DNA of 64,000 bases. Origin: an uncultured delta proteobacterium (lineage in GTDB: Bacteria; Desulfobacterota; Binatia; UBA9968). Below are positions 1 through 64,000 of the stretch, piece by piece. Each line of letters starts with the position of its first letter. The stretch's first letter is position 1. The stretch is from positions 93,057 to 157,056 of the forward strand of contig CAWDPO010000030.1 of the NCBI GenBank assembly GCA_963804165.1. The letters are read 5' to 3'. The position numbers and the translations under genes were made by a program. The notes under the pieces were generated by a model that was given only the letters and a program-made list of their open reading frames with translations, made no database searches and was not told the DNA's origin.

Positions 1-791
1 CTCGGCGATCGAAAAGGACGGCGCCGAACGGCGCGCCGACTTGGTTTCTTATTTTCTCTTTCCGACGAACGCGCTACATTTTGGATCCGAAACCGGTGAT
101 TCCCGGCTATGAGCATATCGACTACATGCAGCTGCGCGTCGACAGTTATCCGCGCGATGCCGCGGGCACGACGACCTTGGAAATCCGCTACGCCGATCCC
201 AATCGCGCCGACGATCTGTACATTTATATTCCGAGCATTCGCCGCATTCGCCGCGCCACCACCACGCAGCGCTGCCAGACGCTGGCGCCGAGCGAGTTCA
301 ATCTCGACGATATCAACAGCTTCAACGGCAAGATCACCGATTTCAATTACAAGTTTCTCGGCGAAAAAAAGATGCTGGTGAATCTCAGCCAGGAACATTT
401 GCCGTTCAATCGTAAGCCAGGCGACTATTTGCCGTTGGATGAGAAATGGGAAGTCGTCGACACCTACGTCCTCGAGATCACGCCCAAGGATTCCAATTAT
501 TGCTATCCGAGAAAGCTGCTGCACCTGAACAAGATGACCTTCGATACCCATTGGACTTTGATCTGGGACAAGCGCGGTGAATATTGGAAAGAGCAGTTCG
601 GCATGTTCACGCCGGTCAAACTCGCCGACGGCCGCGAAGTTTGGTCGGTCGCCGACGTCGTCATCGTCAATGTCCAAAACGGCCGCTCGACGATTGTCAC
701 AGCCACGCGCGCATACAACAAGGGCTACCCTGCCAGCATGTTCAGTCTGGCCACGCTTGAAAGCGTCATGCGCGGCGGCTCGATCGAGTAG
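1..791 (+). CDS. DUF1329 family / outer-membrane lipoprotein-sorting protein (5' truncated)
   Basis: ORF 81..791 with 'YIYIPSIRRIRR' and 'WDKRGEYWK' motifs; typical synteny with YCF48 and MMPL genes. Confidence 0.8.
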   Translation, partial: RRSKRTAPNGAPTWFLIFSFRRTRYILDPKPVIPGYEHIDYMQLRVDSYPRDAAGTTTLEIRYADPNRADDLYIYIPSIRRIRRATTTQRCQTLAPSEFNLDDINSFNGKITDFNYKFLGEKKMLVNLSQEHLPFNRKPGDYLPLDEKWEVVDTYVLEITPKDSNYCYPRKLLHLNKMTFDTHWTLIWDKRGEYWKEQFGMFTPVKLADGREVWSVADVVIVNVQNGRSTIVTATRAYNKGYPASMFSLATLESVMRGGSIE

Positions 792-808
792 ATTTGCCAA
801 CGTTTCCC

Positions 809-1885
809 ATGGCGCGAGTGGGTTGCCGTCGCCGCTGAATAAGTTTTTCGATGCGCTTTCTCGCTCTTTGCTTTGCCGGGCTGATCGTTGCATCGCACTG
901 GCTTCTCTCCACGCCGCGACGGCTTTAAAAAATACCGCGGTTCAACGAGAATTTTTATGGCGTCGACATCGTCGACGATCAGGCTTGGATCGTCGGCTAC
1001 TACGGCACGATCCTGCATTCCGCCGGATCGCGGCCAAACCTGGCAAATTCAATCGACCGCCCACCCGGAACGCTCTTTTCAACGTGCGCTTCATCAATCC
1101 GTTAAAAGGTTGGATCAGCGGCAGCTACGGCATCCGTTCTGCATACCACGCGACGGCGGCAAGAGCTGGCACTCTCAGTCCGCCGGCACAACGGAGCATC
1201 TTTTCGGCTTCCTATTGGCTCGACGAGACCCACGGCTGGCTGGTCGGCAGCCGCGGCGCAACTGTGCGAACCAACGACGGTGGCCGTTCCTGGAGTACCT
1301 CTTCCGTACCGGGCGATTTCACTTTCAGCGGCGATCACATTCGTCAGCGCGTCGCGCGGCTGGATCGTCGGCGAGTTCGGCGTCATTTTCCAGACCTCGG
1401 ATGGCGGTAAGAGTTGGCAAAAACAAAAAAGCCCCGTCGAGGTTTCGTTTTCTAGCGGCGCAAGCCAAAACTTGTTTGCGCTGCTATTCACGGCGCCGAC
1501 CGACGGCTATGCCTTCGGACTCGATGGGCTCGTGCTCAAAACCCGGGACGGCGCCCGCTGGGAAATCGTCCGCCACCGCGAGACCGCCAATAGCGGCAGC
1601 GTCGCCAACCATCTTTTCGCCGCCGCCGCTTTCAACGGCCGCATCTCGGTCGTCGGCGAACGAGGCACGCTGCTTCAATCCGATCCGGATAGCGGCAGCT
1701 GGCGGCAGGCCGGCGTTCAAATTCCGCGCCTCAGTTTGAACGGCATCGCGTTCGGCAAAGACGGCTTCGGGCTGGCGGTCGGCAATCGAGGGCTCGTGTT
1801 GCGCACCGAGGATGGCGGCAAGAATTGGAAGCGGCTTAAGATCGACGTTCAACTCGGCGCAAATAACCCTCGCCGCGCTCCATGA
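809..1885 (+). CDS. YCF48/BNR-repeat beta-propeller protein, frameshifted; start uncertain
   Basis: Repeated 'GWIVG..G.I..T.DGG.SW' Asp-box motifs spread over ORFs 577-1410, 888-1739 and 1280-1885. Confidence 0.75.
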
Positions 1886-4205
1886 GACGACTCGCTCTCT
1901 TCATCGTTAAAAAGCGCGCCGTTATCTTGGGCCTCATAATCGCGGCCACGCTGGTGCTTCGCCTACCTCTCGCATCAAGATTGAAATGTACACCGCCTTT
2001 GCGGATCTCCTGCCGCGAGATCATCCTTATATCCGAGTCCACAATCGTTTCTGGAAGACCTTCGGCGGCGCCAACGTCGTGCTGCTTTCCGTGGAAGTCT
2101 CCGAGGGCGATATTTTCAACATCACGGTGTTGGAGAAAATCAAAAAACTCACCGAAATCATCGAGCGCACACCCGGGGCAAACAACTATCAGATTTTTTC
2201 CATCGCGCGCCAGAAAGTGAAAGACGTTCGCGCCACCGCTTGGGGCATCGAGGTGCAGCCCGTGATGTGGCCGAGCGTGCCGCGAGAGCGCGAGGAGATC
2301 GAGCGGCTGCGCGATATCGTCTACGCCAATCCAACGATCGTCGGTCGGCTGGTTTCCGAGGACGGCAAGGCCGCGCTCATCACCGCCGCGTTTCACGAGG
2401 AACGGCTCGATTACGCCGCGTTGTTTCGCCGCGTTCAACAAGCGATCAAAGAAGTCGAAGACTCCAAGACCCGCGTCTTCGCCGCCGGCGAGCCGATTCT
2501 CTACGGCTGGATTTATCATCATCTGAGCTCCATCGCGCTGATCATCGCGCTCACCTGTTTGAGCATCCTCGCCATCTTGATCCTCTACTATCGCAATTTA
2601 AACGGCGTCATGATCCCGATGCTCTCCGCGGTGATCACTTTCATCTGGGGTACCGGATTTACCGCTTTGATCGGTTACAATTTCGAGCCGCTCATTCTGG
2701 TCGTGCCGTTTTTGATCGCCGCGCGAACGATCAGTCACTCAATTCAGTTTCGCGAAAGATTTTTTGAAGAGCTCGAGCGCTACGGCGATAAAGAAAAGGC
2801 CGCCATCGAATCGGCGGCCGGCTTGATGATGCCCGGCAGCGTTTCCATCATAACCGACGCCATCGGTTTGACCGTGCTTCTGGTCGCGCCGATGCCGATT
2901 CTGACCAAGCTCGCGATCGCCGGAAGCTTTTGGGTGCTCAGCAACTTGGTGACCGTGGTGATTCTCGATCCGATTCTTTGCTGTTACTTTCCCGCGCCGC
3001 GCCAAGTGCCGAAGGGCGGCGAAGGACATTGGCTCGAAGCGCCGCTACGCAGCAGTGGGAAAATTTTGCGTTCACCCTCGGGCAGGCTCGTCGTCATCGC
3101 CGGCTTTGCCGCCGTCATCGGTTGGAGTTTGTATTGGTATCAGTTTCTCACCGTCGGCGATTCGCGCCCGGGCTCGCCGCTGCTTTGGCCCGACTCCGAC
3201 TACAACCAGAGCGTGCGTCACATCAATGACAAATTTCAGGGCACCGATCACCTTTACGTGATCGTCGAAGGACAAACGGAAAGCACGATGAAGGCGCCTC
3301 AGGTGCTGGAAAAGATCGAAGTCCTTTCAGCGCCACATGCTGCGTTCGCCGCACGTCGGCTCGAGCGATTCCCTGGTCGATCTGACCCGTCAGATCAACA
3401 CGGTGTTGCATTACAACGATCCGCGCTGGGGCTTGTTGCCGCGGTCAGGCGACGAGGTCGGCGGCATATTGATGGTCGCCGAACACGGCAGCGAGCCCGG
3501 TGACTTCGACCGCTGGGTCAATTACAACTTTCAGCATGGGCGGGTGACTTTCTTTCTCTACGATCACAAGGGCGACACGTTGCGCGAAGTCGATCGACCG
3601 GGCCAAGGAGTTTATCAAAAACAATCCTCTCACGGCGCGCGCTTCAACTCGCCAGCGGCTACGCCGGCGTGTTGGCGGCCGCCAACGAAGTCATCGCCCG
3701 CTCCGACAAAATCACCCTCGGCTTGATGCTGCTCGCTCAATTGGTTTTCTGTGCGCTAGGTTTTCGCTCGCTGTCCGCCGGCCTGTTGTTCGTCGGCGTC
3801 GTGTTGATGTCGAATACATTCGGCATGGCGCTGATGTCCTATTGGAATGTCGGACTGAATGTGAATACGCTGCCCGTCATCAGTCTGGGCATCGGCTTCG
3901 GCGAAGATTACGGCATCTACATCGTTTCGCGGGCGATCGAAGAATATCGGCGCCAGCGTCAAAACGATCTCAACCAAGCCTTGATCGACGGCGTGGCCAC
4001 GGCCGGCAAAGCGGTGCTCTACACCGCGTTTCTTATTTCCGCCAGCATCGCGTTTTGGTCCTTTTCGCCGCTGCGCTTTCAGGCGGAGATGGGCACCCAG
4101 CTCCTGATTATATTGACGATGAACATGCTCGGCGGGTTGCTCCTCTTGCCCGCGTTGATTTCTTTGCTGAGGCCCAAATTCGTCATCGCCTCATCGCAGA
4201 GATAA
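1882..4205 (+). CDS. MMPL/RND-family transporter, split by frameshifts
   Basis: Consecutive ORFs 1882, 1986-3503, 3337-3726 and 3669-4205 with many TM helices and 'GIGFGEDYGIY' motif. Confidence 0.85.
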
Positions 4206-4233
4206 AAACGCGCATCACGAACCGCAAGCAGAG

Positions 4234-4806
4234 CTAAGATGGCTCGACTCTGAAATCGTAGACCACCTCTAAAAACTGCGCGATGATCCGCGCGGTTACG
4301 CCCCACACATCCCAACCATTCACGTAGAAGTGATAGCTCGGATGGCCACCCGGTGAAAGCTGAACGTCCTGCACAAAGTTAGGTTGCTCCATCAATAATT
4401 TAATTGGCACTGAAGCGACCGCCGTGGTTTCAGCCGGATCGAGGCGAAATTCACAATGCGCCGGGATGACACCCACGACCGGTGTCACGACGAGGCCGTA
4501 ACCCGCGGTGAATTCATCCAAACGGCCCAGTATCCTTACGCACTCGGGGCCAATGCCGATTTCTTCGTAGCACTCGCGCAAGGCGGTTTCGGTCACGCCC
4601 GCGTCGCGCGGATCGACTCGTCCGCCGGGAAAGGCGATCTGCCCTTTATGCGTGCGCAGATGATCGGCCCGCTTGGTCAGCACGAGATAATCGCCGTCCG
4701 GCCGTTCTTGGATCGGTATCAATACGGCGGCAGGCTTGTGACCGTTGCCGCCAATGGCTTGTGGCGAACGGGCTTGGAGCGCTTTAGCGACTTTTTCTGC
4801 AATCAT
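4234..4806 (-). CDS. CoA pyrophosphatase, Nudix family (NudL-like)
   Basis: 'AAVLIP', 'H.GQIAFPGG' and Nudix box 'ALRECYEEIG'. Confidence 0.9.
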   Translation of the reverse strand: MIAEKVAKALQARSPQAIGGNGHKPAAVLIPIQERPDGDYLVLTKRADHLRTHKGQIAFPGGRVDPRDAGVTETALRECYEEIGIGPECVRILGRLDEFTAGYGLVVTPVVGVIPAHCEFRLDPAETTAVASVPIKLLMEQPNFVQDVQLSPGGHPSYHFYVNGWDVWGVTARIIAQFLEVVYDFRVEPS

Positions 4807-4889
4807 TTCGAGAAAACTTTTTTGCCGCGTATAATCTATGATAGAACCAAATTCGAATTTAACCAATCGTCAGGAAAAAGCCCAGCGCC

Positions 4890-5546
4890 GTGAAAGACCG
4901 CGATATTCACACCGCCGTTCGAATTTTGCGTCGTGAAGTGCCCAAGTGGGAAACGCCCATCGTGACGCTCATGGCGGAAACCTACGAGAGCCCGTTTCGG
5001 GTACTGATCTCGTGCATCTTGAGCCTGCGCACGCAGGATTCGACGACGGCGAAGGCGTCGCATCGTTTGTTTGCCGTTGCAGACACGCCGCAAGCGATGG
5101 TGAAACTTTCTCCGAAAAAGATCGAGAAGCTGATCTACCCCGTCGGCTTTTATAAGACCAAGGCAAAAAATATTCTCGAAATCTGCCGGACCTTGATCGA
5201 CCAACACGGTAGCAAGGTTCCCGACGAAATCGACGAGCTCTTAAAGTTCAAAGGCGTCGGCCGCAAAACCGCGAATCTAGTGGTAACACTCGGTTACAAG
5301 AAACCGGGTATCTGCGTCGATACGCATGTGCATCGGATCTCGAATCGCTGGGGCTATATCAATACAAAAACACCGGAGAAGACCGAGATCGCGCTGCGCG
5401 CGAAACTTCCCAAACAGTATTGGATCGAGTACAACGACCTGCTCGTAAGCTTTGGCCAGCATCTTTGCCGGCCGATTTCTCCTGTGTGCAGCCAGTGTCC
5501 GGTAAAGAAGTATTGCAGACAAATCGGCGTAACAGTGAGGCGATGA
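4890..5546 (+). CDS. nth: Endonuclease III
   Basis: HhH 'GVGRKTAN', 'VDTHVHR', Fe-S motif C-x6-C-x2-C-x5-C. Confidence 0.95.
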   Translation: MKDRDIHTAVRILRREVPKWETPIVTLMAETYESPFRVLISCILSLRTQDSTTAKASHRLFAVADTPQAMVKLSPKKIEKLIYPVGFYKTKAKNILEICRTLIDQHGSKVPDEIDELLKFKGVGRKTANLVVTLGYKKPGICVDTHVHRISNRWGYINTKTPEKTEIALRAKLPKQYWIEYNDLLVSFGQHLCRPISPVCSQCPVKKYCRQIGVTVRR

Positions 5547-6781
5547 ATATGACCCAAAAAACTCCCCAGGGTTATTTTGCTCAGAATGTAGACGCGGTCG
5601 GATATCACGATCTAAACAGCAAGCCGGCGTTCAAGTTGGCAATGCAGGAAGTAAACAATCGCTGGTACCTCTATGTCGCTCATCTCTGGCATCGGGGCTG
5701 GAGCGTGCTCGACGTCACCGACCCGGCGGCTCCGGAGTTTTGCACTTTTGTTCCCGGGCCGGAAAATACCTGGACGATTCAGGTCCAGGTCGCCGAAGGC
5801 AAGATGATCGCCGGCCTCGAACGCATCGCGCCGGGCTGGGGCGGCTCCGACGGCCAACCATTCACCGAAGGTTTTTTTATATTCGACGTGAGCGAGCCGA
5901 CCAAGCCGAAACAAATCGGCCACTTCAAAACCAGCAGCACCGGCACGCATCGCAATTTCTACGACGGCGGCAACCTAGTTCACGCCGCGGCGGGCGCGCC
6001 CGGCATGACCGGAAAGATTTATCGGATCGTCGACATCGCCGATGCCGGCAATCCACGCGAAGTTGGCCGCTTCTCATTGCCGGAGCAGGTGCAAGGCGCG
6101 GCGACAAATGGCTTGAAGTTTTCCTGTCATGGTCCCGCACATATCGAAGGCAATCGCGCTTATCTTTCGTACGGCGACGGCGGCGGTATCATCCTCGACG
6201 TTTCCGCTATATCCCAGCCGAAGATGATCAGCCAGATCGCATTCCGGGGCATTACCGCAACTCAAGGAATCCATACTTACCTGCCGTTACCGCGCCGGAA
6301 AATCGCCCTCGTCAACGACGAAGCGATTCGAGAAAACGGCGATGAAAATCTCAACATGGCCGGCATCGTCGATATCAGCGACGAGAAGCGCCCGCGCATG
6401 CTGTCGCTCTTCCCGCTGCCCGAGCCGGCGCCGGAAAGCGAATTGAAAAACTTCTATGAGAAAGCGGGCCGCTTCGGTCCACACAACCATCATCATCCGA
6501 ATCATCAAGCCTGCCTCGAAGATCGCGATGATATTGCTTACCTCACGTACTTTAACGCGGGGCTGCGCGTTTATGATATTCGCGACCCGCGCCAGCCGAA
6601 AGAGATCGGCTACTTCGTGCCCGCAGACCCACTAACGCGAAACGGCCTCAAGCCAAGTCGATTAGCCGCGCAATCGGAGGACGTGATCGTCGACCGGCGC
6701 GGCTATATTTATCTGAGCGATAAGAATCACGGGATACACATCCTTAAACTCAAAGAGGTCTGGCCATATCCAAGCGCCTGA
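5543..6781 (+). CDS. LVIVD-repeat protein
   Basis: Repeated 'LDVTDPAAP', 'DISDEKRP', 'GLRVYDIRDP', 'RFGPHN'; ATG overlaps the nth stop. Confidence 0.8.
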   Translation: MNMTQKTPQGYFAQNVDAVGYHDLNSKPAFKLAMQEVNNRWYLYVAHLWHRGWSVLDVTDPAAPEFCTFVPGPENTWTIQVQVAEGKMIAGLERIAPGWGGSDGQPFTEGFFIFDVSEPTKPKQIGHFKTSSTGTHRNFYDGGNLVHAAAGAPGMTGKIYRIVDIADAGNPREVGRFSLPEQVQGAATNGLKFSCHGPAHIEGNRAYLSYGDGGGIILDVSAISQPKMISQIAFRGITATQGIHTYLPLPRRKIALVNDEAIRENGDENLNMAGIVDISDEKRPRMLSLFPLPEPAPESELKNFYEKAGRFGPHNHHHPNHQACLEDRDDIAYLTYFNAGLRVYDIRDPRQPKEIGYFVPADPLTRNGLKPSRLAAQSEDVIVDRRGYIYLSDKNHGIHILKLKEVWPYPSA

Positions 6782-6989
6782 TCGACGGATGGGATCATAG
6801 AGTATAGCTTTTCGCGGTTTGTCTAGGGATTCGGGCGGTCATTCTGGGCAACCTGGCGAAGCTAGCCCGAACAGGAATGCAGGTTAAAGAGATTTCTGGA
6901 TGTCTTCACCGGCATGACGAAAGAATCTAAATGACCGGCCTCGCGAACTCTTGAGAAAGTAACTCGTGTGATGCCTCTAATTCGATGGG

Positions 6990-7072
6990 TGTCATTTTGA
7001 GGAGCTTTGCGACGAAGAATCTGCTTCGAGCAATGAACAAAGCAGATCCTTCGCCCCTGGCTCAGGATGACA
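6990..7072. repeat. REP-like palindromic element (TGTCAT...ATGACA)
   Basis: Imperfect inverted repeat GTCATTTTGAG..GAAGAATCTGCTT / AAGCAGATCCTTC..CTCAGGATGAC between convergent genes. Confidence 0.7.
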
Positions 7073-7156
7073 ACTAAGAAATGTCGAGATAATCCTGATC
7101 GGTTTCAACCAGGACACGAGCGACGCTTAGGAAGTTAAAAAAGACTCTGCCGATTT

Positions 7157-7481
7157 CTACGGCTTCATCGATTCGGGAAAATATTTCGACGGCGCCCAGA
7201 CGTTGACGGTGAAGTTGTTGCAGCCGAGGATGCGCAACTCGCGCATGATGCGGATATAGTCTTGGGAATCGATGAAGTCGCGCCAGTTGTCCAGCGTCTC
7301 GAAGTCGATGGTAATGGCGACGTGCGGCGTCACTTCCAACGGGATTTCGGTAGTTGCGAATCTCGATCACGCCCTTGTGCGCCAGCGTTGTCGGCAGCCA
7401 ATCGTTTTTAGCCTTGTTCGCGTAAATAGTCAGGTTGGCTTTTTGATCCGGCAAATTCCACTGGATAACAAAATGCACCAT
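7157..7481 (-). CDS. Small hypothetical protein (possible dimeric alpha/beta barrel), one frameshift near 7340
   Basis: ORF 7074-7481 N-terminus joins ORF 7157-7339; directly downstream of the SDR. Confidence 0.55.
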
Positions 7482-8273
7482 TTATTGTATCCCTCGCACC
7501 AGACCGCCATCGATTTGAATCGTGGTGCCGGTGACGTAGCTCGCCCGCTCTGAACCGAGAAAAACAATCACATCCGCCGTCTCTTCCGCAGTACCATAAC
7601 GCCCGAGCGGCACTTCCGCCGCCATCTCTTTGTTGATCTCCTCGATGGGCCGGCCGACCCGATCCGCTCTAGCTTTGTTGAGCTTCTGCGCCCGCTCGGT
7701 ATCGATGCGGCCCGGACAGATGTTGTTGATGAGAATGTTATCGCGCGCCAGCTCACGCGAGAGCGTCTTGGCCAAGCCAATTACCGCGCTGCGCACCGCG
7801 TTGGACAATACCAGGCCCGTGATCGGCTCCTTGACCGAATACGAAGTAATATTGATGACCCGGCCGCCGCCGGCCTTGCGCATGTGCGGCACGGCTTCGC
7901 GAGTCATGCGCATGGTGCTCATGAAGCTTATATTGTAGGCGTTGCTCCAATCTTCGTCGGTAAACTTCATAAACTCACCCGGGGGCGGTCCGCCGGCGTT
8001 GTTGACGATGATATCCAAGCGGCCGAAGTGCTCGGCGCTCTGATTGACGAATTTTTTTATGTCCTCCGGCTTCGCCATATCGGCCACCACTGCAAGCACC
8101 TCGCCGCCGGTTTCCTTGCGAATCGTAGCCGCGGCTTCGTTGAGCGCCGCTTCACCGCGCGCGCAGATCGCCACCTTTGCCCCTTCGCGAGCGAATCCCA
8201 ACGCCGTCGCGCGCCCCATTCCCTGGCTGGCGCCAGCGACCAAAGCGACTTTTCCTTTTAGTCCTAAATCCAT
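7482..8273 (-). CDS. Short-chain dehydrogenase/reductase
   Basis: 'GASQGMG', 'VNNAGG', 'PGRIDT', 'VTGTTIQIDGG'. Confidence 0.95.
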   Translation of the reverse strand: MDLGLKGKVALVAGASQGMGRATALGFAREGAKVAICARGEAALNEAAATIRKETGGEVLAVVADMAKPEDIKKFVNQSAEHFGRLDIIVNNAGGPPPGEFMKFTDEDWSNAYNISFMSTMRMTREAVPHMRKAGGGRVINITSYSVKEPITGLVLSNAVRSAVIGLAKTLSRELARDNILINNICPGRIDTERAQKLNKARADRVGRPIEEINKEMAAEVPLGRYGTAEETADVIVFLGSERASYVTGTTIQIDGGLVRGIQ

Positions 8274-8617
8274 TCTTGCTTTTCCCCCCGGTAGTTTTGC
8301 GTCTGCCGGATACTAGCAAAGCCGATACGGCGGGTCAAAAGAACAGCGGTCAGAAGTCAGAGATCAGAAATCAGCAGCTGTCCCAATTCCTGCGTCTTTT
8401 TTTGTCATACCGGCGAAGGCCGGTATCCAGAAGCATTTGAAACTCCTGGATGCCGGATCGCGCTACCCTAAACTATGATGAGGGGTTCGAATTATGCTGT
8501 GAACTTTGGTTCCACTTCTTGCACGCTGATCAAAAAGATCCAGAGGTGAGGCGCGCGAAGGTCGATGAGCGTAGGCGTACTCCTGTACGTTGACGCGAAA
8601 TCGGCCTAGCGCAACGA

Positions 8618-10271
8618 CAGACTGTGTGAAAACTCCGTTTAGAACCATAGTGACAGAGAATATTGTTCATGAATGGATCGTTCGAATGTAGAATCATCCA
8701 ACGTTGAGATCAAGGGAGATGTTGGATGGGATACATTGAGGGAGAAGATCGTAAGCAGACGGTGTTGTTTCCAGAGGTGCTGGACGATTACATCAGTGAG
8801 GAAAATCCGGTTCGGTTCATCGATGTATTTATCGAAGGACTGGACCTTTCGGGGATGGGATTTCAAAAGGCGATCCCGAAGGATACGGGACGGCCGCCGT
8901 ATGATCCAGGAGATCTTTTACGGCTGTATGTGTACGGGTATCTGAATCGGACGCGCTCGAGTCGGCGGCTAGAAACCGAAGCCGGGCGCAACGTGGAGGT
9001 GATGTGGCTGATGCGCAAGCTTAGGCCGGACTTTAAGACGATCGCGGACTTTCGCAAGGATAATGCTCAAGGGATCAAGAAGGTATGTCGAGAGTTCACG
9101 CTGTGGTGTAAGCGGCTAGAGCTGTTTGGGAGCGAGTTGGTGGCCATCGACGGCAGCAAATTTGGAGCGGTTAATAGTCCCAAGCGCAACTTCACAGAAA
9201 AAAAGCTTAGGCGGATGATAAAAGAGATCGACGGTAAGATCGATCAGTATCTTAAGCAATTGGATCAACAGGATAAGCAGGAAGCCGGGCAACGGGGTGT
9301 GAGCCCAGAACAGCTCAAGGAGAAGATCGAACGATACAAAGAGCGCCGAGCGCAGTATGAGCAGTTAAAGACTGATCTGGAAGGCAGTGCAGAGAGTCAA
9401 ATATCATTGACAGATCCGCAGAGCCGCTCGATGCGTGTAGGGCACGGGGTGGAGGTCAGCTACAACGTGCAGATCGTGGTGGATCACAAGCACAAGTTGG
9501 TGGTGGAGCACGAGGTGACCAATGAAGTCACCGACCAAGGGCAACTGTCCACGATGGCAAAGAAGGCCCAAGAGACGCTCGGCGTACAGAGTCTAGAGGT
9601 AGTGGCCGACCGGGGTTACTACAACGGGGAAGAACTGAAAGTCTGCGAGCAGTCCGGGATGACGGTTTACGTCCCTAAGCCCAATAATTCATCGAACCTT
9701 AAGCGTGGACTGTTTACTAAAGAGGACTTTGTCTATGAGCCACAAAAGGACTGCTACAGGTGTCCTGCGGGAAAAGAGCTAAGCTACCGCTTTGACAGTG
9801 TGGAACAGGGTCGGGCGGTGCACTCCTACGAGATCTATGGCTGTAACAGCTGTGAGTTAAAGTCCAAGTGTAGCATCAACAAAAGGGGAAGGCGGCGGAT
9901 CACACGCTGGGTCGATGAAGCGATTTTGGAAGCGATGGCCCGGCGAATGACGGAGCATCCCGAGAAGGCAGAGTTACGCAAGTGTCTAGTGGAGCATCCT
10001 TTTGGCACCATCAAACGGGCCATGAACCAGGGTTACTTTCTGATGCGGGGATTAAGCAAGGTCGGAGCCGAGACGAGTCTGACAATACTGGCATACAACC
10101 TCAGGCGAGTGATGAATATTCTCGGAGTACGGAAAATGATGGAGGCCGTTACCTAAGAAGACGGGATCCTCAGCTGGGTAGTCGCGGTTTAGGGTGACAG
10201 GCGAATTCAATGAGCCGCTCAATCGTCGCCCATGCATACGCCGAAAGCTCAAAGAGTTTTCACACAGTCTG
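8618..10271 (+). mobile_element. IS1182-family insertion sequence
   Basis: Perfect 18-bp IRs CAGACTGTGTGAAAACTC / GAGTTTTCACACAGTCTG; 4-bp direct repeat ACGA at 8614-8617 and 10272-10275. Confidence 0.92.
8726..10156 (+). CDS. IS1182-family DDE transposase
   Basis: 'GRPPYDP', 'PDFKTIADFR', 'AIDGSK', 'ADRGY', 'VEHPFGTIK'. Confidence 0.95.
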   Translation: MGYIEGEDRKQTVLFPEVLDDYISEENPVRFIDVFIEGLDLSGMGFQKAIPKDTGRPPYDPGDLLRLYVYGYLNRTRSSRRLETEAGRNVEVMWLMRKLRPDFKTIADFRKDNAQGIKKVCREFTLWCKRLELFGSELVAIDGSKFGAVNSPKRNFTEKKLRRMIKEIDGKIDQYLKQLDQQDKQEAGQRGVSPEQLKEKIERYKERRAQYEQLKTDLEGSAESQISLTDPQSRSMRVGHGVEVSYNVQIVVDHKHKLVVEHEVTNEVTDQGQLSTMAKKAQETLGVQSLEVVADRGYYNGEELKVCEQSGMTVYVPKPNNSSNLKRGLFTKEDFVYEPQKDCYRCPAGKELSYRFDSVEQGRAVHSYEIYGCNSCELKSKCSINKRGRRRITRWVDEAILEAMARRMTEHPEKAELRKCLVEHPFGTIKRAMNQGYFLMRGLSKVGAETSLTILAYNLRRVMNILGVRKMMEAVT

Positions 10272-10308
10272 ACGAAGCAGATGGGTCTTTTTCAGCAGCG
10301 TGCCAGGC

Positions 10309-10554
10309 TCACTTCTGCTGCCAGTAAATGTTGTCGCGGAACTCCGGCTGGAGACGTTTGATATAGAGACAGAGCATGCCGTGGACGCCGAGCTGGCGTA
10401 GCTTGCGCGGATCGCCGGCACGCAACGCGTCCTGTTCTTCGGTCGAAAGATCATACCCGCCCATCACTTGCTCAAAGTCCTTCAGCGATTTTTGATACAC
10501 TGATTCGTTCATCTTCAAATCAAACAGCAGACGGCTCAGATCGTAACAGCTCAC
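10309..10554 (-). CDS. LigA-like small subunit of an extradiol ring-cleavage dioxygenase
   Basis: 'YDLSTEEQDAL..GD..KL..LGVH'; GTG start overlaps the LigB-like stop. Confidence 0.7.
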   Translation of the reverse strand: MSCYDLSRLLFDLKMNESVYQKSLKDFEQVMGGYDLSTEEQDALRAGDPRKLRQLGVHGMLCLYIKRLQPEFRDNIYWQQK

Positions 10555-11420
10555 AACGACCTCCAACTGACAAATCCCCAGCCCGTCGCGACAAAGTCGG
10601 GCATATAGGCGGTGTAAGATGCTTTTGCATCGCCGACGGCGCCGATCACAACCATCCAATTGAGAAATTCGGTATCGCCCGCTTGCAACAGGTCTTGCAC
10701 GGAATAATCCACCAGGCTTTTCCCTTTACCTTCGCGCATCACTTCGAGGAGCTTGTGATCGAAGGTCTCGTCGATCTCGCCGATACGCGGCGAGCCCGGA
10801 AAGTGCGATAACCCGCCCGTCGCTAGAATCGCCACGCGCTCGGCGGATTTTTCCGCAACTTCGCGAATCAACTCACCGACTTGATAGCAACGCCGCGGCG
10901 ACGGCGCCGGATCGACCCACGTGTTTACGTAAATCGGCAGGATCGGGATCGTCGGTTCGCGTAGCAAAAAATAAAGCGGCACGTTCTGAGTGTGCTGCAA
11001 CTCGATGTGTTCGCCGTAGGAGAAATCGATGCCCTTGTCCATGCCCGCGCGAATGATCGCTTTACCTAACTCTTTGTGATTTCGATAGCGGAAAGAATGA
11101 CGGGTAAACTGACCCTTGACTTCATCAGCAATGGTGACGAAAAACGTCGGAATATTATTCCAAAAGAAGTTGACGAATTGATCGTTGGCAATGACGATCA
11201 AGACGTCAGGTTTCGCCTGCTCCAGATCCTTGCGCAGTGCGCCGAAAGCGGCCTCGGCATCCTGCCGTAGTTTTTTTTGTTGTTCGAAAGTCGGCCTGCT
11301 CGCGGTGCCTTGGGGCGCCGCCATACTGTAGTGCAGATCCATGAAGTCTTCCCATTCACGGCCCGGCTCAAGAAGTATGTTAGGCGCGTGGCTTGCGGCC
11401 ATGGCAGAAACTAGCGGCAT
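10551..11420 (-). CDS. LigB-like extradiol dioxygenase catalytic subunit
   Basis: 'SHAP', 'KPDVLIVIAND', 'ATGGLSHFPG', 'DETFD'. Confidence 0.85.
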   Translation of the reverse strand: MPLVSAMAASHAPNILLEPGREWEDFMDLHYSMAAPQGTASRPTFEQQKKLRQDAEAAFGALRKDLEQAKPDVLIVIANDQFVNFFWNNIPTFFVTIADEVKGQFTRHSFRYRNHKELGKAIIRAGMDKGIDFSYGEHIELQHTQNVPLYFLLREPTIPILPIYVNTWVDPAPSPRRCYQVGELIREVAEKSAERVAILATGGLSHFPGSPRIGEIDETFDHKLLEVMREGKGKSLVDYSVQDLLQAGDTEFLNWMVVIGAVGDAKASYTAYMPDFVATGWGFVSWRSL

Positions 11421-11600
11421 AGGGCAACTCCTCAGCGAATTGGCAAAAATCCTATTCCCCGACCTGGAAAAAAGCAACTGCGAGTTTATGCGGAACGTTA
11501 TTGCCGCGCGTGCCGAGGGCGGGACCGCCGCGGAAGGGCTGAAAGGAAAAAATCGTCGATGAAATCGAGATTTAGCTCTGTGGATTTTGCCGGCGAGGAA

Positions 11601-11747
11601 TCACAGCATGCGGTAATTGCGCACCGAGAAATAGATCAAAGCCACGACGACGACTACCGATACAATGGGGTGATCTATCACCCAGCCCAGCCCCGGCTCG
11701 AAGACATGCCGAGATAGGTAGTCGATAAATCTATTGACACGATCCAT
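11601..11747 (-). CDS. 48-aa small membrane protein (below the ORF-track cutoff)
   Basis: MDRVNRFIDYLSRHVFEPGLGWVIDHPIVSVVVVVALIYFSVRNYRML; GGGGAG RBS; single hydrophobic helix. Confidence 0.6.
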   Translation of the reverse strand: MDRVNRFIDYLSRHVFEPGLGWVIDHPIVSVVVVVALIYFSVRNYRML

Positions 11748-12108
11748 TCTTCTCCCCTTCCATAAACCACTTACTTATAACAAAACTACGCGTCGGCGGA
11801 AAACTGATTTTTTGGGTTCGAATATGCCATTTGGGCTAGATCTTGATGCCATCAACAACGATCAATTAGCAATTATAACACTTCCCGAGTTCGAATCCCC
11901 GCGCACCTAAACATCCGAGCTGCCGACCCCACGTGAAGCTCAAAAATTGGGCTTTTGAGGGACTCCAAGTAAGATTTCAGGACAACACTGTTCAATCTTG
12001 CTCACTGTTGGACAAGACTGGCCTAAACGGTCTGCCTACAGGTAGCTTCGCCGACCCAGGACTCTTGGAAAATCAGCACTTTTTAGAATGCAGCGAAAAT
12101 CAGGTTCG

Positions 12109-12123
12109 TGGCATTGCCGTTGC
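12109..12123 (+). promoter_or_regulatory. sigma54 -24/-12 promoter
   Basis: TGGCAT-TGCCG-TTGC, 40 bp upstream of the ATG at 12163. Confidence 0.6.
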
Positions 12124-12162
12124 TCTACGGAGGTAGCATCAAATCCATTGGAGGAGCAAACG

Positions 12163-12312
12163 ATGAAACTTCTGCTTGCAACCATGTTCAAGAAAGTCCC
12201 CGTGAGAGAAACCCAGCAGAGAGCCACCATCTGCAAGCGCTGCGGTACGCGAATCTATTCGCTGAGCTTTTTGAAAAAGCACCTCGAAGCTCACGATAAG
12301 AAAACTCACTAG
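12163..12312 (+). CDS. 49-aa C2H2 zinc-finger protein
   Basis: C-x2-C-x12-H-x3-H (CKRC...HLEAH); GAGGAG RBS. Confidence 0.65.
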   Translation: MKLLLATMFKKVPVRETQQRATICKRCGTRIYSLSFLKKHLEAHDKKTH

Positions 12313-13219
12313 TCATCAATTCTAAGGAGAGAGACAATGGAGATCCCGGTTATTCCCTGGCGGGTGTTCTTTGACACGCTGAGAAAACAGCAATCGAGCA
12401 CCATCGAACTATGGCTGCGGCGATGGTTGTTCACCAATGAGGGGGCGATTCTGGCTGACCAGCGCGTTACGACCGTCAATTAGTCCGATGTTTGTTGACC
12501 GATCGAGATTTGTCGCGGATGGTTTGTCAGCGGCTTCATCGCGAGCATCGCTAAAGTTGACCAGAACCAACGGACACCACCTTCGAATCGCGATGCTACG
12601 AATGTGGCTCACCTTCAGATCGCTATGGCGTAACTCTCCGGAACACGGCTGGCGAACGATCAATCACCGCTGCAGTCATCCGCTCGCTCTTGCGGTCGAT
12701 CCAACGGAAAATGAGCAGCGCGACCTTGAAACCATGTTGGCCGATTGCCCCAACTGCAGTCAATGGACACCGGGCGACGGACCGATCGTCGCAATATTAT
12801 CGAGCGAGGCAAAAGCCGGCCGCGACGATTCCATTTAAATTCTCTGAAGTCCCTCGCATACGCGCGCTCAACGCGAAAAATGATCGAATCAGAATCGACA
12901 CCAATGACGGAGACACCATGGAAGCATTAAGAATTATCAAGCCCACATCGGATCGAAAGCCCTACGTGTGCGGGGCGACGCTCCAGCTTTGCCGCGACTC
13001 GACCGACCGGCGTAGAACTCAGGTGTGTGGCTCTGCTCGCGCCACTGCGGCGCCCGCGGTTTGACTTACGAAGGAGCGTTGCGGCGCAAAGTCCGCCTCG
13101 ACTTGCTCAGCTGGGGCGCGATATTCGAAGGAATGCCCAAACACTGATCGCCGCTGAAACGACGATCGAAACATACCGGTGTTGCAATGAGCCGCGTGCG
13201 TAATGAACACTCGCCTCGG

Positions 13220-13350
13220 CCCAGATGGTCGAGAGCTAGGCGATAGGCGACACGACCGGCGCGGTCATGCCCAGCAACCGAGAAGCGAGGGAAGTCGAGC
13301 CGCTCCCTGACGACCACCATGTCGCGCGCCATAGCCCGCTTTGCAACCAC
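13220..13350 (-). pseudogene. Fragment of a haloacetate dehalogenase-like alpha/beta hydrolase
   Basis: 'KRAMARDMV...FSVAGHDRAGRVAYRLALDH'. Confidence 0.65.
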
Positions 13351-13469
13351 AAAACCGCCGGAAATTGGACCGCAGAGACACAGAGCAAGTAGAGAGAGTT
13401 GAAAATTTTATTGGTGTCTACGCGCCTTGAGATAAGAAATCCGCTCTCAACGTTAGGGAAGTCGAGAAG

Positions 13470-13715
13470 CTACGGCGCAACAGACGCGATCGGCGGCGGT
13501 GCGACCATGGAGCCGACCACGATCGCGAATCCCATAATCACAGCAGCCATGATGATTGCGATTCCGAGGTTGCCTTTTCGCAGCTCCTCCCATTCGTCGA
13601 TAGGTGTCAGCCAAGTGAAGACTTTGAGCAGGATCCAGAGAGAAATCGCCATCGTAATGGCGCCCACCAACCCCCAACCAAAAGCCTTGAGATAGTCCAC
13701 GATTAAGAGAGCCAT
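13470..13715 (-). CDS. DUF350-like small membrane protein
   Basis: Two TM helices with 'TPIDEWEELRKGNLGIAI'; GGAGG RBS. Confidence 0.75.
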   Translation of the reverse strand: MALLIVDYLKAFGWGLVGAITMAISLWILLKVFTWLTPIDEWEELRKGNLGIAIIMAAVIMGFAIVVGSMVAPPPIASVAP

Positions 13716-13803
13716 CCGTTCCTCCGAATGTGTTTTGTAAAATACGCGGGACTCAGAGCCACGAGACTACTCTTGATCGAATCTCGGCGTCAAGCGGTGT
13801 CCA

Positions 13804-13890
13804 ATGGGTGGGACTCCGGATGGTCATGTACGGCATTCGAGCTTTGCCGGCCTGCGGCGTGACAAAGAGGCTTGCCAGATAGTCAGAAAA
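13804..13890 (+). pseudogene. C-terminal remnant of a LigD-type ATP-dependent DNA ligase
   Basis: 'TPDGHVRHSSFAGLRRDK' resembles the LigD terminal motif. Confidence 0.5.
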
Positions 13891-13932
13891 CAGATACTTG
13901 ATTTAGAATCGGATTGGAGGTTTACTGCGCAC

Positions 13933-14265
13933 ATGAACTTACTTGACCTTACATCAGACCAACTAAAACGTGCTGTCTCGATCAAGGAACAAATCGACAA
14001 GCTCAATAAAGAGCTCGTTAGCATTCTCGGTGCGCCAGCTACATCGCGAGCGGCGCCAACTAGAAATCGGCCCATGAGCGCTTCTGTGAAAAAGAAGATT
14101 GCGGCAGCTCAACGGACAAGATGGGCAAAACTTCGACGGTCGAAACCGGCTGTTTCAGCCCGACCTGCGGCCAAGAAGAAAGCATTCACTACGGCCACCC
14201 GGGCGAAGTTGTCGGCTAAATTGAAGGCTTACTGGGCGGCGAAGAAGAAGGCGGGCAAGAAATAA
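13933..14265 (+). CDS. Lys/Ala-rich histone-like putative DNA-binding protein (copy 1)
   Basis: N-terminal coiled coil plus two 'S...K.IAAAQR.RWAK'-type repeats. Confidence 0.7.
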   Translation: MNLLDLTSDQLKRAVSIKEQIDKLNKELVSILGAPATSRAAPTRNRPMSASVKKKIAAAQRTRWAKLRRSKPAVSARPAAKKKAFTTATRAKLSAKLKAYWAAKKKAGKK

Positions 14266-14398
14266 TTTATATTTCTAATTCGGTTGGTAGGCGTATCGGC
14301 TTACGTCGCCCGTATTTTGTTTTGGCTCTATCGGCTATTGCCTTCTTTCGATTTCCTTTTTCCCATACGGAGTCTCCATTCGCTCCGCGCCGGTTGTC

Positions 14399-14578
14399 TT
14401 AATCCCACCGTGATCGAATCCAGAATGTCGCCAGAAGCACTGCGGCCAATATCCCAGCAAGCAACCAGTGGATGCCATAACGCGGTAGGTAGTATGCCTC
14501 AACCAGGCCAATACCGTAGAGCGTCGAAATTATAGACGTACGTCTGATGCGGTCACGCCACTTCACTCTCTGATTCAT
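14399..14578 (-). CDS. Small membrane protein
   Basis: 59 aa, hydrophobic C-terminus, GGAG RBS. Confidence 0.4.
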   Translation of the reverse strand: MNQRVKWRDRIRRTSIISTLYGIGLVEAYYLPRYGIHWLLAGILAAVLLATFWIRSRWD

Positions 14579-14982
14579 TACATTTTCTCCGGTTGATTCC
14601 GATAGCAACGTTCTGCCGGGACGGTTTTAGCAATTACCAGACATGTTCCGTTTTTTAATCTCCAGGTCAAATGCAGCGAACCCCAAATTTTTCGAGTGCC
14701 TGCCCGAGGGCGCGCAGTTGACGCGCATACTCTTCGAGACCTGATCTGAGTTCTCCACTGCGCAATCATCATTTTGACTAGCACGGTTCGCTCTCATTTT
14801 TCGCTCCGGATGCTGCACCGGGAATGGCCCTTCGCCGGTTACGGGCGGCGACTTATTTCATTAGCAAAGTCATGGCCGCTTTATGCTACGTTCCTCTGAC
14901 GTGCAGAATAGGCAATGTGAGCAAATTGCCCGTCCAGACTTGTGGCTGCTGGTGTTGTTATCACGATCAGCCAGTTCAGCGT

Positions 14983-15171
14983 TTAGGCGCTGCACGAAAA
15001 TGGTGCTGTCACGCACTCAAGTACTCTTGTCCAGCCTTGTGCCAAATTGGCTCCGACGTTCGTATTTCGCACTCCCATCCAAAAAACTAAAGCAACTAGA
15101 ACGACAACCAACGTATACTCAACAAGGCCCTGTCCGTCGTCTTCCCAGCAAAGTCTCTTCAAAATGTTCAT
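14983..15171 (-). CDS. flp: Flp/Fap pilin
   Basis: 'EDDG|QGLVEY' prepilin cleavage motif plus hydrophobic helix; AGGAGG RBS. Confidence 0.9.
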   Translation of the reverse strand: MNILKRLCWEDDGQGLVEYTLVVVLVALVFWMGVRNTNVGANLAQGWTRVLECVTAPFSCSA

Positions 15172-15225
15172 CTCACACCTCCTAACTAGGTTTTTGCGCG
15201 CCTATAAAAAATTCAGACGTTAGTC

Positions 15226-15262
15226 AAAAAAAAACCGGCTACAGAATCTCTGTTGCCGGTTT
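15226..15262 (-). terminator. Intrinsic terminator (riboswitch expression platform)
   Basis: ACCGGCAACAGAG-A-TTCTGTAGCCGGT followed by a long T tract; overlaps the aptamer 3' strand. Confidence 0.8.
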
Positions 15263-15322
15263 CACCACTCGCTCCCCGATCCCCTTGGTGACCACGTTGG
15301 GGTATCAGTTCATTGCGTCAAC
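15252..15322 (-). promoter_or_regulatory. c-di-GMP-II riboswitch aptamer
   Basis: GUUGACGCAAUGAA, stem CUGAUACCCC/GGGGAUCGG, loop UGGUCAC pairing with GUGAAACC, GGAGCGAGUGGUGAAACCGGCAAC; matches the class II layout as I know it. Confidence 0.8.
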
Positions 15323-15341
15323 GTCCTTACGGTGTCACAGC

Positions 15342-15357
15342 GCACGGATTGTGCCAA
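15342..15357 (-). promoter_or_regulatory. sigma54 promoter for riboswitch-flp
   Basis: TTGGCAC-AATCC-GTGC; predicted +1 lies just before the aptamer. Confidence 0.65.
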
Positions 15358-15795
15358 GGAGCGTGCTGCAACGCATTGGAGCGTTGACACCCATATGTTG
15401 ACAACTCAATCTACTTCCAATCGCATACGCGTGTCAGTTGACAAACACATTGGCGGTGATGTCGTGTCATAAATATTTAAAGTTCTGCGGCCGAACTCCA
15501 TTTCTTTCTTTGGAACGATGTAGCGATCAACATCCGCAGCGGTGATGGGCTCGCGAGCCGTCCTCGGTGACAGTGCTACCTGCGGCCGCGGGTTTCCTGG
15601 TAGGAATTTGTCCTCTGCTTCATTGCTTATCCAAATGTCACCGGACAAAACTTCGTAGGCTCGGTAATTTTAGCGCCTACTGCCGAATCTCATTCACACT
15701 AAACGCTCGTAATGTTGATGATTGAGCTATGGCATGGTTGCTGCGTTGGCCTCCGCTCACAAAGCCACACTGGTGGCAAAAACAAAGGAGAGATT

Positions 15796-16113
15796 ATGAA
15801 TATTTTGAAGCTACAACGGGTCGTGCCGGCACTCATGGTCACCTGCGCATTGGGGCTGACAGCATCGCCTGCTTTGGCCAAGAAGGAAGGCAAGACCAAA
15901 ATCAAGAGCAGCGAAAAGACCACGGAAAAGGAAAACTCTGGTCGTCAAGCTGGAGAGCTGCCTTCCGGTTTGCAGAAATACTCGGAGAAAAAAGGCCAGC
16001 TTCCATCCGGGTTGCAAAAAAAGAAGGATGAAGACGGCCTACTAACCAAAGGCCTCACGAGTGGTGGCAAAAAACTTGAGTCTACCGCCAAAAGCTCTAA
16101 ACCTTCCAAGTAA
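15796..16113 (+). CDS. Secreted Lys-rich protein with LPSGLQK repeats
   Basis: Signal peptide ending in ALA; two LPSGLQK motifs; sigma54-like TGGCAT-N5-CTGC at 15730. Confidence 0.7.
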   Translation: MNILKLQRVVPALMVTCALGLTASPALAKKEGKTKIKSSEKTTEKENSGRQAGELPSGLQKYSEKKGQLPSGLQKKKDEDGLLTKGLTSGGKKLESTAKSSKPSK

Positions 16114-16228
16114 TCCCCCCTATCGGGGCGGTGAGCAGTTATTTTCGGACAACTGCAATACCCGCCCCGCCCTTCTCACACGCGTGAGCGGTTGATTTAA
16201 AACCGCATTGAATGTATTTACTGCCGAC

Positions 16229-16561
16229 ATGAATTTACTTGACCTTACACCCGCGCAACTGAAACGTGCTGCCTATATCAAGGAACAAATCGACAAGCTT
16301 AATAAAGAGCTCGGTAGCATCCTCGGTGCGCCAGCTACATCGCGAGCGGCGCCAACGAGAAATCGGCCCATGAGCGCTTCTGTGAAAAAGAAGATTGCGG
16401 CAGCTCAAAGGACAAGATGGGCAAAACTTCGACGGTCGAAACCGGCTGTTTCAGCCCGACCTGCGGCCAAGAAGAAAGCATTCAGCACTGCCACCCGGGC
16501 GAAGTTGTCGGCTAAATTGAAAGCTTACTGGGCGGCGAAGAAGAGGTCGGGCAAGAAGTAG
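16229..16561 (+). CDS. Histone-like putative DNA-binding protein (copy 2)
   Basis: 8 aa differences in 110 versus 13933-14265. Confidence 0.7.
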   Translation: MNLLDLTPAQLKRAAYIKEQIDKLNKELGSILGAPATSRAAPTRNRPMSASVKKKIAAAQRTRWAKLRRSKPAVSARPAAKKKAFSTATRAKLSAKLKAYWAAKKRSGKK

Positions 16562-17050
16562 TCTATAGACTTGCTGTCTCCTCTCTCACGCATCAGCGTG
16601 CCAGCGGATAAAACGCATTAATCAAGAATAGTGGTGAAGCTTCAGGATGGGTCATGCCGCAAGGCTTGGCCCATTTTTTTTGCTCAAACAGTTCGGCGAT
16701 CCGATGGTCAAAAGTGGCTCTTGACGGGGCACGGTGTAAACGTCGCCGTGCCGACAAGTAGGCGGCAATCTCAACCAATGGGACTCTTCAAACCGATACA
16801 TAAGTATCATCCTTTTTTTCTCTACTTGAGTTTTTCTAACAAGTTCACCATCTTCAAGCATTGCCAACAATAGTATGTATATATCACCAGCCGAAAACGA
16901 AATTGATTATCAATCAAGTTGCCGGGGGAGATTGACAGCCCCAGCCCCTCGCCGATGATTCGTGCTAATTTTCGCAATGTACGTTTGATGCTTTATCCAG
17001 TGAAAGCTTGCGGCATAGCTGAGGACGGGCATGCCAAACCAAACCAAGCA

Positions 17051-17160
17051 ACACGAGGATTAAGGATTCTCAGCACGTGTAACCACGAGAAATCACAATT
17101 GAAGTTCTCTGGTTTGCCATCACTTTGCCATAAGAAAAAAACCCGTGAGTTCGAATCTAT
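17051..17160. repeat. att-like site A with arm repeats
   Basis: GAGGA-TTAAGGA-TTCTC (17055-17071); TTTGCCA at 17113 and 17124. Confidence 0.65.
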
Positions 17161-17291
17161 CCACCATTGGTAGATCGAATCAGCCAAATCAGACAGAATC
17201 CCGCCTTGTTGGGTTGTGGCGTCGACCAAATTACGTCCTTGTCCGAGGCAGTCGGGTTGACACGTATGAAGATAATGACAAGGTATTTCTC

Positions 17292-17737
17292 ATGTCCATC
17301 AAGAACATGCTTCTGCAGGGTGCGACACTTGTCTCGCTCTTACTCGGGGTCTCGGCATGTGCGAGTCAGAGGCCGGTGCTATCTTCCAATGAACACCTGA
17401 TGCGCATGGGTGCTGAGGTCGGGGAACGGGACATCGACGAGTGTATAGCACGCGCCGAAGCGACGTCGACCGAGAGTGGAAATGCTGCCAAAGGGAATGT
17501 GGTCGCCGGTGCAGCGACTAGCAGTGTTGTGGGCGCGGCGCAGGGGGTGCCGGTGGTGCGATTGTTGGACGGGCGGGTCAAGGTGCCGCAGCAGGCGCAG
17601 TAGGCGGAGTAGCGGGTAGCCTTACGCACGCACTATTGCAGGGATTGTTCCGATCTAAACCGCCGCAGCCATCCAATCAGCAATTCGTGGACAATTGCCT
17701 CCGCCAAAAAGGGTACGAGCCTGCTGGGTGGAAATAA
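17292..17737 (+). CDS. Glycine-zipper lipoprotein, one frameshift near 17545
   Basis: Lipobox 'VSAC', 'DIDEC', Gly zipper, C-terminal 'CLRQKGYEPAGWK'. Confidence 0.75.
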
Positions 17738-17844
17738 TTAATCATTGGTACACCCCTCCGCTCTGGTCACTTCTTAGCCACCAACAGCACGAACCAACAC
17801 AATTCAAAGGAAAAGTCTCTGGTCATGCGCTACACTCCAGAGCA

Positions 17845-18330
17845 TGGCAAGGCATCCCCGGCAAATCCGATCCATCAGGCAATCAGAATGCTTTCCGCTA
17901 CGGTCTGGGATCTCCCAGCGCCGCGTTAACGGCGCGCTCAATTCCCACTGAACAGTCAATCCGAGAAGAAGTCCTGGCAGGCTTGCTCGCCGATAAGGGC
18001 GGTGAGGCGCAGATCAGCACCACCATGCGCGTGCTGCCGAGATCATCGCGAGCGACGTGTCACTGCTGGTCACCGTCAACCAGGCGATCTAGGGCGTCAT
18101 CCAGAATAATCAGAAAGCGAAGACAAAATCCCAAGGCGCTAGCCCAATTGGACGGCTACAAAAGACCGCTGGTCGGCGCGTTGTCGGCGAATCTCCAGCG
18201 GTTCGGCATGGAAAAGGTCGCCAAATTGGAGTCGTTTCAAGAGATTATCGCCGAAGATGACCGAGGACGATGGGACCAGCGAAAATTCACACCAAACCAC
18301 TCCAATTACGAAGGCAGATGCAGACAATGA
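17845..18330 (+). pseudogene. Degenerate paralog of 22138-22638
   Basis: Shared 'GNQNAFR', 'EQSIREE', 'LDGYKRPLVG' segments with indels. Confidence 0.65.
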
Positions 18331-18441
18331 TGGGGGTGACCAGCTTTTACCCTCTTCATTCGATTATGGACAACTATATGAAATATCTAACAAGGCGAAC
18401 GGAGGGATAGACAAAAATTTTAGCTATGTCATTCTGATGGC

Positions 18442-18630
18442 ATGGCCAACAAAGCAAAGAAAAGAATTGCAAAGTCGAAAAGAACGGCTACCGACTGGGG
18501 GATAGGCCAGCCGTTAGCCTTCCCTAAGGCAAAAAACCTCACCGCCATTGATCGGCTGGCGCAAGAAGTCGTGGAAGAAGCCATGAGGGGCCCCTTCAAA
18601 CCCAAACGACCAAAGCTGAAGAAAAAGTAG
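18442..18630 (+). CDS. Small basic hypothetical protein
   Basis: 62-aa Lys/Arg-rich ORF. Confidence 0.4.
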   Translation: MANKAKKRIAKSKRTATDWGIGQPLAFPKAKNLTAIDRLAQEVVEEAMRGPFKPKRPKLKKK

Positions 18631-18905
18631 CTTCTAATCTCACCGGTGGTGGTGTGTCTTGCCATCCCGCCACGCCTGTAATGCAGGTGTGCCGCGGGCA
18701 ATCAATCCTCATCCCGGAACGACAGGTGCAGACCAGCGCTCCTCACAGAGTCTTTCAGGTAACTCACCTGAGATCCTATTTAGGCAAGCAAAACGTTGAA
18801 GGCCAGCAGTGAAACGGCGTAATTCTTAATGTGTCGGCGTGCAATCGCTCGACGGCAAACAACTGAGCGAGCTTTATACGAAGATGTTCCTACTAGTTAT
18901 ACGTC

Positions 18906-19256
18906 ATGAAACAGACATACAAAGGTTCGTGTCACTGCGGTAAAGTTCAGTTCGAAGTTGACGTTGATCTCGATCATGTCCGAGTTTGTGACTGCTCAAT
19001 ATGTCGTCGAAGAGGTGCCCTTATTCATCGTGTCGAAGAACAAGATTTTCGTCTGTTAACGCCGATCGAAGAGCTTTCTCTTTACCAGTGGCATACGAAG
19101 ACCGCCAAAGACTATTTCTGTCCTGACTGCGGTATCTTACCGTTCCGTCGTCCGCGTACAGCTCCAGAACTGTGGGATGTCAATGTTCGTTGTCTCGAAG
19201 GTGTCGAGCTATCGTCTATTCCCATCAGGTACGTTTATGGAAGCCGGTTGGACTGA
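18906..19256 (+). CDS. GFA/CENP-V family protein (gene cassette)
   Basis: 'GSCHCG', 'CDCSICRR', 'FCPDCG', 'VNVRCL'. Confidence 0.9.
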   Translation: MKQTYKGSCHCGKVQFEVDVDLDHVRVCDCSICRRRGALIHRVEEQDFRLLTPIEELSLYQWHTKTAKDYFCPDCGILPFRRPRTAPELWDVNVRCLEGVELSSIPIRYVYGSRLD

Positions 19257-19265
19257 GAGGGTGGC

Positions 19266-19346
19266 GTATAACATGCGCCTTGAGACAGATCTTCGGACCC
19301 GCTCGCAAAGATCGCGGGCCTCGGCTGCTCAGCCTCCGCGTCACAA
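19266..19346 (+). other. Integron attC-like site
   Basis: R'' GTATAAC is the exact complement of GTTATAC at 18896; CTTGAG/CTCAG L boxes; central stem; degenerate R' GTCACAA. Confidence 0.65.
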
Positions 19347-19364
19347 CGAGTTGGAGAATGAACC

Positions 19365-20297
19365 GTGGCGCCAAAACCAAAGAGGAGTGATCTCGAGCAA
19401 GCGACCGGGAAACCCGCTTCCCGGCTCATCGACCAGCGGATCCGCGATCTAGGGGGATGGCGCGGGGAGACCCTGGCCCGCATGCGGGCGCTGATCCTGG
19501 AAGCCGACCCCGAGATGACCGAGGAGTGGAAGTGGATGGGCACTCCGGTCTGGTCGCACCACGGGATCGTCTGCACCGGGGAGGCGTACACGAAGGTCGT
19601 GAAGCTCACGTTCGCCCGGGGGGCCAGGATCCCAGACCCATCGCGCCTCTTCAATTCCAGCTTGGAAGGCAACACGCGAAGGGCGATCGACATCCACGAA
19701 GGGGAGAAGGTCGACGCGGGCGCGTTCAAGGCGCTCGTGAAGGCCGCGGTGGCCCAGAATGGCCCGCCGGGTCCCGTGCACATGCCTGGCAAGGCGAAGC
19801 CGAAGGCCAGGAGCACGTCGCGTGCAACAAAGCCGGGAAAGGCGACCACCAAGGGCAAGGGACCGTCGAGGGTAGGCGCGAAGGCCAAGCCGTTGAAACT
19901 CCTTTCAGGCGGCAATCCGCAAATCGCGAAGGCCGACGGCGACGCCCCGGTGCAGGCGTACATCGCCGCGATGCCGGGCTGGAAGCGCGCCATTGGGAAG
20001 CGCCTCGACGCGCTCATCGTGCGCAACGTGCCCAACGTGCGCAAGGCCGTGAAGTGGAACTCGCCCTTGTACGGCATCGAAGGCCAGGGCTTGTTCCTGG
20101 GGTTCCACACCTTCACGCACTACGTCAAGGTGACCTTCTTCCGCGGCACGTCGCTGCGACCCGTTCCACCCGGAGGCACGGGCAAGGACGCGCGCTGGAT
20201 CGACATCCACGAGGACGATCTCGACGAGGCGCAGATGGCGACCTGGGTGAAGCAGGCGGCCGCGTTGCCCGGCTGGGTTCCTGGCCGACCGTCCTGA
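19365..20297 (+). CDS. Tandem DUF1801 (YdhG-like) protein
   Basis: Two domains with 'EEWKWMGTPVW' and 'KAVKWNSPLY'; markedly GC-rich. Confidence 0.85.
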   Translation: MAPKPKRSDLEQATGKPASRLIDQRIRDLGGWRGETLARMRALILEADPEMTEEWKWMGTPVWSHHGIVCTGEAYTKVVKLTFARGARIPDPSRLFNSSLEGNTRRAIDIHEGEKVDAGAFKALVKAAVAQNGPPGPVHMPGKAKPKARSTSRATKPGKATTKGKGPSRVGAKAKPLKLLSGGNPQIAKADGDAPVQAYIAAMPGWKRAIGKRLDALIVRNVPNVRKAVKWNSPLYGIEGQGLFLGFHTFTHYVKVTFFRGTSLRPVPPGGTGKDARWIDIHEDDLDEAQMATWVKQAAALPGWVPGRPS

Positions 20298-20414
20298 GGC
20301 AACGCCCGGAGCAGACCCGCCTCACCTGTTGGAGCAAGAACGAATTTGATTCTCAATCAAGTGCCCACCTGCGGGCACAGTGCCGATCATTCGGAGTGCA
20401 AAACGTGATCGCGT

Positions 20415-20921
20415 TTATTCGTAGATTCGATTTGTTAAAACATGCACGTACGAAATTTTATTTTCAGCCGTAGGAAAAATATTGATCTCGTAAATGCCCG
20501 GCAGATTCCGCCATCTGGTGACGGCCTGATTAGATAAATCACCTGTCGCATTCTTATCCAAGCCAAGATCTCCCAGTAGCGTCCATCCGTCCTTGGGGTA
20601 GGAATAGTCCAGATATTTTCCGCTCAATTTTTGCACCCATATCGTCAGATACCTTGCTCCACCTTCCAAATACGTGACCTCAATGGCCCCGTTCGTATAG
20701 GCTGCTCTTATCGCGGGATAGGTGGTGCCTCGGGTACCTCTAAAAATGTCGTCTACGAGTTTGGATGGTTGACCTAAAATCTTTTCCACATCTGGACGAG
20801 GCCTATCAGCCACCTGTTTCAAATCGAGGAGAAGTTTTTCCTGCGCAGCGGAATGGCCAATCACAAAAAACACGGGCAACAATCCTATAATGACGATTTC
20901 CTTCAACCCTATAAAATTCAT
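20415..20921 (-). CDS. Secreted hypothetical protein
   Basis: 168 aa, signal peptide, GGAGG RBS. Confidence 0.6.
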   Translation of the reverse strand: MNFIGLKEIVIIGLLPVFFVIGHSAAQEKLLLDLKQVADRPRPDVEKILGQPSKLVDDIFRGTRGTTYPAIRAAYTNGAIEVTYLEGGARYLTIWVQKLSGKYLDYSYPKDGWTLLGDLGLDKNATGDLSNQAVTRWRNLPGIYEINIFPTAENKISYVHVLTNRIYE

Positions 20922-21032
20922 CTCTTGTCACCTCCGATAACGCGAGAGACCTCCTTTATTTGACGAACGGGAAGCGGCACGACATTCATGACGTCGATAA
21001 CCAGATCGACACGTTACAGATTGAAAGCAGAT

Positions 21033-21150
21033 GATACGAGGATTCAGGATTCTCGTAGCATCTCTAAGCACAAGAGAACACAAGAGAATTTTTTAACTTT
21101 GCTACTACTTTGCCAGTAAAATAATCGGCATCAATTCGAATCCATCCAAG
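21033..21150. repeat. att-like site B with arm repeats
   Basis: GAGGA-TTCAGGA-TTCTC (21038-21054); TTTGCTA at 21098 and TTTGCCA at 21109. Confidence 0.65.
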
Positions 21151-21284
21151 ACTGAGAGAACGAAAGGGGCCTTATTCGAGCAGAAACTCTGAGGGAGTCG
21201 CAGGATCGAATTCAACGACGCCTCAGGCAAATCTTACAGGATTTGTTAGGGGGGAAGAATACAATTCAAACAATTCAATTACAG

Positions 21285-21385
21285 GGTCAACGTCAGAGCT
21301 AACCGGCGCACGCCATTTTTGCACGCGTGTAATGTTGATACGTCAGACAATGGCGTGCCCGGTTTCCACAAGCCAGACGTTAAGC
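21285..21385 (-). other. attC-like site
   Basis: GCTTAAC...GTTGACC with stem AACCGG-GCACGCCATT / AATGGCGTGC-G-CCGGTT. Confidence 0.55.
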
Positions 21386-21504
21386 CTTTGATCCATCAAC
21401 CTACTGAACGAATAAAATTTGTGCGGTGATTCGTAGGACGATAGAAGCGTAGATTACAACTGCTTCTCTCCGGTGTCCCGAATCATCTCGTCTTCGTTTT
21501 TTGG

Positions 21505-21804
21505 CTACTCTCTGGCGTTGCGCGTCGCCACCCATACAGAGAGCGCACCCATGCCGAGGCCGATCGCCAAGCCCAAGGCCACTGAGCGTAGCGGATCGCG
21601 CTTGACGCGATGGGCCGCATCTTCCATCAAGTCTTCAGCGGCATAACGGCTGTGCTTGGCCAACCGCTTGGCCTCAGTCACAGCATCTTCGACGGCGTGA
21701 GAAGCTGCAGCTTTCAAGCGCGCGGCTTCGCCTCCCACTTCCGCCAGCCGATCTCTAACGTGCATGCCTTTCTCGAGCAGACTGTGTTTCTCGTTCACTT
21801 CCAT
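21505..21804 (-). CDS. DUF883/ElaB/YqjD-like protein
   Basis: Amphipathic body plus 'VKRDPLRSVALGLAIGLGMG' tail; AGGAGG RBS. Confidence 0.8.
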   Translation of the reverse strand: MEVNEKHSLLEKGMHVRDRLAEVGGEAARLKAAASHAVEDAVTEAKRLAKHSRYAAEDLMEDAAHRVKRDPLRSVALGLAIGLGMGALSVWVATRNARE

Positions 21805-22137
21805 AATCGATTCCTCCTTTTTTCTAGAGGTTAAAGGTTGAGGAAGGTTTACTAACTGCTGGTTTTCTTCTTCCCGGCTGCACCTGACAGTCGACGGATC
21901 GGAAAATAGAGTCCGGGTCTTTGTTGCGCTGTGGGTTTTTACACTTCACATACCCAACCGCAATAGCGAAAGCGTTGAGTGGGCTTTTTAGCTAAGTTCT
22001 TTTTTCTTTGTGTAGACATGAGTTGAGTTTAACAAACGGGCTGTGTCACCGCTAGACGCTTTACTCAATACTGAGAGAGCCGAATAACTCCGCCAATTCA
22101 GAGGAAAAATCCCGTTCTCTCCGCTATCCAATGCCTC

Positions 22138-22638
22138 ATGGCAGGGTTACGCGGCAAATCAGGCCCACCGGGCAATCAGAACGCCTTCCGCCACGGTCTG
22201 GCTGGGATCTCGCAGCGACGGATCAACGGCGCACTGAACCCCGCCGAACAGTCCATTCGAGAAGAAATCCTAGACGGTCTAATCACTGATAAGGGCGGTG
22301 AGCCCCAGATAAGCACTGGCCTGCCCGTGCTGGCCGAGATCATCGCGAGCGATGTGTCTCTGCTGGTCACCTTCAACCAGGCCATTGAGGGCGTCATCCA
22401 GAGGGCGAATCCCAAGGCGCTGGCTCAATTGGACGGCTACAAAAGACCGCTCGTGGGATCTCTATCGGCGAATCTCCAGCGGTTCGGTATGGACAAGGTC
22501 GCCAAATTGGAATCTCTTCAGGAAATCATTGCCGAGATGACCGAGGACGATGGGAACGGCGAGAATTCAAACACAGACGGGCCCATTACGACGGCCGTTG
22601 GTTCGTCATTCGGTATAAGCAATTCTGTGAGAAATTGA
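22138..22638 (+). CDS. Hypothetical protein with terminase-small-subunit-like N-terminus
   Basis: 'GKSGPPGNQNAFRHG' motif. Confidence 0.55.
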   Translation: MAGLRGKSGPPGNQNAFRHGLAGISQRRINGALNPAEQSIREEILDGLITDKGGEPQISTGLPVLAEIIASDVSLLVTFNQAIEGVIQRANPKALAQLDGYKRPLVGSLSANLQRFGMDKVAKLESLQEIIAEMTEDDGNGENSNTDGPITTAVGSSFGISNSVRN

Positions 22639-22682
22639 GCGCTACGGGGTGAGTGGGTCATCTCTGATGGATTTTATCTGGT

Positions 22683-22952
22683 ATGAACGTTTATAATAGG
22701 GCTGAAAGCATGGCAAACCAAATAAAAGGTTCGTGTTCATACCGTGGCCACGCGATAGATTTTGCGACCGAGGAACACGACGGTCTCTGGGAAACCGCGG
22801 GTAGGTTTCAATCGCGTAAGGGAAGCTTGGGCATCACGGTCTACAACGATGGGATAAAAGGTTTTAGTTCCAAAGAACAGGCCGAAGATGCCACCATCAG
22901 TTGGGTGAAACAATGGATCGATGAAAATCTCCCAGAGTCCCCACGACCCTGA
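22683..22952 (+). CDS. Hypothetical protein
   Basis: Protein-like ORF ending 'A..W.KQWID'. Confidence 0.5.
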   Translation: MNVYNRAESMANQIKGSCSYRGHAIDFATEEHDGLWETAGRFQSRKGSLGITVYNDGIKGFSSKEQAEDATISWVKQWIDENLPESPRP

Positions 22953-22984
22953 AATGCCGCCGTATTACACGCAATCACCAATAA

Positions 22985-23191
22985 TCACCGCCGCTGCCTA
23001 ACGGCTTTGCTATCGGCCGCATGCTTCGCTGGTCTTTTTAGCAGGACAGTATCGCTTTGCGCCACGTACGCCACGGCTTCCCATTCCTCGCGACCGAGAT
23101 CGTTCAAAATCTGCTCATGCTTTTTCCGCTGGTGCGGTTCTGTGGCATCAACAAGCAATCCGAGCGCAACTATTTTGTATTCCCATTGCAT
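22985..23191 (-). CDS. DUF4177 protein
   Basis: 'MQWEYKIV', 'LNDLGREEWE', 'LKRP'. Confidence 0.8.
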   Translation of the reverse strand: MQWEYKIVALGLLVDATEPHQRKKHEQILNDLGREEWEAVAYVAQSDTVLLKRPAKHAADSKAVRQRR

Positions 23192-23523
23192 ATAACCGCC
23201 TATTTCTCGGGCGTGCGCAGCTACGGCTCAATCTGCCAATCTATAGGTGCTGGTTCTTTCCATCCCACCACACCTGTAACGCCGGCGTATTGCAAGCTAT
23301 CCTCCCTCTCGATCACCGGTGCTGCCGGATCGTGTTTCACTGACTACCGGAAAAAGCTCTCGCTGATTCCAAGCTGAGCAGCCGCACTCCTGAGTAGTGC
23401 AAATCATAGTCAGCGTATGCTGCTGCCATTCCAATAATCTTGTCTGATCCGGCTGAAATATACAGTGACAGATTGTTCCTGAGCGGGGGAGTCGTGGGCC
23501 GTTGGAAACCAGAAGGGAAAAAT

Positions 23524-23570
23524 GTGGCCAGGGACGGAGTCGAACCGCCGACACGAGGATTTTCAGTCCT
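23524..23570 (-). repeat. Exact 47-bp duplication of the tRNA-Phe 3' part (att site C)
   Basis: GTGGCCAGGG...TTTTCAGTCCT is identical to 38992-39038. Confidence 0.95.
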
Positions 23571-23713
23571 GCGATGGTACCGGGACTATGTGTCACCATT
23601 GGTCGTCAACTGAATGAATCCAAGCGTCTGAAGCCGGTATGGTCGTGCTCCATTCTCCGATAGAGACACATTGAAACAAATAGTTCTGGCAAAGTTGTGA
23701 CAAAGTAAGTCGA

Positions 23714-24094
23714 TTACCCATCAACTTTAGCGATTAATCGTTCTACTTCCCCGAGAAATTCCTTCAGGTTGAGCGGCTTGGTCTGGTAGCCGTCGAATCC
23801 TTCCGCCAACATCGTTTGTCTGTTGTGTGTCATCGCCGATGCCGTGATGGCGACTATCGGTATGCGGTTAGTTTTCGGCGCAGCCTTGAGCTGCTTCATC
23901 GCCGTTATGCCGTCCATACCAAGGAGCTGGATGTCCATCAGGATCAGAGCGGGAGTTTTTTCCTCTGCGAGCTTTAGTCCATCCTCGGCGGTCTCGGTGT
24001 CGATAGTTTGATAGCCCTTGACCTGAAGTAAGTCACGAATGAGCTTACGATTTTTCTCATTGTCCTCAATGATCAGTATTAGTTCGTTGGCCAT
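23714..24094 (-). CDS. Single-domain response regulator (DivK-like)
   Basis: 'IIEDN', 'LMDIQL', 'TKP'. Confidence 0.9.
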   Translation of the reverse strand: MANELILIIEDNEKNRKLIRDLLQVKGYQTIDTETAEDGLKLAEEKTPALILMDIQLLGMDGITAMKQLKAAPKTNRIPIVAITASAMTHNRQTMLAEGFDGYQTKPLNLKEFLGEVERLIAKVDG

Positions 24095-27000
24095 CAAATT
24101 TCTCTTGGTTGAGCGGCAAAGTAAACGTGAATGTACTGCCTTTGCCAACTGCGCTTTCGACCCAAATCTTCCCGCCATGCAACTCGACAAACTTTCGAGT
24201 GAGCGTTAACCCGAGTCCCGTCCCTTCGCGCTTTTTGGAATAATCGGTACCGACCTGACGAAACTCTTCAAAGATCGTCTCCTGGTTTTCGGGGGCGATG
24301 CCGAAGCCCGTGTCGCTCACCGATATCTCCACCGCTCCATTGGTCAGCGTGGCATCGACGTCGATACGTCCACCTTCCGCGGTAAACTTGACTGCATTCG
24401 ATAGAAGATTCAAAAGAATTTGCTTGAACTTTCGCTCGTCGCCGAGGACCTCACCCAGCCGCTCGTCTACGCTATGCTCTAGCCGAATACCATGGCGAGT
24501 CGCCCGTTCTCGTATGAGAATCAACGCGTTGTCGATCGCAGTTGCGATGTCGAACTTCGTCAGATCCAATTCCATCCGCCCCGCTTCGACTTTGGACAGA
24601 TCCAGAATATCATTGATCAGTGAAAGAAGATGGCGACCCGAGGAGACGATATCGTCCATATATTCGTTCTGCTTGTCGTTCAGTTCGCCGAACATCTTCT
24701 CTGAGAGAACCTCGGAGAACCCAATGATTGCGGTCAATGGCGTGCGCAGCTCGTGGGACATATTGGCAAGAAATTCTGATTTATGCCGGTTGGCCGTCTC
24801 GATCTGTCGGCTCTTATCCTCAATTTCACGGAACAACCGTGCGTTTTGGATAGCCAGGGCGGACTGGGTCGCAAAGGTTTGCATGAGATTCACGACTTCG
24901 GTTGAGAAGTTGCCCGCTTCCTTGCGCCAGACCGTTAACGCACCCATGATTCGCTCCTCGCGCAGCAGCGGAACTGCCAGAACAGAGCGATAGCCGAGAC
25001 GTGCAAGCATGGGCCGCACCCGAGTACCCGTATATTCTCGCTCCTCTAAAATGTCCGGCACTTGAACTGGCGCACGAACCGTCGCCATTTGGCCCGTCGC
25101 GCCCTGCCCCGGACGGAGCGGTGTCCCCTGGAGCGCCTGAACTATCTCTTCCTCCATGCGGAAACTTGTCCTGAGGTGAAACTCTTGCGCAGCTTCGTCG
25201 AACTCGTAAATAACGCCGCCACTGGTTCCGGAGAGCTGCACCGCATGTCCAACGATGGCGCTAAGCACAGTTTGGAGATCGAGTGTAGAGCTGACGGCTT
25301 GGCCTACGTCTCCCAAAGCTTTGAGTTCGCCAACCGATCGCGCTAGATCCTTTGTTCGTTCCTCCAGTTCCTTAAACAGCCGCACGTTCTCGATGGCGAT
25401 GACGGCCTGGTCGGCGAAAGTTTTAAGAAGGGCGATTTGCTTTTCGGAAAACGGACGGACCTCGGTACGGCGAATAAAAATAGCCCCAATCGGAATACCT
25501 TCGCGCAGCAATGGTGTGGCAAGCACAGTGCGGGCACCAGTAGCTGGTTGTATACTCTTCGATTCTGGGAACTCGATTTCAAGCTCTGCGGCAAGATCAT
25601 GGACGTGGATCGTTTGCCGGTCAACGATGGCTCGGCCAATGGGGTTGCTGCGACTGATCGCGGAAGAGGCGGCTGGGACGGGTATTGATCCATATCTTGC
25701 CACGTGTCGAAGAACGTCACCCTCGACGCGAACAATCTGGGCATCATTCGCGTCGCACAGCCGGGCCGCATTCTCCGCGACGACATCCATCACCGGTTGT
25801 AGATCGGTCGGCGAACTGGCGATGACTTCTAAAATCTTTCTGGTCGCGGTTTGCTGCTCCAGGGCCTCGGTGAGATCGCGGTTGCGCGTCTGTAGTTCCT
25901 GGAGCAAGCGCGTGTTCTCGATTGCGATTACCGCTTGATCCGCGAAGGTCGTCACTAAGTCGATCTGCTTGTCTGTGAACGGCCGCGCGTCCGAGCGATT
26001 GAGCGTGATGACGCCCAGCAGATCGTCTCCCCGGAGCATCGGGACGCCCAGCACTGACCGATAGGTTGCACTTGCCAGGCAGCATAGGTGTACTCCGAAT
26101 CCGCCAGGATGTCGGGTATGTGGATAGTCTGTCGCTCGAGCGCCGCCCTCGCGGTGACACTGTCACGTCCAGGAACGATCGGGTTTTGCGCCACGAAGTC
26201 TCGTAGCTCCGCGGAAGCGTTGTAGGCGACCGCCAGGTTTAACTGCCCTTCCTCAAACCGGAGGAGAAATGCCTGCTCCGCTCCGCATAGCGTCGCCGCA
26301 TTCTCAGCGAGCGTTTCCAGTACGGGTTGTAGGTCGAACGCAGAGCGACTAATGACCTTGAGCACCTCACTAGTGGCTGTTTGCTGCTCGAGAGCTTCGG
26401 TGAGATCACGGTTGCGCGCATCGAGCTCCTTGAACAGCCGCACGTTCTCGATGGCGATCACGGCTTGGTCAGCGAAGGTTTTGAGAAGAGAGATATGTTT
26501 CTCCGCGAAGGGACGGACCTCCGTGCGGCGAATCGAAATAGCGCCGATAGGGACATCCTCACGCAGTAGCGGCGTGAGCAGCATCGTTCGAGTACCACTG
26601 TCGCGCTGAAGTGCTCTCGCCTCCGGAAACTCCGTCTCAATTTCTGCCGCGACATCATGAATGTGGATCGTCTTTCGGTCGATAATGGTTCGTCCGACCG
26701 GCAAGCCGCGACTCAACGGCCGATAGTAATTCTGAAGGGCTGGTACAGGCCCACAATGCGCTACCGGCTGAGCGTGGTCCGATTCCACGCGATAGATGAT
26801 AGCGTCTTTCGCATCACATAACGTTGCAGCATTCCGGGCAACGACATCCAATACGGGTTGAACATCGGTCGGCGAGCTGGCGATGACACCCAAGATCTCA
26901 CTCGTCGCGGTCTGCTGCTCCAATGACTCCTTGAGCTCGTTGAACAGTCGCACGTTCTCGATGGCAATGACCGCCTGATCGGCGAAGGTTTCGAGCAGCT

Positions 27001-30000
27001 TGATCTGCGCCGGCGTGAAGGGGCGCACCTCAATCCGACGTGCCGTCAGTGTTCCAATAATTTCCCCCTGCTGACGAAGGGGAACGATTAACAAGCTAAG
27101 TGCGATGGTACCGAGCGTTGGGAAATCATTCCTCTGCGCACGGACATCGGGAACGTGGAGCGTGCCGTGCTCGCACATCCAGCGAAACTGTGGCGTATCA
27201 GTATTGAGCGCTTCACGGCCAATGGGTATGGGTATGGGACCAAAATGAGCCCGCGCAACCATCTTGTTGTCCTCGCGGAGCCGGAGCACCACGTCATCAA
27301 TTCCACAAACTCGGGCGGCGCTCTCCACGATAGCGTCGAGTACCGGCTGCACGTCCGTGGGTGAGCGGCTGATGATGCCGAGCACCTCGGACGTTGCCGT
27401 CTGATGCTCCAGCGCTTCGCGCAACTCCGCGTTACGCTCCTGGAATTCTTGGAACAGCCGCACGTTCTCGATGGCGATCACCGCCTGGGAGGCGAACGTT
27501 TCGAGCAGCTTGATCTGTTTCTCCGTGAACGGTCGCACCTCCAATCGGCGGATCATAATTGCGCCAATGGAAAGACCCTCGCGAAGCAGTGGCGTAGCCA
27601 AAATTGTGCGGGAACCAGTAATCTGGTGACGGGGTTTAGACTCCGGATACTCGGTTTCAAATTCCGCTGCTATGTCCTCGACATGGATCGTTGTTCGGTC
27701 GAGCATAGCTCTGCCTGCCGGTGTCCCTCTCGTGTCAGGAAACACCTCTCCTAGCTGCATGCTCATTGGCAATGATCCATATGCGCGCCACAGCGCGAGT
27801 AATGTCTCCATCACGGCGAAAGATCACTGCATCCATCGCATCGCACAGTCGGGCGGCGCTCGCTGCGACTGCATCTAGCACTGGTTGAATGTCAGTCGGC
27901 GAACTCGCGATTACACCAAGAATTTCGCTCGTCGCCGTTTGCTGCTCCAGTGATTCCTTCAACTCGTTGGAACAACCGTACATTCTCAATCGCAATAACC
28001 GCCTGATCGGCGAAGGTTTCCAACAGCTTGATCTGCGCCGGGGTGAAGGGGCGTACTTCGATGCGGCGTACGATTAACGCACCGATGAATTGCTTTTGCT
28101 GTGTAAGAGGGACGCCCAAGAAAGTGCGCCAGTCACTGACCGAACCCACTGTTGGTATAATGTTCTGCTCGCGGCGGTCGGGAATATGCAGCGTGCCATG
28201 CTCGCGCATCCAGCGAAACCGTGGTTCATCATTACTCATTCCGGCGCGACCAATGGCTATGGGGCCAAAATGAGCCCGCACAGTCATAGTGTTTCCTTCC
28301 TGAAGTCGCAGCGCCACGTCATCGATCCCACAGACCCGCGCCGCGCTCTCGACAATCTCGTTTAGCACCGGCTGCACATCAGTGGGCGAGCGGCTAATGA
28401 TACCAAGCACTTCGGATGTTGCCGTCTGATGCTCCAGCGCCTCGCGTAGTTCCGCGTTGCGCTCCTGGAGTTCCTTGAAAAGCCGCACGTTCTCGATCGC
28501 GATGACGGATTGGGAGGCGAAGGTTTCGAGAAGTTTGATCTGCTTGTCCGAGAACGGGCGCACTTCGGTGCGCGCGAATCATGATAGTCCCAATGGGGGT
28601 TCCCTCGCGCAGCAAGGGGGTGGCCAGTACGGTGCGATGTCCCGTACGTCTCGTGAAAGCTCAAACCTTCTGGAAACTCGGCTTCAGCCTCTGCCGCCAT
28701 ATCGTGAAGGTGGATCGTTCGTCGGTCGACCACGGCGCGACCATTCACCGATCCGCGGCTGACAAGAAGACTGCTCTTCACTGCCCGCCCAGAAAATCGG
28801 CCCATAATGCGCGGCTCGGTCAAGCACGTTAGCGTTAACGCGGAAGATAACAGCATCGTTTGCGCCACACACACGGGCAGCGTTCTCCGCGACTACGTCC
28901 AGCACCGGCTGAATATCCGTCGGCGAGCTGGCGATCACGCCCAGTATCTCGCTCGTCGCCGTCTGCTGCTCCAAGGATTCTTTGAGTTCTTGAAACAGCC
29001 GCACATTCTCGATTGCGATCACCGCCTGGTCCGCGAAGATCTTTAGAAGAGCGATTTGCTTTTCGGTAAACGGACGAACTTCTGTGCGACGAACTCCAAT
29101 GCACCCGATGGCCACACCTTCTCTCAGCAACGGTGTGTTAAGTACGGTTCGAACACCAGTGATTTGCTGGGGAATCCTAGAATCGGGATATTCGGTGCCG
29201 ACCTCCGCTATATCGTGGATGTGAATGGTTTCGCGGTCGATGATGGCGCGGCCAGGAGGAAAGTCTCGACTTAACGGCAGAAAACTAGCGGTGGGTATCG
29301 GCCCGTACTTTGCCAGTATCCGAAGGTGGTTACCTTCGGGCTGAACTATCACGCCGTCGATCGCATCACACAGCTTGGCAGCATTCTCCGCAACCACGTC
29401 AAGCACCGGTTGTAAGTCCGTCGGAGACCTGGCAATCACGCCCAAAATTTCACTTGTAGCGGTTTGTTGTTCCAGAGACTCTTTCAGCTCTTGGAAAATC
29501 CGGACGTTCTCAATGGCGATCACAGCCTGATCGGCGAAGGTTTTTACCAGTTCGATCTGTTGCTGAGTAAAACCTTCGACCAAATTACGCCAAATTGTGA
29601 TGGCTCCAATTGGGGTTTCCTCTCGCAGGAGGGGCACCCCTAAAAGCGTTCGTGCCCCCCTCTGAACTGCTAGATGGAAAGAAACTGGATCCGCCTGGGC
29701 ATCAAGCACATGGATTGGTTTTTTCTCGAAAAAAACGCGGCCGCCAAACATGTTCTCCGGGGTCACCCGAATAGGTCTACTTTGAAGAAGGGCGATCTGT
29801 TCAGAAGTCTCACCATAGTGAGCGACCACTCGCAAATATTCCCCATCGTACCTACGTAAATGACCTTGAGTCGCTCCTGCTAGCCTGACGGCATTTGCAA
29901 TCACAGTGTCCAGCACCGGCTGAATGTCTACCGGCGAGCTTGCGATCACGCGTAGGATATCGCTCGTCGCAGTCTTCTGCTCCAAGTCTTCGGAGCGCTG

Positions 30001-30147
30001 GCGCTTACAATCCTGAAGCTCTCTGCCCAATTCGGCGAGTTGCCGGCGTAGCTCTGCAATGGTCTGCGCTTCTTTGGCCAGGGGTGTTTTCGCGGCAGCA
30101 CTGCGTGCTTTGGTTTTTTTGTTCTTGGAACTTTCTTTGGTCGCCAT
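24066..30147 (-). CDS. Giant multi-GAF (10) sensor histidine kinase, ~2000 aa, several frameshifts
   Basis: Ten QAVIAIEN-type repeats with EQQTATSE linkers; HisKA 'MSHELRTPL' and HATPase boxes. Confidence 0.88.
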
Positions 30148-30269
30148 AAAACAAAAACGACCGAGTGGGAATGTTGGTCGCGGGAGAAACTGGAGATAGG
30201 GGTACGCTCTGGCAGCAGGCTTCCCCAGCGGCTGAGCTGACTTTTACTTCAGGTGGTCGGTGGCGTCAA
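30148..30269 (-). promoter_or_regulatory. sigma70 promoter and structured leader of kinase 1
   Basis: TTGACG-N17-TAAAAG; stem plus terminator-like hairpin; homologous to 60146-60278. Confidence 0.6.
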
Positions 30270-30345
30270 CCGAGAACTGAACGCACATTCAGCGAAGGTT
30301 TGCTCGATTGGCGTTGCAGTCGACCGTAATATCGCGGAGTTGATT

Positions 30346-30372
30346 GATACGAGGATTGCCAATTCTTGTGTC
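30346..30372. repeat. att-like core D
   Basis: GATACGAGGA-TTGCCAA-TTCTTGTGTC. Confidence 0.55.
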
Positions 30373-30483
30373 GTCAACCGCGAAAAAAATCTTTCCATAC
30401 CGGCGAATATTTCCGAGAACAAAAGACTGTGAGAGCCAATCGGAAGGACTGGAAGCCGGATCGTCGGAACCGGAAATCTTTAT

Positions 30484-30648
30484 CGCCCAGTTCCGACGCC
30501 CGGCCCAGGGACAATCACCCGTTCCTTTTGAAACCCGCCACGCCGGGAGAACGGCTCTTTGCCCCGAAATGTCTGTAGCACCGGCAGCGTCCACAACCCG
30601 TAGGGTTTGGCGGGTGGGATCACTATGCGTTCAATTTGGTGATGTCAA
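30484..30648 (-). ncRNA. Candidate structured ncRNA with promoter (copy 1)
   Basis: Near-identical to 33237-33417; nested stems; TTGACA-N17-TAGTGA. Confidence 0.45.
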
Positions 30649-30793
30649 TTCGTCACAAAATGAAGAAATGTTCTTGTGTTGACAGACTTACATGAAGTGA
30701 TATTGGTCGCTGCATAGACGGTCTCCCTCCAGCAGTGGTACAGCTCTTCCTCGAAGTGAATTGAACAGAAGTTCCAGCCGCGAGGAGAAAACG

Positions 30794-31675
30794 ATGAAAA
30801 CTCTGCGACGTTTAGTAATCGTACTTTCGTGTCTTACAGTAGCGTTCACGACTAGCTTCGCACAGGAAAAGTTTTTCGATTCCAATGGGGTGCGCATTCG
30901 ATATGTCGAACAGGGCAATGGAGATGCAATCCTCTTGATTCACAATTTCGGGAATAGCCTCGACCGCTGGATTGCTTTGGGCGTACTGCCGAATCTCGCT
31001 CGGGATTACAGAGTTATTGCCTTTGACGTGCGCGGCCATGGAAAGAGCGGGAAACCGCAAGACGCGAATGGCTATGGAAAGGAGATAAGTCTAGATGCTG
31101 TTCGTCTGTTGGATCACCTCGGGATCCAAAAGGTGCACATGATCGGATACTCGATGGGGGCCCGCCTTACAGCGCAACTTTTGACAACTCACTCCGAGCG
31201 CTTTATCACCGCTACGCTCGGAGGCCACGCAGGCGTATTTCGCTGGACCCGCGAAGATACTGAACGCATTGAGCAGGAGGCATCTGAGATAGAACGCGAG
31301 TGTGTGAGCCGGACTCAGCTTTACCGTAATGCTCCCAAGCTGGACGAGGAGGAGATAAAAAAGCGGTCAACGGCCTGTATGGCCGACCCCAACAAAGACC
31401 GATTCGCACTGGCGGGAGTTAGACGCTCCCGTAAGAATTGGGTCATCACGCCCGCACAGGTTGCAGCCGTGAAAGTACCGACCCTCGCGGTTGTTGGAAG
31501 TCTCGATGGATCGCTCAAGGATTTTTACGATCTGAAGAAACTACGGCCGGATGTGAAGCTGGTTATCTTAGATGGTGCCACGCATGTTGGAGATCGTGGG
31601 GTGGAACGTCGGCCCGAATTCGTCGGGGCCATTCGGGAGTTCATTGCCTCCAATCGAGCGGCGTTGTCGCGGTGA
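30794..31675 (+). CDS. Secreted alpha/beta hydrolase
   Basis: Signal peptide, 'DVRGHGKS', 'GYSMG'. Confidence 0.9.
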   Translation: MKTLRRLVIVLSCLTVAFTTSFAQEKFFDSNGVRIRYVEQGNGDAILLIHNFGNSLDRWIALGVLPNLARDYRVIAFDVRGHGKSGKPQDANGYGKEISLDAVRLLDHLGIQKVHMIGYSMGARLTAQLLTTHSERFITATLGGHAGVFRWTREDTERIEQEASEIERECVSRTQLYRNAPKLDEEEIKKRSTACMADPNKDRFALAGVRRSRKNWVITPAQVAAVKVPTLAVVGSLDGSLKDFYDLKKLRPDVKLVILDGATHVGDRGVERRPEFVGAIREFIASNRAALSR

Positions 31676-31679
31676 ATGA

Positions 31680-32372
31680 ATGAAGCAGATAGTTGCTATG
31701 GGTGGCGCGGGGTTTCTGATGGAGGATACTCCGCTGCTCGATGATTTCATCCTGTCGCGCGCCAAGGGGAAGGAGTCCAGACTCTGCTTCCTTGCGACTG
31801 CCAGCGGCGACAGTGATCGAATGTTGGTCAACTTCTACACAGCACTTGGTGCTCGTTGCAGCGCGAGTCACCTTGCCCTTTTCCGCCGGACGCATGCGGA
31901 CATCGCAGGTTATCTTCTCAAGCAGGATATCGTGTATGTCGGCGGCGGTAATACCGCCAACATGCTGGCAGTCTGGCGAACTCACGGTGTTGACAAGGCG
32001 CTAGCGCGTGCCTACGAGCACGGTGTCGTCCTGTGTGGCGTCAGTGCAGGAGCGCTCTGTTGGTTCGACTGTGGCGTTACTGATTCATTTGGACATCTTG
32101 CGCCGCTGCACGGACTCTTGGGATTGCTGCCTGGGAGTTTCTGCCCGCACTACAATGGAGACGCGGGAAGACGTCCGACCTATCACCGCCTCATACGGGA
32201 AGGAATGAAGGCAGGCTTCGCGGCTGATGTGGGTGCTGCCCTGTACTTTGCGAATGGAACGCTGGCTGAGGTCGTGACTTCAGCTCCCAATGCTGCCGCG
32301 TACAGGGTCGAATGTCGCGAAGACATAACACATGAAGAGCAGTTGGCAACGCGATATCTCGGAAACCGCTGA
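31680..32372 (+). CDS. Peptidase E (S51) family
   Basis: 'ATASGD', 'VGGGNT', 'GVSAGA', 'CPHY'. Confidence 0.9.
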   Translation: MKQIVAMGGAGFLMEDTPLLDDFILSRAKGKESRLCFLATASGDSDRMLVNFYTALGARCSASHLALFRRTHADIAGYLLKQDIVYVGGGNTANMLAVWRTHGVDKALARAYEHGVVLCGVSAGALCWFDCGVTDSFGHLAPLHGLLGLLPGSFCPHYNGDAGRRPTYHRLIREGMKAGFAADVGAALYFANGTLAEVVTSAPNAAAYRVECREDITHEEQLATRYLGNR

Positions 32373-32431
32373 AAACGCCTACGGCTTTTTCGATTTCTGG
32401 CACGGCCTCCGAGATCGGCAGCGATGAAAAT

Positions 32432-32469
32432 GGTTCGAACTGTCGACAGGAGGATTGCCAATTCTCGTG
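32432..32469. repeat. att-like core E with decayed tRNA T-arm
   Basis: GGTTCGAACTGTCGACAG-GAGGA-TTGCCAA-TTCTCGT. Confidence 0.6.
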
Positions 32470-32507
32470 CCGCAGCGATTGATTTGTAGCAAGTCGACGA
32501 GCACCCC

Positions 32508-33219
32508 GTGATTACGGTCGCCGGTAAACCACGTCCGCCAATTCCTGTCTGCGCTTTTTGTGGCAAGTCACAGCTAAGACTAGAGACCACATTCCACCTA
32601 AAGGAATCTTCCCGAGGCCGAGGCCACAGTTGATCACTGTTCCGGCTTGCTGCACGGTGTAACAGAGGCACATCGAAAATCGAAGAAGCTTTCAGAGTGT
32701 ATCTGTCACTCCGTGTCGGCATCAACAATGATGCAACGGCGAAGCTTTGGAACGATGAAGCAATGCGGACACTTAGGCACAATCCCCGGCTCCGTAATAG
32801 AATCCTGCGATCCACGCGAACTATCAGCGCGCGGAGCCCAGCCGGGCTTATCTTGGCCGAAAGACAGGGCGGAGCATGGCCACCTGAACTTCACGATCCC
32901 ATTGTCGAAAAAACAATTCGCGGACTCTATTTTTATCACTACGGCGAGATCCTAGGCGACAGAGTGCAAATCAAGGTTCAATGGTTACGGACGACGGAAG
33001 ATGTGGAAAATTGGTCAAGGCACGTCGATCCATCCGTGGAGCAATTGTGGACGGAAACTTCCGGGCGTCGGCAATGTCGGCACAGGATATTTCCGATATC
33101 GCTATGCCACGGCTCTTGAAAATCCATTACACTCTGCGTGGTTGTTCGACTTCTACGGGGCACATTTCGCCAGCGGGTATACATCACCAATCGACATGCT
33201 GAAATCTGACAGCAATTGA
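32508..33219 (+). CDS. HNH endonuclease-like protein, frameshifted
   Basis: Joined frames give 'CAFCG..TRDHIPPKGIFP..LITVPAC..CN'. Confidence 0.7.
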
Positions 33220-33236
33220 AAGCCAGTGCGTCAGAA

Positions 33237-33417
33237 CGCCCAGTTCCGACGCCCGGCCCAGGGACAATCACCCGTTCTTTTTGCAACCCGCCACGCCGGG
33301 AGAACGGCTCTTTGCCCGAAATGTCTGTAGCACCGGCAGCGGTCCACAACCCCAGCACCATGGGTGCTGCTGAGTTTGGTGGGTGGGACCACTATTCGTT
33401 CAATTTAATGATGTCAA
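33237..33417 (-). ncRNA. Candidate structured ncRNA with promoter (copy 2)
   Basis: Homolog of 30484-30648 with a longer first hairpin; TTGACA-N17-TAGTGG. Confidence 0.45.
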
Positions 33418-33833
33418 CTTCGCGGCAAGAACGAACACTCAGTAGGACACGTCGACGCGCAGCAAAACCAACGAGAAAGATCTCCCTCTGTGCACCACCC
33501 CGGCGATCCTCGGAACTTGATTTCGAGTCTGCCAGCTTAAGCTCTGAACCACCATTCACCGGCAACAACCAACAGAAAATCAGCGCCTCTCTCCCCTCTT
33601 CTTTGTCCGTAATTGTTCCTGTTTGTCGATACAACAAGCACAAAATACGCACAGCGTATCGGCAATCAGCTTGTAGGCGGCCTTTGCCGATATTAATATC
33701 GAAAAAAGACAGATCCGTAATACTCGCTAGTTGGGCAGACGAAAAGGACGCGCATGCCGGATACCAGTGGAGGCAATCAGGAAGGACCGACCTTATGCGC
33801 GTTCCTCCGGGACTCGGCCAAAAGGAGGAAACG

Positions 33834-34220
33834 ATGAATCAACAGTACTTCTATCGACTTGAGGATGCCCTTCATGGTCTCTCGACTGACCCAGCGACTG
33901 CCGCGGACCCAATCAAGCGAACATTCTTGTTTGACGGACAGCACGTCTCGTGCAACGTGAACATTCTCGAAAAGAGCGAAGATGTCATCCACATTCAGCC
34001 AAACCACGATGAGATCGTGCTAGTACTAGAAGGAAAGTGCGGTTTCAGGGTCGGTGATGAGACCAGGCGCGTTGCGACGGGGGATTTGATGTTCATCCCG
34101 CGTAATACGGTGCATGGGCCAATTATCGACAGTGGGCGGGTTGCACTGCTGTCGCTTTTTGCACCATTCTTCGATCGCACGAAGAAGAACATCCAGTGGT
34201 CGCGCGATGCGTTTGCATAG
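33834..34220 (+). CDS. Cupin domain protein
   Basis: 'HIQPNHDE..VLEG', 'IPRNTVHG'; AGGAGG RBS. Confidence 0.85.
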   Translation: MNQQYFYRLEDALHGLSTDPATAADPIKRTFLFDGQHVSCNVNILEKSEDVIHIQPNHDEIVLVLEGKCGFRVGDETRRVATGDLMFIPRNTVHGPIIDSGRVALLSLFAPFFDRTKKNIQWSRDAFA

Positions 34221-34229
34221 CCACCGAAC

Positions 34230-34330
34230 TCCCGCTTGCACACGGAGGTCGAAGCGTCACTCCAACTTCGTGTTCCGTGATTAGCTCCGCGAGCTTCTGT
34301 CCATCGACGACTGCCATCACCGAAGAGTAC
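34230..34330 (-). pseudogene. Mrr-like restriction endonuclease C-terminal remnant
   Basis: 'VVDGQKLAELITEHEVGV'. Confidence 0.5.
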
Positions 34331-35499
34331 CCACCTGCTCGACGCGGCCATCGAATGTTCGCCCGAGCCCCTTTACTATACGCAGCGCGATAGCGGATTG
34401 AGCATATTTTGCATCTGATTCGGTTCGGTATAATCCCCACCCGATGCGATAGCACTCAGTACCTGGGAGAGGCAGCACGATTAACTCGGCTTCCGGGACC
34501 GAAAAGATGGCCTCGCGTACCACATAGGAGTCGCAACTATCACGAATGATAACTGTATAGTAAGCGGTTCCTCGTAGCGCTGAAGCGAAAATTTTTGATG
34601 CGCGGAGCGGTCCTTGTTTACGGGCATCTGCTCGTGCCGTCGCTAACCCCGCTGCCAGCCTGTCTATTGGGATCAATGTATACCGGTGCGGCCCGTTCTC
34701 TTTCTGCCTGAGCCGCGCGTTCCCTTTCCTCCTGAGCCCGTCGCCCCCCTGCCTGAGCCTGAGCCGCACGTTCTCTTTCTGCCTGAGTTCGTTCTCTCTC
34801 TGCCTGAGCCTGAGCCGCACGTTCTCTTTCTGCCTGAGTTCGCTGTCTCTCAGCCTCAGCCGCTGCCGCTTGAGCCTGCTCCTCCGCTCGCTTCTGCTCC
34901 GCCCTGGACTTTTCTTCCATAATGGTACGATAGGACAGGAATCCAGCACCTACGGTCACTATCGCCAGCATTGACACGCCGATTAGAGTGGCCCAAGATT
35001 TTCTTGTTGATTTTTGGGCATCTTGCGCTTCAACGTCCCGCTGCTTACTGAGGCCCAAGCGTTTCATCATCTCCCGGACATCAGACTCCCAGCGGTTATG
35101 GCTCAGCTCGAATCCATTCCTGTAAGCAAAATCTTTAATGTCATCTGGCAACTGCTCTACGGTTGGCATCTGTGCGCCCTGCACCAGCACAGGCGTAACC
35201 GGAATATTGCGCTTGAGTGCAGTTGCGATCTCTAAGCGCACGAAGTCGCCGGGGTCGTCAAGACGACGCCTGCCTGAGGGATTCCTAGCCCCAATCCAGT
35301 CCCTGCCGACCAAAGCGAGCATAAGGTCGCACAGTTCGAGACGCTCGCCGATTACATGGCGGAAGTCACGTCCCAAGGCGATAGCGTCCACATCCATGAA
35401 TACAGAATTCTTGCCGAGGATTGCTGCGAGTTCGGTGAACAACGCCCGAGCTTCACCTGCGGTTTGATCCCTTCGGTAGCTGATAAAGACGGTTGCCAT
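34317..35499 (-). CDS. TIR-domain membrane protein with coiled-coil repeats; probable frameshift near 34640 into a SPOR-like C-terminus
   Basis: 'VFISYRR', 'DFVRLEI', TM helix, AERERAAQAQ repeats; 'YRIGWGLYRTESDA' in the alternate frame. Confidence 0.75.
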
Positions 35500-35723
35500 G
35501 AAAGTCTCTCTATTAATCAGTAGACCTCACAGCTGCTAATCGCGGTCAGTCCGCTCATAACACGCCCCGAGAATCAGTGTCAAAGTGCAATGGGCGACTT
35601 TGAGAGAACGAACTTGATATTGAATCAAACGCCGCTCGAATAAGCCTCGCCTTGCAGGCAGCGTTTGCGATATAAATATCCGCAAAGCTGGTTACCTGGA
35701 CGGACAAAGAGAGGTAGCTGATC

Positions 35724-36167
35724 ATGGAAGAAAGATGCGCGATCTGCGGGTGCGTGCTTCACCGCTTCGGTGACTATGCCAAGCCGACCGTGAAAGGGCG
35801 GTCGCACGCCACTGCTCATCACTATGTCGCGGAACGGTTCTTTGGGCGGTCAAAGAATCGGCCAGAAACCCAGCGCGGGCGCATCTTTGAGACGTGCCCG
35901 TGGGGCGCGGAGCGTTCCACAGCGACGTACTGCTACGAATGCCATGAGGAGCTGTTGCATAACCCGGTCTTCACGCCGCAGGACGTGGCGAAATTTGCTC
36001 GTCTTGTGGCGGCGCGTGGTTTCTCCGAGGAACAGAAGCCCGAGGGACGCGAAAGGTTGGCAGGTCGCATCATGCTCCTTCACGATGTCATAGAGGCGGG
36101 CTTGTCAGCTCTGTCGTCACGCCAGGCTTCTTCCCGGAACATCCAGCAAGAGACCAAGACGAATTGA
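35724..36167 (+). CDS. Zn/HNH-like hypothetical protein
   Basis: 'CAICG', 'HHYVAERFF', 'CYECHEELLH'. Confidence 0.65.
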   Translation: MEERCAICGCVLHRFGDYAKPTVKGRSHATAHHYVAERFFGRSKNRPETQRGRIFETCPWGAERSTATYCYECHEELLHNPVFTPQDVAKFARLVAARGFSEEQKPEGRERLAGRIMLLHDVIEAGLSALSSRQASSRNIQQETKTN

Positions 36168-36223
36168 TTATCAATCAATTGTGCTGCTGCTCTCACTGGA
36201 CTGACAACCGAGATCAACGAAAT

Positions 36224-36355
36224 TGAACCGAACGACACGAGGATTCTGGATTCTCGTAGCAGCCATAACTGCTTAAAAATACAAATAATTTTTCTGCTTT
36301 GCCATGACTTTGCCAGAAGAAAAACGGCACAAAAAACGAATCCATTTAGCTCTGA
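36224..36355. repeat. att-like site F with arm repeats
   Basis: GAGGA-TTCTGGA-TTCTC (36239-36255); TTTGCCA at 36298 and 36309. Confidence 0.7.
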
Positions 36356-36484
36356 TCAATCGAATAGGGTATCCTGACCCCGGTTATGGGCGATTCGATT
36401 TGTGATCGGATTCCAGCGGAAAAACTACCGCCACTCGAACCTCTTCCTCACCGAGTTTTCTAAGGAAATAATTGGCCCCCTGGT

Positions 36485-37792
36485 TTAAGGAAACGGATAT
36501 CCCACAGCTTTTCTGAACCACCTTCCGATAGGTTCCGGCCTGTTCAGCATAAACCTGTAAAAGGGTTTGTAGATCGAGCGTTCAGATTTTTCTCTGAAAC
36601 GTTCGAGAGACGCACCTTGGAACCAAGTAAAGAACTCCTCTAGCCCTTCGACCTTGAGCTTATTAGCTCGAGGGGCGGTGTGTTTCTGAATGTCCGTCCA
36701 CATCCACATTTCGACATCATCACTAAGGTGAAAAGACCCTTCCTCAAACCGCCTACGTATGTACGGCAAGGTAGCCGAGGCGAAGTCGAAGCCATGGTTA
36801 TTTGGGTCTAAGCCCTCGAGGGCAAGGCCAAGCATGGTCCGGCAACATTTTTCACATTTAGAGCAGTTTCTGTCTTTTGCCCAACACACTCTTAATGACA
36901 GACGCTCATCCTCTTCCCTGATGTATTTTGCTAAGATCCGCAGCTTTTTCTGCCTACCGAGGTCATAACCATGGTGAACAGCCCTAGTTGATGCCCACTT
37001 GACGTTGTTATCTATTTCGGGATCGGAACCCCAGGGGTGAATAAAGTCGGCGGCAAAGGTAGAGGGAATATATATAATTCCCAGCCCATGTTTGTAAGAG
37101 AGCGGAGCACATAGCCCCAGGAGGCCTAAACCTTGTTGAATCGCCGAATACCAATTTGAGAAGCGATCTAGAGACTTGAACTTAGCTTTGAGAATGTAAG
37201 AATTAAAAAAAGTTCTGAAGTTCGTCTTGATAAACGAGATGTCCAATGACTTGCTCTCCGCAAATACCCGATTTTGCATAGATACTTGCTCCCAGCGGCG
37301 ATGCTGGAATAGGCCGATATCCGCTCCCCATGCGGTCACGAGGCGTGGCTTTTTCTCCCTATGAACAACAAAGGATGTAAGGGAATCGACGCCTCCGCTA
37401 AATAGTATTGCATGCCTGCTCCCCTCGTAAGTTCCACTGCAATCAACAATTTGGTTCGCGCGAACCTCTCCGCTCCAGTCCATTCCCGGGTGGAGATGCA
37501 GAAACGACTCTCTGATTTTATTTAAGACCTCGAAAAATACTGCATCGAGGCAGGGTACATGGAGCTCGGCTCCAAGCACCCATGCTATCGGGGCCACAGT
37601 GGACAAAAATGGTATCAGCAGTATAGCGTCTTGCACATCGGATAAATCTACGTCATAGGTCACGAACATGCTTTGAGACGAAAAATACTTCCTTATTGCA
37701 GGAGTACAATTTAACTCATACCTGACAGTCGCCCGATCTATCAGAACCGGCCTGGCTACTTCTATTTGATCCGGAGATGACGAAGTCTTCAT
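36485..37792 (-). CDS. PP-loop (QueC-like fold) hypothetical protein, lower GC
   Basis: 'LFSGGVDS' and 'C..NCSKCEKC.RT'. Confidence 0.7.
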   Translation of the reverse strand: MKTSSSPDQIEVARPVLIDRATVRYELNCTPAIRKYFSSQSMFVTYDVDLSDVQDAILLIPFLSTVAPIAWVLGAELHVPCLDAVFFEVLNKIRESFLHLHPGMDWSGEVRANQIVDCSGTYEGSRHAILFSGGVDSLTSFVVHREKKPRLVTAWGADIGLFQHRRWEQVSMQNRVFAESKSLDISFIKTNFRTFFNSYILKAKFKSLDRFSNWYSAIQQGLGLLGLCAPLSYKHGLGIIYIPSTFAADFIHPWGSDPEIDNNVKWASTRAVHHGYDLGRQKKLRILAKYIREEDERLSLRVCWAKDRNCSKCEKCCRTMLGLALEGLDPNNHGFDFASATLPYIRRRFEEGSFHLSDDVEMWMWTDIQKHTAPRANKLKVEGLEEFFTWFQGASLERFREKSERSIYKPFYRFMLNRPEPIGRWFRKAVGYPFP

Positions 37793-38356
37793 GACGTTTT
37801 CCCGTCCTGGATTGGATTGGATTGCGACTCTCCCAGCGCATCCCAGATAAAGGGGAGCAACTGGTCCGCTACTACGGTTATTACAGCAATGTGTCACGGC
37901 GGAAAAGAAAAAAAGGAAAAGCGTAAAGAGAAAACCGGAGATTCGCGCGAGATCGATGCCCCGCCTGTATCCAGGGAAGTAAAAAGCGCTGGTCCTATTT
38001 CATCCGAAAAGTCTACGAAACTGACCTGCTTATTTGCCCCAAATGTCAGAGAGAAATGCGTATCATCAGTGAATTTCTCTCCTTTGCGATTACTTTGCCA
38101 GAACAAAAAAACCGCGCAGAAAACGAATCCGTTTACGTCTGACCGACCGAATAGCGCCGTCAATCCACGGGAAAATCCGCGTTATTTTCGCTATGCTGTA
38201 GCCTAATGGCAGGCATACGCGGCAAAGACAACCGAATTACGTTCCGTCGACTGGAAGCCTTAAAGAGGCGAGAAGCAGACTTGAGTGAAATAATTTCAGC
38301 CCTTGACACCATATCCGCCTAAACGTACATTTAAGCAGAAAGGAGCAACAGCGGTT

Positions 38357-38611
38357 ATGGGACAAATCAACACCGTTAACGCACGGGCTCAGTTCTCGGA
38401 GATCATCAACCGCGCGGCGTTTGGCAAGGAACGTGTAACGCTTACCCGCCGGGGAAAGGAGATTGTCGCCGTGGTGCCGATTGAGGACGTGAAGTTACTC
38501 GAAGCGCTAGAAGACAAGATCGACTTGGAAGACGCGCGCGCCGCGCTAGCGGAGGCAAAGAAGAAAGGGACCGTGTCTTGGGAAAAAATCAAGAGAGAGT
38601 TGGGCATCTAG
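38357..38611 (+). CDS. Phd/YefM antitoxin
   Basis: 'ARAQFSEII', 'LTRRGKEIVAVV'. Confidence 0.9.
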   Translation: MGQINTVNARAQFSEIINRAAFGKERVTLTRRGKEIVAVVPIEDVKLLEALEDKIDLEDARAALAEAKKKGTVSWEKIKRELGI

Positions 38612-38926
38612 TTGGCGTATCGAGTCGAGTTTACTCCGAGAGCGGAAAGAGATTTCAAATCCCTCGACGGATCGATACGGGGAAGGATAAAGCAGCGGAT
38701 TGATTCGCTCGCAGGGAATCCGTACCCGTCGGGTATCAAGAAAATCGAAGGTGAAGACGAGCTTTACCGCTTGCGCGTAGGCGATTATCGGATTCTTTAT
38801 CAAGTCAAAGGAAAAATTCTTTTGGTTCTGATCGTGGGAATCGGACACCGACGCGACGTTTACCGGCGAATTGGCGGCCAAGGTATTCAAAACGAAGTCG
38901 TCACCGGCAAAACTCTGGCAAAGTAG
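38612..38926 (+). CDS. relE: RelE/ParE toxin
   Basis: 'YRLRVGDYRILY', 'GHRRDVYR'. Confidence 0.9.
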   Translation: MAYRVEFTPRAERDFKSLDGSIRGRIKQRIDSLAGNPYPSGIKKIEGEDELYRLRVGDYRILYQVKGKILLVLIVGIGHRRDVYRRIGGQGIQNEVVTGKTLAK

Positions 38927-38989
38927 AAGCAAATATAGAGTTCGCTTGAGAACGCAGACTATATTGATTGAATTCCAAAGGAAGAAAAA

Positions 38990-39065
<76 letters not shown>

Positions 39066-39108
39066 ATGCGAGTGGAAAAGTGAAATATTGCGTAAAAGCT
39101 TCGGGGAG

Positions 39109-40083
39109 TCAAGATTTCCGCGAGTTGCCGGTGAGATTTTCTACTTGGCGCTCGACGAAATCGACCACATTGCTTTCGAGTTGCACGTGATCGAGCGCGT
39201 TGACTTCTTGGATCCCGGTCGGACTGGTCACATTCACTTCGGTGAGAAAGCTGCCGATGACGTCCAAGCCGACGAAATATAATCCGTCCGCTCTGAGCAG
39301 TGGCGCCAGCGCCGCGCAAATTTCCCGGTCGCGCGCCGTCACTTCGGTTTTTACACATTGTCCGCCGACATGAATGTTACCGCGTGTTTCGGATTCAAGC
39401 GGCACGCGCAAGACCGCGCCAAGCGGTTCCCCATTGAGTACGATGATGCGTTTGTCGCCCTGGCGGATCTCCGGCAGATAACGCTGTCCCATCACCCAGC
39501 GCCGCCCGTTGTCGGTCGCCGCTTCTAAGATCGAGTTCGTGTTGCGGTCCTGTTCGTTTAGGTAGAAAACTCCGCTGCCGCCACAGCCGTCGAGCGGCTT
39601 GATGATCATTTCACCGCCCAACTCCGTCAAAAACGCTTTCAGCCGCTCTATGCTGCTGCTCACCAGCGTCTGGGGAATTTGCTCGGGGAAGCGCAGCGCA
39701 TAAAGTTTTTCGTTGGCTTCGCGCAAACCTTTCGGATTGTTCATGACAAAACACTTGCTCTGGTCAATCAAGCTCAGCAAATGGGTCGCGAAAAAAAACT
39801 TCAAATCGAAGGGCGGGTCCTTGCGCATCCAGACGCTGTTGAAATCTTCGAGCGCGCCGGCGCGCTCCGTCCCCAATTGAGCATGTGGCGTGGCCCGCGC
39901 CAGTTCGAGCCTGCGATAGCGACCCTGCGGCGTACCGCCGCGAAGATACAAGTCATCGAGCTCCATGAAGTAGATTTCGTGGCCGCGCCGTTGCGCTTCC
40001 AGCATCAAAACGAAGGTCGTGTCCTTATCGATGTCGATCTTATCGACCGGATCCATGACGACCCCGATCTTCAAATTCCGCAT
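39109..40083 (-). CDS. gshB: Glutathione synthase
   Basis: 'VMDP', 'MRKDPPFD', 'NEKL', 'GDKRI', 'EVNVTSPTG'. Confidence 0.96.
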   Translation of the reverse strand: MRNLKIGVVMDPVDKIDIDKDTTFVLMLEAQRRGHEIYFMELDDLYLRGGTPQGRYRRLELARATPHAQLGTERAGALEDFNSVWMRKDPPFDLKFFFATHLLSLIDQSKCFVMNNPKGLREANEKLYALRFPEQIPQTLVSSSIERLKAFLTELGGEMIIKPLDGCGGSGVFYLNEQDRNTNSILEAATDNGRRWVMGQRYLPEIRQGDKRIIVLNGEPLGAVLRVPLESETRGNIHVGGQCVKTEVTARDREICAALAPLLRADGLYFVGLDVIGSFLTEVNVTSPTGIQEVNALDHVQLESNVVDFVERQVENLTGNSRKS

Positions 40084-40104
40084 AGTCTTTTCAGTCCGCG
40101 CTGT

Positions 40105-40788
40105 TCAATCCCGAATGACCCAAGTGCGCGCCAGGTAATCATGCCAACCCCGCTTCTCCCGGCTCCAAAGTATCCAAAGCACGCTCAGTCCGATGCTCGC
40201 CACGCCAAGTCCGAAAGTCCCTAGCCAGCGCAGTAACGCGCGACGATAACTGATCCGTTGTTGGTTCGCGCCGACGACGCGCAAATGGAATACGGATTTG
40301 CCGACAGTCTGACCGTCCATGCCGTGAAATACGACAAAATAAGCCGTCGTCAGAAAAACCCCGCTGAATGTCAGAAATACCACAAGTGGACTCGCGTTGC
40401 CCAATGACACTCCTCGATTGTGCGCTGCGAGACCAACTTTATAGCCGACGTACGCCATAACTGCCATCACCGCGCAGAGCAAAGAGATCATCGAAAGGTC
40501 GATTATGAACGCGCCGAGCCGCCGCCAAAATCCGCCGTAACGCGGCGGCGGCGCACTCTCCATTACAGCCGCGTGCGGGGCGGTGGCAAATTCCGATTGA
40601 GACAGAAACCACGGATCTTCCTCGTGCGCCGGTTCTTCAAACTCGCTCACCGACTCGTCGGCCATTAAAGTAAAATCTTCCCTTTTTGCAGTGCCTAAAA
40701 CCGCCCGACGGTGGAGCAATTTGGCGCCGCACTTTTCGCAGCGTTCGTCCGACTGCAACACCGGCGCATCGCAATTTTGACAATTCAT
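40105..40788 (-). CDS. RDD family protein with N-terminal zinc ribbon
   Basis: 'GFWRRLGAFIID', 'GQTVGK', 'GWHDYLART'. Confidence 0.9.
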   Translation of the reverse strand: MNCQNCDAPVLQSDERCEKCGAKLLHRRAVLGTAKREDFTLMADESVSEFEEPAHEEDPWFLSQSEFATAPHAAVMESAPPPRYGGFWRRLGAFIIDLSMISLLCAVMAVMAYVGYKVGLAAHNRGVSLGNASPLVVFLTFSGVFLTTAYFVVFHGMDGQTVGKSVFHLRVVGANQQRISYRRALLRWLGTFGLGVASIGLSVLWILWSREKRGWHDYLARTWVIRD

Positions 40789-40855
40789 AGAGTCCCAAAA
40801 ACTCAGTTAAGATCTATTCATGCTAGAGAAAGCCTGCCGCCGAAGCAAGATTAGG

Positions 40856-41596
40856 CTATTTTAGATCTCCCCACAGAAACTGCACGAGTGCGAGCGCGGC
40901 TATCGCCGCCGTTTCAGCGCGAAGTATCCGCTTGCCGATCTGCACCGGTTCGAAACCTTGCGACCGGGCCGCCGCGGCTTCGTCCGTCGTAAAACCGCCT
41001 TCCGGTCCGACCGCGACGAGCACCGCTTTGGCTTCGCGATGGTTTTCGTACACTTGATGCAGCGAATGATCCAACTCCTGTTCCCAAAAGATCAACTTGA
41101 GCGTTTGCGGCCATGGCTGGGTAACTAACCAGGAATAATCACAGAGCGGGAGAATTTCCGGTACGCGCGCTCGACCGCACTGCTTTGCCGCGCTTACGGC
41201 GATCTTCTGCCATCGCGCAGTGCGCTTGCTGATCTTTTCTGGGTCCAACTTTGGCACGGCATAGTTGGAGGCAAAAGGAATTATCTTCTGCACGCCGAGC
41301 TCAGTGGCCTTTTCCACGACAAAGTCGATTTTTTCTCCCTTGGTCAGACCGACGGCCAGAGTGATCGGCAATGCCGACTCCCGTTTGGTTTCGTAAGAGC
41401 GGAGAATTTTTAGCTCGCCGTGCGCCCGCGTCAGCGAATCGATCAAGGCGTCATGCTCCCAACCGGAATCGTCGAACACGGTAACGGAGTCGCCGGCGCG
41501 AAGCCGCAAGACTCTGCTCAAATGGGCGAGTTCCTGACCGTCGATGACGCCGCGGTCCCCATGAATGTTTTCTTTTGGCAGAAAAAAACGCGCCAT
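40856..41596 (-). CDS. rsmE: 16S rRNA m3U1498 methyltransferase
   Basis: 'HLSRVLRL', 'KATELGV', 'GPEGGF', 'ILRAETA'. Confidence 0.96.
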   Translation of the reverse strand: MARFFLPKENIHGDRGVIDGQELAHLSRVLRLRAGDSVTVFDDSGWEHDALIDSLTRAHGELKILRSYETKRESALPITLAVGLTKGEKIDFVVEKATELGVQKIIPFASNYAVPKLDPEKISKRTARWQKIAVSAAKQCGRARVPEILPLCDYSWLVTQPWPQTLKLIFWEQELDHSLHQVYENHREAKAVLVAVGPEGGFTTDEAAAARSQGFEPVQIGKRILRAETAAIAALALVQFLWGDLK

Positions 41597-41602
41597 CGTA
41601 AT

Positions 41603-42472
41603 TCAATTCTTTCGCCGCAACAGCAAGGTTACCCATTCCTGTCTTCGACGGCGCTCGATAACCCGGAAATTTTTAGCGAGACGACGCACGACGCCAGGGA
41701 CTTTCTGAGACAAGATTCCTGACAAAACCAAGTACCCTGCCGGCGACACGCGTTTCTCCAACGCGCCGGCAAGTTCGACGATCGTCTCCGCAGTGAGATT
41801 GGCGACCACCACAGTAAAAGTTCGTCTGAGCGTGCCTATTTTCTTATCGCTCAATCGAATTCTTTCAGCCACCCGGTTGACGCGTAGATTTTCTCCAGCA
41901 ACCTTCACGGCTACCGGATCGTTATCAATGGCCCAAACTTCCGTCGCGCCCAACAGCGCCAAGGCGATGGACAATATGCCAGAGCCTGTGCCGACGTCGA
42001 GCGCCGTGAACTTCTTTCCGCCAAGCCCATCGGCGACGACTTCGAGGAATTCCATACAACCGCGCGTCGTCGCGTGGGTGCCGGTGCCGAATGCCATACC
42101 GGGGTCGATGACAATCACGCGACGGCGGCGAAACTTGGGCGGCTCAAGCCACGGCGGCGTAATCCAAAACGTTTTGCCGACGCGACGCGGCTTGATAAAC
42201 CGTTGCCAGGATTGTTCCCAGTTTTCTGATTTGATGAATTTCCATTGTAGGCGCGGATTGCCGGCGCGCGGGTTGAGCCGGGTGACTCTGACTACAGAGC
42301 GTGTGACTTCTCGCCGCAACGCCGCGTTATCGCGTGAAGACGGAAAAAAAGCATCCAGTCCGTTGCGTTTTAAAACGACGCCCGGCGAACCGCGCTCGAT
42401 GACGGCGTCGGAAAGCGCGTCTATATTTGCCACGCCGGTGCGAATCGACAGTTGCAACCAGGATTGCGCCAC
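41603..42472 (-). CDS. prmA: Ribosomal protein L11 methyltransferase
   Basis: 'DPGMAFGTGTH.TT', 'DVGTGSGILS'. Confidence 0.95.
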   Translation of the reverse strand: MAQSWLQLSIRTGVANIDALSDAVIERGSPGVVLKRNGLDAFFPSSRDNAALRREVTRSVVRVTRLNPRAGNPRLQWKFIKSENWEQSWQRFIKPRRVGKTFWITPPWLEPPKFRRRRVIVIDPGMAFGTGTHATTRGCMEFLEVVADGLGGKKFTALDVGTGSGILSIALALLGATEVWAIDNDPVAVKVAGENLRVNRVAERIRLSDKKIGTLRRTFTVVVANLTAETIVELAGALEKRVSPAGYLVLSGILSQKVPGVVRRLAKNFRVIERRRRQEWVTLLLRRKN

Positions 42473-42598
42473 GTGTTTTTATGCCACAGCGTCGAAATCG
42501 GTTCAATTGATGATGGACGTCGCGCCATTCGTCATGACCGTCTTGTCAAAATCGCCACTTCCAGATATTGAATTGAACTTGATCGAAAGGAGCGAAAG

Positions 42599-43471
42599 AT
42601 GAAATTCGCCGCGACCAAACCCAACGATCTCGCGATTGTAAGGAACGAGAAATTGATTCCCGTCGGTGAGTTATTGCCCAAAGGATCGACAATGATCGAT
42701 TTGATCGCCGCCTACGACGGCCTCAAGGGCCAATTGGAAAAGCTAGCGATCCAAGGCGTTGGCATGACGCTCGACCACAAGCTACTCAAACCGCCGGTGG
42801 AGACCCCGTCAAAGATTTGGGCCGCCGCCGGCAACTACAAGCGCGGCACCGCGGGCTTGGATGACGCCCGCGGTCGAGGCACGGCCGCCAAGACCTCGCC
42901 GGAAGAATTGCTTGAAAACATTTTTCTGAAACCGCCTTCGGCCATCGCCGGTCCCGAGGATAATATTTTAATTCCGAAAAACGCCGATTCGATTTTTCCC
43001 GAGCTGGAGCTCTGCGTCGTCATCGGCAAAAAAGCTCGACACATCGCCAAAGCCCAAGCCTTCGACGCTGTTTTCGGCTACACGATCATGCTCGACGTCA
43101 CGGCCCGCGGTTATGGCTTGAGCAAAAATCTTTCCGGCACCCGCAACGTGCGCAAGGGCTTCGAAACCTTCGCGCCGATCGGCCCGTGGATCACGACAAA
43201 GGATGAAATCGCCGATCCGCACAATCTTTGGATGAAACTTTGGATCAACGGCGAGCTCAAGCAATCCGCGAAGACCGACGCGATGATCAACGACATCGCG
43301 ACACAGATCAGTTTTTTGTCTCAAGTCACGACTCTACTCCCGGGCGACTTGATTACCACAGGAAATCCGGATTCCCCTGAATTCCAGGAAAAGCTCAAGC
43401 CCGGCGACGTTTTAAAAGCCGAGATCGAAGGCATCGGTGCGATGACTAACGGCGTCGCGAGAGAGCAATAG
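42599..43471 (+). CDS. Fumarylacetoacetate hydrolase family
   Basis: 'FLKP', 'ELEL', 'DVTAR', 'K.FETFAP.GPW', 'PGDLI.TG'. Confidence 0.92.
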   Translation: MKFAATKPNDLAIVRNEKLIPVGELLPKGSTMIDLIAAYDGLKGQLEKLAIQGVGMTLDHKLLKPPVETPSKIWAAAGNYKRGTAGLDDARGRGTAAKTSPEELLENIFLKPPSAIAGPEDNILIPKNADSIFPELELCVVIGKKARHIAKAQAFDAVFGYTIMLDVTARGYGLSKNLSGTRNVRKGFETFAPIGPWITTKDEIADPHNLWMKLWINGELKQSAKTDAMINDIATQISFLSQVTTLLPGDLITTGNPDSPEFQEKLKPGDVLKAEIEGIGAMTNGVAREQ

Positions 43472-43527
43472 GGCGAGCTGATTCAGCCGCGGACTTCATC
43501 GCTGGGAACCTGTAATCAGATAGAAAT

Positions 43528-44868
43528 ATGATACGCATCGCGTCGTTTCGTGGAGTTCTCTACAACCAAAAAAAGGTCCGCGATCTCGCCAAGGTGATCG
43601 CTCCACCTTACGATGTCATCACGAAGGATGAGCAGGAAAGACTCTACAAGAAATCGCCATACAATTTCGTCCGCCTCGATTTGAGCCAGGAACCCGGGTC
43701 CTACGACGCCGTTGCGCAAACGTTCAATGAGTGGCAGGCCCAGGATATCTTCGAGCGCGATGAGAAGCCGGCGATCTATTTCTGGTCGCAGCGCTTCAAA
43801 CTCAAGAGCGGCGAAGAAAAACTTCGTCAGGGATTTATTGCCCTCATCGAATTGCAGGAATTAGGCGGCGATATTCGGCCCCATGAGAAAACCCATGACG
43901 CGCCCAAGGAAGATCGCTTAAAACTCATGCTCGCCTGCCAGGCGCAGTTGAGCCCGATCTTCGCGCTCTATACTCAGCCCAAGGAAACCATCAACCGCAT
44001 ATTGGCGCTTGCGGTCGAGGGAGTCGCGCCGGCGATCGAGGTCGAGCAGGATAACGGCGATATTTGCAACATGTGGCGCATCACCGACGCGGAAGTCATC
44101 CAAAAAGTCCAGCGAGAAATGCAGCATCAGGAGCTGCTGATCGCCGACGGCCATCACCGTTATGAGGCCACCTTGAATTACCGCGACCACATGCGCCGCG
44201 AGCGCGGCCAGTGGAGCGGTCAAGAGTCCTTCAACTACATCATGGCGTATTGCGCGAACATGAACGATGAGAATGTCGCGATCTTGCCCACGCACCGGCT
44301 CGTGCGCGGTTACCCGCACAAACCTTTCCTGGAACTGGAAGAAGCGCTGCAGACTAATTTTTACGTCGAGCAGCATCCCAAGACACCGGAAGGAAAAATC
44401 TCGTTTCTAAAGGCGCTCAAAACCGCCGCAAAAAAGCATCGCGTGATCGGCGCCAGTTTTAAACGCGATCCGCGTTATTTGATCTTACGGCTCAAGAACA
44501 AGCGCATCATGCAGCGATTGGCGAAGGACCTCAGCGCGCCGTTGAGAGAACTCGACGTGACCACGCTGCATGTCCTGATACTCGAACATATTCTTGTCAT
44601 GCCGCCCACTCTGCAGGAGAGCGGTGATACCATCCGTTACACCCAAGACGAAGAGGCGGCGCTCCAGGCGCTGGAAAAAGAAGACTACCAAGCGGCTTTT
44701 ATCTTGAACGCAACCAAGAAGGAAGAGATTCTCGCGATCGTTTCGTCCGGCGAGAAAATGCCACAGAAGTCGACCTATTTTTATCCCAAACTGCTTTCGG
44801 GATTGATCGTCAATAAGATCGATCCGGATGAGCAGATCGAAAGTTTCGGTTCCGTAATCCCGAAATGA
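43528..44868 (+). CDS. DUF1015 family protein
   Basis: 'PPYDVI', 'PHEKT', 'IADGHHRY', 'MPQKSTYFYPK'. Confidence 0.92.
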   Translation: MIRIASFRGVLYNQKKVRDLAKVIAPPYDVITKDEQERLYKKSPYNFVRLDLSQEPGSYDAVAQTFNEWQAQDIFERDEKPAIYFWSQRFKLKSGEEKLRQGFIALIELQELGGDIRPHEKTHDAPKEDRLKLMLACQAQLSPIFALYTQPKETINRILALAVEGVAPAIEVEQDNGDICNMWRITDAEVIQKVQREMQHQELLIADGHHRYEATLNYRDHMRRERGQWSGQESFNYIMAYCANMNDENVAILPTHRLVRGYPHKPFLELEEALQTNFYVEQHPKTPEGKISFLKALKTAAKKHRVIGASFKRDPRYLILRLKNKRIMQRLAKDLSAPLRELDVTTLHVLILEHILVMPPTLQESGDTIRYTQDEEAALQALEKEDYQAAFILNATKKEEILAIVSSGEKMPQKSTYFYPKLLSGLIVNKIDPDEQIESFGSVIPK

Positions 44869-45065
44869 ACCATCCCGCAGCAAGCTACGGGTATCGAAGG
44901 CCGGTCATGCGAACGACTCTGATTTCGTCACCCCCGAATGTTTTTATCGGGGGTCCAGATCCGGATTCGCCTGGATTCCCGCTTAAAACATGCGGGAATG
45001 ACGGACTTCGGATTGACGATCTTCTTGACGAGCAAGCTGCGGAGAATAAACCCACAGAGATTCAA
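44866..45065. repeat. Nested miniature repeat elements
   Basis: Outer GCAAGCT(A/G)CGG motifs flank an inner REP doublet (44926-45003). Confidence 0.6.
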
Positions 45066-45070
45066 TTCCC

Positions 45071-46453
45071 TCAGCGCAGCGGTTTCACCAGCTGCCCGTC
45101 CCCGGGCTTGCCGATAATCTTGCCGTCGAGCATCACCGTTTTGCCGCGCACGATCGTGCGGACCGGCACGCCTTTTACTTTTCGGCCGTGATAAGGTGTC
45201 CAACCGACTTTCGTGTACGTTGTCTCGTTGGTGATGACGTCTTCCTTATTCATATCGACGATGACCATGTCTGCATCAGAGCCGGGAAGAAGCACGCCTT
45301 TCTTCGGATAGACATTAAAAATCTTCGCGGCATTATAGGACGAAATTCTGACCAGAGTGTCGAGGGACAATTTGCCTTCGTTCACCGCAGTCAGAAATAG
45401 ACTTAGATAGTCCTGAATCTGCGGCTCCCCGCCCGGACAACTCCACATGTCGGTCCAACCCTTGTCTTTTTCGTCCTTCGTATGCGGCGCGTGGTCGGTG
45501 CCGATGATGTCGACGGTGCCATCATTGATCCCCTTCCAAAGCGCATCCACGTGTGCCGGCGGCACCCAGAAGCCAAGACAGTAGGGTCCGAGCTTTTCGA
45601 CATTCTCCCAAGTCCCCAAAAACATCGCCCACGGATTCACTTCGCAGGTACACGCCCTGCCTTCATCCTTGGCGCGGCGCAGCATGGCCAACCCTTCCGG
45701 TGTGGTCATGTGTAAAATATGGAGCTGAGCACCGAGCGCCTTCTGCATGCGAAACAACGTGCTCATCGCCGTATCCCAAATAATGCCGTCGTAGTCGCGA
45801 TAAGCTTTGGCGTATGCTTGCGGGCTGCGATCTTCGCGTTTCCAGTAGCGCCCTTCGATCTCGTCCATCAAATCTTGATCATGCGGATGAACCATCAAAG
45901 GCAAGCCGGTTTGTCCGACGGTCTCGAAGCACTTGAAAAGCTCGCCGTTGTTGTTGATACCGATGCCGGGCATGTGCGGATAATCCCTGCCGGTGTCCTT
46001 GACCATGAAGATTTTGAAGGCGAGCGGGCCTTCCTTGGCGAGCGCGGGAATCTCTTCAGGCACGGTTCCTGAAGGATTGTGATTGAAATCGACGATGGCG
46101 TTTTTGCTGTGATGCTCGATGAGCGCGCGGTATCGCTCCACCGTCGTCGTCGGTGGATTGACGTTGGGCATGCCGATGCTGAGCGTCACGCCACCCGCCG
46201 CCGCGGCCATGGTCGCCGTCGTGATGTCTTCTTTATGGGTAAATCCCGGGTCGCGATGATGCGTATGGGTGTCGATCAATCCGGGGATCACGTTCATGCC
46301 TTTGGCATCGATCACCGTGTTTGCGGTTTCCGGCAGCACCGGTGGCTTGCCGAGCGCGGCGATTTTGCCGTCTCTGACCGCGATATCGGCATCCACGAAC
46401 CCGCCCGGCGTCCACACTGCGCCATTTTTGATCAGCAGGTCGACTTGTTCCAT
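45071..46453 (-). CDS. Dihydroorotase/allantoinase-family amidohydrolase
   Basis: 'PGLIDTHTH.RDPG', 'GTDHAPH', 'GSDAD'. Confidence 0.9.
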   Translation of the reverse strand: MEQVDLLIKNGAVWTPGGFVDADIAVRDGKIAALGKPPVLPETANTVIDAKGMNVIPGLIDTHTHHRDPGFTHKEDITTATMAAAAGGVTLSIGMPNVNPPTTTVERYRALIEHHSKNAIVDFNHNPSGTVPEEIPALAKEGPLAFKIFMVKDTGRDYPHMPGIGINNNGELFKCFETVGQTGLPLMVHPHDQDLMDEIEGRYWKREDRSPQAYAKAYRDYDGIIWDTAMSTLFRMQKALGAQLHILHMTTPEGLAMLRRAKDEGRACTCEVNPWAMFLGTWENVEKLGPYCLGFWVPPAHVDALWKGINDGTVDIIGTDHAPHTKDEKDKGWTDMWSCPGGEPQIQDYLSLFLTAVNEGKLSLDTLVRISSYNAAKIFNVYPKKGVLLPGSDADMVIVDMNKEDVITNETTYTKVGWTPYHGRKVKGVPVRTIVRGKTVMLDGKIIGKPGDGQLVKPLR

Positions 46454-46608
46454 GAAACTTGTTGCTCCCTTCGCTCAGCTTCAAAAAGTTTTTATATGAT
46501 CGCTACTTACTCCTGTCAACCATGCTTGACTCAATAACTGAAATCTGAAAATATTCAGCCGCTCTTGACCGAGGAGCATATTCTCAAAGCTCGACGTGGA
46601 GGGATTTT

Positions 46609-47619
46609 ATGCTAAGGAAAACCTACTTCTTGTGCGCGCTTTTTGCTGCGATGATTTTAAGCGCCGGGCCCCTTTACAGCCAGAGCACAAGTTTAATCGC
46701 CGCCGGCAAGAAGGAGGGAAAAGTCGTCGTTTACGGATCGTTGGAATCCGACACCGCTGAATCGGCATTCAGTGCCTTCAAGAAAAAAACCGGCATCGAA
46801 GTGGACTACTGGCGCGCGTCGGCAACCAAGGTGATGGATCGCGCACTCAGCGAAAACCGCGCCGGCAAACCACTCTTCGATATTATCTTGACCAACGACA
46901 ATCCAATGCAGATCATGTTCAAAGAGGGCCTTTTCGCCAAATACGAGTCGCCTTCAGCAAAAGAGTTTACACAGGATTCGCTCGATCCGAACTTAGGTCC
47001 GCGCTACCGTAACGTCGTCATCGGCGTAGTTTACAACAAAGACGTAATCAAGCCCGCGGATGCGCCCAAATCTCTCGAGGATCTGACCAAACCGCAATAC
47101 CGCGGCAAGCTCGTCATGCCCGATCCGACACAGCACACCACGACGACCCAATGGGTCGCCAGTCTCGACAAGCTCATGGGCAAGGAGAAGGCCGATAAAT
47201 TTATCCGCGATTTGGCCGCGCAAAAACCGATACTCGTGGAGTCTCTCCTGCCGGCCGCCGAGCGCGTCGCCACGGGCGAGACGCCGATCGCGATCACCTA
47301 CGTTAAATACGTTTATATCTTTGGTCAAAGAGGCGCGCCTTTGGACTACCTCAGGCTCGGGAAATTTATGGGCGACGGCCACTATTTGGGTTTAAACAGC
47401 AAGGCGCCCCACAGCAACGCCGGTAAAGCGTTCATCGACTATTTCCTCGGCGCCGAAAACATGGCGACGATCGCCAAACTGGGCGAGTTCGTGAACCGTA
47501 AAGGCGTATATCCGCCGCTGCCCGACGCCGACAAAATCCAGTTTGTCGAGATGTACGACCTGGACTCAAAGAAATTCGCCGAGAAAAAGAAGGAATACCA
47601 GCAAATCTTTTTGCGTTAA
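46609..47619 (+). CDS. ABC transporter substrate-binding protein (Fe3+/AfuA-like)
   Basis: Signal peptide, 'KEGKVVVY', 'APHSNAGKAFIDY'. Confidence 0.88.
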   Translation: MLRKTYFLCALFAAMILSAGPLYSQSTSLIAAGKKEGKVVVYGSLESDTAESAFSAFKKKTGIEVDYWRASATKVMDRALSENRAGKPLFDIILTNDNPMQIMFKEGLFAKYESPSAKEFTQDSLDPNLGPRYRNVVIGVVYNKDVIKPADAPKSLEDLTKPQYRGKLVMPDPTQHTTTTQWVASLDKLMGKEKADKFIRDLAAQKPILVESLLPAAERVATGETPIAITYVKYVYIFGQRGAPLDYLRLGKFMGDGHYLGLNSKAPHSNAGKAFIDYFLGAENMATIAKLGEFVNRKGVYPPLPDADKIQFVEMYDLDSKKFAEKKKEYQQIFLR

Positions 47620-47625
47620 CCTGGT

Positions 47626-49389
47626 TTGTCTGTGCCTGCTGATGAAAGAGCGCTGGCCGTTGAACCGTCGTTGACGACCGCCTGGAGTCGTACGCGCCTT
47701 GGAGCTTTTCTCAGCCAGCCGGTCAGCTGGGTTTTTCTCGCCGTCGGCGGCATCATCGCATTTCTCAGTCTCTATCCGACTTTTTTTCTCTTTTACGGCA
47801 GCCTCACCGACGCGCCTCTCGGCGTGCCGGGGCACTTTACCTTGCAAAATTACGTCAGGGCGTATAGCGACCCGGAGGCTTATCCATTACTGCTGAATTC
47901 GTTCATCTTCGGCCTAGGCTCGTCGGGTTTATCCCTCGTTTTCGCCCTCACCTTGGCCTGGATCACCATTCGCACCAACGCGCCGTTTCGCCGCCTGTTT
48001 GAACTGACGGCGATTATCCCGAATATTCTTCCGCCCATCTTGGTTTCGATTTCCTGGGTGATGTTGCTCAATCCGAGCAACGGGCTGATCAATGCCATAC
48101 TCGTCAACTTTTTTGGGTTGGAGAAAGGGCCGTTCAATATTTATTCGATGCCCGGCCTCATCTTCGTCGAGTCGCTGATCCTGACGCCTCTGGCGTTTTT
48201 GATCGTCGCGGCGGCGCTGAAGAGCATGGATCCGTCGCTGGAAGAATCCGCCAAAACCCTCGGCTCGAATGAATTCGGCGTCATGCGGCGGGTCACCTTC
48301 CCGTTGATTCGTCCAGCTATTCTTGCCGCTGGAACTTTGAATTTTGTCCGCGCCGTGGAAAGTTTCGACACTCCCGCCATCATCGCTTTACCCGCGCGCA
48401 TTGAAGTCTTCACGACGAAAATCTGGCGCGAAGCGCTGGGATCTTTTCCGACCAACCATAATCTCGCCGCTGCATACGGGGTGGGTATCCTCGCGGTCGC
48501 GCTTGTTTTTGTCTATCTCTATCGTCGTTTCACCTCGCAAGTCGAGAGTTTCTCGACCGTCACGGGCAAAGGTTTTCGTCCGCATCAGATCGACCTCGGC
48601 GTGTGGCGCTACGCTGCCTCGGGCACGGCGTTGCTGCTGCTTATTTTGCTGGTCGTGCTGCCGATTCTCGTTTTGCTCCTGGTCGCGTTGCTGCCCTATT
48701 ATCACGTGCCCACATGGCAAACGTGGCAACGCTTGACTCTCGACCACTTTCGCTACGTGTGGGCGACGCCGCGCGTCCATAAAGCTTTCGTCAATAGCTT
48801 ATTTCTAGCCTTGGTCGGCGCGACCGCCTGCATGACCCTCGCTTCCTTGGCGGCGTACATCACGGTACGGACAAAGATCGCGGCGCGCGGTGTCATCGAA
48901 GGCTTGGTTTTTATTCCCTGGGCGTTTCCGGGCACGGCCATGGCGCTCGGGCTGCTGTGGGCGTACGTCGACTTCCCGATTCCGATTTACGCGACGATCT
49001 GGATCATCCTGATCGCGTACGTCACTCGCTTTCTACCCTATGGCTTGCGGGCGGTATCGAGCACGATCATTCAAGTGCACAAAGAGCTCGAAGAAGCGTC
49101 GATTGTCTGCGGCGCCGGATTCCTGGCAACTTTTCGCCGCGTTTTGATTCCGATGATGCGCCCCGGCATGGTGGCGGGCTGGATTATTTTAGTAACGATT
49201 TTTCTGCGCGAGTTCAGCGCGACCCTGTTTCTCTACAGCCCCGGCTCCGAACCGCTCGGACCGCTGCTCTATTTTCTCTATCTCGACGGCATGCGCGGCC
49301 GTGTCGCCGCCATCGGGCTCGTGATCTCGGTCATCTCAGTCATCTTGATCGCCATCGCCCAGCACTACTCGCGCTGGGACACGAAGTAG
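47626..49389 (+). CDS. Fe3+-type ABC permease (duplicated domain)
   Basis: Two EAA loops ('LEESAKTLG', 'LEEASIVCGA'). Confidence 0.9.
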   Translation: MSVPADERALAVEPSLTTAWSRTRLGAFLSQPVSWVFLAVGGIIAFLSLYPTFFLFYGSLTDAPLGVPGHFTLQNYVRAYSDPEAYPLLLNSFIFGLGSSGLSLVFALTLAWITIRTNAPFRRLFELTAIIPNILPPILVSISWVMLLNPSNGLINAILVNFFGLEKGPFNIYSMPGLIFVESLILTPLAFLIVAAALKSMDPSLEESAKTLGSNEFGVMRRVTFPLIRPAILAAGTLNFVRAVESFDTPAIIALPARIEVFTTKIWREALGSFPTNHNLAAAYGVGILAVALVFVYLYRRFTSQVESFSTVTGKGFRPHQIDLGVWRYAASGTALLLLILLVVLPILVLLLVALLPYYHVPTWQTWQRLTLDHFRYVWATPRVHKAFVNSLFLALVGATACMTLASLAAYITVRTKIAARGVIEGLVFIPWAFPGTAMALGLLWAYVDFPIPIYATIWIILIAYVTRFLPYGLRAVSSTIIQVHKELEEASIVCGAGFLATFRRVLIPMMRPGMVAGWIILVTIFLREFSATLFLYSPGSEPLGPLLYFLYLDGMRGRVAAIGLVISVISVILIAIAQHYSRWDTK

Positions 49390-49504
49390 GATAAAAGAGT
49401 CTCGCGCCAAGTACGCAAAGCGCGCAAAGAAATCAAAAATTACTTGGCGTCCTTGGCGTTCTCTGCGCGAGTCACGATTTCCGGAAATTGCGGAAGGATC
49501 AACA

Positions 49505-50497
49505 ATGGAAAAACTTTTTCTGACCGTCGCCTGCGGCGACTACGACCGAACCAAGCCTCTGCAGGACGGCTCGGTGGAACCGGAAGGAATCAAACTAAAC
49601 TACCTTGCGCTCCAGTCGGAGGAGATTTTTTGGCGCATGGGACACTACCGGGAATTCGATGTCTCGGAGATGTCGCTCTCCGCCCATGTCACGATGATCG
49701 GCCAGGGCAACTCCCCCTTCGTTGGTATTCCGATATTTCCCTCGCGATACTTTAGGCATTCGTCGGTCTATTACAATATCGAGTCGGGAATTAAGAAGCC
49801 CGAAGACTTCAAAGGCAAGAAGATCGGCACGCCGGAGTACGCGATGACGGCAGGAGTCTGGATTCGCGGCTTTCTCAGCGATGATTACGGCATCAGAGCA
49901 CAGGATGTGAAATGGTTTCTCGGCGGACAAACCGATCCCGGCCGTAAAGAACGCGTTCAATTGAACCTGCCGCCCGAAATCAGCGTCCAGTCTATTCCGG
50001 ATGACAAAACACTCAACGGCATGCTCGACAGCGGAGATATCGACGCGCTGATTTCTGCGCGCAGTCCGTCGGGTCTGGGCAGCGGCTCGGGAAAAGTGCG
50101 GCGGCTGTTTCCCAATTATAAAGAAGTCGAGATCGACTACTACAAACGCACCAAGATTTTTCCCATCATGCATATCATGGTGATCCGCAAGGATGTGTAT
50201 GAACGCCACCCGTGGGTGGCGCGGAGTCTTTATAAGGCCTTCTGTGACGCCAAGGACCGCGCGATCAAAACCATGCATATTTCCAACGCTCACGCCTACG
50301 CTCTGCCCTGGCTCTCCTGGGAAAGGGAGCAGCTCAGAGAAATTTTCGGTCCCGACTGGTGGCCCTACGGCATCGAGCCCAACCGCCACGTACTCGAATC
50401 TTTAGTCCGCTACATGGGAGAGCAGGGGCTTTTAAAAAAGCCACTCAAGGTGGAGGACATTTTCGCGCCGAGCTCCGCGGGGGAGTTCAAACTTTGA
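49505..50497 (+). CDS. 4,5-dihydroxyphthalate decarboxylase-like protein
   Basis: 'GDYDRT', 'FDVSEMS', 'FPIMH', 'DWWPYG'. Confidence 0.85.
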   Translation: MEKLFLTVACGDYDRTKPLQDGSVEPEGIKLNYLALQSEEIFWRMGHYREFDVSEMSLSAHVTMIGQGNSPFVGIPIFPSRYFRHSSVYYNIESGIKKPEDFKGKKIGTPEYAMTAGVWIRGFLSDDYGIRAQDVKWFLGGQTDPGRKERVQLNLPPEISVQSIPDDKTLNGMLDSGDIDALISARSPSGLGSGSGKVRRLFPNYKEVEIDYYKRTKIFPIMHIMVIRKDVYERHPWVARSLYKAFCDAKDRAIKTMHISNAHAYALPWLSWEREQLREIFGPDWWPYGIEPNRHVLESLVRYMGEQGLLKKPLKVEDIFAPSSAGEFKL

Positions 50498-50509
50498 ATA
50501 CACTGGGGT

Positions 50510-50584
50510 GATGGAGTACTGGAGCGATGGAATAATGCGTTCTCCGAATCCCAGTACTCCACCTCTCCATCACTCCAATACTCC
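50510..50584. repeat. Inverted 8-mer tandem repeats
   Basis: (TGGAGTAC)n-like / (CACTCCAA)n-like. Confidence 0.6.
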
Positions 50585-50586
50585 TG

Positions 50587-51015
50587 GTGTCAATGTCGCT
50601 CCCGAAGAAACTTCTCGCCTTTGTCCGCTCCGCGCGCGTCGCTCATCTCGCCACTGCAGATAAACATGGTCATCCACACGTTATCCCGATTTGTTTCGTT
50701 TTCGACGGCAAAAATTTTTACTCACCCATCGATGAGAAACCGAAGCGTAGCGCACCACAAAAACTCAAACGGCTTCGCAACATCCTAGAAAATCCGCAAG
50801 TCTCCCTCGTCATCGACCACTATGACGAGAACTGGACCAAGCTCGCGTACGTTCTGATTTTCGGCAAAGCTCGCGTGCTGCTGAGTGGCGCCAGTCACCG
50901 CAAGGCGGTGAAGCTTCTGCGCAGAAAATATTTCCAGTACCGGGCAATGAGAATTGATCGATTGCCGATGATTTTGATTCGACCGACACGAACGACGAGC
51001 TGGGGCGCAATATAG
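50587..51015 (+). CDS. PPOX-class F420-dependent oxidoreductase
   Basis: 'ARVAHLAT', 'PHVIP', 'DEKPK', 'DHYDENW'. Confidence 0.88.
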   Translation: MSMSLPKKLLAFVRSARVAHLATADKHGHPHVIPICFVFDGKNFYSPIDEKPKRSAPQKLKRLRNILENPQVSLVIDHYDENWTKLAYVLIFGKARVLLSGASHRKAVKLLRRKYFQYRAMRIDRLPMILIRPTRTTSWGAI

Positions 51016-51019
51016 ATGG

Positions 51020-52377
51020 CTAGATGCCAATCGCCAGTGATTTTAAAAGTCTCAACAAATATTTTTCATGCAGGCCAAGCTGCCTCGCCGCGGCGGCGCG
51101 ATTGCCATGACAGCGCTCCAGAGCTGCGAGAACCAACTCTCTTCGGTAATATTCCATGGCGTCGCGGTAGGACCGACCGTCGATTGACGGACGCGCTACC
51201 GATGCGACAACCCTCGACGGCAAATCTTGGATCGTAAGTCGCGGTCCGCGTCCGAGAACGATGGCTCGTTCGATGACATTGCCCAGCTCGCGCACGTTGC
51301 CTGGCCAGTCATAGGCACAGAGCTGCTTCAGCGCATCAGCGGCAATCTCGTTGAAATTCTTTTTTGCCTCTTTCGCATGACGATCCATGAAGTGGATCGC
51401 CAAAACCGGTATGTCTTCCGCTCTTTGCCTTAAAGGAGCAAGCGTGATGGGCACGACGTTCAGTCGATGGTAAAGATCCTCGCGGAAGCGGCCCTCTTTG
51501 ATCGCGCCGTCCAAGTCGCGATTGGTCGCCGCAATGATACGGACATCGACATGAATCGGCCTGACGCCGCCGACCCGGTCGAACTCGCGTTCCTGGAGAA
51601 ACCTTAACAGCTTGGTTTGAAGCTCCTGCGAGACATCGCCGATCTCGTCTAGGAAGACCGTGCCGCCGTTTGCCAGCTCGATCTTGCCTTTTTTCTGTTG
51701 ATCCGCGCCGGTGAACGCGCCCTTTTCATGGCCGAACAGTTCGCTCTCGAGAAGTTCCTTGGATAACCCCACGCAGTTGATGGCGACGAACGGTTGGTTT
51801 TTCCTTTCGCTCCAATTATGAATCGCGCGCGCGAAGACCTCTTTTCCCGTGCCGCTCTCTCCCAGAAGCAAAACAGTCGCCTTGCTGGTTGCCGCCTTCC
51901 TCGCGATTTCCACGGCTTCTTTCATTTTTTCGCTCTTGCCGATAATCAGCTGATAACGCTTGTCCGCATCTTCCGAGAAAAGTTCCAATTCCCTTTTGAG
52001 TCCTTGCCGCTCAGGGACTTTCGCACGACGATATCGAAGTGATTCGCATCGATCGGCTTGGTAATAAAGTCATAGGCTCCCTCTTTCATCGCCTCCACCG
52101 CGGTCTCGATGGAACCATGCGCGGTGATGACAATCGTCGAAACCTCGATTCCTTCCTTGCGTAGCGCGCGAAGCACTTCCATGCCGCCCATCCGGGGCAT
52201 CTGCAGATCCAGCAAGACTAGATCGGGCAGATCCTTCCGGACCGCGCTCAGAGCCTGCTCGCCATTGCCGGCCGTGGCCACATCGCAATCCAGCGGACGA
52301 AGTCTCACCTCCAAGAGACGGCGGGAAGCCGGATCGTCATCGACAATCAGCACTCGGGTACCACTAGTTTGCATCAT
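51020..52377 (-). CDS. sigma54-dependent (NtrC-type) response regulator, one frameshift near 52010
   Basis: REC domain, 'GESGTGKE', 'GAFTGA', 'WPGNVREL', Fis HTH. Confidence 0.92.
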
Positions 52378-52624
52378 CGTCTTCTTTTAGCTCTGCAAAG
52401 ACAATTTACCTCAGAGATCCACTGCAACCGAATCCCGGAATATCTCCCGCAAAGGCGCCAAGACGCAAAGAAATTCTCCCTCCTGAATCCTCCCCCCGCG
52501 ACGCGGGGGAGCTGGCAAGAAAAGGTGGGGGCTTGAACTGAGCGCAGCGGTTGAACGGCTTGAACGTTTTGAACGTTTACGTCTAGGGCCTCCGCGTCCT
52601 CCGCACCTCCGCGGTGAATCCTTC

Positions 52625-53014
52625 CTAATCTTCAATCTTAGATCTGCTCCCCACGTGCGCAGCGACTTCTTGGATAAACGTGTTCTTGTCGATCGGCTTG
52701 GTGACGTAGCCGGCACACCCGGCGGCCAGCGCCTTCTCCCGATCGCCCTTCATCGCATAAGAAGTCACGGCGATTACCGGAATATCGGCCGTCGCCGGCT
52801 GCTCCTTTAGTTTCCTGGTAACTTCAAGGCCGTCCATTCCCGGAAGTTGAATGTCCATCACGATGAGATCCGGGCGATTCTTCTCAACCATTTCGAACGC
52901 TGCCGCCGCGGTCGTCGCCTCCCGCACCTCGTAACCATGCGAGCGCAGCAAAAAACCCGCCAGCCGCCGATTCACCTCATTGTCTTCGACCAACAGAATA
53001 TTTTTTCCAGACAT
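52625..53014 (-). CDS. Single-domain response regulator
   Basis: 'VEDN', 'MDIQLPGMDG', 'TKPI'. Confidence 0.92.
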   Translation of the reverse strand: MSGKNILLVEDNEVNRRLAGFLLRSHGYEVREATTAAAAFEMVEKNRPDLIVMDIQLPGMDGLEVTRKLKEQPATADIPVIAVTSYAMKGDREKALAAGCAGYVTKPIDKNTFIQEVAAHVGSRSKIED

Positions 53015-53104
53015 AACGATTCTCTATTCTGGATTTTAGTCCCGCAAAACCGGATTTCGACTTTCGGACATTCCTCGCGCTAAGCACGCCAAGTTCGCAA
53101 AGGG

Positions 53105-53491
53105 TTAGTCTTCCTCGAGACCATTAACAGCTCGCGTGATGCCCTGCTTCATCAAACTCTCCCCAAAGTTGAGCAAAAATCCCAGTTTATATCCTGTGAG
53201 ACGCAAGTACGTTTGGAGTTGCTTCTTGTGCACTCGGCTAACTTGCTCAATTGATTTCAACTCAAGGACCACCTTCCCATCGACCATGATATCGGCTCGG
53301 AACGCCTCATCGAACTTTATCCCTTGATACTCGATCGGTATCGCTACCTGCCGCTCGACATGAAGCCCGTGTTGCCGCAACCGATGCGCCAAGATGACTT
53401 CGTAGACTGTTTCCAACAGACCTGGCCCCAACTCGCGATGGACCGCTATCGCCGAATCAACGACAAGTTTTCCAATTTCGTTTTCAGTCAT
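53105..53491 (-). CDS. GxxExxY protein (PD-(D/E)xK-like)
   Basis: 'LGPGLLETVYE', 'RADI.V', 'ELKS', 'Q..TYL', 'LLNFG'. Confidence 0.93.
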   Translation of the reverse strand: MTENEIGKLVVDSAIAVHRELGPGLLETVYEVILAHRLRQHGLHVERQVAIPIEYQGIKFDEAFRADIMVDGKVVLELKSIEQVSRVHKKQLQTYLRLTGYKLGFLLNFGESLMKQGITRAVNGLEED

Positions 53492-53492
53492 G

Positions 53493-53648
53493 ACTTGGCG
53501 TACTTTGCGCTCTTTGCGCGAGATAAATCTTCTCCGGAGTCGGATTCTATCGCGCCAAGCACGCTAAGCTCGCCAAGCCCCGGCACCCCCCTTTTGTCTC
53601 TTTTCATTCATGTTCTAACTTGGCGTACTTTGCGCTCTTTGCGCGAGA
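53493..53648. repeat. 31-bp perfect direct repeat with inverted related units
   Basis: ACTTGGCGTACTTTGCGCTCTTTGCGCGAGA at 53493 and 53618; inverted relatives at about 53075, 53550 and 49400. Confidence 0.85.
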
Positions 53649-53654
53649 ATATTC

Positions 53655-56600
53655 TTATTGCATTGGCAGTGTGAAGAAAAACCGGCTGCCTTTGCCGACT
53701 TCGCTTTCAAGCCAAATCCTGCCGCCGTGCATTTCGACAAACTTTTTCGCCAACGCGAGCCCCAGGCCGGTGCCTTGAGGCTTGCCGGCGTCGCTGCCCG
53801 CTTGCTGAAATTCCTGGAAAATTCTTTCTTGATCTTCCGCCGCGATCCCCGGTCCCGTGTCACCCACCTCGACTCGCACGTATCCGTCCTTGGAGCCCGT
53901 CCGCATCCAGACCTTTCCCCCTTCGGGCGTGAACTTGATCGCGTTTCCTACCAGGTTCAAAAGCACCTGCTTGACGCGCGCGCCGTCCATCGGAAAAGAA
54001 GCCAGACTCTCATCGCTGTCAACCCGCAGGTTGATCGATTTCTTCGCCGCAAGCGACCGCATGGTATTCGAAACCGCCTCGACCACGTCTTGCAACAGCG
54101 CCGGCTCGATTTGCAGCTCCATCTTTCCGGCTTCGATCTTCGCGAGGTCGAGGACTTCATTGATCAGGCCAAGTAAATGCTTCCCACTGCTCAAGACATC
54201 CGTCAAGAACTGTCTCTGTTCTTCTTCGTTAACCTTCAGCGTGGGATCGAGCAGGACCTCGGAGAAACCGATGATCGCGTTGAGCGGCGTGCGCAGCTCA
54301 TGCGACATATTGGCGAGAAACTCCGACTTGTGGCGATTGGCCGCCTCGATCTGCCGGCCCTTGTCTTCGATCTCGCTGAATAGCCGCGCATTCTCGATGG
54401 CGACTTTGGACTGGCTGGCAAGCGCGGTAAGGAAATTAACGACTCGGTCGTCAAACCGCCCCGGCGATCGCCGCAGAAGGACGATTCCACGTGTCATCCG
54501 TCGCCTGTCATGGGAACAGTGAGCAACGAGCGGAATCCTGCCTTAAGCGTAAACTCGTGGAATGGATGGTCGTGCGCAATCGCCATATCAGGGACTTGGA
54601 CCGGTTGTCCACTTTCAGCGGCTTGACCGATGGTCGTTTTGCCAAGATCGATCTTCGTCCTATGAACTGCGCCAAGAACTCGTTGCTCAGGTCGTGGCTC
54701 GCGACCATGTCGAAGGCGCGGCGACTCGGGTTGAACTCAAAGACCCCACAACCATCCGACTTGGAGAGATTCACCGCATGACCCCGCAACCGCATCCAAC
54801 ACCTGTGCAGATTCAGTGAAGAGCTGACTGCCCGGCTGACCTCGCTTAGGGCGCCCACCTCTTCCAGTGAAAGCTGTAGCTCGCGGGTGCGCTCCTGGAA
54901 TTCTTGGAGAAGGCGAACGTTCTCGATGGCGATCACCGCCTGATCGGCGAAGGTTTTGATGAGCGCCATCTGTTGATCGGCTAAAGGGACTTACTTCCGC
55001 TCCGCCAAGATCAGTGATCACTCCGATCGAGCCTCTCCTCTCGAAGCATCGGCACCGACATACGTGGCAAGTGCTCCGATTCGTACAATCTCGCGGCTTG
55101 AGAAAATAGATCGGATCGGACATCTAAATCGGCGACATGGACCGTGCGTCGCTCCAATGACAGCCGGGCGAGTGGGTGTTTCATGGCTCGAGGCTTGGTC
55201 TGATTTCTTCTAGGTGCTTGGCGAACTGATCGTAATCCCATAGGTGCAGCCCCTGAGGAAACTTCCCCTTCATATAAGAAATGCGCGGCGATATTCGCCT
55301 CGCACAAGCGTGTCGTGTTTGGAAAGAGTCGTCTGATACACCGGCTGCAATTCGACGGGCGAGCGGCAATGATGTTGAGCACCTCGCTGGTCGCGGTCTG
55401 CTGCTCGAGTGCCTCGGTGAGGTCGCGGTTGCGTGTCTGCAATTCCTTCAACAAGCGCATATTCTCGATGGCGATGACCGCTTGGTCGGCAAAGGTTGTC
55501 ACCAATTCGATCTGTTTTTCGCTAAACGGCTCGACCTCTGTCCGGGGATGATGATCACTCCGATGGCACGTCCCTTCCCGCAGCAGCGGCGTCACAAGAA
55601 ATCGGTTCGAAAACACTCCGCATGCATACTCGCTATCCGGGAACTCACTGCTTCCTAAGGTCAGGAATGTGGATCGGTCTGCGCTGGAGCAAAGCCTCAC
55701 TACCAACCGGCGCCACTCAAGCTTCGCCGCGCCCGATCCGCCGGGTAAGGAATCGTTCCGCAGTGCGACCGCCATAGTTCACCATCATCGAAGATATCCC
55801 CCTCGACCAGACGAATCGTCGCGTCATCGGGCCCGCACAACCGAGCTGCGTTCTCAAGAATAGTTTCCAGCACCGGCTGGATATCAGTCGGCGACTGGCG
55901 ATGACACCCAAGATTTCACTCGTCGCGGTCTGTTGCTCCAACGATTCGTTGAATTCTTTGAACAACCGTACGTTCTCGATAGCGATCACCGCCTGGTCGG
56001 CAAAGGTTTCAAGAAGCTTGATCTGCGCCGGGGTGAAGGGACGGACCTCGATACGCCGTGCGTTAAGTGTTCCAATAAGATCCCCTGCGACGTAGGGGAG
56101 CAGTAAGAACGTGCCAACCCCGCTGAGCGACCTAACGTAGGAAAATCCTTCTCTGCTCGCGAACGTCGCCAATGTGGAGCGTGCCATGCTCGCGCGCCCA
56201 ACGATATACTGGTGCGTCAATACTGATCTCGATACGCGCGGCATAGGTAGGGCCGAAATGAGCCCGCGCAACGATAATGTTCCCCTCCCGGAGCCGTATG
56301 TGGACATCATCATGCCACAAACCCGGGCCGCGCTCTCGACAATAGTGTCGAGCACCGGCTGGACGTCCGTCGGCGAGCGGCTGATGATGCCCAGCATTTC
56401 GCACGTTGCGGTCTGATGCTCCAGCGCCTCGCGCATTCTGCGTTGCGTCCTGAGTTCTTGAACAGCCGCACGTTCTCGATGGCAATCACTGCCTGAGCGG
56501 CAAAGGTTTCCAGAAGCTTGATCTGTTTCTCCGTGAAGGGGCGAACCTCGGTGCGGCGAATCATGATCACCCCGATAGGAACTCCTTCGTGAACCAGGGC

Positions 56601-59600
56601 GTAGCCAGTATGGTGCGCGAACCGAGCCGGTGAAGGATCCTGGCATAGGGAAATTCCGTTTCGAGCCTGAGCGACGTCAGGAACGTGAAGGGTTTTCGCA
56701 TCGACGCATCCGAGGACGGTGTGGCGTCCTCCGTTCACAGGGTTCTCCCAATGCACTTGGTATAGGCATCGAACCAAACTGAGCCGCACGCCAAATGAAT
56801 CCCTTCCCGTAGTCGATGACCGCGTCATCCACGCATAATCGGGCCGCGTTTTCGACAATAGCATCCAATACCGGCTGAATGTCCGTCGGTGAGCGGCGAT
56901 GATGCTGAGGACTCGCCCGTCGCTGTTTGATGCTCCAGGAGCGACTCCTTGAGCTCGTTGAACAGCCGCACATTCTCGATGGCGATCACGGCCTGAGAAG
57001 CAAAGGTTTCAAGCAGTTGATCTGCTTATCGGTGAAATGGACGGATTTCTGTTCGACGAATGTTGATCACGCCTATCGGTGATCCTCGCGCATCAAGGGA
57101 GCAGCAACAATGGTTCGAGTCCCGAGGCGTTTGTAAGTTACGCTTTCGGGAATCTCTTTCGCGACACCGCAGTAGATCTTAAATGTGAATGATCTCGCGG
57201 TCAAGAGCCCGGCGCCGACAAAGCCACGGGTGAGTGCGATCGTATCCCAGGTCGGGTCCGGGTTGCTTCCATAGGATGGACCATATGAGCGACCAAAAGC
57301 AGTCCGTCAGACACGACGAGCCGAACGTCAGCGTCATCGGCATCAACCTGCGCCGCACTTTCGGCTATCAGTGTCCAGCACCGGCTGGATATCCGTCGGC
57401 GAGCTGGCAATCACGCCCAGGATTTCACTCGTGGCCGTCTGCTGCTCCAAGGATTCTTTGAGTTCTTGGAACAACCGGACGTTTTCGATCGCAATCACGG
57501 CCTGGTCGGCGAAAGTTTCTAGCAGCTTGATCTGCGCCGGAGTGAAAGGGCGCACCTCGATGCGACGCGCGTTCAAAATTCCAACGAGTTCCCCCTGCTG
57601 ACGAAGGGGAGCGCCAAGTAGGTGCGCGAAGCACCGAAGGAACCCAACAATGGAAAATCGTTCTGCGCGCGGATGTCGGGAATGTGAAGAGTGCCATGCT
57701 CGCGCATCCAGCGATACTCTGGCTCTCAATACTGATCTCGACCCGGCCACCGGGTATGGGACCAAAATGGGCCCGCGGAACCATAGCGTTTCCCTCGCGG
57801 AGTCGCAGCACCAGATCATCAATCCCGCAAACCCGGGCCGCGCTCTCGACGATGGCGTCGAGCACAGGCTGCACATCGGTGGGCGAGCGGCTGATGATGC
57901 CGAGCACCTCGGATGTTGCCGTCTGATGCTCCAGGGCCTCGCGCAATTCTGCGTTGCGCTCCTGGATTTCTTTGAACAGCCGGACGTTCTCGATCGCGAT
58001 CACCGCTTGGGCGGCAAAAGTTTTGAGCAAATTTATTTGTTTCGCTGAAAAAGGACGGACCTCTTGCGCCGAATATAGATTGCGCCGATCGCGACTCCCT
58101 CTCGGAGCATCGGCGTTGCCAGGAAAGTGCGCGCGCCACTGCGCTCTTGAGCGAACTTACTGTCGGGAAAATCGTTTGCTACTTCCGCTGCTGCGAGGTC
58201 ATGTATATGAATCGTTTCCCTCCCGATAATAGCCCGGGCCACAACATCCCGGCTCACAGTAGGAGTATCCACAGGGACGGGCGGAATCTGGCCATAATGG
58301 GCGACAAGCGGCATAACGTCACCATCAACGCGACGGATAATAGCGTCGTCTGCCTCACATAGTCGTGCCGCATTTTCGGCAACTGTATTCAATACAGGTT
58401 GGATATCCGTCGGCGAGCTAGCAATCACACCCAGGATCTCACTCGTAGCTGTTTGCTGTTCCAACGATTCCTTTAACTCGTTGAACAACCGTACGTTTTC
58501 GAGTGCGATCACCGCCTGGTCGGCGAACGTTTCGAGCAGCTTGATCTGCGCCGGCGTGAAAGGGCGTACCTCGACGCGACGCGCGACCAGCGTTCCAACG
58601 ACTTCCCCCTGTTGACGAAGAGGAACGATTAAAAAAGTGCGAAAGTGGACCCGTACCGAAGTAGGAAATCTGTTCCTGGGCGCGGACGTCCGGAATGTGA
58701 AGCGTGCCTTGCTCACGCACCCATCGTGCCGCTGGCTCGTCAATGCTGATTTCGACCCGGCCATGGGTATAGGGCCAAAATGGGCCCGCGAAATCATAAC
58801 GTCTCCCTCACGAAGTCGCAGAAGCACATCATCGATCCCACAAACTTTTGCCGCGCTCTCAACAATGGCGTCGAGCACCGGCTGCACGTCGGTGGGCGAG
58901 CGGCTGATGATGCTGAGTACTTCGGACGTCGCCGTCTGATGCTCCAGGGCCTCGCGCAGCGCGGCGTTGCGCTCCTGGAGTTCCTTGAACAAGCGCACGT
59001 TTTCGATGGCGATAACGGCTTGGCTTGCGAAGGTTTTGAGGAGCACGATCTGCTTGTCAGTGAAAGGACGGACTTCGGTGCGACGAATAAAAATCACCCC
59101 GATCGCAACTTCCTTCGCGTAGTAACGGTGCCGCGAGTATCGTGTGACCACCCATCTCTCGACAGCGCTGACCGCCTCCGGAAATTCTGTTGCCAACAGC
59201 CCTCAAATCTTCAATATGGATCTGCTCCCGATCAATGGGCTCGGCACCGACAGACTCGCGCGTCAAGGGTTGTTCGAGACCGAACCTGGCTGGATCGGAG
59301 CCATAGTGCGCCGCAGGACGCAGTGTCCTCCTCGACAAGTCGAATCGGCGCGTCGTATGAATCACACACGCGCGCCGCATTCTCAGCAATGGTGTCCAGC
59401 ACCGGCTGAATATCCGTCGGCGAACTAGCGATGACACCCAGAATCTCACTCGTGGCAGTCTGCTGCTCCAACGACTCTTTCAGTTCTTGGAACAGTCGCA
59501 CGTTCTCGATGGCGATCACCGCCTGGTCGGCAAAGGTTTCAAGCAGCTTGATCTGAGCCGGAGTGAAGGGGCGCACTTCGGTGCGACGTGCGGTCATTAA

Positions 59601-60145
59601 TCCAATGAGTTCCCCTTTCTGACGAAGGGGAACGGACAAGTGCGTGCGAAATGCGCTTTCGGAACCCAACATTAGGAAATCATTCTGCGCGCTGACGTCG
59701 GGAATGTGGAGCGTGCCATGCTCGCTCACCCAACGAAAATGTGGGTCATCGATACTGATCTCGACACGGCCGATAGGTATGGGACCAAAATGAGCCCGCG
59801 AAACCATATGTTCCCCTCGCGGAGTCGCAGAAGTACGTCATCGATCCCACAAACCCGGGCGGCGCTTTCGACGATCGCATCGAGCACCGGCTGCACGTCG
59901 GTCGGCGAGCGGCTGATGATGCCGAGCACCTCGGAGGTTGCGGTCTGATGCTCCAGCGCCTCGCGTAACTCCTTGGCAGTCGCGGCCCGATGCTCCAGTG
60001 CCTCGGTCAGCTGACTGTCGCGTGCTTCGAGTTCCTGGCGTAGCTCGGCAATCGTCTGCGCTCGTTTAGGTGGCGAAGATTTCACCACGGCACGGCGCGG
60101 TTTTGCCTTGGTATTCTTAGAGCCTTTTTTGGTCGTGGTTGCCAT
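53655..60145 (-). CDS. Giant multi-GAF (11) sensor histidine kinase, heavily frameshifted
   Basis: Eleven QAVIAIEN-type repeats; HisKA and HATPase in 53655-54497. Confidence 0.85.
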
Positions 60146-60278
60146 AAAAACAAAAAGACCGAAACGGAGATGTTGGTCGCGGGAGAAACTATAATTATGA
60201 GAGGATCGGGTTATGCCGTCGCAACAGGTTCCCCCGGCGGCTGAGCTGATTTTTACTTCAGATGGTTGGTGGCGTCAA
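60146..60278 (-). promoter_or_regulatory. sigma70 promoter and structured leader of kinase 2
   Basis: TTGACG-N17-TAAAAA; same stem and terminator as 30148-30269. Confidence 0.6.
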
Positions 60279-60593
60279 CGATACAATTAACTTTGCTGAC
60301 TTTGTGTCTGGGCCGATAACAATTCAAATCCGAATTGCATCTTTGACGTAATGCCACAAAGATCACCAGCGTTGGGTGAAACAGTAACATTTGCTTGACC
60401 GGCGAATCTCACAGGATTTGTGCCATGGAGAAAACGCAGATTGCCGATCTAAAAAAATCTCTATTTACGACGACCAAAACACCCTCGCCTAGCTCTGAAA
60501 ATCGAGAAAATTTGGCGTAGGATTGAATTGAACGACGCTTCAATCTAATTCCCACGGGATTGCGTCGATAGGAGAAATCAATTCAATTACAGG

Positions 60594-60657
60594 AGATAAC
60601 GCTCCCGGCTCAGCCTCAGGGGCTTATGCTGGTCGGTCTGAAGCCAGATAGTTAGGC
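60594..60657 (-). other. Integron attC site
   Basis: GCCTAAC...GGCTTCAG...CTGAGCC...GTTATCT, with the extra base in L''. Confidence 0.65.
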
Positions 60658-60713
60658 CAAACAATTACAAGCTCGATATTCTTACTTCGATTTCTTGCTC
60701 TTAAATCGGCAAA

Positions 60714-61728
60714 TTAAACGGGCGCACCCTCAATTAGGCTTATCCGTGATCGCGTCGGAATAACGTGTGTCAACGTGAAGCCCGCTGCGGCATAGAGTGC
60801 ACGGTATTCGGCCTCAGTGCGCTCCTGCCCACCAGGGGAGACCAGCATGTTGAGATCGCTGAGCTTTCCATAGGAAGGCTACGTCTCCAGGGCGGAAGGA
60901 CTTCTTCGGCAAGGAGTGCATCACCCGCCGGCAGTTTGCAAGGACGGTTACGGAATAATCGTCCCAATCGTGGATGACTCGCGAGAGCACGTAGGCGTCA
61001 CCACCAGCAGGTACCTCCTCGAACATGTTTCCACCTACAATGTCGCAACGCTCCAGCAGGCCAGCCGCGTACAGTGACTCCCGCGCGCCCTCGGTCACCG
61101 GGGTAGATCGAACAGCACGGCGTGTAGCTTTGGGTTGGCGCGCAGGACGACGACTAGCAGCGAGCCGTGACCACCGCCCACGTCGACTAAGATGCCTAAC
61201 CCGGAGAAGTCGTATGCTGAGGCAATTGCGTTAGCCACCTGAGTGGCGAGGCTAGTCATGCCTGCATTGAATCTCGCGGCGACCTCGGGGTTGCGCGCGC
61301 GGTACTCCCAGGCGTCCATGCCATGGACCTGCTTGAAGGCCGGCTGCCCTGTCCGGACGCTGTAACCGAGCTGGCCCCAAGTACGCCACTGCACATCGCT
61401 ACACACCTGGAGTGCCTGTCACGCAGGGACAGCGGGGCGTCGGTTCGGAGCGCCTCCGCCATCGGCGTCAACGCGAATCGCTCAGGATCCACTCGTAGCA
61501 AAATGCCGACGCTTGCCAGGGCTCGCATAAGGCGTAAAGCGCTCGGGGCGAGACCCAGTCGCCTGGGCGAGTTCGTCACTCGACTTCGGCCCTTACTTAG
61601 GAGGTCCGCGATACCGAGGTCGGCGACCACACCTATCGCCTGTGTGATCCAGTGGCCGGACATCTAGCTAATTGTAGTTGAACCTCAGGGGATGCTGGCT
61701 CAAGCCATTCGAAATATCTTTGAGTCAT
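60714..61728 (-). CDS. SAM-dependent O-methyltransferase (Methyltransf_2), frameshifted
   Basis: 'DVGGGHG', 'GNMFEEVP', 'LSRVIHDW', 'GQERTEAEY'. Confidence 0.85.
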
Positions 61729-61926
61729 TGCATTTTTCCGCTCGCCTGCTTCGGTCGGTTATCCGGGAACCCGAAATCTGAGAAGAGCAAAATGAGCTGC
61801 AATATCCGTCAACAAGCCGTGCTTTGTCAATCGTTTCACCCGACAAACACTGCCCGCGGAGCGGTCGATCCAGATATCAGTCCGCGGTGTACTCTGGCGG
61901 ATCAACCGAAATCGCCGCAGGATTGA

Positions 61927-62019
61927 ACTGAACGGATAGGTTTTAACCTGAATGCGAGGGCAGAGCGATTGGATGGGAGCCGTTGGACGTGGACGCATTC
62001 AGGATAAAACCCGTTGGAC
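61927..62019 (-). other. attC-like hairpin at the end of the IS91-type unit
   Basis: GTCCAAC-GGGTTTTATCCTGAATGCG...CGCATTCAGGTTAAAACC-TATCC-GTTCAGT. Confidence 0.5.
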
Positions 62020-62268
62020 TAAAGCGTTGGGTGAAGCAGTGACGGTCGCCTATGGAGATTGGAACGGAGGCAGCGCGCCGACCGAACATTGCTGTGGTTG
62101 TGATCGTGTCACAAGCAGGCCTCATTCAAGTTGACTTGTGAGCTCAACTGGCGATCCCCCCCAGTAAGACCAGCTGAGAAGAGAGAAACGATGAAACCAG
62201 GCGCACCGATGCGTTGGCTCTAGAAGAGAACCGGGCACGCACTCGGGTGTTGGTTCGTTGAGCGATCA

Positions 62269-63465
62269 TCACGAAGAATCCCAATGCTGCGAGGACGGGC
62301 GGCGCGACAAACAAGACCAGCGTTCCGTTTTGGCACAGAGGACATCGAGTAATATCGATGCCGGTGAGTTCAAGCATCAGCTCGTGAACTGATTTTTTGC
62401 GCGAGCTTGGGCACAGCGGGATTGAGGTCTAGGAGTTGACGGCACTTGGACAGCAGGCCTTTGGATCGGTTGGCCAAAACGCCCGCGTGACGAACCCGCA
62501 CAAAGCCCTTGGGGATCACGTGGAGCAAGAAGCGCCGGATGAATTCGTGGGCATCGAGGGTCATGGTCTTTTTTCGGTCGTGATTTTTTCGGTCCCGATA
62601 ACTAAAGGTGACGGCTCCGTTGTAGGCTGAAACAATCCGATCATTGGACAGCGCCACGCGGTGGATGTAACGGCCGAGGTAGTCCAGCACATGGACGGGA
62701 GAACCGAAAGGTTTTTTGGCATAGACGATCCAGGTTTTTTTTCGTAACGCGTTGATCAGAAGGTTGAACGCTACAGAATCAGCCAGGGAAGCGGTTTGAC
62801 CGACAAAGAGGAGCTTGTTTCGAGCGAAAGCTTTTTTGAATAAAGTCGAGAAACTTACCCCGGAAAACGAGGCTCAGGGCTTTAACTGGGAACAGAAAGT
62901 TTTGACGGGCAGGACGCCAGTGCTTTTGATCGAACGAGAGAGTTCCAGCAGGGACCAGACAGTGGAGATGAAAATGATCTAACAGGGTTTGCTCCCAGGT
63001 GTGCAGCACCGTGATCAAACCGATTTGTCCGCCCAGACGAGTTCGGCCAAAATCAACGAGCGTTTCACCCGCGGTTTTAAAGAGATGACTTAGCAGAATC
63101 TTTTTGTTGGTCAGTATCAGAGCGTTGAGTTCGTGCGGCAAAGTGAATACCAGATGGAAGTATCCCACCGGCAACAGTTCGGACTTTTGTTTATCGAGCC
63201 ACTTTACCTTGGCCAGTGATTGGCATTTGGGGCAGTGGCGATTGCGGCAGGAGTTATAGGCGGGGCGCTCATAGCCGCAGGAGTCACACTGCTCGAGGTG
63301 GCCTCCCAGGGCCGCTGTGCGGCAGCGTTCTACGGCCTGCATGATCTTGAGATGCGAAACCGGCAACGGATGAGCGCGGCGAAAGGACTCGCCATGGGCA
63401 CGAAAGATATCGGCCAGTTCAACGCCGCGTCTTGCCGCTGCCAGCCGCGGACTGGCCGGCAGCAT
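62269..63465 (-). CDS. IS91-family (Y2) transposase, frameshifted
   Basis: 'YNSCRNRHCPKC', 'HFHLHC', 'YLGRY', 'EFIRRFLLH'. Confidence 0.93.
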
Positions 63466-63478
63466 GGCTTTAGGCCAT

Positions 63479-64000
63479 CTATAACTGGAGACGGTCGAGC
63501 GGACTCAGCACGGCAAAGTCCACGTTCTGTGGCCGTAGCCTAAGATAACGCTGGGTGGAAAGAAGAGAGGTGTGCCCCATCAAAAACTGGATCGAGCGCA
63601 AGTCCACACCGGCCTCCAGAAGATGGGTGGCGAAGCAGGCACGAAGGCTGTGAATGCCACGGCCCTTTTTAAGCCCTGCTCTTTTCTTCGCCGAGCGAAA
63701 AGTGTGCCAGGCCTCCCCTCGGCTTAATGGACCGTTCTTGGCCCGGTTCGGAAAAGCCAGAGAGAAGGCCTGTAGCGTTTCCAGTACTGACGCAGTTCCA
63801 CAAGCAGGTTCTGAGACAGGATCGCATAGCGGTCCTTCCCGCCCTTGCCTTGCTTCACCCGCAGCGTCATGCGCTGCGCATCGATGTCTGTGATCTTGAG
63901 GTTTACCAACTCACTGACTCGGAGTCCTGCCGAATAGGCGGTCATCAGTAACACACGTTGCTGGAGTCCGCGGGTGGCACCAATCAATCGCACGACTTCG
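63479..64000 (-). CDS. Tyrosine recombinase associated with the IS91-type transposase (5' truncated, frameshifted)
   Basis: 'YSAGLRVSE', 'GKGGKDR', '[15 protein letters not shown]'. Confidence 0.9.

Follow-up and report, generated by a model that had tools for sequence, protein, structure and literature searches.

A probable small structured RNA or leader element in a tRNA-Phe-anchored array of integrase-less cassettes from a soil bacterium

Related mobile systems

Cis-mobilisable elements and the tandem accretion of genomic islands were reportedly described by Pavlovic in 2004 and Bellanger in 2011. The cassettes analyzed here resemble such elements, as they are integrase-less, attachment-site-flanked modules stacked at one tRNA-linked site, with a 46-bp tRNA repeat at the array end and an insertion or deletion of a single module. 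They differ in that the modules are small (~2-4 kb), the cores are anticodon-arm mimics and many modules carry the element described below (EL). The sib region of phage lambda is an RNase III site on the int-sense transcript and acts in retroregulation. EL is likewise a structure just beyond the attachment site as seen from the integrase, with a linkage to integrase transcripts that would depend on the integration state; unlike in sib, the structure and promoter-like boxes of EL favour the other strand.

In integrons, the base of the attC hairpin follows the consensus RYYYAAC/GTTRRRY. No such pair was seen at the base of the first hairpin of EL on comparison with this consensus. Unlike in attC, recombination occurred here in a separate 28-bp core and not inside the structured repeat (R box), and the recombinase family is a lambda-type tRNA-Phe integrase with arm sites. 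The IntI model TIGR02249 scored above its cut-off in one of the five genomes searched (congener G018, contig C6), and neither EL nor a real core was found within ~17-20 kb on either side of that IntI. No IntI above the same cut-off was found in the source genome, the assembly of which is only 81% complete. A classical integron with attC sites was rejected because, in the five genomes searched, no IntI lay beside EL or a core, and because the crossover fell in a separate core.

The motif survey of Weinberg et al. 2017 states, in the portion used here, that single-stranded DNA (ssDNA) and RNA motifs are not separable by sequence analysis alone (PMC5737381). By the descriptions given there, integron attC, the DUF1874 motif and EL are alike in being structured repeats that recur between one small cargo gene and the next in co-oriented series, and in having a hairpin (a predicted one in EL) with a variable tip and bulges; the RNA-or-ssDNA question is common to all three (PMC5737381).

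The Pcirc promoter of ICEclc faces outward at the end of the integrative element and drives the integrase in sense after circularisation, as outlined in PMC5812530. So far as that outline goes, EL has a similar arrangement, namely a (predicted) promoter at the end of an element integrated in a tRNA gene, facing the attachment site, with a transcribed target that depends on the integrated or circular state. Unlike Pcirc, which reads into the integrase in sense, EL in arrays would approach the integrase end-on or be read antisense to cargo genes. It also includes ~150 nt with a conserved structure, occurs in several copies and is retained by cassettes that have no integrase. In CTnDOT, the RteR small RNA and the tetQ leader control excision and transfer genes (PMC5812530). 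They parallel the reading of EL as an element-encoded small RNA or leader structure, while EL has no relation to either in sequence or structure.

The tRNA-Phe island and its cassette

In the window, i.e., the whole stretch of 64,000 nucleotides that was analyzed, both copies of EL lay inside an island of 15.4 kb, the two ends of which are marked by a 46-bp repeat of tRNA-Phe. The features of the island were as follows:

38993-39065, minus strand: tRNA-Phe (GAA) gene; attachment site and one island end.
23525-23570, minus strand: exact 46-bp copy of tRNA-Phe positions 28-73; the other island end.
30346-30373, unstranded: core 1, in which imperfect inverted arms flank the spacer TTGCCAA, ~80 nt downstream of EL copy 1 in its reading direction.
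32445-32472, unstranded: core 2, spacer TTGCCAA, a direct repeat of core 1 (2099 bp from start to start).
30761-32372, plus strand: cassette cargo by annotation, an alpha/beta hydrolase (30761-31675) and a peptidase S51 ending at 32372 (31680-32372).
32502-33219, plus strand: HNH-like gene, broken into pieces in three reading frames as compared with its intact homologue in L093; antisense to the reading direction of EL copy 2.

The initial annotation had noted that the two cores share the spacer TTGCCAA, and indeed they were identical over 16 nt, at 30350 and 32449. The core arms matched the anticodon arm of tRNA-Phe, which is the target of a co-occurring integrase family, the cores being palindromised mimics of it with varied 7-nt spacers. 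In the metagenome locus L093 the flanks were joined at a single core and the whole inter-core segment was missing, as in an empty site. Therefore, the 2.1-kb segment carrying copy 1 and the two hydrolase genes is a discrete cassette, and the segment between the TTGCCAA cores, copy 1 included, is a unit of insertion or deletion. The same comparison mapped the crossover to the TTGCCAA core, not to EL, and supports the view that the TTGCCAA sites behave as recombination cores of the integrase type. The assignment of the repeat to a mobile module was upheld. It had also been proposed that each copy faces a core, the second across an antisense HNH gene. This geometry was found, but the gene is broken and its HNH label rests on weak family matches only; the intact homologue in L093 is 261 aa long.

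Tandem arm-type repeats (CTTTGCCA-N3-CTTTGCCA) adjoined EL and the core, EL being ~100-330 bp from the core centre and the arm repeats nearer. EL pointed at an integrase-type core within 1.4 kb in the window and in 25 of the 80 metagenome loci retrieved (of at least 122). No integrase was present among the annotated genes of the island in the window. Among the closest integrase homologues, six of eight genome loci carried a tRNA-Phe gene on the opposite strand, ~90-170 nt past the integrase match. The 46-bp tRNA repeat, the anticodon-arm cores, the arm repeats and the integrase beside tRNA-Phe in relatives (6/8 loci) identify the context of EL as a lambda-type attachment-site array at a tRNA gene.

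An integrase was found downstream of EL in L088 only, where the gene order was HTH_17 (36.8 bits, excisionase-like), EL and Phage_integrase, with EL on their strand. In relatives, 30 integrase loci (L203 and L216, from unpublished genomes, included) had no EL at a distance of up to 1.5 kb, and the intact 10.4-kb island of a related integrase had arm repeats and no EL at its far end. The link to the integrase thus consists of one locus and sequence homology.

The repeated element and its predicted structure

The two-copy repeat in the window is real, with the following parts:

30452-30651, minus strand: element copy 1 (EL1), with promoter-like boxes, hairpin 1, rod domain and 3' hairpin (HMM match 30453-30650, E 3.5e-60, and alignments).
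33219-33420, minus strand: element copy 2 (EL2), with the same parts (HMM match 33220-33420, E 3e-61, and alignments).
30643-30648, minus strand: -35-like TTGACA of EL1, read from the window sequence.
33412-33417, minus strand: -35-like TTGACA of EL2, read from the window sequence.
30620-30625, minus strand: -10-like TAGTGA of EL1, 17 nt after the -35-like box, read from the window sequence.
33389-33394, minus strand: -10-like TAGTGG of EL2, with a 17-nt spacer, read from the window sequence.
30595-30608, minus strand: hairpin 1 of EL1 (AAACCC-UAC-GGGUU), with a conserved stem and a tip of variable length between copies (alignment and folding).
30566-30580, minus strand: near-invariant unpaired stretch of 15 nt, a bulge (UGCUACAGACAUUUC) in the minimum-free-energy fold and alignment.
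30495-30592, minus strand: rod domain of EL1 (folding and consensus structure), with the closing pairing GGACGC..CCGG / CCGG.GCGUC and the inner stems GGGGCAA/UUGUCCC, CCGUUCU/GGAACGG and CCCG/CGGG.
30455-30504, minus strand: 3' hairpin of EL1 (GCCGG-GCGUCGGAAC ... GUUCCGACG-N-CCGGC) (alignment and folding).

On self-comparison of the window, the copies aligned as three blocks with gaps between them, namely D3 (30484-30564 and 33237-33317, identity 98%), D6 (27 nt, 100%) and D4 (30605-30648 and 33374-33417, 89%), and their flanks were unrelated. Alignment to other copies and an HMM extended both at the 3' end (RNA orientation) to ~30452-30651 and ~33219-33420. Two copies with unrelated flanks had thus been correctly described, but the length of ~165-180 bp was too short, each copy being ~200 nt long on the minus strand. 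Compared with EL1, EL2 has a longer hairpin 1 and a shorter loop in the 3' hairpin.

EL is a conserved unit of ~200 nt found in many different gene contexts. The source genome held four copies, and a match was obtained in 8 of 61 related genomes (the source genome counted) and in 6 of 30 congeners. A sample of 400 other genomes from across the phylum gave no match, only two candidates being scored per genome. A pattern scan of soil metagenomes yielded at least 122 loci, 80 of which were retrieved, giving 65 distinct sequences with both full flanks; the same pattern had no match in IMG/VR, i.e., no phage association. A 20-mer contig scan gave 28 loci, of which seven were extended by blast to real copies, all in three congener assemblies. 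The other 21 comprised eight with matches of only 20-31 nt and 13 with none, and were therefore attributed to chance. The promoter-like part failed the filter in 23 of 70 metagenome copies with enough flank, and 5'- or 3'-truncated and mutated fragments were common in genomes; many copies are thus decaying.

The genes neighbouring EL were highly varied, and hence no conserved regulated gene was recognized. A riboswitch or cis-regulatory leader was considered in this regard, and no conserved class of same-strand downstream genes was found, the genes being varied and often convergent. One convergent neighbour of ~165 aa was represented by 17 ORFs in one blastp cluster, and in at least eight loci the distance from its end to the 3' hairpin was 15-34 nt; it had no Pfam, NCBIfam or PADLOC match and only a weak small-terminase match (E 6.5e-4). 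The gene that follows the C46 copy had no Pfam match, and a DUF2971 label considered for it was therefore dropped.

The bipartite signature TTGACA-N17-TAGTG(A/G), previously reported on the minus strand of each copy, was present in both. Across 42 aligned copies, TTGAC occurred in all and the full TTGACA in 34, the box-to-box spacer was 17 nt in 40 and 16 nt in two, and TAGTGG was found in 34. The -10-like box had been called weak, which agreed with its lack of the usual final T and with a strict E. coli-type sigma-70 scan that did not call the boxes. The alignment supports a promoter-like signature that is comparatively conserved. The first ~65 nt of EL were homologous to the excisionase-integrase spacer of a related EL-less island, which holds the integrase -35 and -10-like boxes, ribosome-binding site and start codon. 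The 5' part of EL retained a relic of the ribosome-binding site and ATG, while the downstream frame was not kept.

The conservation of EL, expressed as the majority-letter share per block across the 42 aligned copies, was 0.93 for the -35 block, 0.64 for the promoter spacer, 0.97 for the -10 block, 0.58 for the hairpin-1 tip, 0.99 for GGACCGCUGCCGG and 0.70 for the 3'-hairpin loop; for the bulge UGCUACAGACAUUUC it had a mean of 0.97 over the first 13 columns. Such patchiness fits a function.

As had been noticed for the two window copies, the first hairpin differs in length and stays paired, and this held for all four genomic copies. When 41 distinct versions were folded singly, most (untallied) gave the same stem with a variable tip; one base of the hairpin is bulged. 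The nested stems and ~15-nt bulge listed initially were reproduced by the minimum-free-energy fold of copy 1, but in copy 2 the outermost pairing was replaced by an alternative. The closing stem of the rod and the 3' hairpin use the same GCGUC/CCGG bases, and the two pairings are therefore mutually exclusive. No terminator U-tract was found at EL.

The folding energy of the two window copies as single sequences was no better than that of shuffles (z = +0.30 and -0.89). Covariation, by which the structure was to be checked, was weak: the observed scores were reached by 18/500 and 29/500 shuffles and thus barely exceeded controls, with only three and six pairs changed on both sides, in a set in which the metagenome search pattern itself had forced one stem to be invariant. 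The RNAalifold consensus had a two-sided change in only 1 of 29 pairs, and the CCGG/CCGG stem showed uncompensated breaks among aligned copies. With the inner stem of hairpin 1 left out, G-U/U-G cells outnumbered A-C/C-A cells by 114 to 19 in structure S2 and by 71 to 17 in S1; 23 S2 pairs had any such cell of the G-U type and 12 of the A-C type. This excess favours the minus strand. Pairs of the inner stem alternated between G-U and A-U (27 and 15) and between U-G and U-A (28 and 11). Two subfamilies of EL were separated by pair-preserving changes, from G-U to A-U and from CAGC/GCUG to CAGG/CCUG.

The family had not been recognized initially, and no Rfam 15 match overlapped either copy, in the whole window at gathering score or in 30300-33600 at E up to 10. 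Open frames did cross the copies (30344-30682, 33216-34220 and 32978-33361). However, three internal segments varied in length among aligned copies without preference for multiples of three (18, 14 and 10 copies over the three remainder classes in one example), and protein coding on either strand was thereby ruled out, in line with the earlier remark that no convincing ORF exists. Contigs of soil RNA libraries (four libraries from four studies) contained relatives of EL only, at a depth of 2-5 and without strand or ends; one of them includes the -35 box, so that DNA carry-over is possible, and these contigs give no more than a weak hint of transcription. A MITE or insertion-sequence end was rejected, since the sequence of the 5' end (TTGACA side) does not recur in inverted form at the 3' end, and since the similar flanks in L088 are explained by a diverged promoter duplicate of 27-28 nt and not by a recent target-site duplication.

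The guide function suggested in the initial annotation was not sustained. The bulge had no complement in the genome except on the opposite strand of EL itself, and neither it nor other unpaired segments had a trans target in the genome above a reversed-sequence control. The whole EL shared longer words with its own core spacer than with shuffled partners (5/1000 shuffles were as good), a signal driven by a few loci and including matches in the promoter spacer and in non-element sequence. Hairpin 1 alone gave no significant result (169/2000), and thus no segment robustly tracked the core spacer. In L101, two substitutions in hairpin 1 recreated six of the seven bases of its own core spacer. An IS110 bridge RNA or other recombinase guide RNA was rejected, as no DEDD recombinase was seen among the neighbours.

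Competing interpretations and their meaning

We tentatively propose, at somewhat below even confidence, that EL is a non-coding module of a promoter and a structured RNA or leader, which belongs to tRNA-Phe-specific integrative elements and is kept in small integrase-less cassettes. Transcription by RNA polymerase would begin on the minus strand of the window, several bases past the TAGTGG box, and produce a transcript of ~190 nt, predicted to comprise hairpin 1 (pairing the relic ribosome-binding site), the rod with its invariant bulge and the long 3' hairpin. Since the latter competes with the closing stem of the rod, the RNA could end or be stabilised there, or be read across the arm sites and the core. 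With read-through, the RNA would become a leader of the integrase gene where the arrangement is that of L088, or an antisense transcript of cargo genes, here of the HNH-like gene. The likely role would be control of the expression of the recombination module or cassette.

A cis-acting DNA site of the cassettes was judged unlikely, though it deserves serious weight; the hairpins would then be due to inverted half-sites for protein binding or to the folding of ssDNA, and not to an RNA. Integrase, excisionase or host bending proteins might bind such a site as an extension of the attachment-site arms or as a recombination enhancer, or else it might form a single-stranded structure for transfer or replication. 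EL adjoins the tandem arm-type repeats and the core, and its most conserved block has GGCAAAG, a 7/8 match to the reverse of the arm repeat (found by inspection; the probability of such a match by chance is estimated at ~0.15). Integrase-less cassettes keep EL and would need cis sites for movement in trans, copies without the promoter part persist, and RNA and ssDNA motifs resist separation by sequence analysis, as the above-mentioned survey states (PMC5737381). However, EL is further from the core centre than the arm repeats, the crossover falls in the core, and the intact related island manages with arm repeats and no EL. The preference for G-U over A-C is unexpected for double-stranded protein sites, though expected for ssDNA folding of the same strand; a variable spacer of fixed length between conserved boxes resembles a promoter, and the genes annotated in the window included neither a relaxase nor a replication gene. 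It is rather improbable that EL is a relic without present function. In that case the promoter and start region of an integrase would have been duplicated, joined to unrelated sequence and then spread by cassette duplication and homologous recombination between copies. The kinship of the 5' part to the integrase start, with its ribosome-binding-site and ATG relic and lost frame, the many truncated and mutated fragments, the narrow taxonomic range (6/30 in the genus, 0/400 across the phylum at two scored candidates per genome), the weak covariation and L132, which resembles a recombinant between EL2-type and EL1-type flanks, all agree with a relic. Neutral decay, on the other hand, would not leave blocks of 0.97-0.99 beside those of 0.58-0.70, nor does it agree with a spacer length kept in 40/42 copies, with the pairing of hairpin 1 surviving changes of length and sequence, or with subfamilies that differ by pair-preserving changes.

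If the functional strand were the plus strand of the window, EL would be a 3' structure of co-oriented cargo genes, either a terminator or stabiliser, or a retroregulator of the RNase III type comparable to lambda sib, to which transcripts of the integrase strand would extend only after joining of the ends. This was regarded as very unlikely. Most neighbouring genes lie on the strand opposite to EL (from the gene listing, uncounted), the ~165-aa gene ends close to the 3' hairpin as given above, the HNH-like gene ends 18 nt before EL2, and the core separates EL from the place expected for an integrase. Yet the common G-U pairs would become A-C mismatches, the -35/-10-like boxes and the ribosome-binding-site relic are read on the minus strand, and EL in L088 is upstream of the integrase and on its strand. 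Little credence, and the least of all, was given to a system of cassettes resembling an integron but served by a lambda-type integrase instead of IntI, with the RNA of EL itself taking part in recombination. Each integrase-less cassette would then combine the structured RNA with a core that is palindromised from the tRNA-Phe anticodon arm and has a 7-nt spacer of its own; the RNA might, for example, pair with or mark the core and so let cassettes move in trans. The words shared between EL and its core spacer and the substitutions in L101 are thin hints of this.

To return to the promoter and RNA module, EL is probably a small structured RNA or leader of a mobile system in a soil bacterium, as judged from comparative sequence evidence. 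As a DNA site or a relic it would be of modest interest. If the RNA is real, it would be an uncatalogued and abundant non-coding RNA of soil bacteria, tied to site-specific recombination cassettes rather than to housekeeping. The context is of interest in its own right, being a tRNA-Phe-anchored array of very small integrase-less modules that are bounded by anticodon-arm mimics differing in their spacers; for one module, of 2.1 kb, the evidence of gain and loss is direct. The array may thus offer a tractable system for learning how lambda-type integrases move non-autonomous cassettes, and whether an element-borne leader or RNA sets the direction or timing of cassette movement.

Extent, distribution and conservation of the repeat

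Two copies of the ~200-nt non-coding element were found where the initial annotation had placed them, sharing three blocks of 98%, 100% and 89% identity with small indels between and having unrelated flanks. The location stood, and the 3' limit was revised, as an alignment with further copies showed the repeat to run ~40-50 nt further:

~30452-30651, minus strand, element copy 1
~33219-33420, minus strand, element copy 2

Each copy carried the reported promoter-like boxes on the minus strand, TTGACA being separated by a spacer of 17 nt from TAGTGA or TAGTGG. The source genome (7.5 Mb, 46 contigs, 81% complete) contained four copies, of which one was truncated at its 3' end. Matches were recorded in 8 of 61 related genomes, this one included, a count that takes in 6 of 30 congeners, one of these being the unpublished genome G005; a single related genome held up to 11 copies, partly decayed, clustered and co-oriented. 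None was detected in 400 sampled other genomes across the phylum, for each of which only two candidates were scored. A metagenome scan using a pattern with one stem held invariant returned at least 122 loci; 80 were fetched, including 65 distinct sequences with both full flanks. A pattern scan of IMG/VR gave 0 matches. The family was indeed unrecognised by Rfam, with nothing passing the gathering score and nothing found when E values up to 10 were allowed, and literature keyword searches, which cannot query the sequence itself, yielded no description of the element. Short internal fragments recurred just past duplicated F420H2-dependent quinone reductase genes in the congener G018 (L037, G018:C13:1940000-1956000).

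The conservation was strikingly uneven along the element.

Majority-letter share in the alignment of 42 element copies
-35 block: 0.93
Promoter spacer: 0.64
CGAATAGTGGTCCCA block: 0.97
Hairpin 1 tip: 0.58
GGACCGCUGCCGG: 0.99
Unpaired UGCUACAGACAUU(UC) stretch, first 13 columns: 0.97
3' hairpin loop: 0.70

The promoter spacer was 17 nt long in 40 of the 42 copies and 16 nt in 2. The lengths of internal segments varied without three-base periodicity, hence the open frames crossing the copies were ruled out as genes, in line with the earlier view that no convincing ORF existed.

Pairing within the element

The stems proposed initially were recovered in the minimum-free-energy structure of copy 1. 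An additional long 3' hairpin, GCCGG-GCGUCGGAAC ... GUUYCGACGC-N-CCGGC, was found. It uses the same bases as the closing stem of the rod, therefore the two pairings are mutually exclusive; the 5' strand of the closing stem faces further competition from a third pairing, GGUCC/GGACC.

The structure was only moderately supported. The single-sequence folding energy equalled that of shuffles (z = +0.30 for copy 1 and -0.89 for copy 2). In the 42-copy alignment 92-93% of cells paired versus 37-52% with the partners slid, a comparison biased by the derivation of the structure from those same sequences. The covariation score was barely above shuffles (18/500 and 29/500 reached the observed value), two-sided changes occurred in just 3 and 6 pairs of the scored structures, and the CCGG/CCGG stem contained uncompensated breaks. 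Of 41 distinct versions of hairpin 1 folded singly, most (untallied) formed one common stem and varied at the tip. The two subfamilies differed by pair-preserving changes, namely CAGC/GCUG versus CAGG/CCUG and G-U versus A-U (27:15 and 28:11).

The tRNA-Phe island and its cassettes

Both copies lay inside a 15.4-kb island bounded by tRNA-Phe and its partial copy. The following features were located:

38993-39065, minus strand, tRNA-Phe, one island end
23525-23570, exact 46-bp copy of tRNA-Phe positions 28-73 (3' part, direct repeat), other island end
17055, 21038 and 36239, further anticodon-arm-like cores with spacers TTAAGGA, TTCAGGA and TTCTGGA
17112, 21097, 36297, 38082, 38916 and 23687, arm-type repeats, tandem CTTTGCCA-like
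32502-33219, broken HNH-like gene

The two cores sharing the spacer TTGCCAA were imperfect inverted arms flanking 7 nt. Better-preserved cores read CGACACGAGGA-N7-TCCTCGTGTCG, the right arm being identical to the 3' strand of the anticodon stem of tRNA-Phe together with the variable loop. Tandem CTTTGCCA-N3-CTTTGCCA repeats adjoined the cores and were likewise found after the tRNA; similar repeats lay ~40 nt past each of the cores at 17055, 21038 and 36239. In relatives these repeats varied with the integrase variant, as arm-type integrase sites do. On the opposite strand they resembled a sigma-54 -24/-12 pair.

In metagenome locus L093 a single TTGCCAA core linked the left flank of core 1 with the right flank of core 2, and an HNH-like gene and the element came after it, arranged as in the window. 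Therefore, the 2,099-bp segment, in which copy 1 lies together with genes for an alpha/beta hydrolase and an S51 peptidase, is a unit of insertion or deletion whose breakpoints are the cores. Of 80 metagenome loci, 25 had a core on the downstream side of the element with respect to its reading direction, no more than 1.4 kb away, and in 18 of these 25 the distance was 23-162 nt. Genes between the two, where present, were antisense to the element. These included a ~165-aa gene (17 ORFs in one cluster) and the HNH-like gene, which was in pieces in three frames compared with an intact 261-aa homologue in L093 and whose family assignment was weak (HNH_5 E 0.018, PHROG E 5e-3, PADLOC PDC-M01B E 6e-5).

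The island also contained GAF/histidine-kinase genes, a TIR-domain gene and a PhdYefM antitoxin gene; no integrase gene occurred among its annotated genes. A second conserved non-coding block (33513-33724, also in 13 of 80 metagenome loci) lay 100-300 nt beyond the -35 side of the element in the opposite reading direction. It held GCCTCTCTCCCCTC, a GGCAC..GCA motif and the palindrome GCCGATATTAATATCG (~33686-33701), and resembles a divergent regulatory region serving the cargo genes. A run of small plus-strand genes at 14883-23377, mostly without a Pfam match (one GFA) and with cores interspersed, seems to extend the cassette array past the tRNA remnant. Other features of the window were:

8726-10153, DDE transposase
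15245-15329, minus strand, c-di-GMP-II-GAG riboswitch aptamer (Rfam 48.2 bits, gathering score 40)
62373-63465, IS91-type Y2 transposase split over two frames
~63488-63999, adjoining tyrosine-recombinase fragments with a stop

A true integron integrase in G018 (L191, contig C6, 42134-43036; TIGR02249, 445 bits versus a cut-off of 265) was positionally unrelated to the element.

Origin of the 5' part and possible function

Metagenome locus L088 carried, on one strand, an HTH_17 excisionase-like gene, the element and a 426-aa tyrosine integrase. Homologues of this integrase were found in 24 of 123 genomes of the order, 2 of them unpublished; at the closest ones tRNA-Phe was present in 6 of 8 genome loci, ~90-170 nt past the integrase match on the opposite strand. 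The first ~65 nt of the element aligned with the excisionase-integrase spacer of G110, an element-less relative, and with a second copy immediately before the L088 integrase. TTGAC, AACGAATA(A)G and CC..CCAAA were common to the aligned part. The integrase spacer reads CAGGAGG and ATG in place of the element's CAGCAGG, and the hairpin-1 loop of subfamily B retains GGAGG-N4-5-ATG/TTG, the frames downstream being different. From the 5' alignment and this loop we infer that the promoter-like boxes are paralogues of the integrase promoter and start region. A general link with the integrase is disfavoured, as the element was absent from the 1.5 kb around each of 30 integrase loci and from an intact 10.4-kb related island.

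Among known systems, the closest include lambda sib and the stacking of cis-mobilisable islands by tandem accretion. Others are Pcirc of ICEclc, an outward promoter, and the RNA controls of CTnDOT (PMC5812530), as well as structured repeats resembling attC, for example the DUF1874 motif (PMC5737381).

Four explanations were ranked. The excess of G-U over A-C (114:19 as cells in one scored structure, S2, with the hairpin-1 inner stem excluded; 23:12 as pairs over all of S2) points to the minus strand as the one that would fold, as RNA or as ssDNA, and a 3' structure of the opposite strand was placed last, as very improbable. That the element is a functionless relic is unlikely; a cis-acting DNA or ssDNA site, ranked above it, is a lesser possibility. 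Relatives of the element occurred in contigs of four soil RNA libraries at depth 2-5, the contigs giving neither strand nor ends, and the -10-like box failed a strict promoter scan. The suggestion of a guide RNA gained no robust support. It was tentatively proposed, as the leading explanation, that the element may combine a promoter with a structured RNA or leader, belonging to the recombination module and kept in cassettes.
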